A stretch of DNA of 64,000 nt from Trypanosoma brucei (lineage: Eukaryota): positions 960,001 to 1,024,000 of the forward strand of contig CP000071.1 in the NCBI GenBank assembly GCA_000002445.1, written 5' to 3'. Under the pieces are notes generated by a model, which was not told the DNA's origin, did not search any database, and saw only the letters and a list, made by a program, of their open reading frames with translations. Of the stretch, positions 1 through 64,000 are shown piece after piece. Both the position numbers and the translations under genes were made by a program. The number at the start of each line of letters is the position of its first letter. Position 1 is the stretch's first letter.

Positions 1-1
1 A

Positions 2-1483
2 GCCATCTACTGTTTTTTACACCACATCGTCTTTGACCCGGTGAAACGTGCGTTGGTTACCCGAACACCTCTTCCAAACGGAGTTGCGTTCAAGCAGAGC
101 ATTTTGGGTGAGTTAGTGGGGGACGATCTCGCCCAAAGCATGTGCTGCCAGTGCCTCTACGATCCCACCACACGCTCTTTATACAAGGGAATTTATCAGT
201 ATTGTTTGGATAATTACCGGAAGACTTCCCGCGCTGGTCAGAGTACGTTGACGGCATTCAACGGGTTCAAGGAGCTGCGGTCGCCGCGTATGACCTTACG
301 ACTTGCTTCAAGCAACTCTCAGGCGTCAGCCACATCAGTGTCGAATACCCCGCTTACGCCACCGACGAAAACGTTTTTCTCAGCACCGCTGGAGAAAGTG
401 CGGGAAGCCGAAGGTTACTGTGGGCCGAAGGTTGTGCGATCCAAGTACTTTGTGAACGGGCAGTGGAAGGTGGACAACTGGGAGGAGAGCAGTTCGCAGG
501 GCGGAGACTCAAACACCAAGAATGGCAACGGTGACGACAGTCAAAGCCCTAGCGGCGCTGTTACCGATGAATGTGATGCCGCTGGCGGTGTTCGAAGTGA
601 CGGTGGAAAATGTTGTGTCAAGAGTGAGCCACCGACGCCACCTGACCGTGTTAGCTGTGCAACACTGAGCTGTAAAGCTTCAAGCGTTTGTCAGGTTGCA
701 GGTGCCTCCGACTCAGCAACCGCAGATGCGGACCGAGCAGTGGACCCATCGCACGGTGAATTCAGAGGGACGGAGCTTACGTGTAGCGACGTGTGCGGGT
801 TAACAGAGGTTCCCTGCTCTAATGTAGAAGGCAGCGCCAGTGCACTCCTTCAAGAATGCGGCGCAGATGCGCCCAACGACCCGGTGGGCGCTGACCGTGC
901 CAGCGTGCAAGATGTGAATGAGGGCGCAGAAATGCTTTGTCCCTTTGGCTACATTCAATGCAGACGGAAGCATTCCCTGTTTGAGCAGTGCTTCGTTGGA
1001 AAGGGGTGGACAAAGAAGGCTAATAACCCCAACGATCAAAATAATGGCTCCGGTGCCCAGGTGGTCCCGCAGGGCGATACTGATGGTGATGGGGGTACGT
1101 CGCCATGGAGAACAAGAGGGAGTGCGAAGCGTAGGTGGAGTGAGATAGAGAGTGTGCAGCCGTCGCAGTCACCACCGCTTGTGTCTTCTTCTTCTTCGTT
1201 CCTTCATTCCATTGCCTCAACCACTGCTTCGCCGCTTACCGTACGTGAAGCAAACGATGCCAAAACTGGAGGTTCATGTGGAGGGTCGGTTTCTGTGCCC
1301 TGCAGGATGCAGTCAAACTCACCCAAAACTCTCACTGAGCAATGTGCGAACGGGTTGGCAACTGAAGATGCCTCTGATGAAGGCGTCAATGCAGACTTCA
1401 GTGCCAGCACATCCCAAAGTAGTGTCGCTGCCGCCCCTAAGGCGGCAGCCCTCTTTGAGCTGTTATCTTATACGCGACGGTAG
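2..1483 (+). CDS. Hypothetical protein, 5'-truncated at the window edge. Ser/Thr/Asp-rich and low-complexity in its second half.
   Basis: The frame is open from base 2 with no upstream stop inside the window. The track start at 41 is GTG, not ATG. Stop at 1481-1483. No recognisable domain. A long pyrimidine tract follows downstream. Confidence 0.45.
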   Translation, partial: AIYCFLHHIVFDPVKRALVTRTPLPNGVAFKQSILGELVGDDLAQSMCCQCLYDPTTRSLYKGIYQYCLDNYRKTSRAGQSTLTAFNGFKELRSPRMTLRLASSNSQASATSVSNTPLTPPTKTFFSAPLEKVREAEGYCGPKVVRSKYFVNGQWKVDNWEESSSQGGDSNTKNGNGDDSQSPSGAVTDECDAAGGVRSDGGKCCVKSEPPTPPDRVSCATLSCKASSVCQVAGASDSATADADRAVDPSHGEFRGTELTCSDVCGLTEVPCSNVEGSASALLQECGADAPNDPVGADRASVQDVNEGAEMLCPFGYIQCRRKHSLFEQCFVGKGWTKKANNPNDQNNGSGAQVVPQGDTDGDGGTSPWRTRGSAKRRWSEIESVQPSQSPPLVSSSSSFLHSIASTTASPLTVREANDAKTGGSCGGSVSVPCRMQSNSPKTLTEQCANGLATEDASDEGVNADFSASTSQSSVAAAPKAAALFELLSYTRR

Positions 1484-1545
1484 AGCATACATGTGATCTC
1501 CTCTTGCTCTTATATTTATATACGCGTTACTAAACTGTTATATTT

Positions 1546-1800
1546 TTGTTTATATGTATCTTATATCTGACTGTCTATTCATCGTGCTTTTTTTCTATAT
1601 CATTTCCCATTCCCCTTTTATTTTGCCCTTTTTTTTCAGTTTTTCATTTTTATTTTTATTTCCCTTTTCAAATTCTTGCTTTCTTTCCCCCTTTTTTACA
1701 TTTTTTTTTGTTTCGTTTCTCGTCACTATCACCTGCATCTCGTTGACCGTGTTCTTTTCCTTTTTTTTTTCCAGTGCTCCGCATCCCTTTTCTCTATGTC
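1546..1800 (+). promoter_or_regulatory. Very long pyrimidine-rich tract (3'UTR/polyadenylation region of gene 1, possibly a splice-acceptor region).
   Basis: About 250 nt that are more than 80% C/T on the + strand, ending in ...ttttttttttccag. Kinetoplastid polyadenylation and trans-splicing are guided by such tracts. Confidence 0.5.
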
Positions 1801-2719
1801 GCTGGTGCAGTTCCCGCGGACGCTGGATCCGCGTATTGCACCTTTGCTGGAGTTAGATGCATTTCCTTCCCTTTTTATGGGCTACGCAAATATGTATGTA
1901 TATGCATCTGTATATGTATATATATATATATTCTTTCTGTGCTATTTGGTGTCTGTTTTGACGGTGAGAAAGTTTAGAAGGACAAGAGCAAATAAAAAAA
2001 AGGGGGGAAGGGAATGAAGGTAACCTGGCAAGGAAGGGGAATAGACGAGGGAAACATGGTTCCTGCAATGGCTGCCTGAAGAGGTGTCTTGTCATAGCTG
2101 GATGAAAAAAAGTTATGCGTACTCGCGTTTACATTCATTCTTTGTTACCTATTATTTCGAGCAGTTAACACCAGTGGTATTGCGTAGCTTCTATACGCAT
2201 TAATTTTAATTTTTTTTTCTGGTGTGTTTGCTACTTATGTCAGGTCTTTTTTCGTTTTTTCTTGATCTGCATTCGTTGTACCATCTGGAAGAAATGGGGT
2301 ATTGAGTAGAAAAAAAAAAGAAGGAAATTGGGTAAGTGAATGAACTGGTTTGTGTGTCTAATGGAGACTCTGCAGGATATACGGATAGGGGGTAAAAAGA
2401 AAAAAAAGAATACGAATTCTCTTTTTTTTAAAAGGAGAAGGGAGAGAAGGCAGTGCCTTGTGTGGGGGGCTATATTGATCATCGACGCAGGAAGGTCTGC
2501 GTCTTTCTTTGTTACGTAATGTCCTTCCTTTCACCGGTATCGTCCATTCTTTGTTTAATTTTTCTTTTCTTTTGTTTAAGTGTTTTTGTTGTCGTATTAC
2601 TGCAGTTAACTAATGTTTCCCCCAAACATACTCTCTTTGGATTGTGCGGTTTTCCTTAAAAGCCTCCTCCCCTCGTGACGTTCCATCCCGCCGTGCAGTG
2701 CCGTATAGCCGCCTTACGC

Positions 2720-2756
2720 GCCTCTTCTCTCCATTTGTTTTCTTTATTTTCTGTTG
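2720..2756 (+). promoter_or_regulatory. Polypyrimidine tract / candidate spliced-leader acceptor region for the 2916 gene.
   Basis: The sequence cctcttctctccatttgttttctttattttctg is followed by AG dinucleotides about 150 nt upstream of the ATG. Confidence 0.5.
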
Positions 2757-2915
2757 GGATAATCGTGTCTGCTTATCTACTCGCTGCGGTGACCGCATAG
2801 CGACAAGTGGAGTCGTGGGTGTACGCGTCGTACACACGAGGTTCCGACTCTCTTCCGTTCTGCGATCCTCCAGAATCGCCAGACACCATTAAATGTACGG
2901 TTCTGCGGGTGCTGA

Positions 2916-4670
2916 ATGAATCGAAAAAAAAGGTCCGTTGCACAGCGGGCACTGCAGCAGTGTCTACGGCGCCTGCCTGTAGGTCACAGTGTCATTTATC
3001 TTAATGAGCTGAGTGCTCACAACCAACTCTCCTTTCTTACTCAATGTTTTGGCCAAGGCTCTGGGAGCGAATGCGGCGGCGACGCGGGGTGTTTGGGAGA
3101 TATTCACATTGGGTTTGAGGGATCCACTTTTCACCCGCCGCCGCGGCCAATGCAACAGCAGACATTAGCGGAAGCCGGAAAGGAGAGCCGTCCTCCCCGT
3201 CATGTCACCACGCCGCTATCCGGTGGTGTGGTGTCCCGTTTGCTGCTACCGAAGATGACGTGCGGTCAGTTGTCGGCGTACCGCGCCCCTCATTTGGACC
3301 TTCTGCCGCGCCCGCAACTTTTCCTTCTTTTAGTGCCGCGGCGTCTGTTCACTTCAGTCGGTTCTTGTTTCTCCACCGAGGCGCTGCTGAGGCGTCACTT
3401 AGTTGACGTCCGTGGTGTGTTGCACTGGCGAGAACACGTGAGAACGTTACCAAATGCGGATACCACGGGGCACAGGCGGGAAACGGAGTCGGGATCAGTA
3501 ATGCTTCTGCCGACATGGGGATGCAGTGCGGCTCAGGCGCGGCAAGCTGTTGCAATGGCAGCCATTGGCGATTTTCGTGTGTTTCTGTTGGGTCGTGGTC
3601 GACAGCGGTTGCTCTCAAGTCAAGCGTTGAGTGTGCAGGAGCTGGGTCGCTGGTGTCCAGCCGCCTTTCGCAGCTTTCAGTTGGATATACTTTCAGTTGA
3701 GCAGACGCCGGTATCATCACGGTCGTTCACACTTTCTTTGTTGGATGAGGCGAGGCGTGGGTTTCGTGAGTGGGGCCGGTCTGTAAACAAATTAGTGGAC
3801 GGTAGTGACTCGTTGAAGGAAGGGAAAAGGGATACGGGACGGGGAAAATGTGCGATATCGCTTTCCGTTGCCGAAGCTGTGCTGGATGTGCGGTGTGATG
3901 CTGCCGTGCCTTGGGCATCGGTTGCTGACAGCTACTTGAGTGCTAAGCTTTTTGAGGCACTTCACGACCGACGTCATTGGTGTGCCTTGGATGCGATGAT
4001 ACATGCCTCACAGTACGTTGTGTTGCCGTTTCTTGTTGGTGAACTCTCAGCAAACGGCACCTACGGCGCTAACGAAAAGTGTTGCTCTTCAAAACTTACG
4101 CGGCTTCTGCGTTGGTCGGATTTGCAATCGATGTTCCGCTGGCGTCACTTTGAACCAGTATTTGGCCCACTGTCCCAGTTGGTGCGACCTGAGGATGTTA
4201 CAGCCATTGGGGGTGGCCGTGATCCCTTTATACTCCCCCTACACGACACATTTGTTCGGCTCTTCCTTCTTCCCCGCATGCGTATTTATTACGCTGAGCG
4301 ACATAGTGCTGCTAGGGGTACTTTTGGTCACCTTGCATCGCATAACAAGGGTGACAGAGCAAGGGAACCAAAGGTGGGAATGGAGGGAGGAGGAGGTGAG
4401 GAGGAAGCCACAGTTGATATACTGGACTGCTTTAACGAGCTTACGCGTGAGGTGGGTATGAATCGGGCGTGTGACAGCTTATCTCGGGGGTGTGGCAAGG
4501 GAGTTGACCGGCTTTCCATGCCAAAGGAGGAACGTCCCGGAACCTCACGCGCACCCTCCTTTACCGTCATGGATCTGCCCGCACTTGTGAAATATCTGTT
4601 TTACTTTCCTGAGTGCTTCGAGGTTTCTCGAAGTGGCATGGACGTAACGTTTAGGTTACGAGGAAGCTGA
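2916..4670 (+). CDS. Hypothetical protein, 584 aa, no recognisable domain.
   Basis: ATG at 2916 is immediately preceded by an in-frame TGA. Pyrimidine-rich tract at 2720-2756 with AG dinucleotides before the ATG. Codon composition matches its neighbours. Confidence 0.55.
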   Translation: MNRKKRSVAQRALQQCLRRLPVGHSVIYLNELSAHNQLSFLTQCFGQGSGSECGGDAGCLGDIHIGFEGSTFHPPPRPMQQQTLAEAGKESRPPRHVTTPLSGGVVSRLLLPKMTCGQLSAYRAPHLDLLPRPQLFLLLVPRRLFTSVGSCFSTEALLRRHLVDVRGVLHWREHVRTLPNADTTGHRRETESGSVMLLPTWGCSAAQARQAVAMAAIGDFRVFLLGRGRQRLLSSQALSVQELGRWCPAAFRSFQLDILSVEQTPVSSRSFTLSLLDEARRGFREWGRSVNKLVDGSDSLKEGKRDTGRGKCAISLSVAEAVLDVRCDAAVPWASVADSYLSAKLFEALHDRRHWCALDAMIHASQYVVLPFLVGELSANGTYGANEKCCSSKLTRLLRWSDLQSMFRWRHFEPVFGPLSQLVRPEDVTAIGGGRDPFILPLHDTFVRLFLLPRMRIYYAERHSAARGTFGHLASHNKGDRAREPKVGMEGGGGEEEATVDILDCFNELTREVGMNRACDSLSRGCGKGVDRLSMPKEERPGTSRAPSFTVMDLPALVKYLFYFPECFEVSRSGMDVTFRLRGS

Positions 4671-5382
4671 GCCGAGGTGTATTCCAACTGTGGGTCAGTG
4701 GCGGCCTGATTGAGAGTTGTATAAAGATATGAAAAATGAGAAGGAAGTGTAGGGAAGGAAGGAACGGATAAAATTATGAAATTGACCGGTATGTCTCCGG
4801 TTTGCTGCTGAGGAGGATTTTGGGCCCTCTGCTGAGCGTTAGATGGTGCTGTGATACCACATTCCAAGCATCAAGGTGGATTGTGTGACTTTCAAACAGG
4901 TTAACGAGGCGGCGTGCCATATGCGTATGAAGCAATGGAACGCGTAATGTGTAGTTCACGGAGTTGCAGCGTTTCAAGCGCAGCAAAAAACTCGGATCTT
5001 CCCCCCTTTTGATAGCGATTGCGCATGCGTTGCTGTTGCAGGATGTACCTTTATCTACTGAGTAAGGTTTCCGGGAGCTCAATACAGTTGTGGAACGACG
5101 CAGTAGAGGGCATGTGTGAAGATGTGGCGAATGTAACCGTCCGAGGACCTTTCGCCACTGTGCGCCACTCGAGCGCATGTGAGCGACAGATTGTTACAAC
5201 AGCAGTGTTCCACACGGGTTGCACGGAGACAGCGTGCGGCAGCCGCATTAAATGTGCGTACGTTTGTAGAGCCTGAGGTTTCTTGTCCTGTTCGTTTTGG
5301 TTGTGTCAAACATTTTCTGTTGTAATTTCCCATTAAACAATACTCTGTAGAGTTGTATACTTCGCCTGGTGTACTAACCGTT

Positions 5383-5450
5383 CTGTTTTTCACCCCTTTC
5401 AATCTGCATTCGCGTTTCCCTTTCACTTCTCCCTTTTATTCCTTCTTTGT
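5383..5450 (+). promoter_or_regulatory. Polypyrimidine tract / candidate SL acceptor region upstream of the sterol desaturase.
   Basis: The sequence ctgtttttcacccctttcaatctgcattcgcgtttccctttcacttctcccttttattccttctttg lies about 200 nt before ATG 5642. Confidence 0.5.
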
Positions 5451-5641
5451 GGTACTGTTTGCCGTGCTGTATCGGTGACTGGTGGTATTGGGATCCAATC
5501 ATCCACCTTTCCGGTGGCTTCAGTGTGCACCGAGTTGTCAATCGTAAAGCGAGTCAGGCGAGACCTCTGAAGTGTCGCTAAGGTACTTCACACTAAAAGA
5601 TTTGTGTAAACTGGTGAAGAGCAGACAAGGACAGCGTCTCG

Positions 5642-6454
5642 ATGGAAGTGGCATTCGACGTTTACGCCTCCCTTCTACCGGTTGACCGCAACTCGCTTCG
5701 TGATCAAATGTTTGTCTACTGGCTTCTCCTCACAACCGGCGGTATAGTGATGTACCTTCTTTGTGCGTCGTTCAGTACATACTTGTTTTTCTTTGAGTTT
5801 GCCGAGACTTACTTTCCCCGCACAATAGCAAAGGGAGGACTCCACGACCAAATAATTCACGAGATATTTATTGCCGTTGCGTCTGTACCCTTTATGGCAA
5901 TTTTAATGACACCTGCTGCAGTTCTTTCGCACCGCGGCTACAGTAAGTTGTACTATAACGTGGATGATTATGGCTGGCCTTATCTCTTCTTCTCTGCGGC
6001 CCTCTTTTTTGTCTTCACCGATTTCATGGTGTACTGGTTCCACCGCGGTCTCCACCATCCCACACTGTACCGTCACCTGCACAAGCTTCATCACACCTAC
6101 AAGTACACCACACCCTTCTCTTCTCACGCATTCAATCCATGTGATGGGTTTGGTCAGGGTGTCCCATACTACGCATTTATATTTATATTTCCCGTTCACC
6201 ACTACCTCTTCGTGTTGCTCTTCATGGCGGTGAACCTGTGGACGGTGTCAATTCACGACCAGGTGGACTTTGGGGGTCATATCATCAACACGACAGGGCA
6301 TCACACGATTCACCACGAGAAATTCAGCTACGACTACGGGCAGTACTTCACGTTTTGGGATCGGATCGGTGGTACGTACAAGGCAGCGAAGCAGACACAC
6401 TCGCTGTCACTGTTTGGAAGGGGCGGTCGAGTTTCAGCTCAAAAACAGGAATAA
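5642..6454 (+). CDS. C-5 sterol desaturase / lathosterol oxidase (fatty acid hydroxylase superfamily).
   Basis: Three histidine boxes typical of membrane di-iron desaturases/hydroxylases: HRGLHH (about 6041-6058), HKLHH (about 6079-6093), HHTIHH (about 6298-6315). N-terminal hydrophobic helices. Sequence resembles ERG3-type enzymes (HxxxH, HxxHH, HxxHH spacing). Confidence 0.8.
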   Translation: MEVAFDVYASLLPVDRNSLRDQMFVYWLLLTTGGIVMYLLCASFSTYLFFFEFAETYFPRTIAKGGLHDQIIHEIFIAVASVPFMAILMTPAAVLSHRGYSKLYYNVDDYGWPYLFFSAALFFVFTDFMVYWFHRGLHHPTLYRHLHKLHHTYKYTTPFSSHAFNPCDGFGQGVPYYAFIFIFPVHHYLFVLLFMAVNLWTVSIHDQVDFGGHIINTTGHHTIHHEKFSYDYGQYFTFWDRIGGTYKAAKQTHSLSLFGRGGRVSAQKQE

Positions 6455-6991
6455 AAGGGGGTTATGCGACGGGATTTGGATAGTATATATATATATATGT
6501 ATGCAGTGAAGGAATAATGGTGGAGGGATGTTTGTTGCATTCTGTAGCCTCCTTTTCGTCACTTTTTTGTCATTGTGCTGCCACTGCTTCAAAAGGTGTT
6601 CACCAAGCGAATGATGCTTTTTTTTTCTCCCTTATATTTCGATATTCTGTTTTACTTTTTTTTATATTTTGGGCGCTGCGGGTGCTTCTGGCTGGAGGAT
6701 ATGGGTGGAGAACCCCCTTTTTTTTCCAGCAGGATGAGTTATATTCCACCCACGCGCTTCGGCGTTCGGTGTGTACACCTCGGTTCGTAAATACATTGGT
6801 ACTCTAATTTTTCTACGCCGTCTCGTTTATTCATTCGGTGACTGATCTGTGCTGTCTTGGCTTACTTTCCTCATGAATTTCATTCACCATCTCCTTTCTT
6901 TTCTTCCTGACTCCTTCCCGTGCTGCATCGTTTTACGGGGCCTTGCGACACAACACGGCTGGGGGCTTTCAATCGTGCTGCAGCCTTAGGT

Positions 6992-7040
6992 GTCCCCCTT
7001 GAGGTTCTTTTTTTTCTTTTTCCTCTTTGGTCCCTCTGGC
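6992..7040 (+). promoter_or_regulatory. Polypyrimidine tract upstream of the dynein heavy chain gene.
   Basis: The sequence tcccccttgaggttcttttttttctttttcctctttggtccctctggctcg lies about 350 nt upstream of ATG 7385. Confidence 0.45.
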
Positions 7041-7254
7041 TCGAAGGGAAAAGATTGAAAAACAAAACAAAAGGAATAAAAGGAAATAAAAGGAGTGAGA
7101 TTTGTTACGAACAAAAAAGGAAAGACAAGAAGGTGGAGCGTGAAGGTGGCCGCTTCAGTGCTGGCAGCGCATAGAAGGAACAGAAGGGAGACGTATTTAT
7201 ATTTATTTGAGACGCTTAGCGCCACTAAAGTTGTTGGAACAAGGGATTTAAACG

Positions 7255-7267
7255 GAGGGGGGGGGGG
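7255..7267 (+). repeat. Homopolymeric G run (12-13 G) 120 nt upstream of the dynein ATG.
   Basis: The sequence ggagggggggggggg read directly. Confidence 0.9.
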
Positions 7268-7384
7268 AAAAGAGGAAACATCAAAGCAAAGAAAAGGCGG
7301 ATCCCTTCCAAGCGACTGGGGAGAGGGGGAGTTTCGACGTACGTTCGAACAGCTACAGTATAAAAAGGGGGGAAAGTAGAGTAA

Positions 7385-10300
7385 ATGACGTCCCGCGTTA
7401 AGTTTGAAGTTGCAGAAGAGGGTGTCATCCCTGAGTGCCATCCGGAATGCACTGTGTGGATGCTGCAACGCATTCAGGCGGAGCTACAATGCAAGGATGA
7501 GGAGTTCACAAATAAGCACATTCGTCTTATTAATGACTTTCTCGTGGGTGATGAGGATCTACACGCGCTCTTTTGCTACTACAGTAGTGTGTTGGTGGAT
7601 GTGGTTTCTGAAGACGGGGAGCCGTCCTCTGAATCCCGTAGCCAGCAGGAAATGATCGCGGAGTTGCGCATTGTTGATGGCCTTCCGGCTGTATCACGGA
7701 GGGACACAATGAAGGGAATGTGCCTTGATGTCGTGTGGTTTGCCCGCCTCGACCCAGAGAAGTTGATCGTCCCTGAGAGCGTGGACACCTGTATTGCGTG
7801 GGGTGTATGTCGTGGTGGTAATCTTCTTGAAGGTTTCCTTCGCCAGCTTCAGTACTCTATCGCACCAACGCTTCTACAGAATCGCTGGCCAGACAGTCTT
7901 GAGAAGGACGTTCGTTCAGCCCTCCATCGTTTTATGGCAGCTGTAACAGAAAATGTGAATCGTCTCAAGGGTCAGACAGTGTTGTATGTCCCCAGTGATC
8001 TCTTTAGCAAGGTGGACCTCGCCGAAGCGCACCAAAATCGTGAACTTGTTCAGGGTTTTGAGGCGGTAGTGATCCACTGGACGCGGCAAATTAAAGAGGT
8101 TGTGGGAGATAAAGACGCCGGTCTCACGGGAGATGGTGCAGGACCGTTGCAAGAAATCGCGTACTGGCGGTCGCGTGCGCGTGACTTGGGTAATATCCGC
8201 ACGCAGCTGAACCGCTCGGACGTGGGAGGAATTGTGCAGGTTTTGAAAAATGCGAAATCATTTTACTATCTTGAGCCATTTTTGAACTTGCGTGCCGACG
8301 TGGAGAAAGGTACCGATGAGGCCTTTGATAGTCTGCGGTTCCTTAACACGCTGCTGGAGCCGTGTACCCGACTATCACGTGCTGGCCCAAAGGAGATACC
8401 GTCCCTTATTCCCGATGTTCTCATTCACGCGCAGCTGATTCTTCTGTACTCAAAGAGTTACAAGAAAGATCGCTTTTTCCGCCTGTTACGGTTAATCTCT
8501 AATGAAATCATTTTCCGCTGCAGCCAGGAGATTGATGTGCCTGCCATCCTCAACGGTGATGTAGAGCGGAGTATGGTAGCACTGAGACACAGCGTTGCGG
8601 CTGGTAATGCATGGATCCAGGAGTGCCACAAGATGCTCGCGGCCACACGCAAAAGGTTTAAGATGGAACGTGGTGAGAAACTTGATGTAGACGACTCTTT
8701 TCTTAATGAAATTGACGGGTTTGTGCGCCACCGCTGCCAAAACTTGTGCGAAATTTGTAAGGCTCAGCTGCAGTTCGGTTTTAAGAGTGTATTCCAAGAT
8801 AGCCAAATATCTACCGATCGCACAGGGGGATCGCGGCACACGCGTGGAGTTCGAAACGCGGCAGCAGTTGAGAAGCGGCAGATTGCCGGTGGCGTGGCCG
8901 CCTATGGTGCGCCGCTTGAGGTGAAGGATCTGGTTAAAACGAAAGGAAAGGAAAAGGATGTCTTTAGGGGCCAGCTGCCAATTTTCAGTGGGAATAAGGG
9001 TCCAGAGATTGAGACGCAGCTGTTAGACATCCAACGTGCATTTAAAGCCAAGATAGACACACTGCGGCGGTTAGACTACGATATTCTTGATGTGAAGTCT
9101 ACTCGTTGGGTTGATGACTTCCGGGCATTGAAGTCAGACATTGATAATCTATCTATGATGCTTCAGCAGATCATCACGGCGGCTTTTGATAGCTTTACCA
9201 CAACAGAGATGGGCGCTGAATACATTGAGGCCTTTTTTCTCGTGGCGGAAACAGAGGAGCTTCAACTCCAGTTGGATCGAAGTAAAGACCGAGTGTTTCG
9301 TATGGTGCATGATAGGGCTATGGTCGTACAGGGCAAGTTACAACGATGTTTCAACAAGCCTCCACCAATTTTCTACCTCCATCCGCCCCTAGCTGGTCAC
9401 GGTATGTGGGCAGAGAACAATGCCCACCTTCTTCAGATGACTACGGAGACACTAAATCACTGCTACTACTTGCGTGAATCCCCCGAATCCACGGAGACAA
9501 TACAACTTGTCGATCGACTGGATCGGTCTCTCCGCGACACGATGCGGCAGAAGTTTTGCGAATGGAGGGCAAACCTGCCGCAGAACCCTGGCGAGTATCT
9601 TGAGCGATTTCTCATTTCTAAGCGCCCCAACCCGCGGAAACACTCCCTCGCCCTGTATGATGTAAATTTCGCTTCGGAGCTTTTGTTACTCTTCGCTGAG
9701 GCGCGGTACTGGCACAGTCTTGGCGAGCTGTTGCCTGTCCACATTATGGACATTGTGTCTAAGGAAGAACGCCTGCGAATATACCGTGAGAGTGTTGCAC
9801 AGGCAGTTCGGGCCCGAAACAGCATTGCCTTGTCGCTGACCCGTGAGGAATGTCGACTTTTCTCAGTGCGGATGAATTTTTTGGAGAGCAAATATATGCC
9901 CGGAATGACGAGACTGCTGTGGAACTCACAGGGTATTGTTGAGTACTTTGTTCGAGAGTGCCGCCAACACGTGGAGCGAGTTCAGCACATCGTAAATGAG
10001 TTTAAGCACGGATCAGAGTACGTTGACCATCACTGCAAGGCTATTGCCGACACGATTGTGGTCATCTTTGAGAAAAAGAAGGTATATTCCATCGAATCCT
10101 TCGTAGAGAAGCAAGAGGCTCACCGTGCCGCCACGTTGGAGAAACTTCAGGCAATTCATCGGCGCCTCGTGGACAAGCTATTCGAGTTGTTGAGCTACTT
10201 TCGTGACGACTATGCCGAGGATGATGTCGTTCGCACGGAGTGGCACCGCCTCATATCGAAGGTGGAGCTAAAGGTGGAGGAAGCGTTGCGTACGATGGTG

Positions 10301-13300
10301 AAGCGTACACTTCAGGTGGTAGAGCGTATGTTACCTATCGAACCATCGGAAGACCGTTTGGAAGAAAAGGTTTTCAAACTGGACGTGGTTGTCACGGTTG
10401 CGGATGACACCAGGCCCCACATTGAGCCTGTGCCGTCCGTTCGCAAGTTGAGCCACGACGTGAATGGTGTGTGCAAGGCCATTATCGGTATTGTGAAGAG
10501 CATTCCTCGCCTGGAGGAGTCACTGCAAGCTCGAGTTGCGCAAGACCAAACGGACGATGCTGATGCAGGCAAACGACAACCATTTCAGTACAGCAGCTCC
10601 AACACGGATTCTCTTGCTCTCCGTGGATCGTACTTTGAGTACATGACTAGCGAGCAGGATGCGATATACAGTCTCCGCCATGTGCGTGAGTCCTTTGATG
10701 CTATAGAAGAGAAAGTGCGGGATAAGTTGACTCAGACTTGGCAGTTACACCAGTCGGACACCACGGACAGTTTGTGGACAACACAGAAGCAGGTCCGCCG
10801 TATCAAGCAAGGTTGGAAGCTCGAAGATTATCGTATTCACATGGACCATGTGGCCCAGCGTCGTGAAGGAATCAACAAGCAGGAGACGTTCTCTGATGTC
10901 CTTTTCCTCCAACTAGATTTCACCAAGATGAAGGAGAGCTTCCGCAAACAGTGCCAACTTGTTATTACTCACTATCATAGCCTGTTGTATGCGGATGCCA
11001 AGTCCGAGGTCGATGCTATCTACAAGAACTTTGTTTTAACCATTCAGGCACTGACAAAGGAACCACAGTCCCTGGATGAACTTGGTGACCAAATTAAGAG
11101 ATGCGCCGCCGCCACAGAGGCACTGCCAGAAATTTCGGCCAAGTTTGGACCAATTGCCGATACCTTCGCCCTCATTACCCACGATATGTACAACTTCGGC
11201 AGCGTTAGACCCGAGGATGTTCGTCGCTGCGAGGGGCTTCAGGAAAAATTTGAGGTGTACTCGGAACAGCTTGTGAAGGCTCAGCAGCAGCTGGCAAAGT
11301 ACAAAGAACAGTTTCGGCACGATGTGGAGACGGATATACGAGCTCTGTCGTCAAATTCCTACGCACTTCGTCAGAAGGTCGCTGAGGAGGGACCGCGGTC
11401 ACACACACTTTCCACTGAAGATGCGTTCGCCAAACTCAGCTCGCTTGGGTTGCGTGCGAAAGAATTACGTACCATGGAGAGTAGGCTTCAACAAGGTATT
11501 GAGATCTTCAACCTAGAGAAACCTCAGTTGGATGACTTGGTGGCTGCGGAGAAGGAGTTGGAGATACTTCGCAAAATATGGAACCTGTGTGACGAGTGGC
11601 GGCGAGAAAATTCATTGTGGCGTACTATGTATTTTATTAAGCTTAACAGTGAAAGTATGTTGGATGTCTGCGAACGTATTCGTAAGGACACACTGAGGCT
11701 CCGGAATGAACTCCAGATGACAGATGTATGGGTGAATCTTAAAGAAGAGGTGGAGCTCATGAAACGGTTACTTCCCATTGTGGATGATCTTAGGACCCCT
11801 GCCATACGACCGCGTCACTGGGAGTTCCTCAAAGTACAGCTTGACGCCACGTTTAACATTGACGATGAGAGCTTCTGCTTGAATGACCTTATGGAGGCTC
11901 GTGTGGAGACGCAAGCAGAGTTCGTTGTTAACCTCGCTACGTCCGCGCGAGAGGAGATGAAAATTGAAACTGATCTTGAAAGAATCCGTACGTTCTGGGA
12001 GGATTCTGAGTTGATGATAGAACCATACCAAGGTTACCACAAAATATCCGGTGTAGACGACATTAACAATGCCTTAGCTGAACATCTTGCACAGTTGAGT
12101 TCTATGAAAATGTCACGGTTTGTAGACAGTTTTCGTCCAAAGGTGATTCAATGGGAGCAGACGCTGTCAATTGCAACAGATACAATAGAGGCTCTCCTCA
12201 CGGTGCAGACGAAGTGGATGTATCTGGAGAACATCTTTATTGGCAGCGACGATATTAAGCGGAAGCTAGCGGCTGAGTCAAAGAAGTTTGATGGCGTGCA
12301 TTCTCAGTGGCTGGCGATTATTACGCGATTTATTAACGATCCGAACGTGGTTCGCGGCACACGGCGTGATGGATTGATTGATCAGTTGCAGAACATGAAT
12401 AACAGTCTTGAATTTATCCAAAAGAGCTTGGAAGGCTTTCTTGAGGATCGCCGTCGTGTGTTCCCCCGCTTTTACTTTCTTTCCAACGACGACCTCCTTG
12501 AAATCCTTGGCCATACGAAAGATCCATCCAAGGTCCAACCACACTTACGTAAGTGCTTCGAAGGTCTTTACCAACTGTCACTTAAGACTGTCCGCCAGCG
12601 CACTGTTGCGGACGCAATGCTGTCGTCCGATGGCGAAACTGTCGCTTTTACTCCCGCTGTACAGGTGGGAGGGTTGCCGGTTGAGTCCTGGCTCCGTCGT
12701 GTAGAGGTGAAGATGCGTGAGATGATGCAAAAGCGAATCAACGCCACGGTTGATGACTTACAGAAGAGCGTTTTTGAGACTAAGAAATCGATTTCGCGTG
12801 ACAGTCTGAAAGCCTGGGCTGAGCGTAACGAAGGCCAAAGCATTATCACAGCTTCTTGCATCAACTGGACTTTGATGACAGAAAGTGCCATCACGGAGTA
12901 TGGCGAGCTTCACTCGGGTGGCTTAGGTTTACAACGTCGTAAGGCCTCCCCGCTGTACAAAGTGTATAAGCGATGGAAGGGGATGATTAAGAAATACTGC
13001 CAGCTCGTCCGTCAGCCACAGAACCGCGTTCAGCGCAGCAAATTGGTGGCGCTCATTACAATTGAGGTGCATTCTCGGGACATTTTGCGTCAGGTTCTTG
13101 CTGCGCGCGTCCACCAGGATGATGACTTTGAGTGGTCGAGGCAACTTCGTTTCTATAGGGAGGAGGATGAGTCAACTGATCGTCCACAAGAGGGTCACAA
13201 AATTTGTCTTGTTAGGCAAACTTCTGCAACGGTCCGCTATGACTATGAATACCTGGGAAACAGTGGGCGTCTCGTCGTCACTGGCCTCACAGACCGGGCA

Positions 13301-16300
13301 TACATGACACTGACAACCGCACTACAGTTGCACCGAGGAGGGCTTCCGCAGGGTCCTGCAGGAACAGGCAAGACGGAAACTGTGAAGGATCTTGGCAAAG
13401 CTATCGGCAAGTACGTCATGGTGTTCAACTGCTCTGATGGTCTAGATTACAAATCTGTTGGTCGGATGCTCAGTGGTATTGCGCAAACGGGTTCGTGGTC
13501 GTGCTTTGATGAGTTTAACCGTATTGAGGTGGAGGTGCTTTCTGTTGTGGCGCAGCAGATTCTGTCAATCCTCACAGCCGTTTCCGAGCGCAAAGATCAT
13601 TTCCTCTTCGAAGGTTCAGACATTCCACTCAACATGAACTGCGGTCTTTTCGTCACAATGAATCCGGGTTATGCGGGGCGGTCGGAACTCCCTGATAACC
13701 TTAAGGCGCTACTTCGTCCCATTTCCATGATGGTACCAGATTTCGCACTTATTTGCGAAATTACTTTGTTGTCAGAAGGCTTTGAGGAGTCAGAAACTTT
13801 ATCGAAAAAGGTTTCGATTTTGTATGAGCTCATGGAAAAGCAGCTCTCGAAGCAGGATCACTACGATTTCTCCCTCCGTAACATCAAGGCGGTGTTGGTT
13901 CAGGCAGGTAACCTGAAGCGTGAGGGATTCCCGGGGACGGAGTCTCAATTGTGCCTCAAGGCAATGAACGATATGAACCTTCCCAAATTTGTAAAGGATG
14001 ACGTGCCGCTGTTTGTTGGAATGCTGAATGACCTTTTCCCTGGTGTTGAACCCGGTGATAGTGGACTGGGTGCTCTCCAAGAAGCCGCTGAGAAAGAATT
14101 GGATGCAGAGGGACTTGAGGTTAACGCACATATAGTGGTAAAGACGCTGCAGTTGTGGGACACCCTTCGTACCCGCCATGGTGTGATGGTTGTTGGGCAA
14201 ACGGGATCGGGTAAGACGGTGACCTGGCGTAACCTTAGTGGTGCTCTACGGCTTCTGAAGGAGCAGAATCTGGAACCTGGGCTGTACGAGCCTGTTAGGG
14301 TGTCATTACTGAATCCCAAGTCTGTCACCATGGATGAGCTATACGGCAGTTACAACCAAGCTACACGTGAATGGAAGGACGGAATTCTTTCGGACCTCAT
14401 GCGGCAGATTTGCCGTGACATAACGGACACGGCATATAAGTGGATGTTATTCGATGGTCCGGTTGATACGTTGTGGATAGAGTCCATGAACACTGTTTTG
14501 GACGATAACAAGATGCTCACACTTAACTCGGGTGAACGTATTACCCTTAACTCAACCGTCCGAATGATGTTTGAGGTTCAGGATTTATCGCAGGCCTCGC
14601 CCGCAACCGTTTCTCGTTGTGGTATGGTTTACTTTAACGTTGAGGACCTCGGGTGGATGCCGTTCTTTAAGACGTGGTTGAAGTCACGTTGGAAGTTTGA
14701 AATCACGATGGGCGCGCCGAGGCCCGACGATACCATCAGCGAACTGCAGGAGTATGTGAAGAACACAGTTACGCGCGTTCTGGAGTACCGAGCCCATGAG
14801 TGTGTTGAGTTGGTTCCAACTACCACCTTAAACGTCGTCCGGTCTTTCACGCGTATGTTAGACGCGCTTGCGAGCGTGGATGCTGAACCGTTTGTTCCTG
14901 AAGCCGCGCACTACGCTACTTCTCACGCAGGTGAAAACTATCTTCCCCAGTTGCGGATTCTTGCGACGTTCTGCCTCATGTGGTCAGCCGGTGGTTCCCT
15001 CACGACAGAATCCAGACAGAAGCTTGATGCCTTCATTCGTGAACTGGACTCCTCCTTCCCGTCCACAGAGACTATTTTTGAGTACTTCCCCGACCTGGGT
15101 GGCCTGCAGTGGAAGAATTGGAATGAACACGTGGACCTTCAGAAAACGTATATGCCAGCCACCGGCACCCCATACCACAAGTTAATTGTCCCTACTGTGG
15201 ATACTGTGCGTTACGAGTATATTGTGAGTCAGCTTGTACGCAGCCAAGTACAGTTGGTGCTTGTTGGGACAACTGGTACTGGAAAGTCTCTCATCGCAAG
15301 GCAGGTGCTGGCTAACCTTAGTAACGATGTGTATGTCACGACCCAGCTGAACTTCTCTGCACAGACGACAGCAGGTAACGTTCAAGACATTATTGAAGGA
15401 CGCATGGAACACAAATCAAAGAAAGTTTGCTGTCCACCGGGTGGTCGCCGTATGATTTGCCTTGTAGAAGACTTGAACATGCCGGCCAAGGAAAAGTTCG
15501 GTGCTCAGCCACCACTGGAGTTGTTACGTCAATGGTTAGACAATGGTTACTGGTACGACAGGAACACACGAGGAAGGCGAACCGTCAACGACCTCCAGCT
15601 GCTTTGCTGTATGACGTATGGCCGGCCAGACATCACGCCGCGGCTAATGAGTAAACTCAATGTGTTCAACATTACGTTTCCTTCAGAATCCGTCATCACG
15701 AAGATTTTCACTTCGATTCTTATGTACCGCTTGGAGCCGTATCCTGAGCTGCATAAGCTCGTGAACTCTGTTGTGAAAGCAACTCTTCAGACCTATCAGA
15801 AGGTGTCAGCGGATTTGTTGCCAACTCCGAGTAAGTCGCATTATTTGTTCAACCTTCGTGATCTCAGTAAAGTCTTCCAAGGCATCTACGGTTGCCACAT
15901 GGAATACCTTCAATGTAAGGAGCATATGGTGGCATTGTGGGCCCACGAATGTTTCCGTGTGTTCTCCGATAGAATGAATGATCCAAATGACAAGGCGTGG
16001 TTCAAGAACCTCATTTGCGAGAAGTTGGCAGATATCTTTCAAACTAAGTGGAACAACATCATTCGTGCACGTTCGCGCGACTCCCGCAACCAGGCAGTGG
16101 ACGAGAAGGAGAACCCTCTGTTTGTTGACTTCTGGGATGGCGAGTATGACGAGATGGCAAAGTACCGCCTTGTCCCCTCATTAGAAGCCCTCCGCGACAA
16201 GGTGGAGGAATACCTCGATGCCTATAATAGTGAGCCCGGTGCGCGGCAGATGAATCTCGTCTTTTTCACGGACGCCCTTGAACATCTTTGCCGCATCCAC

Positions 16301-19300
16301 CGTATCGTACGTCAGCCACGAGGTAATGCGCTTCTAGTGGGGCTCGGCGGTAGCGGCAGATATTCGCTTACGCGACTCGCCACGTACCTCGCGGGGTACT
16401 CGATATTCTCCATTGAGACTCACAAGAAGTATGACTTGGATCGCTTCCACGAGGACCTTCGCTCGCTTTACAAGGGATGTGGGCTGAAGGGTCAGCAGAG
16501 GGTCTTTTACTTCTCCGACAATCAGATCATGCAACCGGCATTCTTGGAGGACCTCAACAACATGCTCTCGACGGGTGAAGTGCCAAATCTGTTTCCTAAG
16601 GACGAGTTGCAGAATATTCGTGACACAGTATGCAAGCAGGCGATCGCGAGCGGGTACCGTGACACACCAGACGAGATGTACAACTTCTTCATCGACCGAG
16701 CGCGGACGAACCTTCATCTCGTGGTAGCTATGTCCCCCGCTCACAAACTGTTCCGCGCGCGCCTGCGCCAATTCCCCGCGCTGGTGTCATGCACGTCGAT
16801 CGACTGGTTTGTGGAATGGCCCAGTGAAGCGCTTCGTGAGGTCGGCTTACGTTACCTTCAGGAAACGCGTGAAAATAAGGAGGATGACGAACACCTTGGC
16901 ATCATTTCAGACTTCTTCGTTTATATGCACTACACAACCAGCACACTTTCGCGGGAGATGTTGGAGCAGGTACACAGGTACAACTACGTAACGCCCTCTT
17001 CTTACCTTGACATGGTGCGTGGGTTCCGCAGAATGCTAACACAGAAGCGGGACGAAATAATTGAGCAACGTGATAAGCTGGCGAATGGTATGGCAAAGCT
17101 CGAGGAAACCAAGCTGGCGGTGAGCAAAATGACTGAGGAGCTCAAAGTGCAGGATGCCAAATTGCAGGAAAAAACGGAGGAGGTAAACCGTGCGACGGAG
17201 AGTATCAAGGTACAGCAACAGAACGCGGAGGAACAGCAGAGTTTGCTCGCATCAGAGAAGGTAAAGATAGAACAAACGAAACGATCTGCGTTGGCTGACC
17301 AGGCGGAGGCTCAGGCGGATCTGGATCGTGCTATGCCCACACTATTGGAGGCGCAGAATGCCCTTGACAAACTTGAGAAGAACGATATTAACGAAATAAA
17401 GTCGTACAAAACGCCCGCCGCGATGATTCGGACAGTGATGTACGCCGTGCAGACGACACTGCGACGGAAGCTAGAGTGGGACGAGGCCAAAAAGTCGCTA
17501 AGTGAGCCTAAGTTCATTGATATGCTGAAGCACTATCACGAGAACAATGATATGACGGACCAGCGCCTTCTGGATAAAATTGAAAAGTATGTTAAACGTC
17601 CGGATTTTACTCCCGCTGCAGCAAGTGCTGTGTCTAAGGCTGCTGGTGGTCTTTGCCAGTGGGTGATAGCAATTCATAAGTATGGTAACATTTATAAGGA
17701 GGTGCATCCCAAGATTGTCAAAAACGAAAATGCGCAGCAGAAAGTCCGGGCCCAGGAGGAGATGCTTCGGCAGAAGGAAGAAAAGTTACAAAGGATTATG
17801 AGTGAAGTCAAACAACTAGAGCTTGCTCTGCAGCAAAATGTAGATGAGAAGATGCGCCTGATGCAGGAGGCGAAGGAGACGCAGATGAAGCTCGACCGAG
17901 CACGTATTATTGTTGATGGTTTGGAAGGTGAACAGGACCGGTGGATTGAGTCAATTGCCCGTTACGAGGCTGCTCTCGGCACGCTCGTTGGGGATGCCCT
18001 GCTTGTTTGTGGTTTCTTGTGCTACGCTGGTGCTTTTACTGCGGACTATCGGCAAAAACTGTGGTTAAATTGGATTAAGGAGATTAAGCGGCTGCAAATT
18101 GCAATATCGAAAAATTTCGACTTCGTGGAATTTCTTGCCGATCCAACTGAAGTGCGTGACTGGCAGCAGGCTGGTCTTCCTGGCGACGACTTCAGCAAGG
18201 AGAACGGTGCGGTGGTGATGCGAGGAACCCGGTGGCCTCTTATGATTGATCCACAGTTGCAGGCGATTAAGTGGATCAAGCGAATGGAAAAAGATAAGGG
18301 TCTCAAGGTTATTGATCAGAAGCAGCCGGACTTTCACAAGACGGTGGAGTACGCCGTCCAATTCGGTTGCCCATTACTTCTGCAGGATATTCTTGAGGAA
18401 ATCGATCCTCTGCTTGACTCAGTGCTTTCCAAGGCGATCGTGCGCAAGGGGGCGAAGCCTATTTTGAAGATTGGTGACAACTACGTGGAATACAACGACA
18501 ACTTCAAGCTTTACATAACGACACGCCTGCCGAACCCTCACTATACGCCCGAGATATGCAGCAAGGTCTGCTTGCTCAACTTTGCTGTACGAGAAACTGG
18601 CTTGGAGGAGCAGCTGCTTAAGATTGTGGTAGAGAAGGAGAAGCCTGAACTGGAGCAAGACAACGAGCAGTTGATTCTCGACACCGCCGAAGCGAGGAAG
18701 GAGACAAAACGTCTGGAGGATGAAATCCTCAACCTGCTCTCTACTTCACAGGTGTCGTTGTTGGAAAATAAGAAGCTAGTGGATACTTTGCAGTCGGCGC
18801 GTGTTATTGCAGCGAACATTAAACAACAGTTAAAGGAGGCGGAAATTACCGCGGAGAAGATCCACAGTGCCCGCGAGCAGTACCGTGAATGTGCCCGCCG
18901 CGCCTCTATTCTGTTCTTTGCGCTTGCTGATCTGGGGTCTATCGATGCCATGTACCAGTTCGCTCTTGATTCGTATATCGTTTTGTTCCAGGGCAGCATT
19001 CAACGGTCCGCGCAAAAAATCGCCACCCACACCCTAGAAGAGCGTGTGCGAACGCTCAATGATTGGCACACCAGCGCCGTCTACGCGAACACATGCCGAG
19101 GGTTGTTTGAGAAACACAAGCTGCTCTTCACGTTTCACATGACGATCCGTATCTTGCAGGCTGAAGGTCTGGTGAATATTGAAGAATATGTCTTCTTGAT
19201 GCGCGGTGGTCAAGTTCTGGACAAGCAAGGACGTTTGCCGAACCCTGCACCTTCGTGGCTTTCTGAGCGAGCGTGGAGCCACATCCTTGAGTTGGACAAG

Positions 19301-21409
19301 TTGACAAACTTCCACGGCGTTGCCGCGTCGTTTGAGCAAGCACAGGAGTCGTGGAAGCACTGGTTCTTGCAAGAGAACCCTGAAGACGCTGAGCTTCCAG
19401 ATGACTGGCAGACACGTACGGCAGACAATTACATCCAGCGCATGATATTTGTGCGTTGCCTTCGTCCTGATCGGGTTATATTTATGGTGTACGAATTCAT
19501 CGAGAAGCAACTCGGGCCTCAGTTCGTGGATCCTCCACCGTTCAATCTCAAGGACACCTTCGAGGAAAGTACCAATGTTGTGCCACTGGTATTTGTACTC
19601 TCCCCTGGTGTTGATCCGACCACCCAACTGGCGGCACTCGCGCAGCGCGAAGGACGCCCACTGAAAACACTGGCGCTAGGGCAGGGTCAGGGTGAGAATG
19701 CTAAGCGCGCTGTTCAGGAATGTTCACAGGTAGGCGGCTGGGTGTTCTTGGCGAATTGTCACTTAATGGTGTCCTGGTTGGTAGAATTAGAGAAGATTAT
19801 TGAGGATCTGGTGGAGCAACGGCCACATAAAGAATTTCGTCTGTGGCTCAGCTCGGTCCCCACAACACAGTTTCCTATCGGTATCTTGCAGCGAGCGATC
19901 AAAATGACTACAGAGCCTCCCACTGGAATCAAGGCGAATATGTTGCGGCTGTATAACCAGTTTTCCGAGGAGCAGTTCGCGGAGCACACGGGCTCTAATC
20001 CACAGATCTACTGCAGTCTTCTCTTCGCGCTCTGCTTCTTCCACTCTATACTTCTGGAGAGGCGCAAGTTCGGTAACCTTGGGTACAACGTTGTATACGA
20101 TTTCACCACTTCCGACTTCGAGGTGTCCGAGAACATTATTGCTCTGTACATTGGCAACATGGCAACTGACCGAGTAGAGGACATACCATTTGTTACTATT
20201 CGCTACCTTATAGCGGAAGCCTCATACGGTGGTCGTGTGACAGATGACTGGGACCGTCGTGTGATCAACACATACATCTCTCAGTTCATGTGCCCAGCAA
20301 TCCTGACGGAAGAGCGATATCCACTTTCGGCTGCCGAGGAGTACTACATTCCCTCAGGGATCAGCACACTTCAGGCCTATAAGGACGAGTGCTCGTTGCT
20401 TCCCATCACCGATCCACCAGAGGCTTTTGGTCAGCATACGAACGCGGATATTGCCAGCCGTGTGGCGGAGTCGACAATGCTTCTTGACAATCTCATCAGT
20501 GTTAACAAAACTCTGGCTCGTGGTGGCGGCTCCTCTGGGGGCGCATCCAAGGGTATGTCAGAGGAAGCACGTTGTTTAGAAATTCTCGCGTCACTGGAGG
20601 AACCAAGCAAGACAGCCATACCTAATCCCATTGACTACGATGCCGTCTACGAGTCTGTCAAGGAAGACACCAACAACGCGCTGAATACCTGTCTGTTGCA
20701 GGAAATTCAGAGGTACAACGTTCTACTTCGAAAGATAATCGTGCAGAAGAGGGAACTGCGCCGTGCTGTGAAGGGTGAAGTTTTGATGACCGATGAGCTA
20801 GAGGCGGTGTTTAATGCCCTTCTGTTGAGTCGCGTACCGCCGCCGTGGACGAGTGCATACCCCAGCATGAAACCTCTTGCGAGTTGGGCTGTTGATCTTG
20901 TGGAACGAATAGAGCAGATGAAACAATGGGGCCAGCGCGTGCCAAACGTGTTCTGGCTCTCTGGCTTCACATATCCCACAGGTTTCTTGAAAGGCCTGCA
21001 GCAGCAGCAGGCGCGTCATGACCGTATATCCATCGACCAGTACACGTGGGAGTTTGTTGTGCTTCCAAGTGAAGAGCGAACGATTGTCAACCGTGCCAAA
21101 AAAGGTGCGTACGTGCGCGGCATATTCCTTGAGGGTGCAGGCTGGAATGAAGAAATGAACACCCTTTGCGAACCGCGGCCACTAGAGCTTATAGTGCCTA
21201 TGCCTATTATCCACTTCAAGCCGAAAATACGGGACACTAAGCCGCGACCTCCTACTATTTATGAATGCCCACTTTACATGTACCCCTTGCGTACCGGTAC
21301 GCGTGAACGACCCTCGTTTGTTGTTGCCGTTGATCTCGAGTCTGGCGAAGCGGTACCTGAGCACTATACAAAACGTGGTACAGCGCTGCTACTCTCTACA
21401 GATGAGTAA
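7385..21409 (+). CDS. Dynein heavy chain, 4674 aa, axonemal-type by AAA1-region sequence.
   Basis: A single 14 kb ORF starting at ATG 7385. Four P-loops: [10 protein letters not shown] (AAA1), GQTGSGKT (AAA2), GTTGTGKS (AAA3), GLGGSGRYS (AAA4). The AAA1 region reads [47 protein letters not shown], closer to axonemal than to cytoplasmic dynein-1. A coiled-coil stalk segment and a C-terminal domain are present. Confidence 0.9.
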   Translation: [4674 protein letters not shown]

Positions 21410-21410
21410 G

Positions 21411-21430
21411 GTGGGGAGAGGGGGGGGGGA
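21411..21430 (+). repeat. G-rich run (gtggggagaggggggggggg) immediately after the dynein stop codon.
   Basis: Read directly; it starts 2 nt after the TAA at 21407-21409. Confidence 0.9.
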
Positions 21431-22287
21431 AACTCTACACATTCCCTTAATCTTGATTTTCTTCGTGTCTCCTATTTACGTATTTGCAGTGTCCACTCAA
21501 GTGGATGTTGCCGTGGCCGTTATTCTGTGAGTTTACTTTTTTTTTTTGCTGTTGTTTTCGGTCTTGCGTGTCGCCGTCGTTGTTGTTTTTAAATGATAGA
21601 CATTTTTTTTTCTTCTGTATCTGTATGTCGATGTACGTAACAGCCTCCAACGTTACTTTATTTCCTGTGAGGCCAAGCAATTAGAAGAGAGACGAAGTAA
21701 GATGGTGCAAAGGAATTTGTGGCACTAGGAACAAGAGAGGAAAGAAAGTAGTAAAAAAAACACCAATGATAGAGTTGATGTAAATAATAAAGAAAGAGCA
21801 AGCTGTGTGTGCAGCACCGCAGCAACCATCCCTGTTTTTGTCCTTGTTGCCAAGGACCTTTCTCTTTCCCCTCCCACTGCGTCCAATGTTTACTCACGAT
21901 AACACTATACAATTAGATGTGGCATATGTTTTCTGTTACCAAGAGAAGGAAAAAGGCAAAAAAAGGATTCAAACAGTTGGGTCCATGAATCAAAAAGTGG
22001 GACAATTTAACCATTCGCATTTACCTCCCGTGTTTACACCGTTGAATTTTACTCGCGGAGGGGCAGCAGCAGCTGTTGCCTGCGCTCATCGCTATTGTAT
22101 TGTGTTGTGCACTCGTGGGTCTTCTCTTTCGCTCTCATGTTCTTCTTTTTCTCTTCCTACCCTTTTCATCTCAACGCCGGAGCTTCCGCTGTTGGTGGCT
22201 GACCATTTTAGGTTTTGAAACTGTAGGATAAAACCAGTCCCCTTTCATAGCACATATCATTTAGTTATCAACTCCACTTTTGCAGGG

Positions 22288-22325
22288 GCGTGTGCGTGTG
22301 CGTGTGTGTGCGTGTTTGTTTGTGT
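22288..22325 (+). repeat. (GT/GC)n microsatellite.
   Basis: The sequence gcgtgtgcgtgtgcgtgtgtgtgcgtgtttgtttgtg. A second (GT)8 lies at 22361-22376. Confidence 0.9.
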
Positions 22326-22394
22326 AAAGTCGCAACTTCGATTGTTTTCTTTTTTTTTTTGTGTGTGTGTGTGTGCGCCCTCTTTTTTACAAGG

Positions 22395-22982
22395 ATGGGT
22401 TGGGGAAGCAGTGAAGAGCGACTTAGCAGCACCAGCAGTGAGTTGCGCGGTGTGGACATGTTTGTTTACACCCTTCCAAGTGGTGTACTCGGGCGTTTCA
22501 TCGGTCGCGCCCTGCGGTTCCGTGTGGATCGCTTTAACTTTAGCACTGGCCCAAGCGCTGATGGGAATGATAAGCGCCGGAGCCTTAAGAGTGTGGAGGT
22601 GGAAGCGAATTCATTATCACCTCTCTGTGAAGTGGACAAGTTTCAGTTTGAACGACTTCCATTAACGGTGTCTGAAATTGTGCGATTAGAGCGCCGCACG
22701 CGTGACTATGTGTTAGATGTCACGCGGTATCCACGTATTTTATATACAGTTGAGGAGGAAACACCAACGGAAGTGAAAGGCACGTTGGAGCTGCGTGGCG
22801 AACGGAAGGCAATCACGTGTACGAAATCAGTGGAAGGACCGGAACTAATTGTGCGTTGCCCAATTGATACCCGAGAATTTAATATCCCATCGTATTCACT
22901 CATGTATGGCGTGTTTGGTGTCTCGCCTCATGTACAGGTGGAAACCCGCATTCCACTTAGAGCGGTTCAACTGCAAGGTTGA
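22395..22982 (+). CDS. Hypothetical protein, about 195 aa. Possible YceI-like fold and a predicted N-myristoylation site.
   Basis: The track start at 22290 is GTG and its N-terminus (MCVCVCV...) is a (GT)n microsatellite read in frame. The first ATG is at 22395, giving MGWGSS (MGxxxS myristoylation consensus). The C-terminal segment GTLELRGERKAITCTK...IDTREFNIP weakly resembles YceI-family proteins. Pyrimidine tract at 22122-22176. Confidence 0.5.
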   Translation: MGWGSSEERLSSTSSELRGVDMFVYTLPSGVLGRFIGRALRFRVDRFNFSTGPSADGNDKRRSLKSVEVEANSLSPLCEVDKFQFERLPLTVSEIVRLERRTRDYVLDVTRYPRILYTVEEETPTEVKGTLELRGERKAITCTKSVEGPELIVRCPIDTREFNIPSYSLMYGVFGVSPHVQVETRIPLRAVQLQG

Positions 22983-23521
22983 GGGCTGTTAATCGGAAGG
23001 CACAGGTTTGTGGACCTCAAAAAAAAAAAAGAAAAAAAAAGAGTGTTTGGTGGAGAAAGGTGTCGGGCCCTGCTTCACATTTCATTTCTTCCAGTCTCTT
23101 CATAACACCTTTCATTTGTGAAGGTAGTAAAGAGGCAGTATTTCCCCAAAATAAAAAGGGAGAAGTGTGGTACATATCGTCCAATGGTTTCAACTCTGTA
23201 AATGAGTGTACATGTCAGTGCGTTAGCAGCCGCCTATGCACGCGAGAGTATTTACCTGGTGCACAATTCGGGTTACACATTTCAACATATAAGTTGACTC
23301 TGATAATGTTGCTTCTTTCCCGTGTTCTCCACGGTCATTTCTGGAGAATGTTACAGTTGTATTGCTTTCCTTTCCTTTCCTTTCCTTTTTTGTTTTTCCA
23401 CTAGTATGTCTAGTTGCGTTTCCTACTTATTGTTTCATTTCATTTGATTGGTGTTCGTTTTTTTTCTATTATTATTTTTCGTACTATTTGAGTCCTCCGT
23501 TGCTATCGTAGCTTTCATTGA

Positions 23522-24127
23522 ATGGAGTCCCTTGTACGTGACACCGACCTCACTGTTAGCGCACACACTTGTGAGGAATCGAACACTCACGGTCTATCGA
23601 AGCTCCTTCTCACACATTTAAAACTTGACAATATAATTCTTGAGTCGGTCAGTTGCGTTGGTCGGGGCCATAACGGGGACGCGCGAAGCCAATGGTGGTC
23701 CCTTTCTGCAGGTCATTTGGGAAAGTGGTGTCATAACCAACACGGTACACTTCATGGAGGGTTATGCCTTGCAATTTTATGCGCTCTCTCCAAGGCTCAT
23801 GTGGCAATGTATATAAAGCTGCATTGCGCCAATGGGAGTGTCACTACTGGAAGGAATGAAGGGATAACCACGGGGGGATCCTCAACGCCTTCAGTACTCG
23901 GAGTACATATTCAATATCTATTGCCAGTTGTAACGACCCACTCACTGAAAGTTTTAACAAAAGTAAAGTGTGAGGAAGATGCGGTAGTACGCGTGGATGC
24001 GGTACTGTTTAGAGCAGTTGATGTGGAGAAGCAGCAGCATGGAGGGCATTTACTTGGTGGGTGCTCACCGTTATGCAAAGCCACCATCAATATGAAGCGA
24101 CAGCAGAAGCGAATATGTTCATTGTAA
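23522..24127 (+). CDS. Hypothetical protein, 201 aa; its coding status is uncertain.
   Basis: ATG at 23522 follows a strong pyrimidine tract (about 23335-23420, cctttcctttcctttcc...). It lies in a 1.6 kb gap between two confident genes, has no recognisable domain, and has unremarkable composition. Confidence 0.3.
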   Translation: MESLVRDTDLTVSAHTCEESNTHGLSKLLLTHLKLDNIILESVSCVGRGHNGDARSQWWSLSAGHLGKWCHNQHGTLHGGLCLAILCALSKAHVAMYIKLHCANGSVTTGRNEGITTGGSSTPSVLGVHIQYLLPVVTTHSLKVLTKVKCEEDAVVRVDAVLFRAVDVEKQQHGGHLLGGCSPLCKATINMKRQQKRICSL

Positions 24128-24654
24128 TGGGTTTTGGTGTCGCTTATTCCTTTCTTTTTTTTTTGTCATTGGTGGGTATGTGTGCCTCCACCTCTTCAGT
24201 CAACATCCTTCCTCCCCTCCAACAACAACAACAAGGACGAGAAGCGGTGATTGAGCGATAGTTTACCTCTGTCAAGCATCGATTTTTGTTGCCGGGCACT
24301 CAGTTGTATCGCTCCCTCTCTTTTGTTTCTCTCTCCATTTATATTTTCACTTGCTTTCCGTTGGTATTACGCGTTTTCCCTCTGCACCTCAACATGGTTC
24401 CCATGCAAAGGGAGTGTGAGGCAGACGATTTAGTTACCTCAATTCCTGTGGTGCAAACGCGTATAAAGGTCATCAATAAGACATTAAAAAGGAAAAGAAG
24501 AATTCTGAGGGAGGAGGGAGGAGGGGGCGGAGTCGCTTATAAAAAAGAAAGCGAAGAAGGAAACACGCAACGACGAACTGAAGAAGGGCATCGTGATATT
24601 TGATTGTGTCACGAAGGGACCGACAGCTCTCCACAGACTCATTATTACTTTCAC

Positions 24655-25758
24655 ATGAAGGGAGGCGTGGGAAGGAGTACTGCTGCGCCACAGATGGAAT
24701 TTGTGCGTGCCGTAATTGTTGGTTCCGGTTCGAGCAGCAGCACGCCCATGCTTTCTTGTGCACTTTCCGGTTCCCCATGCCCCAATTGTGAGGAGGCTCT
24801 CCGTTGTAGTGGTAGCAAAAATCATCGCTTGAACCCCTCTTTCCTCATACAGCTTTACCATCCGACGGATCGTACAGTACACAACATCCTCATTGACTGC
24901 GGTAAGACGTTCCGAGAGTCGGCACTAAAGGTTTTTCCTTCGTTTCTTGTCCGCGATTTCAGTGCCGTATTGCTCACGCATGACCACGCCGATGCTTCGT
25001 ATGGCATTGACGACCTCAGGGAGTTTAGCCGTAAAGATGTTCCTATCGGGGTGTACGCGGATGAGACAACGCTCGCAGCCATGAGAGGGGTTTACCCTTA
25101 CTTGTTCGCAGAAGACATGCGCAGCAGAGGCGCTGGGGAACCAGCTAAGAAGGAAGTAAAGAAGAATAAGTTTGTCGCCACCATCAATTGGGAGTTATTC
25201 ACCAGAGTCGAACGAATGGATGTGGTGTTTTCTCCACGGCCGAAGGGGGTGACAACTGGGAACGAGGGCGATATTGCTGATGGGTGTGAAACTGGGGCAC
25301 CCGCGGTGTGGTCGTTTGTGCCCGTTGGCGTTCCGCACGGTGAGAATTATCGTGCAAACGCTTTTCTTGTGCCGATGCATGACAAGAGCGAGTCGCCGCG
25401 ACTGCTTTTGTACGTTTCAGATATTAGTGAGTTGGAGGACCGATTTTTCACGGACTTGGCGCGCTCTAAGGTGTTGCTTGGCGTTGACCCCGCTGTCCCC
25501 ATTGAGGTACTGGTGCTGGACATGTTATCACGGAGGCCATACGTCGCTCATCTGCACGTGGAAGCGTCCATTGCCGCTGCAAAAAGGATCAATGCTGCCA
25601 AAACGTATTACGTCGGTATGTCACATAGGATAAACTACGATGAGATGATGCAGGAGCTTCAGCAGCTAGGTTTGGGTGCCACAATGGAAATGGGATACGA
25701 TGGCTGTGTTGTCTCCGTCGGAGACTCGGGACTGCAGCACCTTAGTGGACGTTTATGA
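24655..25758 (+). CDS. Metallo-beta-lactamase-fold hydrolase family protein.
   Basis: The track start at 24604 is TTG; the first ATG is at 24655. N-terminal glycine-rich VIVGSGSSSSTP precedes a canonical MBL motif LLTHDHADASYG (HxHxDH, about 24977-24994). Later His/Asp residues are consistent with the fold. Confidence 0.6.
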   Translation: MKGGVGRSTAAPQMEFVRAVIVGSGSSSSTPMLSCALSGSPCPNCEEALRCSGSKNHRLNPSFLIQLYHPTDRTVHNILIDCGKTFRESALKVFPSFLVRDFSAVLLTHDHADASYGIDDLREFSRKDVPIGVYADETTLAAMRGVYPYLFAEDMRSRGAGEPAKKEVKKNKFVATINWELFTRVERMDVVFSPRPKGVTTGNEGDIADGCETGAPAVWSFVPVGVPHGENYRANAFLVPMHDKSESPRLLLYVSDISELEDRFFTDLARSKVLLGVDPAVPIEVLVLDMLSRRPYVAHLHVEASIAAAKRINAAKTYYVGMSHRINYDEMMQELQQLGLGATMEMGYDGCVVSVGDSGLQHLSGRL

Positions 25759-26087
25759 CATCACAGCCAACTGTTTTTGTTTTTTGAAGTTCAAATAAGC
25801 GCACCGATTGCTTATTGAGGGTTTTTATGGAAGTACCAGTTGAATTATCCAAAAGTACTTGTGTCGATGCATGCGGGAGGAGCGGGTTGGAAACTCGGCT
25901 ATTGGATGGGCCGAAGGCGTGGGTTGGCTTTTGAGTGTCAGGGAGTGCATGATTCGGCGTAGCGGAAGTTTGGCACGTTGCCTCATGGCTATTTAACAAC
26001 ATTTTTCTTATCAGGTGCGGGTTAGCTTGCAACTTCGCTCAAGAGACCTCTTTTGCTGGGCAATGACATTACGTCGGCACTATTGTT

Positions 26088-26138
26088 TCCTTCCGTCTTA
26101 TTATTGTTATTGTTATTGTTTTTTTTTTGTTTTGTTTT
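26088..26138 (+). promoter_or_regulatory. Polypyrimidine tract / (TTATTG)n tract upstream of REV3.
   Basis: The sequence cttccgtcttattattgttattgttattgttttttttttgttttgttttgg lies about 100 nt upstream of ATG 26241. The track's TTG start falls inside this tract. Confidence 0.5.
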
Positions 26139-26240
26139 GGAAGGAAAAACGATAAAGAAAAGGATCAAAAGGGGGAGGGCAACAATAAGAGGGCACAGGG
26201 TGGGTTGATAGGACTTAATGTGCTAATACACACGGGGGCT

Positions 26241-29200
26241 ATGAACTTGTACGTAGTCTCCATTGAATACACACTTCAACGGCCGAATGCCGCTCTTGGA
26301 GACGCCGTCATGTCCCCTATGTTTCGTCGTGTTTCTTCCCGGTGCCCCATATTGCATATCTTTGGCTACACAACCACTGAAGGGAATGACAGAGCAGCTG
26401 GAGAAAAGAGTTACGTTCCGCGTGAGGCGGCAATATCTGAAAGTAAATTAGATAGCATACAACGGTACAGTGTTTGTGCTCATATTCACGGTGTGTATCC
26501 ATACTTTTTTGTGCAGCGTAGCAATTCGCGGATATCCGCTATGCAGTTTGGAACCCAGCTTGAGTCGGTTGCTATGGAGGCACTGAGCTCAGGACACAAC
26601 AAGTCAGCAGCTGCTCCGCGTCCCCATGATCGACAACAGCTGATACATCACGTTGATGTGGTTTGGTTGCTCCCCTTCTATGGTTATCACGGAAAGAAGC
26701 AGCCATTTTTTAAAGTGTACGTGGTTGACCCAGCGATGGTTAGCCGTTTTTTGCACCTGTTGTACTGCACAAAGCACATGGGTGGCCGGCAATGGTTGGT
26801 ATATGAGGCCCACTCACCATTTCACTTCCAGTTTATGGCGGATTATGGAGCAAAGGGAATGGGTGCCTTCTTCATTCCCTCCTGCACCGCGCGGTCAAAA
26901 CTTCCCGACAGTGTGCAGCCTGAGCAACTGAACATCGCCGCCGTGCGACCCGAAGGGGAGCCCGCCAGGCTTAGTTGTGCTCAGATTGAGGTTGATGTGT
27001 CGGCATCATCGTTGCGTTTCCGCGACGGAGCCGTGCAACCGGGCGAAAACCTGCTAACCGCCAGGCGCAACGTTCGGCAGTATTTTGCAGACCTTGGTGT
27101 AGATGATGCTGTGTTACGGGGGTGCACCTCTGGGTTGCTTGCGCGTCGTTTCACTGTTAGTGACCAACAACGTTGTGACCTTGGGGCCGTTTTGTTGCGT
27201 AAGCGCTTTAATGAGTCTCTTAAAGCAAAATTCACAGATCCCGTTGTTGAGGAACAGGAGAAAGTGGATAGCCCCGTCGGCGTTACACAACAATTAATGG
27301 AAGATATGCAAGGGATCGTCGGCGAGGTCCTACTTCCGGATTCATCTCCGGGATGCTTCTCCGCACCGCAACATTCGCTGCACAATGATCAGGGCGAAGT
27401 GGGAACATCACAGGACCCCCTAGTGCCTCCAGGAGTGACTAGTGAGCAGGGAGGATGTGACGAAAGGGAACGACCTCTCCCGCGTTGTAGATCCTCTGAC
27501 ACACCGTTACCAGGCAATGATTATGTAGAAGGAATGTCACCAAGGGGTGAGGACGAACCGAGTGTACTGTTCCCATCGACCCTCAGTAGTGACGGCCCTG
27601 GAAGTAGTAGTAATACTAACGCTTGTGGCTGCAGTGTTGAAAGTAGTAAGGGGGGAAACGAGGTTGCCCTTGACGCCCGTCTGCGGAACGACTGTGGCGA
27701 CAGTGACAGGAATTGGAGAGAATCTCTTTCAGTTGGCGACACGGTTGCCATTGCGTCAGAGGAGTCACACGACACAACTACAGCAAAATCTTGCCTGTTT
27801 GCCAAGATCGTGTGTTTAGGCACCAGCAGTGTCCGCCTGCGGTGGTATGTTGCGTTAAGCGAGACCCATCTCGCTGACTGTCAGGATGAACTCGAGAAAC
27901 GTGGTTGTTGGTTGGGCAAAGGAACGAAACTTGGTGGGTGTACTCCCGTCGCACAAGGTTACCAGGAGGAACTGTTACTTGGAGATGTGGAGGATATAAA
28001 TTCGATTAGTGTGCTCAGGCAGGGCCCACCCATAGTGGTTCACCACTCTTACCACAGTTTCATTCATGACAGAAACTGCGGTAAGATCATCGGTGATGGT
28101 GATTGTTTCATTTCCATTGCACTGCTCTGTAGGTATAATTACCATGTTCGTGAGCGGCGGCTTTCGGCCATCGAACCTCGGGGGGATGATAATTACGTGG
28201 CGATGCCCGCGTTGCTCCTTCAGTCTACGCCATGTGCTTCCAGTGATGATGAAAGCTCTCTCCTTGCTGAAGTGGCGGATGAAGATGAAGAGCTCTTCTC
28301 TTCACTTTCTTTATCACCTCCTCCAGACGGGTGCGAGCTGTGTACATTTCCACACCAACGGGCCCCGTCCAGACCGAGTGGATCGGATCACAGGGTGAGC
28401 GGGAATAATTTCAAGCTACCCGAGGGGTTGAGGCGTTCCGTATCGAAAACAATGCAGTGCGCTGTGCAATCGCAGTTGTCACTACTTCAAAGTTTTTCAG
28501 TCTGTTGCTCACTTTCACCACGTATTCGGGAACCTGTCTCTCCGTCTGTTGTAGCTATAAGCAGCGGTGTGACGAGACCTTCTTGTGCTCTTTCCTCTTC
28601 GTCTGTCGAGTGCGTGGACCCGCAACGCGAAGCTCTGTTAGTGGAGTTTAAGCGTGAGGGTTCGTGTGTGCGGTGTTCTAATCTTATTGGAGATATACCC
28701 CGAAATTTCATCTGGAGGTTTGATCCAATTCAAAGACGTGTGGTTATATCCGGAGCAACGTGGCCACGAGTGGTGGCACTCGCTCCGAAGCTTCCACCAC
28801 CAACGAAATGTGTTTCCTCCCTGTTGAAGCGACCCTCAGTTCAACTTCTCACACGCATAGCACATTCGCAGGATTTGACGCCACCAGAAGGCGCCCACAC
28901 AGTTGCGGCAAAACAGGAATGGTGCCCGCATGGCTCCAGCAGTGGATCCCGCTCTCAGCGCCACTCCACTCGTCTCATATGTGCTCTGCGTGTGATGTTG
29001 GTCGAGGTGTTTCTTCATCGCAGGGACGGCGTGCAGCATGTTGCACAAGAACGTCTTTTGGCTGTCGGATTGGGCCGAACGACGTCAATTGATGAGAGGG
29101 TCAAAGTGCGGCTTTTTTGTGTGACGGGGCTCTCACAAAAAGTCCCGGTGGGCCAACCACGCGTGAGCCCATTTAGTGGTGCGGTGGAGGTGGTCCAGTT

Positions 29201-32117
29201 GCCGTCAGAGGAGCACTTGCTGAGGCACGTCATGTGGGAAATTCGAGCTTATGATCCCGACGTTATCATATCCTGGGAGGTGGGCAGAAGTGGAATAGGG
29301 CTGCTGGCGCTGCGCTACAAGATCGCGCTTCGCCGCTCGCTCGCGCGTGACTTATCACGCTTGACGCCAGATAGCGCACTGTTTAACCAGAGAAGCGAGA
29401 ACATACATCTTAATCCCGAAGAGAAACCCTCTAATAGTAGTGACGAAAATATTAGTGAGGTCGAATGCGTATCCCCTTCCTCTGACTCATCACACTCTTC
29501 TTGCTCGGAGTCAACACTGTTCTCCACGGGCAGTGGGGCAACTGCTGCTACTACTAGGGGTTCTGTGGCACATGTTAGAGGTGGGTCGACCAATGCACAT
29601 CCTAATCTTGGCGATTTGACGAAGCAGCTCTCCCGTCGTTTTGGTGGAAGTCCACAGGTAGCCGGGAGAATCATTGTTGATCTTAGCAAGTATTTGCGCA
29701 AATATCTTCAGCTGCCGTCAACTACCCTACAGATGGTATATAAGAAACTGTTCAACAGCAGCTTGCCCTTCTTTACTGACGTCGCCCTCACGCGGATGTA
29801 TTGTGCGGGAGAAGCGGGTATGCAACGTGTTTTTATGTCGATTCTCCTTACACGTGTCGTCGCCCCGCACCGCATCGCCCAGCATCTGCACTTCTTCACC
29901 CGCACAGCGGAGTTCGCCCGCATGTTTGGAATTCTGTTTAGTGAAGTTTTAACCCGTGGGAGTCAATACCGCGTGGAAGCCACGTTACATCGCATGGCGA
30001 AGCCCATGGGTTTTGCGCTGCTTTCACCACCACTGGAAGTTGTACACCGTCAACCGCGGTTGCAGAGTATGCCACTGATAATGCAACCACGCAGTGGCTT
30101 CTACAAGGACGACCCCGTTGTTGTTTTGGACTTCCGCAGTCTGTATCCAAGTATTGTTATAGCTTACAACATCTGCTACACAACCTGTCTTGGTTCTGTG
30201 GGGAAAGGTGTGTATGGACGCTTGGGTGTGCTCAAGTCGTACAAACGAGACGACATGCTTCTTTCCTCACTTCTCAGTGGTCTTGCGGACACCAAGAACG
30301 ACCACAATGGCAAAAACGACGACAATGAAAACAGTAACACACTACACGGCGTGACATTTACGCCCAACGGATGTATGTTCTTAACTCCGGAGAATCGTGA
30401 GGGTGTGCTACCTCAGATGCTTCGTGTTTTACTTGACACCCGCGTGGATCTGCAGGCAGCTCTGAAGCATGTGGCTCACCCCTTCGGAGACATTTACATG
30501 CAACAGATCTTGCAGGAACAACAGATGGCTATTAAAATGCTTGCCAATACAACCTATGGTTACACCGCAGCTTCCTTTACTGGACGTATGCCGTGCGCCG
30601 ATGTGGCTGACGCTATTGTCATGCTAGGACGCCAGACGTTGGAGCGAGCCATGTGGTTAATCAATAGTCACCCCGTTTGGAAGGCAGAAGTTGTTTACGG
30701 CGACACGGATTCATTGTTTGTGCGTCTACCGGGGAGAACCAAGGAAGAGGCATTCGCAGTAGGAGAGGAGATGGCTAAAGAAGTGACAGCGGTTAACCCA
30801 GCTCCCGTGCGCCTGCAATTCGAGAAGGTGTTGTTTCCTTGCCTTCTCCTAGTGAAGAAACGTTACGTGGGGTATGCCTATTTCAAGCCCGAACAACAGG
30901 AGCCGCAATTTTTGGCAAAGGGAATTGAGACGGTTCGAAGGGACCAGTGCCCAGCCACTGCGCACCTTGCTGCAAAAATGATTCACCTTCTCTTCTCCGG
31001 GGCAGGCACTGAAACCTTGCGACAGTGTTTCTATGAAGAAGTAAGTAAATTGCAACGTGGAGACTGCAGTCCAGTTGACTGCATATTTCGGAAGGCTGTG
31101 AAATTTGGAAGGTATAAACCCAATGGGCGTTTACCAGCAGCAGCGCGTCTCGCGGCATTGCTTGTGGAGAAGGATGCCATGAGGACTCCTTACTGGGGGG
31201 AGCGCATACCATTCGTCGTAATTCGACGGCCGGAATCCACACGATTAAGCGATCGTGTTGTCCACCCCCAACAGCTGCTGAGTGATGAGGATCATCTTAT
31301 GCTTGACAGTGAGTACTATATCACACGACACATTGTTCCTACGCTCGACAGGATGTTTTATCTGGTTGGTGTGAGTTGTGGCCGCTGGTATGCGGAGATG
31401 CCTCGGGGTCGTACTTACCAAAACTACTTTGAACTGGGATTAAGTATTGCTGCGACAAAAGCCGCCAAGCGGGCGCGAGGAGTGGCGACGCCCCCTACTT
31501 TGTGCGCTGATGTCATTAACGTTAATATTTCCAATGCCAATCACGGTAATGAAAGGTTCAAGAGAAAAGGTAGGGGTAAAGGTAAAGGTGGCAGTGGGCT
31601 GCTTGGAAATCAGTCGGCGAGGGGTGCGAAAAATCGAACCCTTGATTCATATTACCAGCAGACTCTATGTGCTGTATGCCTCACAAACTCAACAGCCACC
31701 TCACCGACTGACCCTCCAGTTTGCAAGGGATGTCTTGAAAATTTATCAACCACCGCCCAACGCGTGACGTCACGACGTTACCGCGTGGAGCGCCACCTAC
31801 AACTTATGAAAATGGCCTGCTTGCGATGCATAGGGACTTGTGGTGAGGTGGGTGGGCCGGGTTTTCTATCCAGTCGGAAGAGGGATATGGAAGATATGAA
31901 TTTCTGCATCCCGCATAGCCTTGCTGCTGCACCTGACCGTGGCGTTCACGACGCTGGTGTTGTGGTGCGACGGTGGGGGAAACGTCAGCAGAAGCTTCAG
32001 GGGGAGGAAGATATTAGGTGTGTTTCCGTAGATTGTCACTTGTCGTTTGAGAAGAAGCGGCTCTCTTCGCTCTACCTGCAGCTGCTTGTACTTGAAGACT
32101 ACGTAACGACTCGCTGA
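26241..32117 (+). CDS. REV3: DNA polymerase zeta catalytic subunit (REV3-like B-family polymerase).
   Basis: The track start at 26127 is TTG. The first ATG at 26241 gives MNLYVVSIEYTLQ...ILHIFGYTTTEGN, a typical B-family N-terminus. Motif A DFRSLYPSIVIAYNICYTTCLG (about 30129-30190) is near-identical to REV3 motif A. Motif B is KMLANTTYGYTAAS. Motif C is YGDTDSLFV (about 30696-30722). A C-terminal CysA zinc finger (CAVCL...CKGC) and CysB cluster (CLRCIGTCG...C...C) are present. The large non-catalytic N-terminal/central insertion (about 1958 aa) is typical of pol zeta. Confidence 0.85.
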   Translation: MNLYVVSIEYTLQRPNAALGDAVMSPMFRRVSSRCPILHIFGYTTTEGNDRAAGEKSYVPREAAISESKLDSIQRYSVCAHIHGVYPYFFVQRSNSRISAMQFGTQLESVAMEALSSGHNKSAAAPRPHDRQQLIHHVDVVWLLPFYGYHGKKQPFFKVYVVDPAMVSRFLHLLYCTKHMGGRQWLVYEAHSPFHFQFMADYGAKGMGAFFIPSCTARSKLPDSVQPEQLNIAAVRPEGEPARLSCAQIEVDVSASSLRFRDGAVQPGENLLTARRNVRQYFADLGVDDAVLRGCTSGLLARRFTVSDQQRCDLGAVLLRKRFNESLKAKFTDPVVEEQEKVDSPVGVTQQLMEDMQGIVGEVLLPDSSPGCFSAPQHSLHNDQGEVGTSQDPLVPPGVTSEQGGCDERERPLPRCRSSDTPLPGNDYVEGMSPRGEDEPSVLFPSTLSSDGPGSSSNTNACGCSVESSKGGNEVALDARLRNDCGDSDRNWRESLSVGDTVAIASEESHDTTTAKSCLFAKIVCLGTSSVRLRWYVALSETHLADCQDELEKRGCWLGKGTKLGGCTPVAQGYQEELLLGDVEDINSISVLRQGPPIVVHHSYHSFIHDRNCGKIIGDGDCFISIALLCRYNYHVRERRLSAIEPRGDDNYVAMPALLLQSTPCASSDDESSLLAEVADEDEELFSSLSLSPPPDGCELCTFPHQRAPSRPSGSDHRVSGNNFKLPEGLRRSVSKTMQCAVQSQLSLLQSFSVCCSLSPRIREPVSPSVVAISSGVTRPSCALSSSSVECVDPQREALLVEFKREGSCVRCSNLIGDIPRNFIWRFDPIQRRVVISGATWPRVVALAPKLPPPTKCVSSLLKRPSVQLLTRIAHSQDLTPPEGAHTVAAKQEWCPHGSSSGSRSQRHSTRLICALRVMLVEVFLHRRDGVQHVAQERLLAVGLGRTTSIDERVKVRLFCVTGLSQKVPVGQPRVSPFSGAVEVVQLPSEEHLLRHVMWEIRAYDPDVIISWEVGRSGIGLLALRYKIALRRSLARDLSRLTPDSALFNQRSENIHLNPEEKPSNSSDENISEVECVSPSSDSSHSSCSESTLFSTGSGATAATTRGSVAHVRGGSTNAHPNLGDLTKQLSRRFGGSPQVAGRIIVDLSKYLRKYLQLPSTTLQMVYKKLFNSSLPFFTDVALTRMYCAGEAGMQRVFMSILLTRVVAPHRIAQHLHFFTRTAEFARMFGILFSEVLTRGSQYRVEATLHRMAKPMGFALLSPPLEVVHRQPRLQSMPLIMQPRSGFYKDDPVVVLDFRSLYPSIVIAYNICYTTCLGSVGKGVYGRLGVLKSYKRDDMLLSSLLSGLADTKNDHNGKNDDNENSNTLHGVTFTPNGCMFLTPENREGVLPQMLRVLLDTRVDLQAALKHVAHPFGDIYMQQILQEQQMAIKMLANTTYGYTAASFTGRMPCADVADAIVMLGRQTLERAMWLINSHPVWKAEVVYGDTDSLFVRLPGRTKEEAFAVGEEMAKEVTAVNPAPVRLQFEKVLFPCLLLVKKRYVGYAYFKPEQQEPQFLAKGIETVRRDQCPATAHLAAKMIHLLFSGAGTETLRQCFYEEVSKLQRGDCSPVDCIFRKAVKFGRYKPNGRLPAAARLAALLVEKDAMRTPYWGERIPFVVIRRPESTRLSDRVVHPQQLLSDEDHLMLDSEYYITRHIVPTLDRMFYLVGVSCGRWYAEMPRGRTYQNYFELGLSIAATKAAKRARGVATPPTLCADVINVNISNANHGNERFKRKGRGKGKGGSGLLGNQSARGAKNRTLDSYYQQTLCAVCLTNSTATSPTDPPVCKGCLENLSTTAQRVTSRRYRVERHLQLMKMACLRCIGTCGEVGGPGFLSSRKRDMEDMNFCIPHSLAAAPDRGVHDAGVVVRRWGKRQQKLQGEEDIRCVSVDCHLSFEKKRLSSLYLQLLVLEDYVTTR

Positions 32118-32478
32118 TACAATGTTATTTTATTTGATAATATCTTAGCGGTTGGAGTTTGCTTTCAATATTTGTAAATAAAACCTGTTTGTGCTCGACT
32201 TCTCGTGTTTCCGTTATTTTTTTTTTCTTTCTCCGCGGTACGTAACTCTTCACCGTTTTTGTGGTTGCTGCACTGTGGTATCTATTGTCATGTATGCGAG
32301 TGTGCTCATTTAACTGTTGTGATTATTATTAGCGGCACTTCGTGTCTCAAGGCAAACGTGAGTTTTCCCATCTCTTCTGCACTTTGTTTGTTGTCTGTGG
32401 TACGTGTTCAGCCATATATACCTATATGTACCTCCTTATGATTTCATTTTTTGCTGTAGTTGGGTCCAGAGGGGTAAC

Positions 32479-34554
32479 ATGAGGCGGTTATTTGTAACCA
32501 CTGCTTCTACGTTGTGTCGCTCGCTTCATTGTACCGACACAAGAACTGGTGGGGCTGGTAAAGAGTCCACACCGGCTGAGGTGCAATGCGAGATGACGCT
32601 GCAATGCAGTGATGAGAGCGGGTGCTCCCCGTTTTTAAGTTCACTTTTGAGCCCTGTCGAGACAGTGCCTCTGCATGATGTCACGAGAACTTACTCGACG
32701 ATGGATGTGGTGGACCCACCTGCTCGCTACAACCCAATGGTCCCAAATGTTGAACCGTCATCTTCTTCGGCTGGTCACATGGAGCAGATGTTGGAGAACG
32801 AAGAGGAAGAAGGACCTGTTGCTTGCGCGCATAAGAATGGAAAGCTGTGGGGCGTGTTTGAGGGATCCGAAGACAATAAACCACCTGCTTGGTTTTATCG
32901 ACTATGTAAAGATTTGTTTTATCGAACGAATAGCGAAGACAATATGGATGATGCCGCGTTGGTAAGTGATATCGAGCCCAGTCATTACATTTCTTCCACA
33001 GAGAATCTTCACATTGACGGATGTGATACCACCCAACGGTCTGCTGAAGCTGGTACTGATGTCAGGGATGGCGTGGATCCGTACGTATGGATTCCGTTCA
33101 ACCTGCTTGATGAGGCTGACTACCACGTCGGACCATATCGATTCCCAAGTACGGCAACATACACCCATGAACAACGCACATTGCTGTGTTTAGGGGACAC
33201 CCGCCGGGAGTACGTCCACTTCTGCGATTCCTATGCATTTCCCGGTCGCGCCCAGATTCCGACATCTGTCGGTACGTGTCCGTCAAAACTATATGTTAAC
33301 CCGAAACAGCAGCAACCTGTTGTCTACATTCAACTCAGCAATGACATTCCACCTGCTATGTGGCTTCCTGTTAAGGGAACTGCCGCATCTGTGCGGCGGG
33401 TACTGGCGGAGTTTGCTTCCATGGCGGCGTTACATAGGGACTGGCACCATGACGAGTTTATGGAACGCCACGCAACCGCGGTTCGAATGCTAGAACTTCA
33501 GAGGCTACCAGCTGGAGAGGGAGATATCCTACGATACATGGCGTACGACGCACGGAACGCTCAATTCGCGTTCGCACCCATCCGTGAGTTTCCCAACCAA
33601 CAGGAGTTTTTTCTAGGCGAGCACGACGATCCCGAGAAGCTGATGGAGCATGTCGACCTCTGTCCGCTGTTGTTTGCCATCCCGCATATGCGAACTGTTG
33701 TGGATTTGCACGCTGAGCACATGATACCGACAATCGCTGGACCCGGCGTTGCTACATCGCTCTACCGCTGCATATACTCCAAGGCGCTCCTGTTTGTGCA
33801 AGTACATTTATCATCAGAGGTGAAGCTCCCGCCGCAGGATCCGGAAGCTTTCAAGTTCATGTGGAAGGACTCCCAGGTGTTACCGAAGATGCGCATCCCG
33901 GTTTTCGTTCGTGTCGTGTGGCCGACTAATGAACGAATGAGCGGTGGTGGAGGACTTCTGCGACGGTTTAACCGCCTGTTTGGCACAGAGTTTGCTTCTG
34001 ACATCCCCGTAGATGCGGCGATGGCATTACTGTACGTGATGCAATGGTCTGGGCATATTAAAGACTTCCTTGGTGTTCGTGGTATGAGGCAGCGTCTGGC
34101 TGATCTGCTGCTTGCGTCGCAACAACCAGAACCGACAAAGTTGTATCCGGGTACGAGGGAAATACCAAACCCGGAATACACAGTGGCCGAGCGCCTTGGC
34201 ATGCATGTGCAGTACCTCGCTCAGCTGCACGACCCAGATATTTCTCTCACGATTCAGAGGCTGCTACCGGTCGCTTCAGCACCAGTCCGCATGGGCTGTG
34301 CCAAAGCAGCTTTAATAGCCGGCGATAGGGAATTGTTTCGGCATATTGTGAGCAGTGAGCCACCAGGGCGTATGCAGACATATATGACAAAATTGGTGAG
34401 GAAGCGGAAGACGCGGGATTTGGTTGATGCTGAACCGAGATTACTGGAGGACCAATACGAGTTCGCCGCCCCGCTATGGACGAAGCGGGGCAAACGTCTC
34501 GATAGTAACACTTTGGAGGGTGTTGTGGAGGCTCAATCGAGACTCAGCGGATAA
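32479..34554 (+). CDS. Hypothetical protein, about 691 aa. The N-terminus looks like a mitochondrial presequence.
   Basis: The track start at 32404 is GTG; the first ATG is at 32479. The N-terminus MRRLFVTTASTLCRSLH is amphipathic, basic and lacks acidic residues. No recognised domain. Confidence 0.5.
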   Translation: MRRLFVTTASTLCRSLHCTDTRTGGAGKESTPAEVQCEMTLQCSDESGCSPFLSSLLSPVETVPLHDVTRTYSTMDVVDPPARYNPMVPNVEPSSSSAGHMEQMLENEEEEGPVACAHKNGKLWGVFEGSEDNKPPAWFYRLCKDLFYRTNSEDNMDDAALVSDIEPSHYISSTENLHIDGCDTTQRSAEAGTDVRDGVDPYVWIPFNLLDEADYHVGPYRFPSTATYTHEQRTLLCLGDTRREYVHFCDSYAFPGRAQIPTSVGTCPSKLYVNPKQQQPVVYIQLSNDIPPAMWLPVKGTAASVRRVLAEFASMAALHRDWHHDEFMERHATAVRMLELQRLPAGEGDILRYMAYDARNAQFAFAPIREFPNQQEFFLGEHDDPEKLMEHVDLCPLLFAIPHMRTVVDLHAEHMIPTIAGPGVATSLYRCIYSKALLFVQVHLSSEVKLPPQDPEAFKFMWKDSQVLPKMRIPVFVRVVWPTNERMSGGGGLLRRFNRLFGTEFASDIPVDAAMALLYVMQWSGHIKDFLGVRGMRQRLADLLLASQQPEPTKLYPGTREIPNPEYTVAERLGMHVQYLAQLHDPDISLTIQRLLPVASAPVRMGCAKAALIAGDRELFRHIVSSEPPGRMQTYMTKLVRKRKTRDLVDAEPRLLEDQYEFAAPLWTKRGKRLDSNTLEGVVEAQSRLSG

Positions 34555-34771
34555 TTAGCGAGTATTAAATCGTTTGGTAGTCACCATTTCCGTGAGGCAT
34601 TGTTTACATTCGCTTAACAAACTAATTTTGGGGACGCAGCATAGGTTAGGGGAGAGGAGTTGTGAATGAAAAGCGCGCGCGGTGTCCTGAGAGGCAGATA
34701 ACTCCAACGCACTTTCTGGAGTACGTCGGAAGGCAGGTTTTCATATCTTTTTAAGGAGGGCTCTTGTCTCG

Positions 34772-34856
34772 ACCTTTTCCTCCTCCTGTGGTTGTGTGTG
34801 CTTGTGCGTCTGCATATTCCACTCCCCTTTCCCCTCTCCACCCATTATATCTTTTG
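34772..34856 (+). promoter_or_regulatory. Polypyrimidine tract upstream of ELP3.
   Basis: The sequence ccttttcctcctcctgtggttgtgtgtgcttgtgcgtctgcatattccactcccctttcccctctccacccattatatcttttggcc lies about 110 nt before ATG 34965. Confidence 0.5.
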
Positions 34857-34964
34857 GCCGAGGATACCTTTGCAGCTGCTGAATTCCATCTAATTCTTCT
34901 TGCACTGAATTACGTTCCACGCTTAGGTAAGGCTATCTTGTGGCCTTTTGAACACCGTAGAAGA

Positions 34965-36965
34965 ATGTCGCTAAAGCGCCCTCGTGATGAAGGTGGACAC
35001 GACGACCTCAACACTGGGCGAGAGGAAAATGCACAGCGAAACTTCGATAGTATGGAAGAGCAGGACCAACACACCCCACACCTTTCACTAAGAGAGGCGC
35101 GTTTCTCCGGTCGGTCCATGCAAGAAGGTTTCCACCTTCAACTGGGCGAGTATGAAGAGCCGGACGAAGCGAAGGAAGTGGAAGAGTTGATGAACGGACA
35201 TGAGGACTTCGGCGATTTACCGAAGGAGCGTCAAAAAGCATTGCTTGACGCAGTGCGAGTTTTGGTGAGGAAAGCTGCGGGTATCACAAACAAGAACCAA
35301 CTGGAGCACCTTCGCGTAAAGGCGTCGCGGCTCGTGGGCTTTAAAGACACGGCGCGGAAGTCAGAACTTACGGCGGCGTATCGGCAGTTAGTGCGTGCGG
35401 GTGAAGTGCAGGAATCTGCGGCTGTGGAAGAGCTTCTCTTGCGTAAACGCGGCAAATCGCATAGTGGTGTACTTGTTGTAACGGTGTTTATGGGACCCGG
35501 CCAGTTTTCATGTCCAAAGGACTGTCACTACTGCCCAAATCAGCCAGGTATCGCCCGCTCCTATCTCCTGAAAGAGCCTGGTGTTCTTCGGGGGTACCGT
35601 AACGGTTGGGATCCTATCAGGCAGTTCTATGATCGCGCCAGTGCTCTGGAAAACAATGGCCATGTAGTTGATAAAATTGAGCTCATTATCCTGGGCGGGA
35701 CGTTTTCCTTTTACCCCAAAAAGTATGTGGAGGAGTTTATAACCGGAAACTTCTACGCGGCGAACACATATTATGACTCCACTCCCTTGCGGCCTATTGG
35801 TACTTTGGAGCAGGAAATAACAGCTAATGAAGATGCGCGGTGCCGAATAATTGGCGTGACGATCGAGACCCGGCCTGATTATATAAATTTATCCGAGTTG
35901 AGACGATTCCGATCCCTTGGTGTCACTCGTGTTCAGGTCGGCATACAACACTTGGACGATGACATTCTCACTATCGTTAACCGTGACTGCCCAACTTCCA
36001 AAACCATCGTAGCCATCAAGCGGCTCCTTGACGCGGGATTCAAAGTTGATGCTCACTGGATGCCTGACCTACCAGGGAGCAGCTACTCGAAGGATCATGA
36101 GATGTTTGAGTATTTATTCTCGGAGGACAATGAAAATTTCCAGGTTGATCAATGGAAGGTGTACCCAACGGCGACGGTCCCGTACACAAAGATCGAGGAC
36201 TGGTATCGTACGGGTAAGTACAAACCATACGCAGAGCTGGACGGTGGTTCTTGGATGGTGAAGCTTCTGGTGTACATCATGGAGAATTGCCCCAGGCGGA
36301 TCCGATTGAATCGTATCATTCGAGACATACCGACGACATACATCATGGGTGGCGAGCGGCGGTGTAATCTTCGGCAAGTTATTGAGGCGGAAATGAAGGC
36401 TAAGGGTATCCGGTGCAAAGATATCCGCGAGCGTGAGTGCAAAGGGGCGCCTGTGGACAGAAATCAGACAAAAGTGTTTGTTAATGAGTTTCGCGCCAGT
36501 GGAGGAACGGAGTTTTACCTTTCCGTGGAGAACATGGAACAGACAATTCTTTACGGTCATCTGCGCCTTCGCCTGCGTGATGACAGTGGCGAATCGAATT
36601 CGCTCGTGAAGGCACTGGAGGGCTGCGCACTGATTCGTGAACTGCATACTTATGGTAAGTTGATTGCTGTATCGCGGCCCAATTCGGGTAATGAAGCTCA
36701 GCATATGGGTGTGGGCACACAACTAATGCGGGAGGCAGAACGAATTGCCATCGAGCGTGGGTTCATGAAAATTGCAGTTATTGCCGGTGTGGGTGTCCGG
36801 CGTTACTACGCAAAGCTTGGCTATAAGTTAGAGGACACATACATGGTGAAACAGCTCACTGCAGATAAAGGAAGCACTATAACGGAGGAGCAAGTGGAGC
36901 AGGATGACGATAATGATAATGGCGGCTTCATTTCTATGCTGAAGGGATTTATGTTCGGTAAATGA
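34965..36965 (+). CDS. ELP3: Elongator complex protein 3 (radical SAM plus GNAT acetyltransferase).
   Basis: The track start at 34764 is TTG; the first ATG is at 34965. Radical-SAM Cx3Cx2C motif CPKDCHYC at about 35511-35534. The ELP3 signature block GHVVDKIELIILGGTFSFYPKKYVEEFI is present. The C-terminal GNAT region ELHTYGKLIAVS...QHMGVGTQLMREAERIAIERGF...GVGVRRYYAKLGYKLEDTYMVK closely resembles ELP3 orthologues. A roughly 100-aa basic N-terminal extension precedes the catalytic region. Confidence 0.85.
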   Translation: MSLKRPRDEGGHDDLNTGREENAQRNFDSMEEQDQHTPHLSLREARFSGRSMQEGFHLQLGEYEEPDEAKEVEELMNGHEDFGDLPKERQKALLDAVRVLVRKAAGITNKNQLEHLRVKASRLVGFKDTARKSELTAAYRQLVRAGEVQESAAVEELLLRKRGKSHSGVLVVTVFMGPGQFSCPKDCHYCPNQPGIARSYLLKEPGVLRGYRNGWDPIRQFYDRASALENNGHVVDKIELIILGGTFSFYPKKYVEEFITGNFYAANTYYDSTPLRPIGTLEQEITANEDARCRIIGVTIETRPDYINLSELRRFRSLGVTRVQVGIQHLDDDILTIVNRDCPTSKTIVAIKRLLDAGFKVDAHWMPDLPGSSYSKDHEMFEYLFSEDNENFQVDQWKVYPTATVPYTKIEDWYRTGKYKPYAELDGGSWMVKLLVYIMENCPRRIRLNRIIRDIPTTYIMGGERRCNLRQVIEAEMKAKGIRCKDIRERECKGAPVDRNQTKVFVNEFRASGGTEFYLSVENMEQTILYGHLRLRLRDDSGESNSLVKALEGCALIRELHTYGKLIAVSRPNSGNEAQHMGVGTQLMREAERIAIERGFMKIAVIAGVGVRRYYAKLGYKLEDTYMVKQLTADKGSTITEEQVEQDDDNDNGGFISMLKGFMFGK

Positions 36966-37488
36966 GTGAACGATCGTGGTTTACTGCTTCAGCGCAGTGA
37001 GCTGCGCGCTCGTCCCTCATGAATACACACGTGCCGCTTTTTCTCTCAATATTGTCAGAGCGCAATAACGAGGAGGGAGGGGGTTATTGCCTCGTGTTGC
37101 ATGCAGACCGATCGGTACCGGCGCTGTCCAGAAAGCCGCGGGCATCTCTTGTTGGAACGCGGAATTTTTCCTTAACTACTTCGGTGGCCCCTGAGGGTTT
37201 GGGAGCGCTCCCGCTGATGGGGTTCCTTTGGCCGCCGTAACCTGCAAACTTCTTTGTGTAGTGGCTTGCCGTTTTTCCCGCTCCCTCATGCTTCCTACAC
37301 GACATATAAACTTTGCCTTTATTTCTCCCCTCCTCGGTGTCCTCTATTTGTACACCACGAATATCTCCATCCGGATAGGGCAGTACAGTACAGGCCGTAC
37401 ATTGAGGGCAAGCCAGTGTTTTGGGTACACGAGGTATAGTTCAGTAACGCAAAAAAAAAAAAAAAGAAGCCTAGGCTCCCTTGAAGTT

Positions 37489-38697
37489 ATGTGGAGGTTT
37501 GGTGCCTCCTCCACAGGTTTGAAGGCCGGTTCCCCGCTGGTTGGGTCGGCGTCCCGCCGCTGCGGCTCAACAGCAACTCCTTCGAGGCGGCGCAGCGGGT
37601 TCTTCAAAATGGGTGACATGTACAAACCCGGTCGTTACACTTCGAAAGATCTACCAAAAGGCCCAAGTGGGTCTAACCAACCGTGGGATCCCGTGTACGC
37701 CAACTACGCCTTCCAGCTCGTAACGGGCCCTCTAAAGCGGAAACAAAACACCACACCAGATGACCATCTCACTGTCGACGAGCTTGACAAGTGGATGGAT
37801 GCGAAAGGTGCCGCCAAGGTTCTTGGAATTAAAGAAGAGGAGCTTCCGACATTGACGGCACCCGCGGTGGAAGAGTATTGGGCAAAAGCATACGGTCAGC
37901 GGAACAACGCTCATCAACAGGAAACTGTTATTGCGGCTGAAGTGTTACTAGAGTATATCGACTCAACCGTACACCGCAAGAAGAGTCGGCAGTACTACCG
38001 ACGGTATATGGATAACGCAAGGCAGGCTATCGATCATGAAACTGAAATGCGTCGTAGCGAACATCGTCAAAAATTCATACATCTCTTTGGTGTGGCGATG
38101 TTTACGGGTTCAGCAATAGTGGTAATCATTGCGTTCTTTCGTGGTTACTTCACACGTCAGGATGTGGAAAAGATAGGGACTGACGCGGCTGCATATCTCA
38201 ACATGGTGTTTTCGCAACCACCAAATCTGGAGCCACCACCAGATTACTCCACGCGATATCGTGACACTCCGCCAGCTATGGAGCTTGCAAAACAACAAGG
38301 CGTGTATGGAGTTGTTGACCCTGCTCGCCTTTCTAACCTCTCTAAGGATGTGAAGCAGTACCGTGCGGATGAGGAAATGGAGATGCTTCGGATGCTGAAC
38401 GATGAGAACGATAAGGCGCGACAAAGGCGGAAGGGGGATCAGGTGCGGGAGAGTCGCGTGGTTGTGTACCGCGCTGGTGACTTTGATGATGCAGGTGAAC
38501 TAAAGGATCTGGCGAAGGAAAAGGAGGCGGTGAAGCCTTTGTCCGCTTTTTCTCAACAATCATTCCGTGACTTTGCTGCTTTGATGGCTTCACAGTTTGG
38601 TGGAGGTTCACGGTTTCAACGCATTACGCAGGACAGCGTTCGGCGCGCGGAAGAAATGGAGAGGATGCAGAAGCGTATGAATGAAATTGAAGAGTAG
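37489..38697 (+). CDS. Hypothetical single-pass membrane protein; the start codon is uncertain.
   Basis: The track start at 37228 is TTG and that reading runs through a pyrimidine tract and an A15 run (37450-37465), which is UTR-like. The first plausible ATG is at 37489 (MWRFGASS..., Arg/Ser-rich N-terminus); an alternative ATG is at 37609. One hydrophobic helix FIHLFGVAMFTGSAIVVIIAFF. The C-terminus is rich in charged, coiled-coil-like sequence. Confidence 0.45.
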   Translation: MWRFGASSTGLKAGSPLVGSASRRCGSTATPSRRRSGFFKMGDMYKPGRYTSKDLPKGPSGSNQPWDPVYANYAFQLVTGPLKRKQNTTPDDHLTVDELDKWMDAKGAAKVLGIKEEELPTLTAPAVEEYWAKAYGQRNNAHQQETVIAAEVLLEYIDSTVHRKKSRQYYRRYMDNARQAIDHETEMRRSEHRQKFIHLFGVAMFTGSAIVVIIAFFRGYFTRQDVEKIGTDAAAYLNMVFSQPPNLEPPPDYSTRYRDTPPAMELAKQQGVYGVVDPARLSNLSKDVKQYRADEEMEMLRMLNDENDKARQRRKGDQVRESRVVVYRAGDFDDAGELKDLAKEKEAVKPLSAFSQQSFRDFAALMASQFGGGSRFQRITQDSVRRAEEMERMQKRMNEIEE

Positions 38698-39072
38698 GGA
38701 TGTTGGTTTGGGGCCTGACGTTAAGTGACATCGGATTGTTTATTGAAGTGTTACTACCACCGGTACCTCGTGGGCCAGGCTCCGTAACGGAGGCCCACAT
38801 GCGCCCCATTGTGGGTGATACGGCTTATGTGGGGTATGAGTTCTGTGGGTTGACATTACGTTTAACTTCCCTAACTTTCTTCAATCGTCATTTGATTACA
38901 CATATCTGTGTATGTGTGCGGAGTTTCTGTTGTTCGCGACTTTCCGTGTGTTATCCCCCTCTTTAATTGTTGCATGCGCAAACTGAGAAATCTTTTCCTT
39001 TTATTCTTAGTTACAGCACCCAGGTTTATACAGCACGAAAGTGGACTCACCTTCCTGTTCGGCTCCGCGCAA

Positions 39073-39996
39073 ATGTCTCGCACCATAAAGAAGGAAAAAG
39101 ACACAAAGCCGACCCATACTTCTGTCGCTCTTGCATCCTCCTGCGCGACATTTGCTACCAAGTCGCTGCTGCATCCCATAGACACGACTAAATGCCGGAT
39201 ACAGCATTCAGTGGGGAAAACATTGCGTTCGTTGCATCGAGAGTATCGTGGCAAATGGGGGCCTAGGTATTTATATGGTGGATTGCCCGTCAAGTTACTC
39301 TTTAGTGTTCCATACCAGTCCCTGTACATGACAACATATGCTGCCGCTAGTGGTGCATTACTTCCCGATGGCACTGCCAGTCCTCACAGTTATTGGGTGT
39401 TTTTAGGAGGAACTATAGGTGCTGCTTGTGCCGCTGAACTCGCTGGCTGCGTCTTGCGCGTGCCAATGGAAACTATGAAGATGCGATTGCAGGCGGGAGT
39501 GGTGTTAAACACCGCGGCTGCTTTTCGTCAGATGCGGATGCATGGACTTCACGGTTTTCGTAGGATGGTGCTGTCACAGACGCTTTTGCACGATATTCCC
39601 TACAGCGCCACGCAGTGGATTGTATATGAAAGCCTTCGGCCCTGGACTACTCAGCTGCTGAAGAATCAAAAGTCAGATGAGCAATCTGCCTCCGGTGTGG
39701 GCCCGATGTCGCGGTGGTATTCTTACGCACAGACCTTTTTGCGCACAGTCCTAAGCGGTGGATTTAGTGCTCTAATCGCTTCGACTGTCACTGTTCCACT
39801 TGATGTTATGAGGACACGAACAGTTGTTGCCGCTGCTGCAGATCCCAATATAACCATTTCTGCTGTTGCCCGTGATGCTTACAGGCGGGGAGGTGCGCGT
39901 GCCTTTGTTCGAGGCTCGGCCACACGTGTGCTTTGGGTGACCAGTAACATGGCTGTCTACTTTCCACTCTTTGAGCTTTTCACCACTTGCATGTAG
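39073..39996 (+). CDS. Mitochondrial carrier family protein (SLC25-like).
   Basis: The track start at 38908 is GTG. The ATG at 39073 sits downstream of the pyrimidine tract and AG sites (38990-39060). There are three carrier signature repeats: PIDTTKCRIQ, PMETMKMRLQ and PLDVMRTRTV (Px[DE]xx[KR]x[RK]). The length from 39073 is about 307 aa, typical for this family. Confidence 0.8.
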   Translation: MSRTIKKEKDTKPTHTSVALASSCATFATKSLLHPIDTTKCRIQHSVGKTLRSLHREYRGKWGPRYLYGGLPVKLLFSVPYQSLYMTTYAAASGALLPDGTASPHSYWVFLGGTIGAACAAELAGCVLRVPMETMKMRLQAGVVLNTAAAFRQMRMHGLHGFRRMVLSQTLLHDIPYSATQWIVYESLRPWTTQLLKNQKSDEQSASGVGPMSRWYSYAQTFLRTVLSGGFSALIASTVTVPLDVMRTRTVVAAAADPNITISAVARDAYRRGGARAFVRGSATRVLWVTSNMAVYFPLFELFTTCM

Positions 39997-41025
39997 GACG
40001 GGGATGAAGGATGAATTAGTATGGGTAAATAGAACATTTTAGGTGCGTGGAAAAAGGAAGTCAAAAGCGGTGTTAATAATTAGGAGTTGTGGTATATACA
40101 TGTGTATGTTTACATTTATGTTTCAATACCATTATTACTATTAAATTTTTTTTCTCGTAATGACTATTTTCACACAGTTTAATCTCTAAATTACACCTTA
40201 CCTTCTGTGGATTTACCCACATTCACTTTCATATTTTATTCTTTCATCTATTCGGCCCTTTGATTGACGGGTGCTGAGGAGGACACAAAAAAAAATTTCT
40301 CTTGAGAGAAGGAACAGAACTGGAGACGAAAAAAGGGTACGGCAAGAGAAAGGAGGGGACGTGCCGATGCCGTTCAACTTATCATCGTCAGTGCCACTGT
40401 ATTTAAACGTTGGCATTAATAGCAGACCGCTAACGTTGATGCGCGCCTTATTATTGTTGTTATTTTAAACGTATATTAATAATGATAAATACGTAAATAT
40501 TTGTACATGTATATATCTGTACGTGTGCGGTCGTGCGGGTTGATAGGAACTTGAGAACAATAAACGGGTAAAAGCTTCTTGTGCGCTGTGATAACATCCA
40601 AATCATCCCCTCTTCCTATTGGCAGGATGGTCATGTTTTGTACAATAATACTTATCCATTTGTTAAACCGTTTATTCATTTCGGTAGCGAGTACTAAAGT
40701 AAGAGAGGGAATGTCCGCGAATACCTCTGTTACTTGTGTTTGGAAACTCGTATAATTTTACCGGTTTATTGCAATGATCGTGACGGTCACCGCCAACAGC
40801 ACTGAGACATCCCGCTTTTTCTCCTTCCCCTTTCTTTTTCAATCACATTTTTCTTTCTTTATGCATTCATGTGGAGGGCGAACTCACCTTTTCGTTCTTG
40901 AGAAGAAGCTGTGGCGCCGGAGGTGAAAAAATTTTTCAAATTGGAATAAGTATTACGGCTTGTGGGAGCGAAGGAAGGATAAAGGGGTGAAAAAACCATA
41001 TCGTCACTAATCACAACAACTGCAA

Positions 41026-41050
41026 CAATAATAATAATAATAACAATAAC
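41026..41050 (+). repeat. (AAT)n microsatellite.
   Basis: The sequence aataataataataataacaataac. Confidence 0.9.
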
Positions 41051-41109
41051 TGACGCGGCCGTGCAGCTGTCAGCAACGCAAGGGAAAAGGAAGGAGAGTG
41101 GTGGAACAG

Positions 41110-42162
41110 ATGGAGGGACACGGAATTGATGTGAAGAGCGCATGGGTTGAGTTTACTGCAGAGTTATGTGATGAGTTGAACGATGCCCGCTGTCTTGGAG
41201 TTGCTGCCGCTACACCAGAGGAAGCTTCGGGTATTTGCGCCCTCGTTGATGAGGCATGTGCCAGCCTTGTTAGTGCAAAGGATGAAACGGAGTTTCTGTT
41301 TCCTTTGAACTCGTTGATGCACACGACGCGCGTATGCTTCACGAATGAAAATAACATAAAAAAATTAGAGGAATGCACTGCTGTTTATGGTCGTGTGCCA
41401 ATGGTTATGCTCCTTGAGATGAAAGAAAACCGCTCCTTTGTATTAGATTTTACTCCGGGAACATCTGTGGCAGACGTTGAGGAGTTTCTCAGCGGTGTTG
41501 CACGCGGCACCGTTGCAAAAGCACTTCAAGGCGCTGCACCTCCCTCAGATGACCACTTTCAGCCAGTTGAGGGAATCACACTTCGTCATGGTCTCTGTGC
41601 TGTGACGAGTACAATAGAGCGACTCAAGCATCAACAGCCCGGCGGCGCCCTCTGCATATTTTGGAGTCACCGCTGTTCAATGTGTCCCCATATGATGCTT
41701 CTGCTAGACGCCTCTGTTGGTGCCTTGCGGCGGGAGCTACAACGTCACGGCACTGAGCAGACCTTCACTTACATGTGTTGTGACGTTGACGAAAATGATT
41801 TGCCGGAGGAAGTCTTTCCGAGGGCTCAGGAGGGAGAAGAAGTGACGGTTCCCCAAATTGTGGCGTTCAACAGTGCTGGTGAGCGTTTTGTTTATGACGG
41901 CCGTCGCACAGCACCTTCCATCATGTCGTTTGCGTGGGAACACTGCGTCCCAAAGGAGGTGAGAGATGCAACGGATATCAAAAGGAGTGTGATGAAGGCT
42001 GTTGAGTCGGTGTGCATTGAAGAACTTCTGAATAGTGACGTATCAGCGAGAGTGAGTGGTGATGTTGCAACAGCAGAAGTGGGAAATGGGCTGTCGCATG
42101 GGGGAGAGATGGAGGAAAAACTGAAGGACCGTAAGAGGCCCCGGTGCGTGGGTTCCGAGTGA
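41110..42162 (+). CDS. Thioredoxin-fold domain protein with a CxxC motif.
   Basis: The track start at 41098 is GTG; the first ATG is at 41110. The segment ALCIFWSHRCSMCPHMM ... CCDVDENDLPEEVFPRAQ...VPQIVAFNSAGERFVYDGRRTAPSIMSFA matches the thioredoxin/PDI-domain pattern (WCxxC ... D ... F.v.g.PT). Confidence 0.5.
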   Translation: MEGHGIDVKSAWVEFTAELCDELNDARCLGVAAATPEEASGICALVDEACASLVSAKDETEFLFPLNSLMHTTRVCFTNENNIKKLEECTAVYGRVPMVMLLEMKENRSFVLDFTPGTSVADVEEFLSGVARGTVAKALQGAAPPSDDHFQPVEGITLRHGLCAVTSTIERLKHQQPGGALCIFWSHRCSMCPHMMLLLDASVGALRRELQRHGTEQTFTYMCCDVDENDLPEEVFPRAQEGEEVTVPQIVAFNSAGERFVYDGRRTAPSIMSFAWEHCVPKEVRDATDIKRSVMKAVESVCIEELLNSDVSARVSGDVATAEVGNGLSHGGEMEEKLKDRKRPRCVGSE

Positions 42163-43837
42163 ATCTCGCAATATAAATATATGAGGAGTTGGTAAGGAAG
42201 GGGGCGAATGTGACTGGGAAATAATAAATAAGGAGACGGGGGAAGTTTGTGGTTGGATGAATGTGAGGGAATGTCGCGTGAAAGGCGTGGAGAGAACGTG
42301 ATGGGTCGTAACCATCCGCGTGTATTTACCTGATGATCGATGTGTTAATTACCAGGAGCGCATGAATATGGGAGTTAATGTGGGCATAGGCTTTTTTTTT
42401 CGTTGTGTTGCTTCAACGACCCGACAATATTCTTTTTAACTTATACTTGTGTCTGCCGGCCTCTTCACGTGGTTGATTACTTTCCCTCAGTTCTTTTCAT
42501 GCGCTACCACTACTTACAACTGCGGTGCATTTTTGAGTATAGTCGTATGGAGGTGCGTTTATATATGACTATTTACGTTTTTGTATACGCAATTGATGCT
42601 TAAATATTTTGGTGCGTTTTCATTTGTAGAGGATTCTCCACTGCAAGGCGAGGTGCCGATTCTTTTTTTTTCCAACCATGTGATAATTAATGACCTCTGT
42701 GACGGAATTTTAATTAGCGGTGTAGATAATGATAAAAACAAGTAAGTGTACTCTTCCACCACTCAACGAGGGGAATAGGAAACGGTTAAATAGGAGGAGT
42801 AATTCCACGTGTCAAATGCCTTTCCTAAAGTAGCCGTGAATAAGCGAAGTGAAGCCGCAGGAAACATTTCTATTTTCTATTTTTTTTTTATATGTACGTA
42901 TATATATTTCGCGCCTTATGTTGTTCCTCATTCGCATTCCCACGTTCTGCGGCTGCCCACCATTTTGTCGACTTTTAGGGATCATTTCATATGATGCTCA
43001 TCGCATGGTGAAACTTTTCCACGCATCTATGCTCACAAATATTTTCAACTGAATGGGCATATTTTCTCCTGTCGTGACGTGTCGTCCAGGACATATACAC
43101 AAACACCCCATTCAAAAAATAAAGAATAAAAGAAGAATTATCCCGTGAATGAGTGCTTTGAAAATGGTTATATCGCTATCGGGCGCATGCCCCCAAAAGC
43201 TGCTCACGCATGTTCATAATATACCAGTGCTGTCGGTGCCTGTTTTCCGTATTTTTGTCGACCTTTAGTTTGATATTTATTGGACAGGTATAAAACCCCG
43301 GCATTTCCCTTGCCTGCGACTCCATTCTGTTGTCGCTGCTATCATTATCGTTATTATTGTTACTATTTTCGTTTCATTGATGATGGCCAAGTTATTGTAT
43401 GTATTGATGCGGAAGAAAGGCTAGTGGGGAGGCCGTATTTTTGGGAAAGGAGTTGATGAGGCGAGGCGTATGTGTGTTTGTGTGAAGCCAGTCGCGAAGT
43501 GCAGTGAACCGCCCCCGAAAAAATACATACAAAAACCATGCGTGTATGTTGATGTGCTTCACTTTTTTCGGAACGCAAGAGCCAAAAAAATAGCAATGTT
43601 GAAAAGTTCAGTTATAATTCTTCTATTTCTTGTGTTTTATTTGCATGTGTACGTGCGCTCCAAGTCATTTGAGCTGTGGAACCAGCGGTTGTGCAACTCA
43701 TATTAGATTTGGATATAACATTTGTGGCAACCTAACCCACCCACCCTCCTAGGCAAACATTTAAAAAAAAACGGTGGTACACTATTTCCGGCATAAATTT
43801 GTTGAAGAGAAAGAGAAGGAAGGGAAGGTAACAACCG

Positions 43838-46800
43838 ATGCGCAAGACGGTGGTGCGCTTAAAGACATTCAATCCGCCTCAGCAATTGCAGGGAGGTAAT
43901 TCTTCTTCCGTACAACTGACGCGAACAAACGCCAACATCGTCACCGGTAATGACAACGATAAGAGTCGTGCATCTTCCCGAGCAGTGACATCGGTGCCGG
44001 AGAGAACATTGCAATCAGCAGCCGCTCCAGCATTGCAACGTGTGAAACGGGGCCGTGAGGAGTTGCCACAGAACAACTCAGCGAGTGGCCTTTCAGGAGT
44101 GGGTGCCGTAATAATGCCCTCGTCGCAATTTAGTGAGGTGGGGCCGTGGTCACAATTTATGCGGGAAGGGGCGGCGGATTTAACGGCGCATCCACATGCA
44201 GTTCCCACGTCTACAGAAGGAGACGCACCACCCCGTGATTTTTGCGATGGGGATGAAGATGATATGCCCCCCGTAAGCCAGGAGGAACTTCAGCGTGAAG
44301 CGGAGGAGGACATGAGACTTTCTACAGATGTTATATTAACCCCTGGAACACCCAATGGAAACACTTGTGAGCCGTTTTCAAGCGTCAGCGCGGTGCCCAC
44401 TTGCACTCTGACCGTCCCTAGTTTGAACTCAGAAGTTTCTCAAATATCAACCGGTCTTGACTATGGGAATGTGTACGGCCATGTTCCCTTTGGTACACCC
44501 GTCATTAACGATAATGTTCCGTCGGGAACGTCGGCGTCAGCTTTACCTCGTCCCTCGGTAGACGACCCCGATTTCTTCTACGATCTTCCCGTGTCTGTAA
44601 AGGATTTCTACGCGACGAGACGTGGTATCAAGAAGTTGTACAATTGGCAGCACGAAGTTCTAATGCGCGATGACATTCGTGCTGGTGGCAGTTTGGTGTA
44701 CAGCCTTCCAACCAGTGGTGGTAAAACTCTTGTGGCCGAAATTTCCTTGCTTCGTTGCCTTATCAATAGGGGACAATCGTGTTTATTTGTTCTTCCCTTT
44801 GTATCGCTGGCGGAGGAGAAGACAGACGCTATGATTCCTCTAGGTGATGTGTTGGGGTTTACCGTCGATGGTCACTATAGTACGCGCGGAAGGTTTCCCT
44901 TACCAGTATCCAAGGCTGTGTTTGTATGCACAATTGAAAAGGCAAACTCGTTGGTCAATCATATGCTAGAGGAAAATACAATTGGAAGAATTGGTACAAT
45001 TGTGGTGGATGAACTTCACATGCTTGGAGAAACTTCTCGAGGTGCAACGCTGGAGCTACTACTGACGAAATTGTTATGCTTGCGGCACAAAGTGCAAATT
45101 ATTGGCATGAGTGCTACGATACCGAATCTGCCAGATATTGCAAGGTGGTTACGGGCCAGTTGCTATATTGGAAATTACCGGCCTGTGCCACTTCGTCAGT
45201 ATGCTGTTGTGGGAGGGGAGGTGCTGGAGGATGGTCGCGAAGTTTGTCGTAGTCTCGTTGCAGCCGGTCACACTTCCGAGAGCAGCCAGTTGGTCTTTCT
45301 GACAACGGAGGTTAAGGGTGCGTCGGTGTTAGTATTCTGTGCGAGTCGACAGCAGACGGTGAGTACGGCACGTCTCATTGCGCGATCGCGAAAAGAAGAG
45401 GTTGACAAAGAGGGTGGTGTGCGGTATAACGCGTCCTCTTTGGCCCTTGTGGCGGATCTTCGTGCTCTCGACAGCGAAGAGAGTTCTCTTCTGAGCCAAC
45501 TTGTTCCTTACGGTGTTGCATTCCACCATGGGGGCTTGGTTGCTGAGGAACGCACGTTGATTGAGACTGCCTTTCGCCGTCGATCCATTGGCGTGTTGTG
45601 TTGCACTTCCACACTAGCCGCTGGTGTCAACCTTCCAGCGCGACGCGTAATCTTCAAGACACCGTTTGTCGCTGTCGACTTCTTAACGAAATCTCGCTAC
45701 CTGCAGATGTGTGGGCGTGCGGGTCGCGCAGGTCTAGATGAATTTGGGGAGTCGTTTTTGTTCCTTTCTCGAAAGGACCGAAACAGAGGCTGCGAGTTGA
45801 TGCAGCAGGAGGTGGAGGCTTGTGTTAGTCAGCTGTTGGAGGAAAAGAGTACGGTTGAAAGGGCCCTTCTGGAGTTTGTCGCGATTGGGCTCATTCGGAG
45901 CCTTTCCGACGCACGCAAGTGGGGGGAGAACATTTTGTTTCACCATGCACCTGGGCCTATTGACAAGGGATTGAACGCAGGATCGGTGGCGGTGCCAGAA
46001 ATGCTGGAGGGCATCATACAGTCTGCTTTGAGCAAACTTGTGGAAAGGGGTCTGATGCAGCGGTTGTCGCGGCCAGCAGCGGATGCATCTCGAGAAGACT
46101 CTGATGTACTCGGCGATAGCGATGTCACAAATGCCAAAAACGGCGATGCGAAAAACAATGGCACTGGTGACGGAGACGCTATTTTAAGCTCGTCTCCATT
46201 TGGCTCCTGCTCTGTGCGCTCATGTTTTGGGGTCGAAGATGCCTTGATTGTGCGTTTGGAGTTAGAGAAATTGCAGCAATCGGGACTGATTCTTGCTGAC
46301 GATTTGCACATGTGCTACTTTGTTACCCCTCTTCGTGATCCTATCGACGTTGACTGGTCTATCTACAGGGACATTCTTTCGCAACTTAACGAGACCCGCC
46401 AGCGAATTGCGAGCATGATAGGTGTCGACGAATTTTACGTGAATCAACGTGCCATGGGGCTTGGTGATGCAGGCGGTAATGGTGGTGGGAGGGCTTTCGC
46501 AACTCGCCGTTTTTACGCCGCCCTTGCGCTTGCGGATCTTCTGAATGAGGTTCCTATCGGTGAGGTTGAGCAGCGCTACCGATGTAATCGCGGACAGCTT
46601 CAGAACCTACTACGTAGCGCCTCCATGTTCAGCAGCTCCATCACAAGTTTTTGCCGTGCTATGGAGTGGTATTCATTAGAGGCCGTTTTGGCATCATTTG
46701 TGAAGCGTCTGGGATTTGGTGTGAAACCGGACATCATACCATTAATGGAAATTAAAGGCGTACAGCCGGGGCGGGCACGTGCTCTTTGGCGGGCTGGGTT

Positions 46801-47011
46801 TAAAGATCCCGCTGCCGTTGCCGCCTGCACCCCAGCGGAATTACTCAAGCGCGTGAAGGAAGCGAACCCGCCAGACAGTAAAGTGGTGAAATATTTTTCC
46901 ATACGATCTGCCGTTGTGGTGCTGCGCGAGGCAAATGCGTGGGTTCAGCAGAACATCCGTGAAAAGAAGGGAGATTTGGCTGATTTAACCCTCCAATCTT
47001 CAACCTACTGA
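43838..47011 (+). CDS. Ski2-like superfamily-2 DNA helicase of the POLQ-helicase / HEL308 (HELQ) type.
   Basis: ATG at 43838. Motif I YSLPTSGGKTLVAE (about 44708) resembles the POLQ/HELQ consensus YSAPTSAGKT. Motif II VVDELHML (about 45002-45022). Motif III MSAT. Motif V TSTLAAGVNLPA. Motif VI QMCGRAGRAG. The C-terminal region is compatible with winged-helix/HhH domains. The 1057-aa length with no polymerase domain fits a helicase-only POLQ paralogue/HELQ. Confidence 0.75.
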   Translation: MRKTVVRLKTFNPPQQLQGGNSSSVQLTRTNANIVTGNDNDKSRASSRAVTSVPERTLQSAAAPALQRVKRGREELPQNNSASGLSGVGAVIMPSSQFSEVGPWSQFMREGAADLTAHPHAVPTSTEGDAPPRDFCDGDEDDMPPVSQEELQREAEEDMRLSTDVILTPGTPNGNTCEPFSSVSAVPTCTLTVPSLNSEVSQISTGLDYGNVYGHVPFGTPVINDNVPSGTSASALPRPSVDDPDFFYDLPVSVKDFYATRRGIKKLYNWQHEVLMRDDIRAGGSLVYSLPTSGGKTLVAEISLLRCLINRGQSCLFVLPFVSLAEEKTDAMIPLGDVLGFTVDGHYSTRGRFPLPVSKAVFVCTIEKANSLVNHMLEENTIGRIGTIVVDELHMLGETSRGATLELLLTKLLCLRHKVQIIGMSATIPNLPDIARWLRASCYIGNYRPVPLRQYAVVGGEVLEDGREVCRSLVAAGHTSESSQLVFLTTEVKGASVLVFCASRQQTVSTARLIARSRKEEVDKEGGVRYNASSLALVADLRALDSEESSLLSQLVPYGVAFHHGGLVAEERTLIETAFRRRSIGVLCCTSTLAAGVNLPARRVIFKTPFVAVDFLTKSRYLQMCGRAGRAGLDEFGESFLFLSRKDRNRGCELMQQEVEACVSQLLEEKSTVERALLEFVAIGLIRSLSDARKWGENILFHHAPGPIDKGLNAGSVAVPEMLEGIIQSALSKLVERGLMQRLSRPAADASREDSDVLGDSDVTNAKNGDAKNNGTGDGDAILSSSPFGSCSVRSCFGVEDALIVRLELEKLQQSGLILADDLHMCYFVTPLRDPIDVDWSIYRDILSQLNETRQRIASMIGVDEFYVNQRAMGLGDAGGNGGGRAFATRRFYAALALADLLNEVPIGEVEQRYRCNRGQLQNLLRSASMFSSSITSFCRAMEWYSLEAVLASFVKRLGFGVKPDIIPLMEIKGVQPGRARALWRAGFKDPAAVAACTPAELLKRVKEANPPDSKVVKYFSIRSAVVVLREANAWVQQNIREKKGDLADLTLQSSTY

Positions 47012-47952
47012 AGACGTGCGTTGTGGTGACGGACATTGTGTTTTCCAGGAAAGGTATTTTTTAAACCTCTTTTTTTTTCTTTTTTGAGGTGGTGTGGTGT
47101 GCCACGCCGTGTGAAATACCGGGCTGGTACCGCGCAAGGTTCAGTGCTTCGATTTTACTCCTTCTCTTTTCTCGGTGGTTTGCGCTACCGACTTTTCTTC
47201 GTTTTTTTAGTCTGTTTCCTCTTTAGCGTACTTCCACGATTAACCCATTTCCTACTCCCTGTTTACGGGTGTTGGGACATGGTTGATGAGGTTGTTACCC
47301 GCCGTCCTATATATATATATATATACGTACTTTGTATTGCCCCTTGTTTTGTTTTTGTCTAAAATGCTTGTTTGGAGCAATGCGCATGCAAACGGCAACA
47401 AGGGCTGGAAGGTTGTGAAGTGAGGGCTGAACGAGCTATTGCTTTTTCGGCGTCACCAATCGGTCAGAAATCTTGTCACTTCGATTTATCTTCGTTCTCT
47501 TTCTTTCTGTTTTTACGTAGGAATCTTTTCCTTCCCTACCTTTTCAACTCTCGAATTTACCGTTTTTGCGGTTTCCTGGTGAGCTGAAGAGTAAAGGGTC
47601 GCTACTGCGCGGGATTCCTCTTTTTATTCAAAACATTCATAATGACTTTTTTTTGTTTCCTTTATTGTCATTGTTATTGTTATTGAGTATGTACTTTGTT
47701 CCATTCCATTCCCTTTCATTTCTTCGTTCTTCAAAAGAAGAATTGAAACTGATCCTCATGATTTCTTTCAGCCCACTGCTCTACTCATCATTGTTGCGAT
47801 AACTATAATTGTAAATATATATTTTTTCTTCTTCTTTTCCTTCTCTTGCGCTTGCTGCTGCTTCAGTATCGGTGCCCAGAGAGTGGGAAAGATCTGTACC
47901 TAACAGAATTTTTTTTTTTTAAAAGAAACGTAACGAACAAAAATTTGACGTC

Positions 47953-48351
47953 ATGCTGTGGGGTGCGGTTACCCTCCTTTTCCCTGCAGTTGTCATGTCG
48001 CTTCTTTTCATTACAGCTGGTGTGCCGGATATTAGGCGTTGTTGTATTCACTCGTGTGTCGCCGCTGCTCTCGTCCCTTTAGCGGTATTGGTGGCTATTG
48101 GCATTTCCATCGCTTTAGATCAATGCATTTTGTACCTTCATGAGGCGGCCCGTAGTGCCATACCGCAACCGCCACCGCTCCGTCATGCGCTTCTGCAGCT
48201 GAAACCCGACAGTCTCATGACTCTGTCCTTTCTGGATGTGCAAATTGTGGCAATTTTTTTGTTTGTATCGTACGGTTTGCAAATTCTCTTGTACCACCTG
48301 GTTGACATTGTGCGATACTTGAAAATCTCGCGACGGCGGTTGGTAATGTAG
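47953..48351 (+). CDS. Small hypothetical membrane protein, 132 aa; coding status uncertain.
   Basis: ATG at 47953 follows about 350 nt of pyrimidine-rich sequence. There are three predicted hydrophobic helices. No homology recognised. Confidence 0.35.
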   Translation: MLWGAVTLLFPAVVMSLLFITAGVPDIRRCCIHSCVAAALVPLAVLVAIGISIALDQCILYLHEAARSAIPQPPPLRHALLQLKPDSLMTLSFLDVQIVAIFLFVSYGLQILLYHLVDIVRYLKISRRRLVM

Positions 48352-48977
48352 CAGCAACACTTGAGGTAAGAATGAGAGGAACTTTCGCATAATTGCTGGT
48401 GGGTTTCCTTTGCTTCGTGGGTATAACTGTGTGTATACAACTCTGTGCGTGTCCTTATCCTGGGCGATAATTCTTTCCGTTGTGTTTGCTCTCAAAATGT
48501 TGGAAAGGGTGCGTGGAATTGGGGAGTGGACGTTTTAATTTTGCTTCACATCTTTCAACCCCACCGAAGTGATTATTTAACACGTGACATAGTGCTACCG
48601 ATGGCATAATTTCGGTATAAACCAGCTGCCGCAGAATTTTCATCCAATGTAAGGGTTGTGGCCCTTCTCACTTACTTCTTCAGTCTTTGGTTCTCTTTTT
48701 CTTCTCTCATCGTTATTATTGTCATTGTATTTATTATAACCAAGAGACGCTCTTCTTTTATGCAATTTCAGTGCTGGGCGACAAGGAAGGACGAAAGCAG
48801 TTAGGGAATTAGGGGGCACACGTATACGTACTCGTATACATAAATAAATAAATAAATAAATATATATATATACGGGGCCGTTTGCAAATACATACATACA
48901 TACACCAGAGGTGGAAAGGAGTGAAGAAGGCAAACGTGAGTTGCTAACGAATTACATCATACGCTTAAGTAGCTGTA

Positions 48978-49598
48978 ATGCAGGAGAAGGAGGTGCAGCT
49001 GTATGGTGGAGCCATTACAAGCTCTTTCCCGGCGACTATGGTTGACGTAAGTGATATGCGACAGGTTCCTGACACACAGGAAGTGTACACAGAAGTAGAG
49101 ACAGGCATGTGTATTATCATAGAGCTTTTAGCGAGGGAGCATGAGGTTAGTAATGACAATTGCGGAAATTATTTTTTCATCGACCTTGCAAAGGCCAATG
49201 GCTGCAATACTGAAGGCTACAACCTTAAACCACAACATCAATTACACCCAACCGATTATCCCCTTGTGTCGCAACCACCCTCAGGGTCCGTTGCAGCTAG
49301 TGGCCGGTACTGCACATTTGGTTGTGTCATTAGCGGCCACCAACATATATCGAAATACACAAATGAAAAAGGAAAAGAAAATGATATTCTTGTGGTTATG
49401 TCGGTGTTACGTTTTGAACCACCCATATCAACGGATGTGCTAATCTCCATATCGGCACCTCAGTGGATTCATCCCGAGAGCAGTGAGGCTCGTGTCGTGC
49501 AGAAGTTGCGTAGTGAAGAAGAAGTGACAGCGGTAATGCGGCGTATTCTTCTTTCCTTCAACATAAGAGATTGGGGTCTTTTTGTACCGGAAGAATGA
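48978..49598 (+). CDS. MOG1: Ran guanine nucleotide release factor, MOG1-like (Mog1/PsbP fold).
   Basis: ATG at 48978. The N-terminus LYGGAITSSFPATMVDVSDMRQVPDTQEVYTEVETGMCIIIELL aligns closely with the conserved MOG1/RANGRF N-terminus (LFGGAFSAILP...IDVSDLRPVPDNQEVF...LIVELL). Confidence 0.7.
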   Translation: MQEKEVQLYGGAITSSFPATMVDVSDMRQVPDTQEVYTEVETGMCIIIELLAREHEVSNDNCGNYFFIDLAKANGCNTEGYNLKPQHQLHPTDYPLVSQPPSGSVAASGRYCTFGCVISGHQHISKYTNEKGKENDILVVMSVLRFEPPISTDVLISISAPQWIHPESSEARVVQKLRSEEEVTAVMRRILLSFNIRDWGLFVPEE

Positions 49599-49633
49599 TG
49601 GAAAAGCGGATGCAGAGGATATACATTTTTCCA

Positions 49634-49681
49634 CATATATAATATATATATATATATACATATATATGTGTGTGTGTGTGG
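49634..49681 (+). repeat. Compound (TA)n-(TG)n microsatellite.
   Basis: The sequence atatataatatatatatatatatacatatatatgtgtgtgtgtgtgg. Confidence 0.9.
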
Positions 49682-50208
49682 AGTTTGATTACACATTGTC
49701 GTTGTCGTTACGTTTGTGGTGATCAAAGACAGAAATCGCATCATGGTATCACAGTAGCAGTAGCCACCGTATTGTAACTGTTATTAATGGATGGAATGTT
49801 ACGTTGGCGACGATTTGGCTGCAGTTTCAAAAAAAAAAACTACAACTACAAAAGCGTATTTTGTTTTGTCGTCTCCTTTTTATTTTATGCCGCTCAATTG
49901 CCCTCTGCCCTTGAGAATGTGTAGGGTCGAATCATACGTTGATCCCCTTTATTTTGCTTGCTATTTTTGTGTTAAGCCGAAAAGAGAACAAAAGCACATT
50001 CGAAGAACTGTCAAAGCACGCCCTGTCTTTAAAGGCTTCATATTATTATTGTTATTGTTATCATTAGGAACAATCTAACATTTCGTTCATACTAGTAGGA
50101 ACCGAGGAAAGGATTGAAGGGAATAAATAAAAAAAAAGGAGGAAGATAAAAATCTTCCGAATACTTTAAAGAGGAAAAAAAAAAGGGAAGAGAAAAAGAA
50201 GGGAGAAG

Positions 50209-50937
50209 ATGCTTCGTAAAGTCACTAGCCCATACAAGGTGTCCATCCGCCGCACTGCTGCCTCAGTCACTGCTGCAGATTCAAAAAAGGCAATACTCCG
50301 CCTCATTCGCTTTGACCCGGAAACTAATAAACAGCGCGTGGAAAGTTATGAGTACGACAAACACCATGATTATATGGTGCTCGATCTTATCACCGCAGTG
50401 AAAGCTCATCAGGATCCCACACTGGCTTTTCGTGCCTCATGTTGCGAGGGCGTGTGCGGAAGTTGTGCCATGAACATCAACGGTGTGAACAGTCTTGCGT
50501 GCATTACATTTTCACAGCAAGTTACAACAGTGGGCCCGTTGCCTAACTTTCCAGTTATTAAAGACTTTGTTGTGGACCTCCGGCACTTCTTTCGTCAGTA
50601 CGCGTATATTCGACCCTTCGTACGTAACGTTAACCTCGACCGTAGCCGCCTTGATAACATCGTAGAACGTTATAAAACCATAACAAAGGTTATTCATGGC
50701 GTTCCTTCAGATGATGAGGCGCAACTTGCCCAATTGGAGTCGAAGAGCGGGGCGCAGACGGATGTGATGGCGCTTCTTCAGTTACTTGATGCAGTTTGTG
50801 AGTCTGGAAATGTAACGCATCTCATCCGCACGTTGGAGGCGCTGCAGGAGAGAGGCATGCAACTCGATCAGGGAAAGGTGAAGGCACTTATCGAGGAAAC
50901 GTTACAAAACTACAAGAAGCGGAAACTAGGCGCATGA
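50209..50937 (+). CDS. SDH2N: Succinate dehydrogenase iron-sulfur subunit, N-terminal half only (2Fe-2S ferredoxin-like domain; split SDHB, SDH2N).
   Basis: ATG at 50209. A mitochondrial-presequence-like N-terminus MLRKVTSPYKVSIRRTAAS. The canonical SDHB 2Fe-2S motif SCCEGVCGSCAMNINGVNSLAC is at about 50439-50502. The ORF terminates without any of the CxxCxxCxxxCP [4Fe-4S]/[3Fe-4S] cysteine clusters that follow in an intact SDHB; the C-terminal 100 aa are cysteine-poor. Confidence 0.75.
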   Translation: MLRKVTSPYKVSIRRTAASVTAADSKKAILRLIRFDPETNKQRVESYEYDKHHDYMVLDLITAVKAHQDPTLAFRASCCEGVCGSCAMNINGVNSLACITFSQQVTTVGPLPNFPVIKDFVVDLRHFFRQYAYIRPFVRNVNLDRSRLDNIVERYKTITKVIHGVPSDDEAQLAQLESKSGAQTDVMALLQLLDAVCESGNVTHLIRTLEALQERGMQLDQGKVKALIEETLQNYKKRKLGA

Positions 50938-50997
50938 AAAGGGAATTTGGGTTAGTGTTTATCTAAAGACACAAATATGCAAACATACACATACACG

Positions 50998-51020
50998 GAG
51001 AGAGAGAGAGAGATGGAGAG
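50998..51020 (+). repeat. (GA)n microsatellite.
   Basis: The sequence gagagagagagagagatggagag. Confidence 0.85.
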
Positions 51021-51700
51021 ATTTGTATGCATATATTTTACACGCATATACGGATAAATATGTGTATGAAGGTGTGCGTGCGGTAGCGTGGAAAACGTAT
51101 CGAGAAGTAAGTGAAGGTATAAAACTAGGAGTAGAAAAGGGGAGAAAAACGGTAATTCCTTTTTAATTTTTCGTGTGTGTTGTTTGTTTGTTTTAAAAAT
51201 ACGTCTGTCTTATAACACCGTTATTACTGTCATTACTATCATTACCACCATTACTGATTATTTCTTAGTTTTGCCTAGGTGCAATATTGTTGATGTTATT
51301 GTGAAATAGTGGATGTATATTCTTTTGATTTTTTTTTGTGTGTGTTATATTTCCTGTTCCAAGTTTCCGTTTCAGGGTGCCGAAAAGAAAACGAGGGGGA
51401 AATGAATAATGGGAAACGGCGTGCGTTTACGACTTTTATGTGCGCATGTGCTTATGTTATTGTGGCCACTTGTGAATATATCTCTTCTCACCAGAGGCAG
51501 CAGTACCAACAACGGCAATAGGACGAAAAGAAAAAAAAAAGAGAACAGGTGGAAATGAATGAATGGAGCGGTGTGGGGAAAGAGAAGAGAAAACATTATC
51601 TGCTTTATCTTATCTGGAGAAATCTGGTTTGGTGGCTCTGGGATTTATAGTTCCCTCCGTCCTTTACCGCATTTCTTCTGTTTTCATCCTACTGATCTCT

Positions 51701-51720
51701 TTTTTTTTTTGGGGGGGGGG
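51701..51720 (+). repeat. T10 followed by G10 homopolymer junction.
   Basis: The sequence tttttttttt gggggggggg read directly in the SDH2N downstream intergenic region. Confidence 0.9.
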
Positions 51721-52209
51721 AGGAGGATCCTCATAACTTTCCTAGTGGTTTCAGACATTTTCCCCATGCAAGCGGGGTGGAATATATTCGTGACTTTGTG
51801 CGACAATATATATATATATATATTGGGGGGGAGAGAAATTTGGAACGGGAAAGGGGAGGTTTCTTGTGTCTCTGCACGCATATTAAGACGCTTTTTCTTT
51901 CATCCGTAAAACCTGAAACGAACAAAACAGTCCCAGTGTGTTATACCTTGTATGCTGTTCGTTGTTTTTTTTTTTTCATTTGCACTGTCCAGCTGTTTTC
52001 TCTTTTTTTGAAATCTATCTACACTTTCCGGTTCTGGATTGGCTCTTTTCGTCATTGTTAACTCCCATTTTTTTTTAAATTTTTTTTCAACGTCCGTTTC
52101 ATTCCCATGGCACAGTGAAGTCGCATCAAGGGAACAAGGAAAGTAAAGGTAGAAAAAAAAAAACAACAACACAAAACAACATATAAGGAAAAAAAAACAC
52201 TTTAAGGAA

Positions 52210-52992
52210 ATGGTGAAAATGCCGTCGACCCTATCTGATTTGTTTCCGTTAGCCAAGTGCTCGGTTGCAAGTGCTGTGGAACTCACGCTGCTCATTGGCG
52301 CAGTCGCTGCCTCCACGTATTTAGCTGTGGCGAATTCAGTCTGGAGAGTTTACTGCGGATTAACTTTGGTGTTGTTTGCTGTGTATTGCCTGCGGTTGTG
52401 GCGCTTACTTCCCGGTGAGAAAGAATATTTGGAAATGGAAGCACACAAACTGGCGGATCATATGATGGTGAAGCAGCGCGAGGCGACCGCTACGCAGCAA
52501 ACACTCGTAGGGCAGAGAGGACACGCAACAAATCCCGCACAAACCCCAGCACTTCAACACTCTCACTTTCAAGGTGTAAATCCCATATTAGGGTCTCATC
52601 AATTGCAGCAATTGGCGAGCTCTTTAGCACTTTCGCAGTCTCAGCAGTTCATGAGTTCTATGATGCTTCCGCACCATCAGCAACTTATGAGCTCTGTTGC
52701 TTTACCACCGCTTCAAATTTCCAACTCATTACCCATACCTTTACCATTGCAACAGCTTGCAAACTCCATGGCACTTTCCCAAATGCACCAACCACAGTTT
52801 CATGCGGGGAATCATATGGTAGCACCTCAACAACATCAACGGGAATTAATAACACCACGCATTACGGTTGCGTCTCCACTACCAACACCATCGGTGCTGA
52901 GACAATTCCCGCCGACGGCATTGCGTGAAAACGATGGAGAAGAGCCGCCGCAGAAGTGCCAGATGCCGTATGGTGATGGGCACCTCGGTTAA
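52210..52992 (+). CDS. Hypothetical protein with two N-terminal transmembrane helices and a Gln/Leu/Ser-rich low-complexity C-terminus.
   Basis: ATG at 52210. Two hydrophobic segments in the first 60 aa. Degenerate repeats QQLASSLALSQSQQF / QQLANSMALSQMHQ. No known domain. Confidence 0.45.
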   Translation: MVKMPSTLSDLFPLAKCSVASAVELTLLIGAVAASTYLAVANSVWRVYCGLTLVLFAVYCLRLWRLLPGEKEYLEMEAHKLADHMMVKQREATATQQTLVGQRGHATNPAQTPALQHSHFQGVNPILGSHQLQQLASSLALSQSQQFMSSMMLPHHQQLMSSVALPPLQISNSLPIPLPLQQLANSMALSQMHQPQFHAGNHMVAPQQHQRELITPRITVASPLPTPSVLRQFPPTALRENDGEEPPQKCQMPYGDGHLG

Positions 52993-53832
52993 GTGCATGC
53001 AGTTAATTGTCATTTGATATTCGTGGTTGCACTTGAACGTTTTTATTTTTCTATTTTGCTCAGTACTACTACTATTAATACTACTGCCATTATAATTATT
53101 TATTTATTTATTTACTTTTATCATCGTTTGTTTACACTGTATTTTTCTTATTGCTTTCGTGCACTATCCACCTCTCGGGTTGGTTATCTTCTATTCCTTT
53201 TTAAATCTTCGTGACATTCTTTCGTCTGGTCATAATGATACGAAATAATATTAGTAATAGCGATGCGACTATTGCCCGCACGAGGAAAGCGAAGCGATGG
53301 AAGCTGCGTTGCGTCCAGGTTGTTTACTTTGCTTATTCTGTTCTCCGCTTTTAAGGGACAGCAACAAAATGAAAATGAGAAAGTTATAAACGAAAAGGTT
53401 AACACGAATACATGACACAAATAAATAAATAAATGTATATATATATAGCCGCATATGCCTCCGTATGTGTTATGGAAGGTGATTGTGTAGCTCATGCTGT
53501 TTTTTTTGTTATTTCCTAATGCTGTTGCAACAACCCATGATCCTCAGAGTTTGATCAAATAACCGTAACGTTATGGCGGCTTTCTAAATGCTTTGCCAAC
53601 CGTCAGTGATTGAGTCTCATATAAAGCTCGATGATGTTGCTGCCATTTGTTTTCCTCATTGTTGTCTGTCTTGACTGCTTTATTTATTTTTGCTCGGGAA
53701 GGGATAACCCCTTACCTTTTGCTATCGCAGCTTTTCCCCGTTCTTTTCTGTGAGTCCTTGCCAATCCCATTGGTTAGGTTAAGTGCCGTGTTGATACACG
53801 TACCGGTGGATACATAAGGGTAAAACCGTCTG

Positions 53833-53839
53833 CACACAT

Positions 53840-53873
<34 letters not shown>

Positions 53874-53960
53874 CGATAGACATACGTGCGCGTACGTACA
53901 TATATAGACAGACACAGAGAATATACATACATATATATATATATCTATATATATTTCAGT
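53833..53960 (+). repeat. Compound (CA)n-(TA)n microsatellite block with further TA/CA-rich degenerate repeats.
   Basis: The sequence cacatacacacacacacacatatatatatatatatatat ... catatatagacagacacagagaatatacatacatatatatatatatctatatatat lies directly upstream of the DHHC gene. Confidence 0.9.
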
Positions 53961-53992
53961 TATAAGTAGTGCAACCACTGCGCACTACCAAC

Positions 53993-54886
53993 ATGCAACA
54001 GAACATTCACTCTTTCACACCCACCAACGGGAAGGATCGCTGTAAGTTATGTCTCTCCTATTGCGGGCCCATTTATCTTGTTGTTGTTATTCTCTCTTTC
54101 CTTGGCGCCTATGCGGCATTCTTCATTGGGTTATGCTTGCGATATCCCACTTCATGGAAGTTGGCTGTTTGCATCTCATGTCTGTTCACCGGCGCTGTGT
54201 TGGCTGGCATTTTGATTTTTACCCTGCTTCGGGCGGTCTTCACGCCAGCTGGTTATGTCCCACAGTCGCCGTGGCAATATCCACCACGTTATATCGGTGA
54301 GTGTCCGGGGTTCGTTCCCCCGTCTGGTGAGGGTGTAGGTGAAAATCCCAATACGGTGCGGCAGTTGGATCGTCATAATCAACTGCGCTACTGCACTGCC
54401 TGCAAGCAATTCAAACCAGATAGGGCATACCACTGCGAATCGTGTGAGCGGTGCACATTTGACTTTGACCACCACTGCCCTGTACTCAACAATTGTATTG
54501 GACGTGGCAATTACAAGATGTTCGTTCTGTTTCTTTGCTACGTTCCCATAGTCGGTTGTGTTTTGGGTGGCCTGATGTTTGTGGGTTTCTTTGTAGTGGA
54601 TGAAGCGGAGCCGGCAGTTGCGTGGATGGTGTTCGCGATGATTATGATGATCTTCTGCGCCGTTATTGGTATATTTGGCTGTGTGCATTTGTGTTGGCTC
54701 TGTCGCGGAGAGTCCACCATGGGGCGCCACGTGAGTAGTTTTAACAAACAGCGGGGCCGAAGCAAAGAAGAGCGTGCACGAGAGCGGGAGGAACATTGCA
54801 ATGCCGTGTGTGGAGTGAGGCGAGTGTGGTGGCGTCTTGTCATGCCAGTCTTGCCCCTGCGGGAAGAGGCGGCTTCACTTGTTTGA
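53993..54886 (+). CDS. DHHC-type palmitoyl acyltransferase.
   Basis: The track start at 53969 is GTG; the first ATG is at 53993. Four transmembrane segments. The DHHC cysteine-rich domain CTACKQFKPDRAYHCESCERCTFDFDHHCPVLNNCIG has the DHHC tetrapeptide at about 54468-54479. Confidence 0.85.
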   Translation: MQQNIHSFTPTNGKDRCKLCLSYCGPIYLVVVILSFLGAYAAFFIGLCLRYPTSWKLAVCISCLFTGAVLAGILIFTLLRAVFTPAGYVPQSPWQYPPRYIGECPGFVPPSGEGVGENPNTVRQLDRHNQLRYCTACKQFKPDRAYHCESCERCTFDFDHHCPVLNNCIGRGNYKMFVLFLCYVPIVGCVLGGLMFVGFFVVDEAEPAVAWMVFAMIMMIFCAVIGIFGCVHLCWLCRGESTMGRHVSSFNKQRGRSKEERAREREEHCNAVCGVRRVWWRLVMPVLPLREEAASLV

Positions 54887-56367
54887 GGCTTTTGTTGTTG
54901 TTGTTTTGTAGTGTTGTGACGCGACGTGGGAAGGATGGGGAATCCGAGTGGTAAGAAGCAAATACAAGGTTATATTTGTCATGTACAACTCTGTTTATTT
55001 AGCAGCGTTGCAAATATGAAACTGAGAACACGACGCCTGTTTTTTTTCGTATTATTGTTATTATCATTTCCATTCTGCCTCACTGCTATGTTTGTTTGTT
55101 CTTGTACATAAGCCTGTGTTATGAAAGTTTTCTGTAGGAAGGGGAGGTGCTGCACTTGGAAAAGGGAGTAGTTATTCCTTCCTCTCCTTTTCGTATTTGT
55201 CTCACTTGGCATATGGTCCCTCCACATCCACCCACACATTTCCTCCTTTCCTTCGGCGTACCTTTAGGGGGTCGTCTATGTGCAAATTTATTTCTTTTTT
55301 TATCGATTGCAATTCTAACCCCGGCACGCACATCATTTTTTTTCTTATTTTATTTTGTTCTTACTGTTTTTAGTGTTCTTGACCGAAACACTTCAACGCT
55401 ATTTGGTTTATTTGATGAACCTCCTTTATCATCTGTACTTCATCCATTACTTTCCTTCACTTGGCTTCCAATGAAAGAAACAAACGAATGCAGAAGAACG
55501 GGGATCATGTGGTCTCCTTTATGATGCTTTTGTTTCATTACACCTTTCGGATGCAACTCTGCAGTGGTTAAACAATTTATATTTCAACTGCTGCGTTGAA
55601 GGGAACGGAACCAGTAGAGATGTTAAATGGAGGAGAAGGTTTGGGGTGGGGGGAGGCGTCGCGTTTATTTCGGAACTGGAGAGTGCCATACGCAATTAAC
55701 AAAAAAAAGCAAACTAACAAACTGGTCAAAGAATTTGAGCGGAACGACTTCTTTTTGTTAAAATGGCAAATTTCAATGTGTGTAAACGTGCGTGTTCGGG
55801 CGTGTACTTATGTCTATGAGTGGCTAGAGGGAATCAGTGTGGAAAGACAAAGTACGAAGCTTCGCTTTCGTTTTGTTGTTGTTCTTCCTACCTCATCAAC
55901 TTCCTCCAAAAGTGGTTCCAGACGCGTTAAACATTTTTCACAGGTCTTTTAAACATTTCTCTCTTATCCCCCACTGTTCACTTATTATTATCCTCCCGTA
56001 CATACGTGTATGTATGTGTATTTGCATGTGTATTGCGCTGTGTTTAAATCTACTCAGAAAGTTCATTTATCGCTGCCACTATTCTCCTCCACTTTATTTC
56101 GTTGTTTATGTTATTATCTATCTCCCCCTTTTTAGGCCTTTGTTGTCTCTTTTCTGTTGTGGTTTTGCCGTTGCTGTTGTTGTTGTTTTCCACCGTTTTG
56201 ACCTTAGGGAGGAATCGCAAAGGTGTGGTCGAAAGTAAGGGGGAAAATACCAGAGGACCGAGGAGAGAGAACAGGGTGACAGCAAAATACAAATAAGAAA
56301 AGCTATTTTTTTTTTTTAAAGAGAGGGAGAAAGAAAGAAACAAGGAACTGGTGATATCAACAGAGGG

Positions 56368-59300
56368 ATGAAACAGAAGGAAACCGCCAGCGACATTAAC
56401 GGTGCCAGAAGCTTACAGGGAAGCGCAGGAACAGTTGCATCCCCCAGACCTCCCACCGTGTACAAAACGTATGGCGGTAGTTCCCATTTGCCACTAATAG
56501 GAAGGTTGCAACGGGCTGTGCGCCGTCCAGGTTCCCGCTCTAGATTAACGCTAACTACTTCGGGTAGTTCTGAAGAGCTAACGAACTTAAAACAGCTTTT
56601 GCAGACTCAAAAGGACCGGCTGTCACGACGCTGTCAAATGATAGACGACAGTTTGGAGGATTGCAGTGCTAACAGGGAAAATGGAACGGCAGGAATAGTG
56701 GAAGGGGGGGAGGAGGGAGGTAAAGAGGGAGTCACCTGCCCAGCGATCAGACGGCTAGCAGAACGGATGCTCGGCCACGTTAACCCCGAAACTAATGACT
56801 TGGAGGAGTATGAAGATGAAGAAGAAGAGGAGGACAGCGAAGTGCGTGCATTGGAAGACGATCTGTGCAGACGCGAGGCGAGGTTAAATATCATAAAAGA
56901 CAAGATGAAGCGCTTATGGGTGGAGAAGCAAATATCGCCGGCAGCTGCCGTTCCGCCTCCAGAGCCCACTGTGCTTGCTGCCACTACCGATCAGGAGGTG
57001 ATCGATGTGGCGGAAATGATGTACAAATTCGCCAGTGGGACCAGTAGGGACAATGAGAATGGTAAGGAAAAGATGGAGGGCTCCTCCAGCATTATTGTGG
57101 GTGACCAACAAGTATTTGACGATGGGATATCAGATGCCACAGCAATCTCCATTACAGATTCCCCTGCGACTGTTCGTCCTTCAGGCGCCATCAAAAGTGA
57201 GGAACGGGCATGCCTCGTACCTTTGCGTTCAAGCAGTCTCGGTCGACTGACAAGTGGTGCGAGGGTTTTTATGGATTTGCTTCCAAACATGCGGGATATT
57301 ATAGTGCTCTCTCCTGGTGAGGTCGGTGTAGCCCGCAGGGGAGATATACTTTCAGAAAACCACATTCTCAAGGTCGATTCCCAGGAGGCGCTGCGCTCAC
57401 GCAAGGGGGCAATGGGTATCATCTCCGGTGCACCGTACTTCCGCATGGTCCCCAAACTTAATGTGGCAGGAGTAGGGCAACCGCGCGCCAGTGCCGTTCG
57501 AACGATCGTGAACGAGTTGCGGCGTGTAATGGATGGATTGGTGGTATGGGTAAACCTTCGTGAGGAGCCACTCGTTTACATCAACAATGAGGCTCATATT
57601 GTGCGGCAACGGAGTGACCCCACAACCCCTATTATTATTCCACATGTCACAGGAAAAAGTATTGCCCTGATAGATGATAAACTGAAAAAAGAGGTAATCA
57701 GGGAGGCAAGCGAAAACAGTGGAAACGTCAGCGTGCACATGGAAGGAAAAGATGGCCACATGGAGGACCAATGGGAGAGCGTTGAAAAGGATCAGGTCTT
57801 CACCTTAGAGGAAGTATTCCGCCCACTGAGAACGAACATCGTATACCACCGGCTGCCCATAACACAAAATGTTGGGCCACAGCCAGGAGACTTCGATTTC
57901 GTCTTCGACTTGTGTTCAGATGACCCGAGAAAAATGATCATATTCAACTGTCAGACGGGACGTGGGAAGACCAGTGCCATGATGACCATTGCCAGTATCG
58001 TACGTTTTTACCAGCTGTTTGCTCACGATGCGGTGCTAGACGCTAGTTTGCTTCGCACTGAAGGTCGCTGTTTCAGTTTCCGAACCATCAAAACGATCGT
58101 ATCACTTATTCCAAATGGCAAACTCCATGAGCGACGGCTCCTCGTTCTTCTTGATCTTTCGGACAAGGTTTACTCCATCGCTGATCATATCAACAACGCC
58201 TTCACTTCCGGTACCACACCCGCCGAAGAGGCTATTATGCATCTTAAGCAGTACGCCTACTTCCTTGTGTTTTCATATTACTGCGAGCAACGCATATGGA
58301 GTTTCAGTACCAAACAACCGTTCAGTCAGTGGTTGCTTGGTAATAATGAGATCAAACTGCTCCTGGAAAGGATAGAAACAATGGAGGAGGAATTCAAAGA
58401 GGAACGTATCGCCGCACCGGTAAGCGAGGCTGGTGACTTTGACACGGATCCAGTACGGAAGCGGCGAGGTACTGTGCTCAGCGCCAACCGCATCTTATGC
58501 AGTTTTCCTTTTTTTGCCAGTGGAAAAGAGGAAACGATCGGATCGCTCCGTCAACTGGCACCTGGTGTACCTATATTTACATGTGGTCGCTTGACGGAGG
58601 AGGGACGGCAGTGCGTAGTGAAGGATATGCGCCATTACTTTCCAGGAAAGATTATGTGGCTTAGTCTTCGTGCGGAGCCGATGGTGTTCATCAATGAAAT
58701 GGGTTATACGCTGGTGGATTACGACGTGACCACATATGGGAAGGGTGGTGAAGGGATAACCATGCACACATCGCTTCACGCCATTGAGCAGATGGAAGAA
58801 CGCCTTCGCCGCGATGTCCTTTTGGAGGCCCAGGAACATAAGGGTTACATTTTGTTGCATAATTTTGATGAAACAGGAAAGCGAAAGGCGATGCAAATCA
58901 AAGCGTGCTCTGTTCGGACCCCCAGATCGATCATGACCGACTTCGCCGCTACGTACGATGTGAGTTATTTTCGCATTCCCATCCCACTTTCTGGTGAAAT
59001 GTTACCAAGTGACGTTGATCCGCTTCTGGAGCACTTGAGTAAGAACACGAAGGACACCACAGTTTTTATAATCAACGATACGCAGGGTTCGGTGCGTACA
59101 ACTGTAGCCCTTAACATACTGACGATGTATCGTGTCTCCCGCACTTGTAACCTCCGCTCGATGAGCAACCCAGCAAGGATTGCTGCGGCCCTGCGCACAG
59201 GTAACAGTGATGTTGTGCTACCGCAGGTGGACATAATTGCTTACCAGGGTAGAGTCACTGATAGTGCAACCAGGAATTATAAAGAATTGCAGGTGGCATC

Positions 59301-60924
59301 AACCATCTGTCAAATGCTGAGGGCCGGGTCTCTACTTTGTGTAACAGATGCACTCATTGATGTTGGTGGATGCGGCAAACGGTGGAACATCGTTCACACG
59401 ATTCACCACTACGCGAACGCTATTACTGCTGGTACCATTGAGAGGACAAAAGGCATTCGTGAGGCTGTAGCAATGGTGCGCGTGTATCTATTTGTACTTC
59501 TCAGTACAATATACATTGATGCACAAGGGGATTATGACGCCAGAGAACCATTCAATTTATGGCTGGAGCGGCGTGTTGAGGTAGCAAATATCCTTAGTGG
59601 TCTGGAGCAACGTGCAGAAAAGGCCTTCAAGTACATCACGCCAAGTAGTGTGGGAATACCAAGTGTCGTACATCGCCGCGGTGACGTGCTTACTGCGAAC
59701 TACGCTTTGAAGGCGGACCACTTTCCGGGATGCCAAAAGAAAGGAATCCGCCCGGAGGTGTGCGGTGCGCCTAACTTCCGCAAAGTGAGGGATGTCAATG
59801 TGTACGGTGTTGCAATTCCTACAATCTTGGGTATTCGCAACATCCTCTCCCTTCTTGGTGCCAGTTTTGAGTCCCTTGAAACATATGAAGGAGAACAAAA
59901 TGATATGGATCTTCATTTGGGATTTGCCGCGCCCCGGCTATTTGATCCGCGCTTCCAAACAGAAACTTTATCCAAGCCTCTTCGAGGACATGTTGTTTGG
60001 GTCAATCTCCGTGAGGAACCGATTCTGTACGTTGGTGATAAGCCATTCGTCCTCCGCAATCTCGAAACGCCGTACGTAAATGTGGAGCTTACGGGTATTG
60101 CCGCTGATGAGGTGGAGCGTGTTGAGCGACAATTACGGCAGGATGTGCTGAAGGAAGCGGAAGAAAACGAGGGATTGTTCCTTATCCACGATGAAGAAAC
60201 ACCAGGTGAACTAGTTGGCGTATGCAAGCCGGTCACAACAGAAATGGTCAAAACGTTACGGGATGTTTATGACGATTTTGTCTCGAACGGTTGCCGTGTT
60301 ACGTTGTTACGCCTGCCAGTGACTGACGAACAAAGTCCTACGGAAGGGAACTTTGATGCCCTCGTCGAGGCGCTTCTGCCGCACATTACGGCACACATGG
60401 ACCGTCGCGAGACGTTGTCATTTGTGTTTAACTGCCAGATGGGGCGGGGCCGAACCACAACCGGAATGGTGGTTTGTTGTTTACTCATTGGTTTGGTAAT
60501 GCCCGAGTACTACAAGGAGTTAGACAGCATTTATGACCCTCTTTACAAGGAGGAAGATTCCAAACTGGCATGTGGTGAGTACAGATGTATCAGCGACCTG
60601 AAGCGGACACTCACAGGCGGTCGCGAGGCAAAACACCGTGTTGATTTAGTAATTGAAGCGTGTTCAACGATGCAGAACCTTCGTACTGCCATTGAATTCT
60701 TTGCTCTTCAGGTGCAGTCACCTGATGTAACGGAGGAGCAGCGCGGTCGGGCTCACCACCACGGTGTGCATTACCTGCGACGCTATTTCAATCTTATTGC
60801 CTTCGCTGCATATTTAGAGGAGGAGTACGACGCTATGAAAAAGCGAGTGCGGTGCTCCTTTTCTCGCTGGCTGGCTCAGCGCCGTGACGTCACCACACTG
60901 TGTGACTCTGCCGCATTAAAATAA
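56368..60924 (+). CDS. Paladin-like protein with three tandem PTP-like phytase-type repeats: two intact CX5R catalytic loops and one degenerate.
   Basis: ATG at 56368. The N-terminal roughly 290 aa contain an acidic stretch (EEYEDEEEEEDSE) and a coiled-coil. Three repeats share blocks such as VVWVNLREEPLVYINNEAHIVRQ / IMWLSLRAEPMVFINEMGYTLVD / VVWVNLREEPILYVGDKPFVLRN. Catalytic loops: FNCQTGRGKTSA (about 57945-57978), FNCQMGRGRTTT (about 60430-60463), and a Cys-less middle repeat IINDTQGSVRTT (about 59071-59100). Confidence 0.7.
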   Translation: MKQKETASDINGARSLQGSAGTVASPRPPTVYKTYGGSSHLPLIGRLQRAVRRPGSRSRLTLTTSGSSEELTNLKQLLQTQKDRLSRRCQMIDDSLEDCSANRENGTAGIVEGGEEGGKEGVTCPAIRRLAERMLGHVNPETNDLEEYEDEEEEEDSEVRALEDDLCRREARLNIIKDKMKRLWVEKQISPAAAVPPPEPTVLAATTDQEVIDVAEMMYKFASGTSRDNENGKEKMEGSSSIIVGDQQVFDDGISDATAISITDSPATVRPSGAIKSEERACLVPLRSSSLGRLTSGARVFMDLLPNMRDIIVLSPGEVGVARRGDILSENHILKVDSQEALRSRKGAMGIISGAPYFRMVPKLNVAGVGQPRASAVRTIVNELRRVMDGLVVWVNLREEPLVYINNEAHIVRQRSDPTTPIIIPHVTGKSIALIDDKLKKEVIREASENSGNVSVHMEGKDGHMEDQWESVEKDQVFTLEEVFRPLRTNIVYHRLPITQNVGPQPGDFDFVFDLCSDDPRKMIIFNCQTGRGKTSAMMTIASIVRFYQLFAHDAVLDASLLRTEGRCFSFRTIKTIVSLIPNGKLHERRLLVLLDLSDKVYSIADHINNAFTSGTTPAEEAIMHLKQYAYFLVFSYYCEQRIWSFSTKQPFSQWLLGNNEIKLLLERIETMEEEFKEERIAAPVSEAGDFDTDPVRKRRGTVLSANRILCSFPFFASGKEETIGSLRQLAPGVPIFTCGRLTEEGRQCVVKDMRHYFPGKIMWLSLRAEPMVFINEMGYTLVDYDVTTYGKGGEGITMHTSLHAIEQMEERLRRDVLLEAQEHKGYILLHNFDETGKRKAMQIKACSVRTPRSIMTDFAATYDVSYFRIPIPLSGEMLPSDVDPLLEHLSKNTKDTTVFIINDTQGSVRTTVALNILTMYRVSRTCNLRSMSNPARIAAALRTGNSDVVLPQVDIIAYQGRVTDSATRNYKELQVASTICQMLRAGSLLCVTDALIDVGGCGKRWNIVHTIHHYANAITAGTIERTKGIREAVAMVRVYLFVLLSTIYIDAQGDYDAREPFNLWLERRVEVANILSGLEQRAEKAFKYITPSSVGIPSVVHRRGDVLTANYALKADHFPGCQKKGIRPEVCGAPNFRKVRDVNVYGVAIPTILGIRNILSLLGASFESLETYEGEQNDMDLHLGFAAPRLFDPRFQTETLSKPLRGHVVWVNLREEPILYVGDKPFVLRNLETPYVNVELTGIAADEVERVERQLRQDVLKEAEENEGLFLIHDEETPGELVGVCKPVTTEMVKTLRDVYDDFVSNGCRVTLLRLPVTDEQSPTEGNFDALVEALLPHITAHMDRRETLSFVFNCQMGRGRTTTGMVVCCLLIGLVMPEYYKELDSIYDPLYKEEDSKLACGEYRCISDLKRTLTGGREAKHRVDLVIEACSTMQNLRTAIEFFALQVQSPDVTEEQRGRAHHHGVHYLRRYFNLIAFAAYLEEEYDAMKKRVRCSFSRWLAQRRDVTTLCDSAALK

Positions 60925-61506
60925 ACATTAGAGGGGGGAAGTGCAGTGATTTTTTTTTTTCACTGTTTGTTGTTGTTGTTACCTTCGGTGACGTTGTGTT
61001 ATCGATATTTGTACGTTTAGGGTGTCACGCAATGGAATAACGGAAAAATAAACAAGATAAATTTCCAGAGATTTAAAGGGAGAAAAAGCGGCTACTAACA
61101 AAAGGGGGAGGTGGGAGCGGATGCTAATGGAAGGATGTGTACTGCCGGACTAAATGTACAAAATAAAGATTTTGAAAACTAAAGGAAAAAACAAAATTAA
61201 AAGGAAATTAAAAGAAAAGAAATAGCACGAAGGGTGGGATGAGTTTTGTTGCGAAGGGGATGAGAAGAATGGAAATCGCTCGGTGTTTGCGTGTGCGGAT
61301 GTGCTTGTTTCTTTCCCCCTTTTGCAGAAGGCGGTTTTGTTTTGTTTCTTTTTTTCTTTTTCTTTTCTTCTTTAACTTATCTCTTCACTTTTTGTTTTTT
61401 CTTAAATTAGGTTCACTCAAGGCACACGGGTAACGGGTTTGGTTAATAATTGGAGCCATGAGGCATCGATTTCTCTCTTTTTTTTTTATATATATGTTCG
61501 CGTTCT

Positions 61507-61550
61507 TGTTTGTCTGTCTGTTTGTTTGTTTGTTTGTTTGTTCGTTTTTT
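61507..61550 (+). repeat. (GTTT)n / (GTCT)n tetranucleotide microsatellite.
   Basis: The sequence tgtttgtctgtctgtttgtttgtttgtttgtttgttcgtttttt. Confidence 0.9.
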
Positions 61551-61750
61551 GTTATTCGTGAAATCTAATAGGAAGGTGGAGCGACACCAAAACGAAAACG
61601 CCCTCGTAAGGGGACGGAAGAATGGGTGTGGTGACTGTTGTCGAGACATTAAAGCAACCGGAAATCAAAAAAAAAATAATAATAAAAGAAAGAGGAAAAA
61701 ATAATGACTAAGAAAATAAAACAAACCGATGGGGAAAATAGCAAGTGATA

Positions 61751-61752
61751 TG

Positions 61753-61785
<33 letters not shown>

Positions 61786-61792
61786 TTGTTTG
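61751..61792 (+). repeat. Compound (TA)n-(TG)n microsatellite.
   Basis: The sequence tgtatatatatatatatatatatgtgtgtgtgtgtgtttgtttg. Confidence 0.9.
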
Positions 61793-62261
61793 AAAAAAAA
61801 AAAAGAAAAAACTTATTTTGGAGCCAACGCAATCATTACGGTGTTGAAATTTAGTCCTGTGATTATGTTTTCCTCCCTCTTTCTGTCACTTTATCTCATT
61901 TCGTTAATTTTCTTTCTTTTGCTTTTTTTTTTTTAGTCATACGCATGCATACATATTTTCATATACTTACAAATATTTGTTTGTATTCGTATTGTTTGTG
62001 TCTCACTGATCGAATGGATTTTCTGCACGTGTTTAATATCCGGTCCAACCGATGCGATTTTTCTGCCCCAAATGTAAATTTTTCTTTTCACTTTTTTCGG
62101 AGAGGCTCAAGAAAAAAAAAAGCCGATCCAAATGTATTGTTTTTTCCCCCATTCTTTTTGTCTTCTCTTCCCCTATAACTCAAATGCACGTATGTATATA
62201 TAAATAAATATATTTATTTTTTTCTTTTTATACGTATGTACATCTTGTATTATATTAGCAA

Positions 62262-62413
62262 ACATACACACACACACACACATCAGGTAAGCGGAGAGTT
62301 TCCCTTAAATAAATATATATATATATAATAAATAAATAAATAAATTTATTTATTTATTTATGCATTCGTTTTTGTTGTTTTCTTTTTGCGTGTGTGTGTG
62401 TGTGTGTGTGTGT
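62262..62413 (+). repeat. Composite inverted-repeat element: (CA)10 - spacer - (AAAT)n(TTTA)n perfect palindrome - spacer - (GT)12.
   Basis: (CA)n at 62262-62282; (TA)n and (AAAT)4-5 at 62311-62346 abutting (TTTA)4 at 62347-62362 (palindrome centred on aaattt); (GT)12 at 62389-62413. (CA)n and (GT)n on the same strand are mutually reverse-complementary. Confidence 0.85.
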
Positions 62414-63635
62414 CAGGAGTGGTTTTTGTTTGCTTAGTTGCTCCTTGCTTATACCTATTATATTTACTTCTAAAAGACCGCCATACTTTACACTTTTTTC
62501 TTTTTTTAAAAAAAAATTGTCTCCCACCCCGCAACCCACACAAAGAGTAAAAGAAAAAATAAATAAATAGAAACACCCAGTTCCTTCTTGGTTTAATTTT
62601 TTATTTTTCATTTTACTTTTGGTTTATTGCTTACATTTCTTCACGGTCCTTACTTAAAGCCGAGCCCGCTTTTCTCGTCCTTCCAATTCTCTTCACCACT
62701 GCCTCTGTCGCGTTTTTTTTCCTTTTATTTATGGTGACGTGAGGGAAAGAAACGAAAATAGCGTGACGGGGATTTTTTTTTCCCCTTTTCAAATTTGATT
62801 ATTCAATACGCCAACTCTTATCAAACGAAAATTCATTATTTTCCTCCACTGTGCCTCCATCAAACGAGTTTGTTGTTGTGTGTTGTTTTTGTTTTTGTTT
62901 TTGTTGCCATTTGTTGTATCTATCTACATTAATTCACTTAAGTTTCTGTTCGTGTTGCTGTTGGGGGTGTCGATGTCGTTGATTATTATTTTTATTGTTC
63001 ATTACACTCGGCGTGTTTCCTTTTCCTTTTGCTTCTCACCGTTTTTTTTTTATTTCTCCTTCCGGTTTGATGCGTGGTTGCCGAGGCGTATGTGAAATAA
63101 GTGCGTCTTGTATTTGTATTTTGTGTTGCGGTCCATTTATTAACCGCATAACCATCTCAGCTGCAACACTTGTTTTCGGTGTTTGTTTGTTTGATTGTTT
63201 AGTTTCCCTGTATGGCTTCTTCTTGTGTGTTCACGCTTAGAAAATGAGAAAAAAAGATGAGGGCAAAACTTTTAGAAAAAAAGCGAAGAGGGTTGCCGAT
63301 ATGGTTGGGATGAGGAGCGAATAGAAGAAGAGAGTTGAATCTATTACCTTTTAAGGAAGCAGAAGATTGAAAAGTTGAGTAACCAAACAAAATCTGTTTA
63401 GAGTGCCGTCGTTACTTCCGTTTTCTCCCTTCTTCTTACTTTTATGGAAAGCTGTTGTAACACCACGCGTTTTCAAGTAACTACCTGCATTTTATGATTC
63501 TTCGCAGCACCTTACTTCACTCATTCTTTAATCTATTGAATCATATTTTGCACATATTTGCGTATTTAATGTATATTTATATGGAGCCAGAGGCATTGTT
63601 GTTATAAGGCTGGGAACAGGAAAGAAAGTGCTCAC

Positions 63636-64000
63636 ATGCACGAGTTGGAGTTGCCATTCCAGTGGGATGACGGCACGTGTATATCTCCTTTCGTAGCCAC
63701 CAGTAATAACACACTTGTAGCGCTCTCCAAGTGGCTCCATGACGTCGTACTGCAGCACGGGGAGAATAATTCGCTGCGGCTCACGGATTTGGGTTGTGGC
63801 GATGGCGCTGCTTTACTGCAACTCTGTTGTGAACTTTTTTTACTTCAAACTAAGTCCTGTCCTCTGCATCTTATCGCTGTTGGAGTAGATATTGACGAAT
63901 CGCTCATAACCGATGCAAGGCGGGCTGCAGCGGATGCCGTAGCAAAAGTTCCATCCCCCCATCAACTGCAACATGACTTCGCGGTGGCTGACTTGCGAGG
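63636..64000 (+). CDS. Putative class I SAM-dependent methyltransferase, 3'-truncated at the window end.
   Basis: ATG at 63636 is the first in-frame ATG after the stop at 63567. The frame is open to base 64000. SAM-binding motif I LTDLGCGDGAALL and a post-I acidic strand VGVDIDESL. Pyrimidine-rich tracts at 63409-63445 and 63500-63540 lie upstream. It is not in the ORF track because no stop falls within the window. Confidence 0.5.
   Translation, partial: MHELELPFQWDDGTCISPFVATSNNTLVALSKWLHDVVLQHGENNSLRLTDLGCGDGAALLQLCCELFLLQTKSCPLHLIAVGVDIDESLITDARRAAADAVAKVPSPHQLQHDFAVADLR

What the first reader, a model, noticed from the sequence alone, without database searches (positions are those of the whole stretch)
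56368..60924. Giant paladin-like protein with three PTP-like-phytase repeats, the middle one catalytically dead
Three internally homologous modules are visible in the sequence.

- Each module begins with a VVWVNLREEP / IMWLSLRAEP / VVWVNLREEP block.
- Each ends in a P-loop-like segment: FNCQTGRGKTS, IINDTQGSVRTT (no Cys), FNCQMGRGRTT.
- Two intact CX5R loops flank one degenerate loop. This is the paladin/PTP-like-phytase architecture, which in metazoan paladin has only two modules and whose catalytic status is debated.
- The protein also carries a roughly 290-aa N-terminal acidic/coiled-coil region.

The substrate (phosphoinositide or inositol polyphosphate) and the role of the dead middle module are open questions. 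I think this is the most under-characterised, biochemically tractable gene in the window.
Basis: partly seen in the sequence, partly recalled or inferred. Interest (0 to 1): 0.6.

Follow-up and report, generated by a model that had tools for sequence, protein, structure and literature searches.

The report
Trypanosome paladin with one intact phosphatase module
This Trypanosoma brucei gene encodes an uncharacterised member of the known paladin family with three inositol-phosphatase-like modules, but only the last module keeps all catalytic residues, so it is an ordinary family member with a lineage-specific pattern of dead modules.

Summary
The ORF at 56368-60924 (+) is real. It encodes 1518 aa and is 100% identical to a T. 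brucei TREU927 'hypothetical protein, conserved' (XP_847172.1, UniProt Q57YX2). Three internally homologous modules each pass Pfam PTPlike_phytase (151, 95.6 and 158 bits; cut-off 27). Whole-protein homology to named plant paladins has E about 1e-165.

The claim of two intact CX5R loops flanking a dead one is wrong for module 1. Its loop is C528-QTGRG-K534, with Lys in place of the invariant Arg, and the general-acid position holds Gln500. Module 2 has Asp904 in place of the Cys and Leu874 at the acid position. Only module 3 keeps Asp1320, Cys1356 and Arg1362, essentially unchanged in 30 kinetoplastid sequences.

Three-module paladins are already described in plants (rice PALD), and fungi show the kinetoplastid pattern. 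Most likely there is one live C-terminal phosphatase acting on an inositol-based substrate, plus two pseudo-phosphatase modules. No kinetoplastid study was found. Interest is modest.

The parts
56368..60924 (+). Complete ORF, 1518 aa plus stop: the T. brucei paladin-family protein (XP_847172.1 / Q57YX2)
   Evidence: ORF listing; 100% identity over 100% of the length to the T. brucei TREU927 protein
56368..57333 (+). N-terminal region, aa 1-322: acidic, poorly conserved, probably disordered, with no Pfam domain
   Evidence: aa 1-290 has pI 4.92 and net charge -12. Mean identity to 29 kinetoplastid homologues is 0.19. Only a sub-threshold DUF1664 hit. Starts MKQKE, so there is no Gly2 for N-myristoylation.
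56572..56643 (+). Conserved N-terminal island A, aa 69-92 (EL..L+.LL..Q..RL), a short heptad-like amphipathic segment
   Evidence: conserved across Trypanosoma, Leishmaniinae and a deep-branching kinetoplastid-like sequence (P0030)
56803..56841 (+). Acidic run EEYEDEEEEEDSE, aa 146-158
56836..56919 (+). Conserved N-terminal island B, aa 157-184 (EVR.LE..L.R...RL......M..LW), heptad-like
   Evidence: alignment
57334..58377 (+). Module 1 repeat unit, aa 323-670
   Evidence: homology to modules 2 and 3 runs from RRGD to FSQWL...; mean kinetoplastid identity 0.61
57550..58005 (+). Module 1 Pfam PTPlike_phytase core, aa 395-546
   Evidence: 151 bits, E=3.7e-44, profile positions 1-158 of 158
57865..57867 (+). 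Gln500 at the general-acid position of module 1; the Asp is missing
   Evidence: Q, Y, R or L in all 30 kinetoplastid sequences, never Asp; aligns with the D of the 3F41 'LQDH' / 'ATDH' motifs.
57949..57969 (+). Module 1 P-loop C528-QTGRG-K534: Cys kept, invariant Arg replaced by Lys (codon AAG)
   Evidence: Lys in 10 of 30 kinetoplastid sequences, namely all named Trypanosoma except T. vivax plus two unnamed sequences; Arg in the other 20
58462..59607 (+). Module 2 repeat unit, aa 699-1080; the most divergent module
   Evidence: mean kinetoplastid identity 0.48; keeps 28 of the 70 positions conserved in intact-type modules
58663..59130 (+). Module 2 Pfam PTPlike_phytase core, aa 766-921
   Evidence: 95.6 bits, E=4.1e-27
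58987..58989 (+). Leu874 at the general-acid position of module 2
   Evidence: L, Y, F or A in kinetoplastids, never Asp
59077..59097 (+). Module 2 P-loop D904-TQGSV-R910: Asp replaces the nucleophilic Cys, while Arg910 is retained (Gly907 is also present in this gene)
   Evidence: Asp at the Cys position and Arg at the Arg position in all 30 kinetoplastid sequences; the same 'ND' is found in three fungal homologues
59674..60921 (+). Module 3 repeat unit, aa 1103-1518: PTPLP fold plus about 150 aa of C-terminal helices; the only module with a complete active site
59716..59742 (+). DHFPGCQKK motif, aa 1117-1125, near the start of module 3. It is conserved in the intact-type modules examined and lost in modules 1 and 2.
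   Evidence: K1115, D1117 and P1120 are at least 90% conserved in 35 intact-type modules; this 30-aa bin is 0.85 conserved in kinetoplastids. A role in the active site is inferred, not shown.
60001..60486 (+). Module 3 Pfam PTPlike_phytase core, aa 1212-1373
   Evidence: 158.1 bits, E=2.5e-46
60325..60327 (+). Asp1320, the predicted general acid of module 3 (PVTDEQSP)
   Evidence: Invariant in 30 of 30 kinetoplastid sequences. Aligns with the general-acid D of solved PTPLPs. In the model it lies in the loop after strand 222-226.
60433..60453 (+). Module 3 P-loop C1356-QMGRG-R1362, a true CX5R followed by TT
   Evidence: FNCQMGRGRTT in 29 of 30 kinetoplastid sequences, with one M-to-L change; the loop lies between strand 260-266 and helix 272-288 of the model.

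Best explanation
The gene encodes the T. brucei orthologue of the eukaryotic paladin family.

Anatomy (shown):
- An acidic, fast-evolving and probably disordered N-terminal region of about 320 aa carries a few short conserved helical motifs.
- Three tandem units of about 350-415 aa follow. Each matches the PTP-like inositol phosphatase (PTPLP) profile. For module 3, a confident model shows the PTPLP fold plus a C-terminal helical extension.
- Only module 3 has the complete cysteine-phosphatase machinery: general acid Asp1320, nucleophile Cys1356 and P-loop Arg1362, in CQMGRGRTT.
- Module 1 keeps Cys528 but has Gln500 for the general acid and Lys534 for the P-loop Arg.
- Module 2 has Asp904 for the Cys and Leu874 for the acid, and keeps Arg910.

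Mechanism (inferred):
- Module 3 hydrolyses a phosphomonoester through a cysteinyl-phosphate intermediate.
- The substrate is a highly anionic inositol-based molecule, either a phosphoinositide head group or a soluble inositol polyphosphate.
- Modules 1 and 2 are pseudo-phosphatase modules. They no longer turn over substrate by the classical mechanism, but they stay under purifying selection.
- They most likely act as phospho-ligand binding, targeting or regulatory domains for module 3. The inactive D2 domains of receptor PTPs and the dead myotubularins that partner active ones work this way.
For: Family and fold:
- PF14566 matches three times, at 151, 95.6 and 158 bits.
- Plant proteins named paladin match at E about 1e-165 over 79% of the protein.
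- A profile of intact-type modules hits solved PTPLPs, aligning the 'tD' acid and the CxxGxGRTT loop.
- The module 3 model has pLDDT 91.6, with the P-loop between a strand and a helix.
- Foldseek's top 34 hits are all PTPLPs, at E 2e-8 to 5e-6, against 0.14 for the next class.

One live module:
- The residue table over 43 three-module homologues shows PVTDEQSP invariant and FNCQMGRGRTT in 29 of 30 kinetoplastid sequences for module 3.
- Module 1 never has the Asp, and has Lys for Arg in 10 of 30.
- Module 2 always has Asp for Cys.
- Of 70 positions at least 90% conserved in 35 intact-type modules, module 1 keeps 40 and module 2 keeps 28.
- Conservation ranks M3 (0.68) > M1 (0.61) > M2 (0.48).
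- In the PTPLP Bd1204, C206S and D177N each abolish activity (PMC3981807).

Substrate class:
- The nearest solved folds are all myo-inositol phosphatases.
- A basic residue inside the P-loop (CQMGRGR) is the trait noted for PTEN-type lipid phosphatases and for InsP6 contacts in Bd1204.
- Mouse paladin dephosphorylated PI(4,5)P2 but not phosphopeptides (PMC7857541).

Modules 1 and 2 still functional:
- Each forms a 100%-bootstrap clade across kinetoplastids.
- Each keeps 48-61% identity across kinetoplastids.
Against: - No enzymatic or binding data exist for any kinetoplastid member. None was found in ten literature searches.
- Only module 3 was modelled. The folds and pockets of modules 1 and 2 are inferred from sequence homology.
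- Cys528 of module 1 is kept in all 30 kinetoplastid sequences, and most non-Trypanosoma lineages keep a true CX5R there. This is hard to explain if the site has no chemistry at all.
- A PTP-fold enzyme without a canonical general acid can be active: Siw14 acts on phosphoanhydrides (PMC13573052).
- Rice PALD showed no pNPP activity in vitro.
- The mammalian PI(4,5)P2 result used immunoprecipitated protein, so the substrate class of the family is not firmly settled.
- That Arg-to-Lys cripples a PTP P-loop rests on my knowledge of classical PTP enzymology. An R258K mutant of PhyAsr exists in the PDB (2B4O), but I could not retrieve its kinetics.
Confidence: 0.7

Rival explanations
1. One reading: modules 1 and 3 are both catalytically active and flank one dead module, giving two active sites per polypeptide as proposed for metazoan and plant paladins.
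For: - Cys528 is conserved in 30 of 30 kinetoplastid sequences.
- 20 of 30 keep a true CX5R in module 1.
- Module 1 is well conserved (0.61).
- Siw14 shows that a PTP fold can work without a canonical general acid on phosphoanhydride substrates.
Against: - In this gene the P-loop Arg is Lys534.
- The general-acid Asp is absent in every kinetoplastid, and the residue there varies (Q, Y, R, L), as expected for an unconstrained position.
- D-to-N at this position abolishes activity in a PTPLP.
- In Siw14 the P-loop Arg is essential.
- Only 40 of 70 family-conserved positions are kept. K1115 and D1117 of the DHFPGCQ region are retained, but P1120 and the HFPGCQ stretch are not.
Confidence: 0.15
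2. The whole protein is a non-catalytic scaffold or 'anti-phosphatase'. It binds phosphorylated ligands or proteins and shields or recruits them, as once proposed for vertebrate paladin.
For: - Vertebrate paladin was repeatedly reported to lack protein phosphatase activity and was called a pseudophosphatase (summarised in PMC7857541, and PMC8299082).
- Rice PALD showed no pNPP activity.
- Two of the three modules here are clearly degenerate.
Against: - The catalytic Asp, Cys and Arg of module 3 are invariant in all 30 kinetoplastid sequences. The flanking motifs match those of intact modules in the plant and fungal homologues tabulated, and D, C and R are invariant across the 35-row alignment that includes two bacterial proteins.
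- Rice PALD needs the PTP-A Cys in vivo.
- Mouse paladin has Cys-dependent PI(4,5)P2 activity.
Confidence: 0.1
3. It is a protein tyrosine or dual-specificity phosphatase acting on phosphoproteins rather than on inositol-based substrates.
For: - It has the CX5R Cys-phosphatase chemistry.
- There are weak sub-threshold Pfam matches to DSP-PTPase families: PF22784 at 25.4 bits and PF22785 at 26.2 bits, against a cut-off of 27.
- Rice PALD binds the XA21 receptor kinase.
Against: - Bacterial PTPLPs such as Bd1204 strongly prefer InsP6 over pTyr.
- Mouse paladin had no activity on a phosphotyrosine or phospho-Ser/Thr peptide.
Confidence: 0.05

Closest known systems
Plant PALADIN (rice PALD, LOC_Os03g38970; Arabidopsis orthologue), PMC8299082
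   Same: - It has three tandem PF14566 modules of about 400 aa each, one of them lacking the nucleophile.
- Whole-protein homology is strong: E about 1e-165, 24-25% identity over 79% of the T. brucei protein.
- The intact modules carry the same PxTDE and FNCQMGRGRTT motifs.
   Different: - In plants modules A and B are intact and C is dead, with Ser at the Cys position (DCR|DCR|xSG). In T. brucei only the last module is intact (QCK|LDR|DCR).
- The dead module uses Ser in plants and Asp in kinetoplastids.
- Plants have no N-terminal extension of about 320 aa.
- The known function of the plant protein, XA21 immunity, has no counterpart in a trypanosome.
Metazoan paladin (PALD1 / KIAA1274), PMC7857541
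   Same: - It belongs to the same family, and UniRef names two kinetoplastid orthologues 'Paladin'.
- It has tandem PTP-like modules with CxxGxGR loops.
- It was proposed, and partly shown, to be a phosphoinositide rather than a protein phosphatase.
   Different: - It has two modules, both with CX5R (human aa 312-318 and 661-667), against three modules with one intact here.
- From my own knowledge and the reference cited, the mammalian protein is N-myristoylated. The T. brucei protein starts MKQKE and cannot be.
- I did not align a metazoan sequence directly.
Fungal three-module homologues (Blastocladiella P0041, Sporobolomyces P0042, unnamed P0043)
   Same: - They show the same degeneration pattern. 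Module 1 lacks the general acid, module 2 has 'ND' (Asp for Cys) with Arg kept, and module 3 is fully intact: xCR|ADR|DCR.
- Module 2 of T. brucei scores best against module 2 in two of the three fungi.
   Different: - Identity is low (25-28%), and coverage of the T. brucei protein is 41-57%.
- Deep module orthology is not resolved, with bootstrap values below 60. The shared pattern could be ancestral or convergent.
- These proteins are themselves uncharacterised.
Bacterial PTP-like inositol phosphatases (PhyAsr 1U24/3MMJ/4WTY, LppA 4TVV, Bd1204 4NX8, D. magneticus 7K67)
   Same: [quoted passage not shown]
   Different: - They are single-domain enzymes of about 260-340 aa. I understand most to be secreted or periplasmic, from my own knowledge.
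- They lack the C-terminal helical extension of about 150 aa and the tandem arrangement.
- Their P-loop starts with HC, not NC.
Mitsuokella multacida tandem-repeat PTPLP (PhyAmm, 3F41/4WU3)
   Same: - It has two PTPLP repeats in one chain.
- From my own knowledge, its repeats differ in activity, which is a precedent for functional division between tandem PTPLP modules.
   Different: It is bacterial, both repeats keep the Cys, Arg and Asp (alignment), and it has no paladin-type extensions.
Tandem or partnered active/inactive Cys-phosphatases (receptor PTP D1-D2; active and dead myotubularins)
   Same: The logic is the same: an intact catalytic domain is coupled to degenerate paralogous domains that regulate it or bind ligand. 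This is analogy only, from established knowledge.

Membership tests
Pfam PF14566 PTPlike_phytase / PTPLP superfamily | Profile HMM match above the curated gathering score | tested here: met
   The whole protein scores 392 bits. Modules 1, 2 and 3 score 151, 95.6 and 158.1 bits on their own, against a cut-off of 27.
Pfam PF14566 PTPlike_phytase / PTPLP superfamily | PTPLP three-dimensional fold (PTP core plus phytase-specific subdomain) | tested here: met
   [not shown]
Pfam PF14566 PTPlike_phytase / PTPLP superfamily | CX5R(S/T) P-loop between a beta strand and an alpha helix, in every module | tested here: not met
   Module 3 meets it: C1356-R1362 lies between strand 260-266 and helix 272-288 of the model. 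Module 1 is CX5K (C528...K534). Module 2 is DX5R (D904...R910).
Pfam PF14566 PTPlike_phytase / PTPLP superfamily | General-acid Asp in the loop preceding the P-loop, in every module | tested here: not met
   Module 3 has D1320, invariant in 30 of 30 kinetoplastid sequences. Module 1 has Q500 and module 2 has L874.
Pfam PF14566 PTPlike_phytase / PTPLP superfamily | Hydrolysis of myo-inositol polyphosphates | not testable with these tools
   This needs purified protein and InsP, PIP or PP-InsP substrates.
Paladin family (PALD1 / plant PALD) | Full-length homology to proteins named paladin, with tandem extended modules of about 400 aa | tested here: met
   nine plant proteins (most named paladin by NCBI or UniRef) match at E 2e-165 to 5e-134 over 76-79% of the query, and UniRef names two kinetoplastid orthologues 'Paladin'; every one of the 43 homologues has three modules.
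Paladin family (PALD1 / plant PALD) | Two modules with an intact CxxGxGR motif, as in human PALD1 and in rice PTP-A and PTP-B | tested here: not met
   Only module 3 has it in T. brucei. Leishmaniinae keep CX5R in module 1 but lack its general acid.
Paladin family (PALD1 / plant PALD) | Cys-dependent PI(4,5)P2 phosphatase activity (mouse paladin) | not testable with these tools
   The claim comes from PMC7857541.
Paladin family (PALD1 / plant PALD) | N-terminal Gly2 for myristoylation and membrane association (mammalian paladin; my own knowledge, reference listed) | tested here: not met
   The protein starts MKQKETAS. The orthologues I read start MPRRE (T. congolense), MLSPH (T. vivax), MPPAV (T. 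cruzi) and MDIAA (L. donovani), among others. This is a feature of the metazoan subfamily, not of the family as a whole.

The most novel reading that the evidence does not exclude
The three modules are three chemically different phosphate-recognition sites in one polypeptide, acting as an intramolecular reader-eraser for inositol phosphate or phosphoinositide signals.
- Module 3 is a classical phosphomonoesterase.
- Module 1 has a conserved Cys but no general acid, and Arg in most kinetoplastids. It could be a general-acid-independent site for good leaving groups such as the beta-phosphate of inositol pyrophosphates, as in Siw14. In the Trypanosoma lineage, where it became CX5K, it could be a thiol or ligand sensor.
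- Module 2 has Asp for Cys with Arg kept, invariant in kinetoplastids and shared with fungi. It could be a non-hydrolysing phospho-ligand binding pocket.

A corollary is that the xCR|xDR|DCR layout shared by kinetoplastids and fungi would be the ancestral eukaryotic paladin architecture, with the plant and animal forms derived from it.
Probability: 0.12. Interest if true: 0.6.

Novelty: new member of a known kind. Interest (0 to 1): 0.35.

Why it matters
Whether paladins are real enzymes, and what their substrate is, remains unsettled. Reports include no protein phosphatase activity, PI(4,5)P2 activity of immunoprecipitated mouse protein, and in-vivo dependence on one Cys in rice with no pNPP activity.

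The kinetoplastid protein is a natural simplification. It has one fully intact site and two differently crippled ones, in an organism with efficient reverse genetics. That makes it a clean test bed for three questions:
- whether an intact paladin module is a phosphatase, and on what substrate;
- what the degenerate modules do;
- whether a conserved Asp-for-Cys P-loop binds ligand.

The practical correction for anyone following up is that module 3 (C1356) should be the target of mutagenesis, not modules 1 and 3 together. Beyond that the gene is an ordinary, database-annotated, uncharacterised orthologue. It was absent from the main text of the 2007 TriTryp phosphatome analysis.

Tried and rejected
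- Self-BLAST of the whole protein returned only the identity hit. I replaced it with pairwise module comparisons.
No three-module model, and therefore no inter-module geometry, could be obtained.
- A window-only three-row alignment gave an unusable model of module 3 (pLDDT 40.8). I discarded it and ran no fold search on it.
- The AlphaFold-database Foldseek library was unavailable, so I could not compare with predicted paladin structures.
- Model coordinates are not exposed to scripts. I could not measure distances between the DHFPGCQKK motif and the active site, nor compute pocket electrostatics.
- DNA-level repeat search within the ORF found only chance matches of 16-20 nt. There is no recent duplication or gene conversion, and the identical VVWVNLREEP blocks are maintained at the protein level.
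- Literature searches on paladin with Trypanosoma or kinetoplastid, on the accession numbers, and on PF14566 with Leishmania or Trypanosoma found only author-name matches or the host gene.
- The PhyAsr mutant kinetics paper (Puhl et al. 2007) is not held.
- The neighbour-joining module tree did not resolve deep orthology between kinetoplastid, fungal and plant modules. Bootstrap values were below 60, and long-branch attraction of degenerate modules is likely. I make no claim about the ancestral architecture.
- I considered and rejected a transmembrane or secreted protein. The most hydrophobic 19-aa window scores only 1.76 and lies inside module 2's helical region.

Full report
**1. What is in the sequence.**

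A single ATG-to-stop ORF occupies 56368..60924 on the + strand and encodes 1518 aa. It is 100% identical over its full length to a protein annotated 'hypothetical protein, conserved' in Trypanosoma brucei brucei TREU927 (XP_847172.1, AAZ13106.1, UniProt Q57YX2), on a 2.48-Mb contig. Identical-length versions occur in T. b. gambiense and T. equiperdum.

The window looks like a trypanosomatid polycistronic unit. All 15 ORFs of at least 250 aa lie on the + strand.

**2. The three modules are real.**

- The whole protein matches Pfam PF14566 (PTPlike_phytase) at E=2.5e-118 in three stretches.
- Scanned separately, the three segments score 151, 95.6 and 158.1 bits against a cut-off of 27. The N-terminal 290 aa match nothing significant.
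- Pairwise BLASTP between the modules gives E=1e-34 (M1-M3), 2e-15 (M2-M3) and 5e-16 (M1-M2), at 22-26% identity.
- There is no DNA-level repeat. The triplication is therefore old, and the identical VVWVNLREEP blocks are kept by selection on the protein.
It starts at RRGDxLSxN, about 70-105 aa before the 'VVWVNLREEP' block. It runs about 135-155 aa beyond the P-loop, to F(S/N)xWL.
- The units are aa 323-670, 699-1080 and 1103-1518.

**3. The catalytic residues, and the main correction.**

A CX5R search finds module 3 (C1356...R1362) but not module 1. The module 1 loop is C528-Q-T-G-R-G-K534, with codon AAG for the Lys.

I located the modules in 43 homologues with an HMM, aligned them, and read off the general-acid and P-loop columns.

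| Module | General-acid position | P-loop | Across 30 kinetoplastid sequences |
|---|---|---|---|
| M3 | D1320 (PVTDEQSP) | C1356...R1362 (FNCQMGRGRTT) | Acid motif invariant; P-loop has one conservative M-to-L change |
| M1 | Q500 | C528...K534 | Cys always kept; Asp never present (Q, Y, R or L); Arg is Lys in 10 of 30 |
| M2 | L874 | D904...R910 | Asp for Cys in all 30; Arg kept; no acid Asp |

The ten sequences with Lys in module 1 are every named Trypanosoma except T. vivax, plus two unnamed sequences.

The identification of the acid position rests on two points. The alignment is ungapped and anchored by R-[LI]-P-[IV]. The profile alignment to solved PTP-like phytases places it on their 'tD' general acid.

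So in this gene only module 3 has the complete Asp, Cys and Arg set. 'Two intact CX5R loops flank one degenerate loop' is not what the sequence shows.

Independent measures agree:
- Of 70 positions at least 90% conserved among 35 intact-type modules (including two annotated as bacterial), module 1 keeps 40 and module 2 keeps 28.
- Mean identity of 29 kinetoplastid homologues to the T. brucei residue is 0.68 for M3, 0.61 for M1, 0.48 for M2 and 0.19 for the N-terminal region.

**4. Structure.**

A window-only alignment gave a useless model (pLDDT 40.8).

An alignment of module 3 with 34 mostly single-module homologues from the second search (A6) was accepted. It gave a confident model of aa 1090-1518, with mean pLDDT 91.6 and pTM 0.92.
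- C1356 (model residue 267) lies directly after strand 260-266. Helix 272-288 follows. This is the PTP P-loop topology, and it is the same strand-loop-helix position described for the PTPLP Bd1204 (P-loop between beta10 and alpha6).
- D1320 (model residue 231) lies in the loop after strand 222-226.

Fold searches:
- Foldseek against the PDB returns 34 hits at E of 5e-6 or better. All are bacterial PTP-like myo-inositol phosphatases. The next class (SHP-1, PTPN22, PTEN) starts at E=0.14.
- About 165 residues of the module, mostly the C-terminal helices, have no counterpart in those structures.
- No paladin structure appeared in either the sequence or the fold searches of the PDB copy.

**5. Relatives and what is already known.**

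All 43 full-length homologues from the first search have three modules. They comprise 30 kinetoplastid or kinetoplastid-like sequences, nine plant proteins (most named 'paladin'), a haptophyte and three fungi.

The catalytic signatures differ by lineage:

| Lineage | Signature (acid, nucleophile, P-loop Arg, per module) |
|---|---|
| Plants and Pavlova | DCR \| DCR \| dead (Ser at the Cys position in plants) |
| Fungi | xCR \| ADR \| DCR; one of the three has SDR in module 1 |
| Kinetoplastids | xC(R/K) \| xDR \| DCR |
| Oomycetes (two modules) | RCR \| DCR |

Bacteria have single modules that cover the whole unit of about 420 aa (P0156, P0158).

In a neighbour-joining tree with 200 bootstraps, kinetoplastid M1, M2 and M3 each form a 100% clade. 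The triplication therefore predates the kinetoplastid radiation. Deep nodes are unresolved.

From the literature:
- Rice PALD is described as having three PTP-like domains matching pfam14566. PTP-A and PTP-B are intact, and PTP-C has Ser for Cys. The PTP-A Cys is required in vivo, and no pNPP activity was detected (PMC8299082).
- Mouse and human paladin have two such domains. Immunoprecipitated protein showed Cys-dependent activity on PI(4,5)P2, but none on inositol phosphates or phosphopeptides (PMC7857541).
- The 2007 TriTryp phosphatome paper does not mention this family in its main text.
- No paper on a kinetoplastid paladin was found.

**6. Most likely mechanism.**

Shown: the domain composition, the module 3 fold and its intact catalytic residues, and the degeneracy and conservation patterns of modules 1 and 2.

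Inferred:
- (a) Module 3 is a working cysteine phosphatase using Cys1356, Asp1320 and Arg1362.
- (b) Its substrate is an inositol-based polyanion. The nearest folds are all inositol phosphatases. The P-loop carries an internal Arg (CQMGRGR), a trait linked to PTEN-type lipid phosphatases and to InsP6 contacts in Bd1204. Mouse paladin acts on PI(4,5)P2.
- (c) Modules 1 and 2 do not perform classical turnover. D-to-N and C-to-S substitutions abolish activity in a PTPLP. From general PTP enzymology (my own knowledge), Arg-to-Lys in the P-loop lowers kcat by orders of magnitude.
- (d) Both modules are nevertheless under purifying selection and keep parts of the P-loop. Module 1 keeps Cys, the Gly residues and a basic residue. 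Module 2 keeps Arg910, plus Gly907 in this gene (Gly at that position in 28 of 30 kinetoplastid sequences). They probably bind phospho-ligands, or they target or regulate module 3.

The analogies are receptor-PTP D2 domains, dead myotubularins and the tandem PTPLP PhyAmm.

**7. Rivals.**

- Module 1 might still be catalytic. Its Cys is invariant, most non-Trypanosoma lineages keep CX5R, and Siw14 works without a canonical general acid on phosphoanhydrides. However, Siw14 needs its P-loop Arg, and T. brucei has Lys there.
- The whole protein might be a scaffold. The invariance of the module 3 catalytic set argues against that.
- A protein-tyrosine-phosphatase role is disfavoured by the fold-search gap and by the data on mouse paladin and Bd1204.

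**8. The N-terminal region.**

Residues 1-290 are acidic (pI 4.92, net charge -12) and contain an EEYEDEEEEEDSE run. The region evolves fast. It contains three short islands conserved across kinetoplastids: aa 69-85, 158-184 and 196-215.

The first two have a 3-4 residue hydrophobic spacing over about 2-4 heptads. 'Acidic' is confirmed. 'Coiled-coil' is at best two short amphipathic helices, and no coiled-coil predictor was run.

The protein starts MKQKE, so the N-myristoylation reported for mammalian paladin cannot apply.

**9. Verdict.**

The architecture is one live module and two degenerate ones, not two live and one dead.

Three-module paladins are already published for plants, and the kinetoplastid pattern is shared with fungi. 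The gene is an uncharacterised new member of a known kind, with a lineage-specific degeneration pattern.

Interest is modest. It offers a tidy experimental system for the unresolved question of paladin catalysis, but nothing in it is surprising to a phosphatase specialist.

Noticed in passing
window 7385-21409 (+): A 4674-aa ORF with the full set of dynein heavy chain Pfam domains, including the axonemal-type DYH2-5-8 coiled coil. It is probably an axonemal (flagellar) dynein heavy chain.
   Followed up: partly
window 26127-32117 (+): A 1996-aa ORF with a family-B DNA polymerase domain (283 bits) and a POL3_N domain. It is unusually long for a replicative B-family catalytic subunit and may be zeta-like.
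   Followed up: no
window 43838-47011 (+): A 1057-aa ORF with DEAD, Helicase_C, HTH_61 and POLQ_helical domains. It is a POLQ-like (HELQ-type) helicase with no polymerase domain detected in this ORF.
   Followed up: no
window 53969-54886 (+): A DHHC palmitoyltransferase ORF (96.7 bits) lies immediately upstream of the paladin-like gene in the same transcription direction. No functional link is implied, because trypanosomatid polycistrons are not operons.
   Followed up: no
window 52210-52992 (+): A 260-aa ATG-initiated ORF with no Pfam match at E<=1e-5. It lies in a low-GC stretch (0.41-0.43). Whether it is a real gene is unknown.
   Followed up: no
window 1-64000: All 15 ORFs of at least 250 aa are on the + strand. 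GC falls to 0.38-0.44 at about 40-44 kb, 48-54 kb and 60-64 kb, against about 0.50 elsewhere.
   Followed up: no
window 57967-57969 (K534) and homologues P0001-P0030: The module 1 P-loop Arg/Lys state is patchy. Lys occurs in T. brucei, congolense, grayi, conorhini, cruzi, melophagium, theileri and rangeli. Arg occurs in T. vivax and in all named Leishmaniinae and Strigomonas. This implies either a reversal in T. vivax or repeated R-to-K changes, each a single-nucleotide step.
   Followed up: partly
window 59716-59742 (aa 1117-1125) and alignments A4, A6: The DHFPGCQ(K/N)K motif near the start of the module is conserved in intact-type modules: kinetoplastid M3 and plant M1 and M2, with more diverged forms in fungal M3 and the bacterial singles. 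It is lost in T. brucei M1 and M2. It therefore tracks with an intact active site and may line it. I could not check this in 3D because model coordinates are not exposed.
   Followed up: partly
proteins P0156, P0158: Single-module proteins of about 490 aa, annotated as bacterial (one from Candidatus Eremiobacteraeota), cover 97-100% of the eukaryotic paladin module, including the C-terminal helical extension, at 32-33% identity. The whole 'paladin unit', not just the PTPLP core, may therefore predate eukaryotic tandem duplication or have been transferred.
   Followed up: no
protein P0073 (EukProt/MMETSP transcriptome, organism name beginning 'Platy...'): This 761-aa fragment groups inside the kinetoplastid M2 and M3 clades with 100% bootstrap and is 57% identical to T. 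brucei module 3. It is possibly a kinetoplastid contaminant or endosymbiont sequence in that transcriptome.
   Followed up: no
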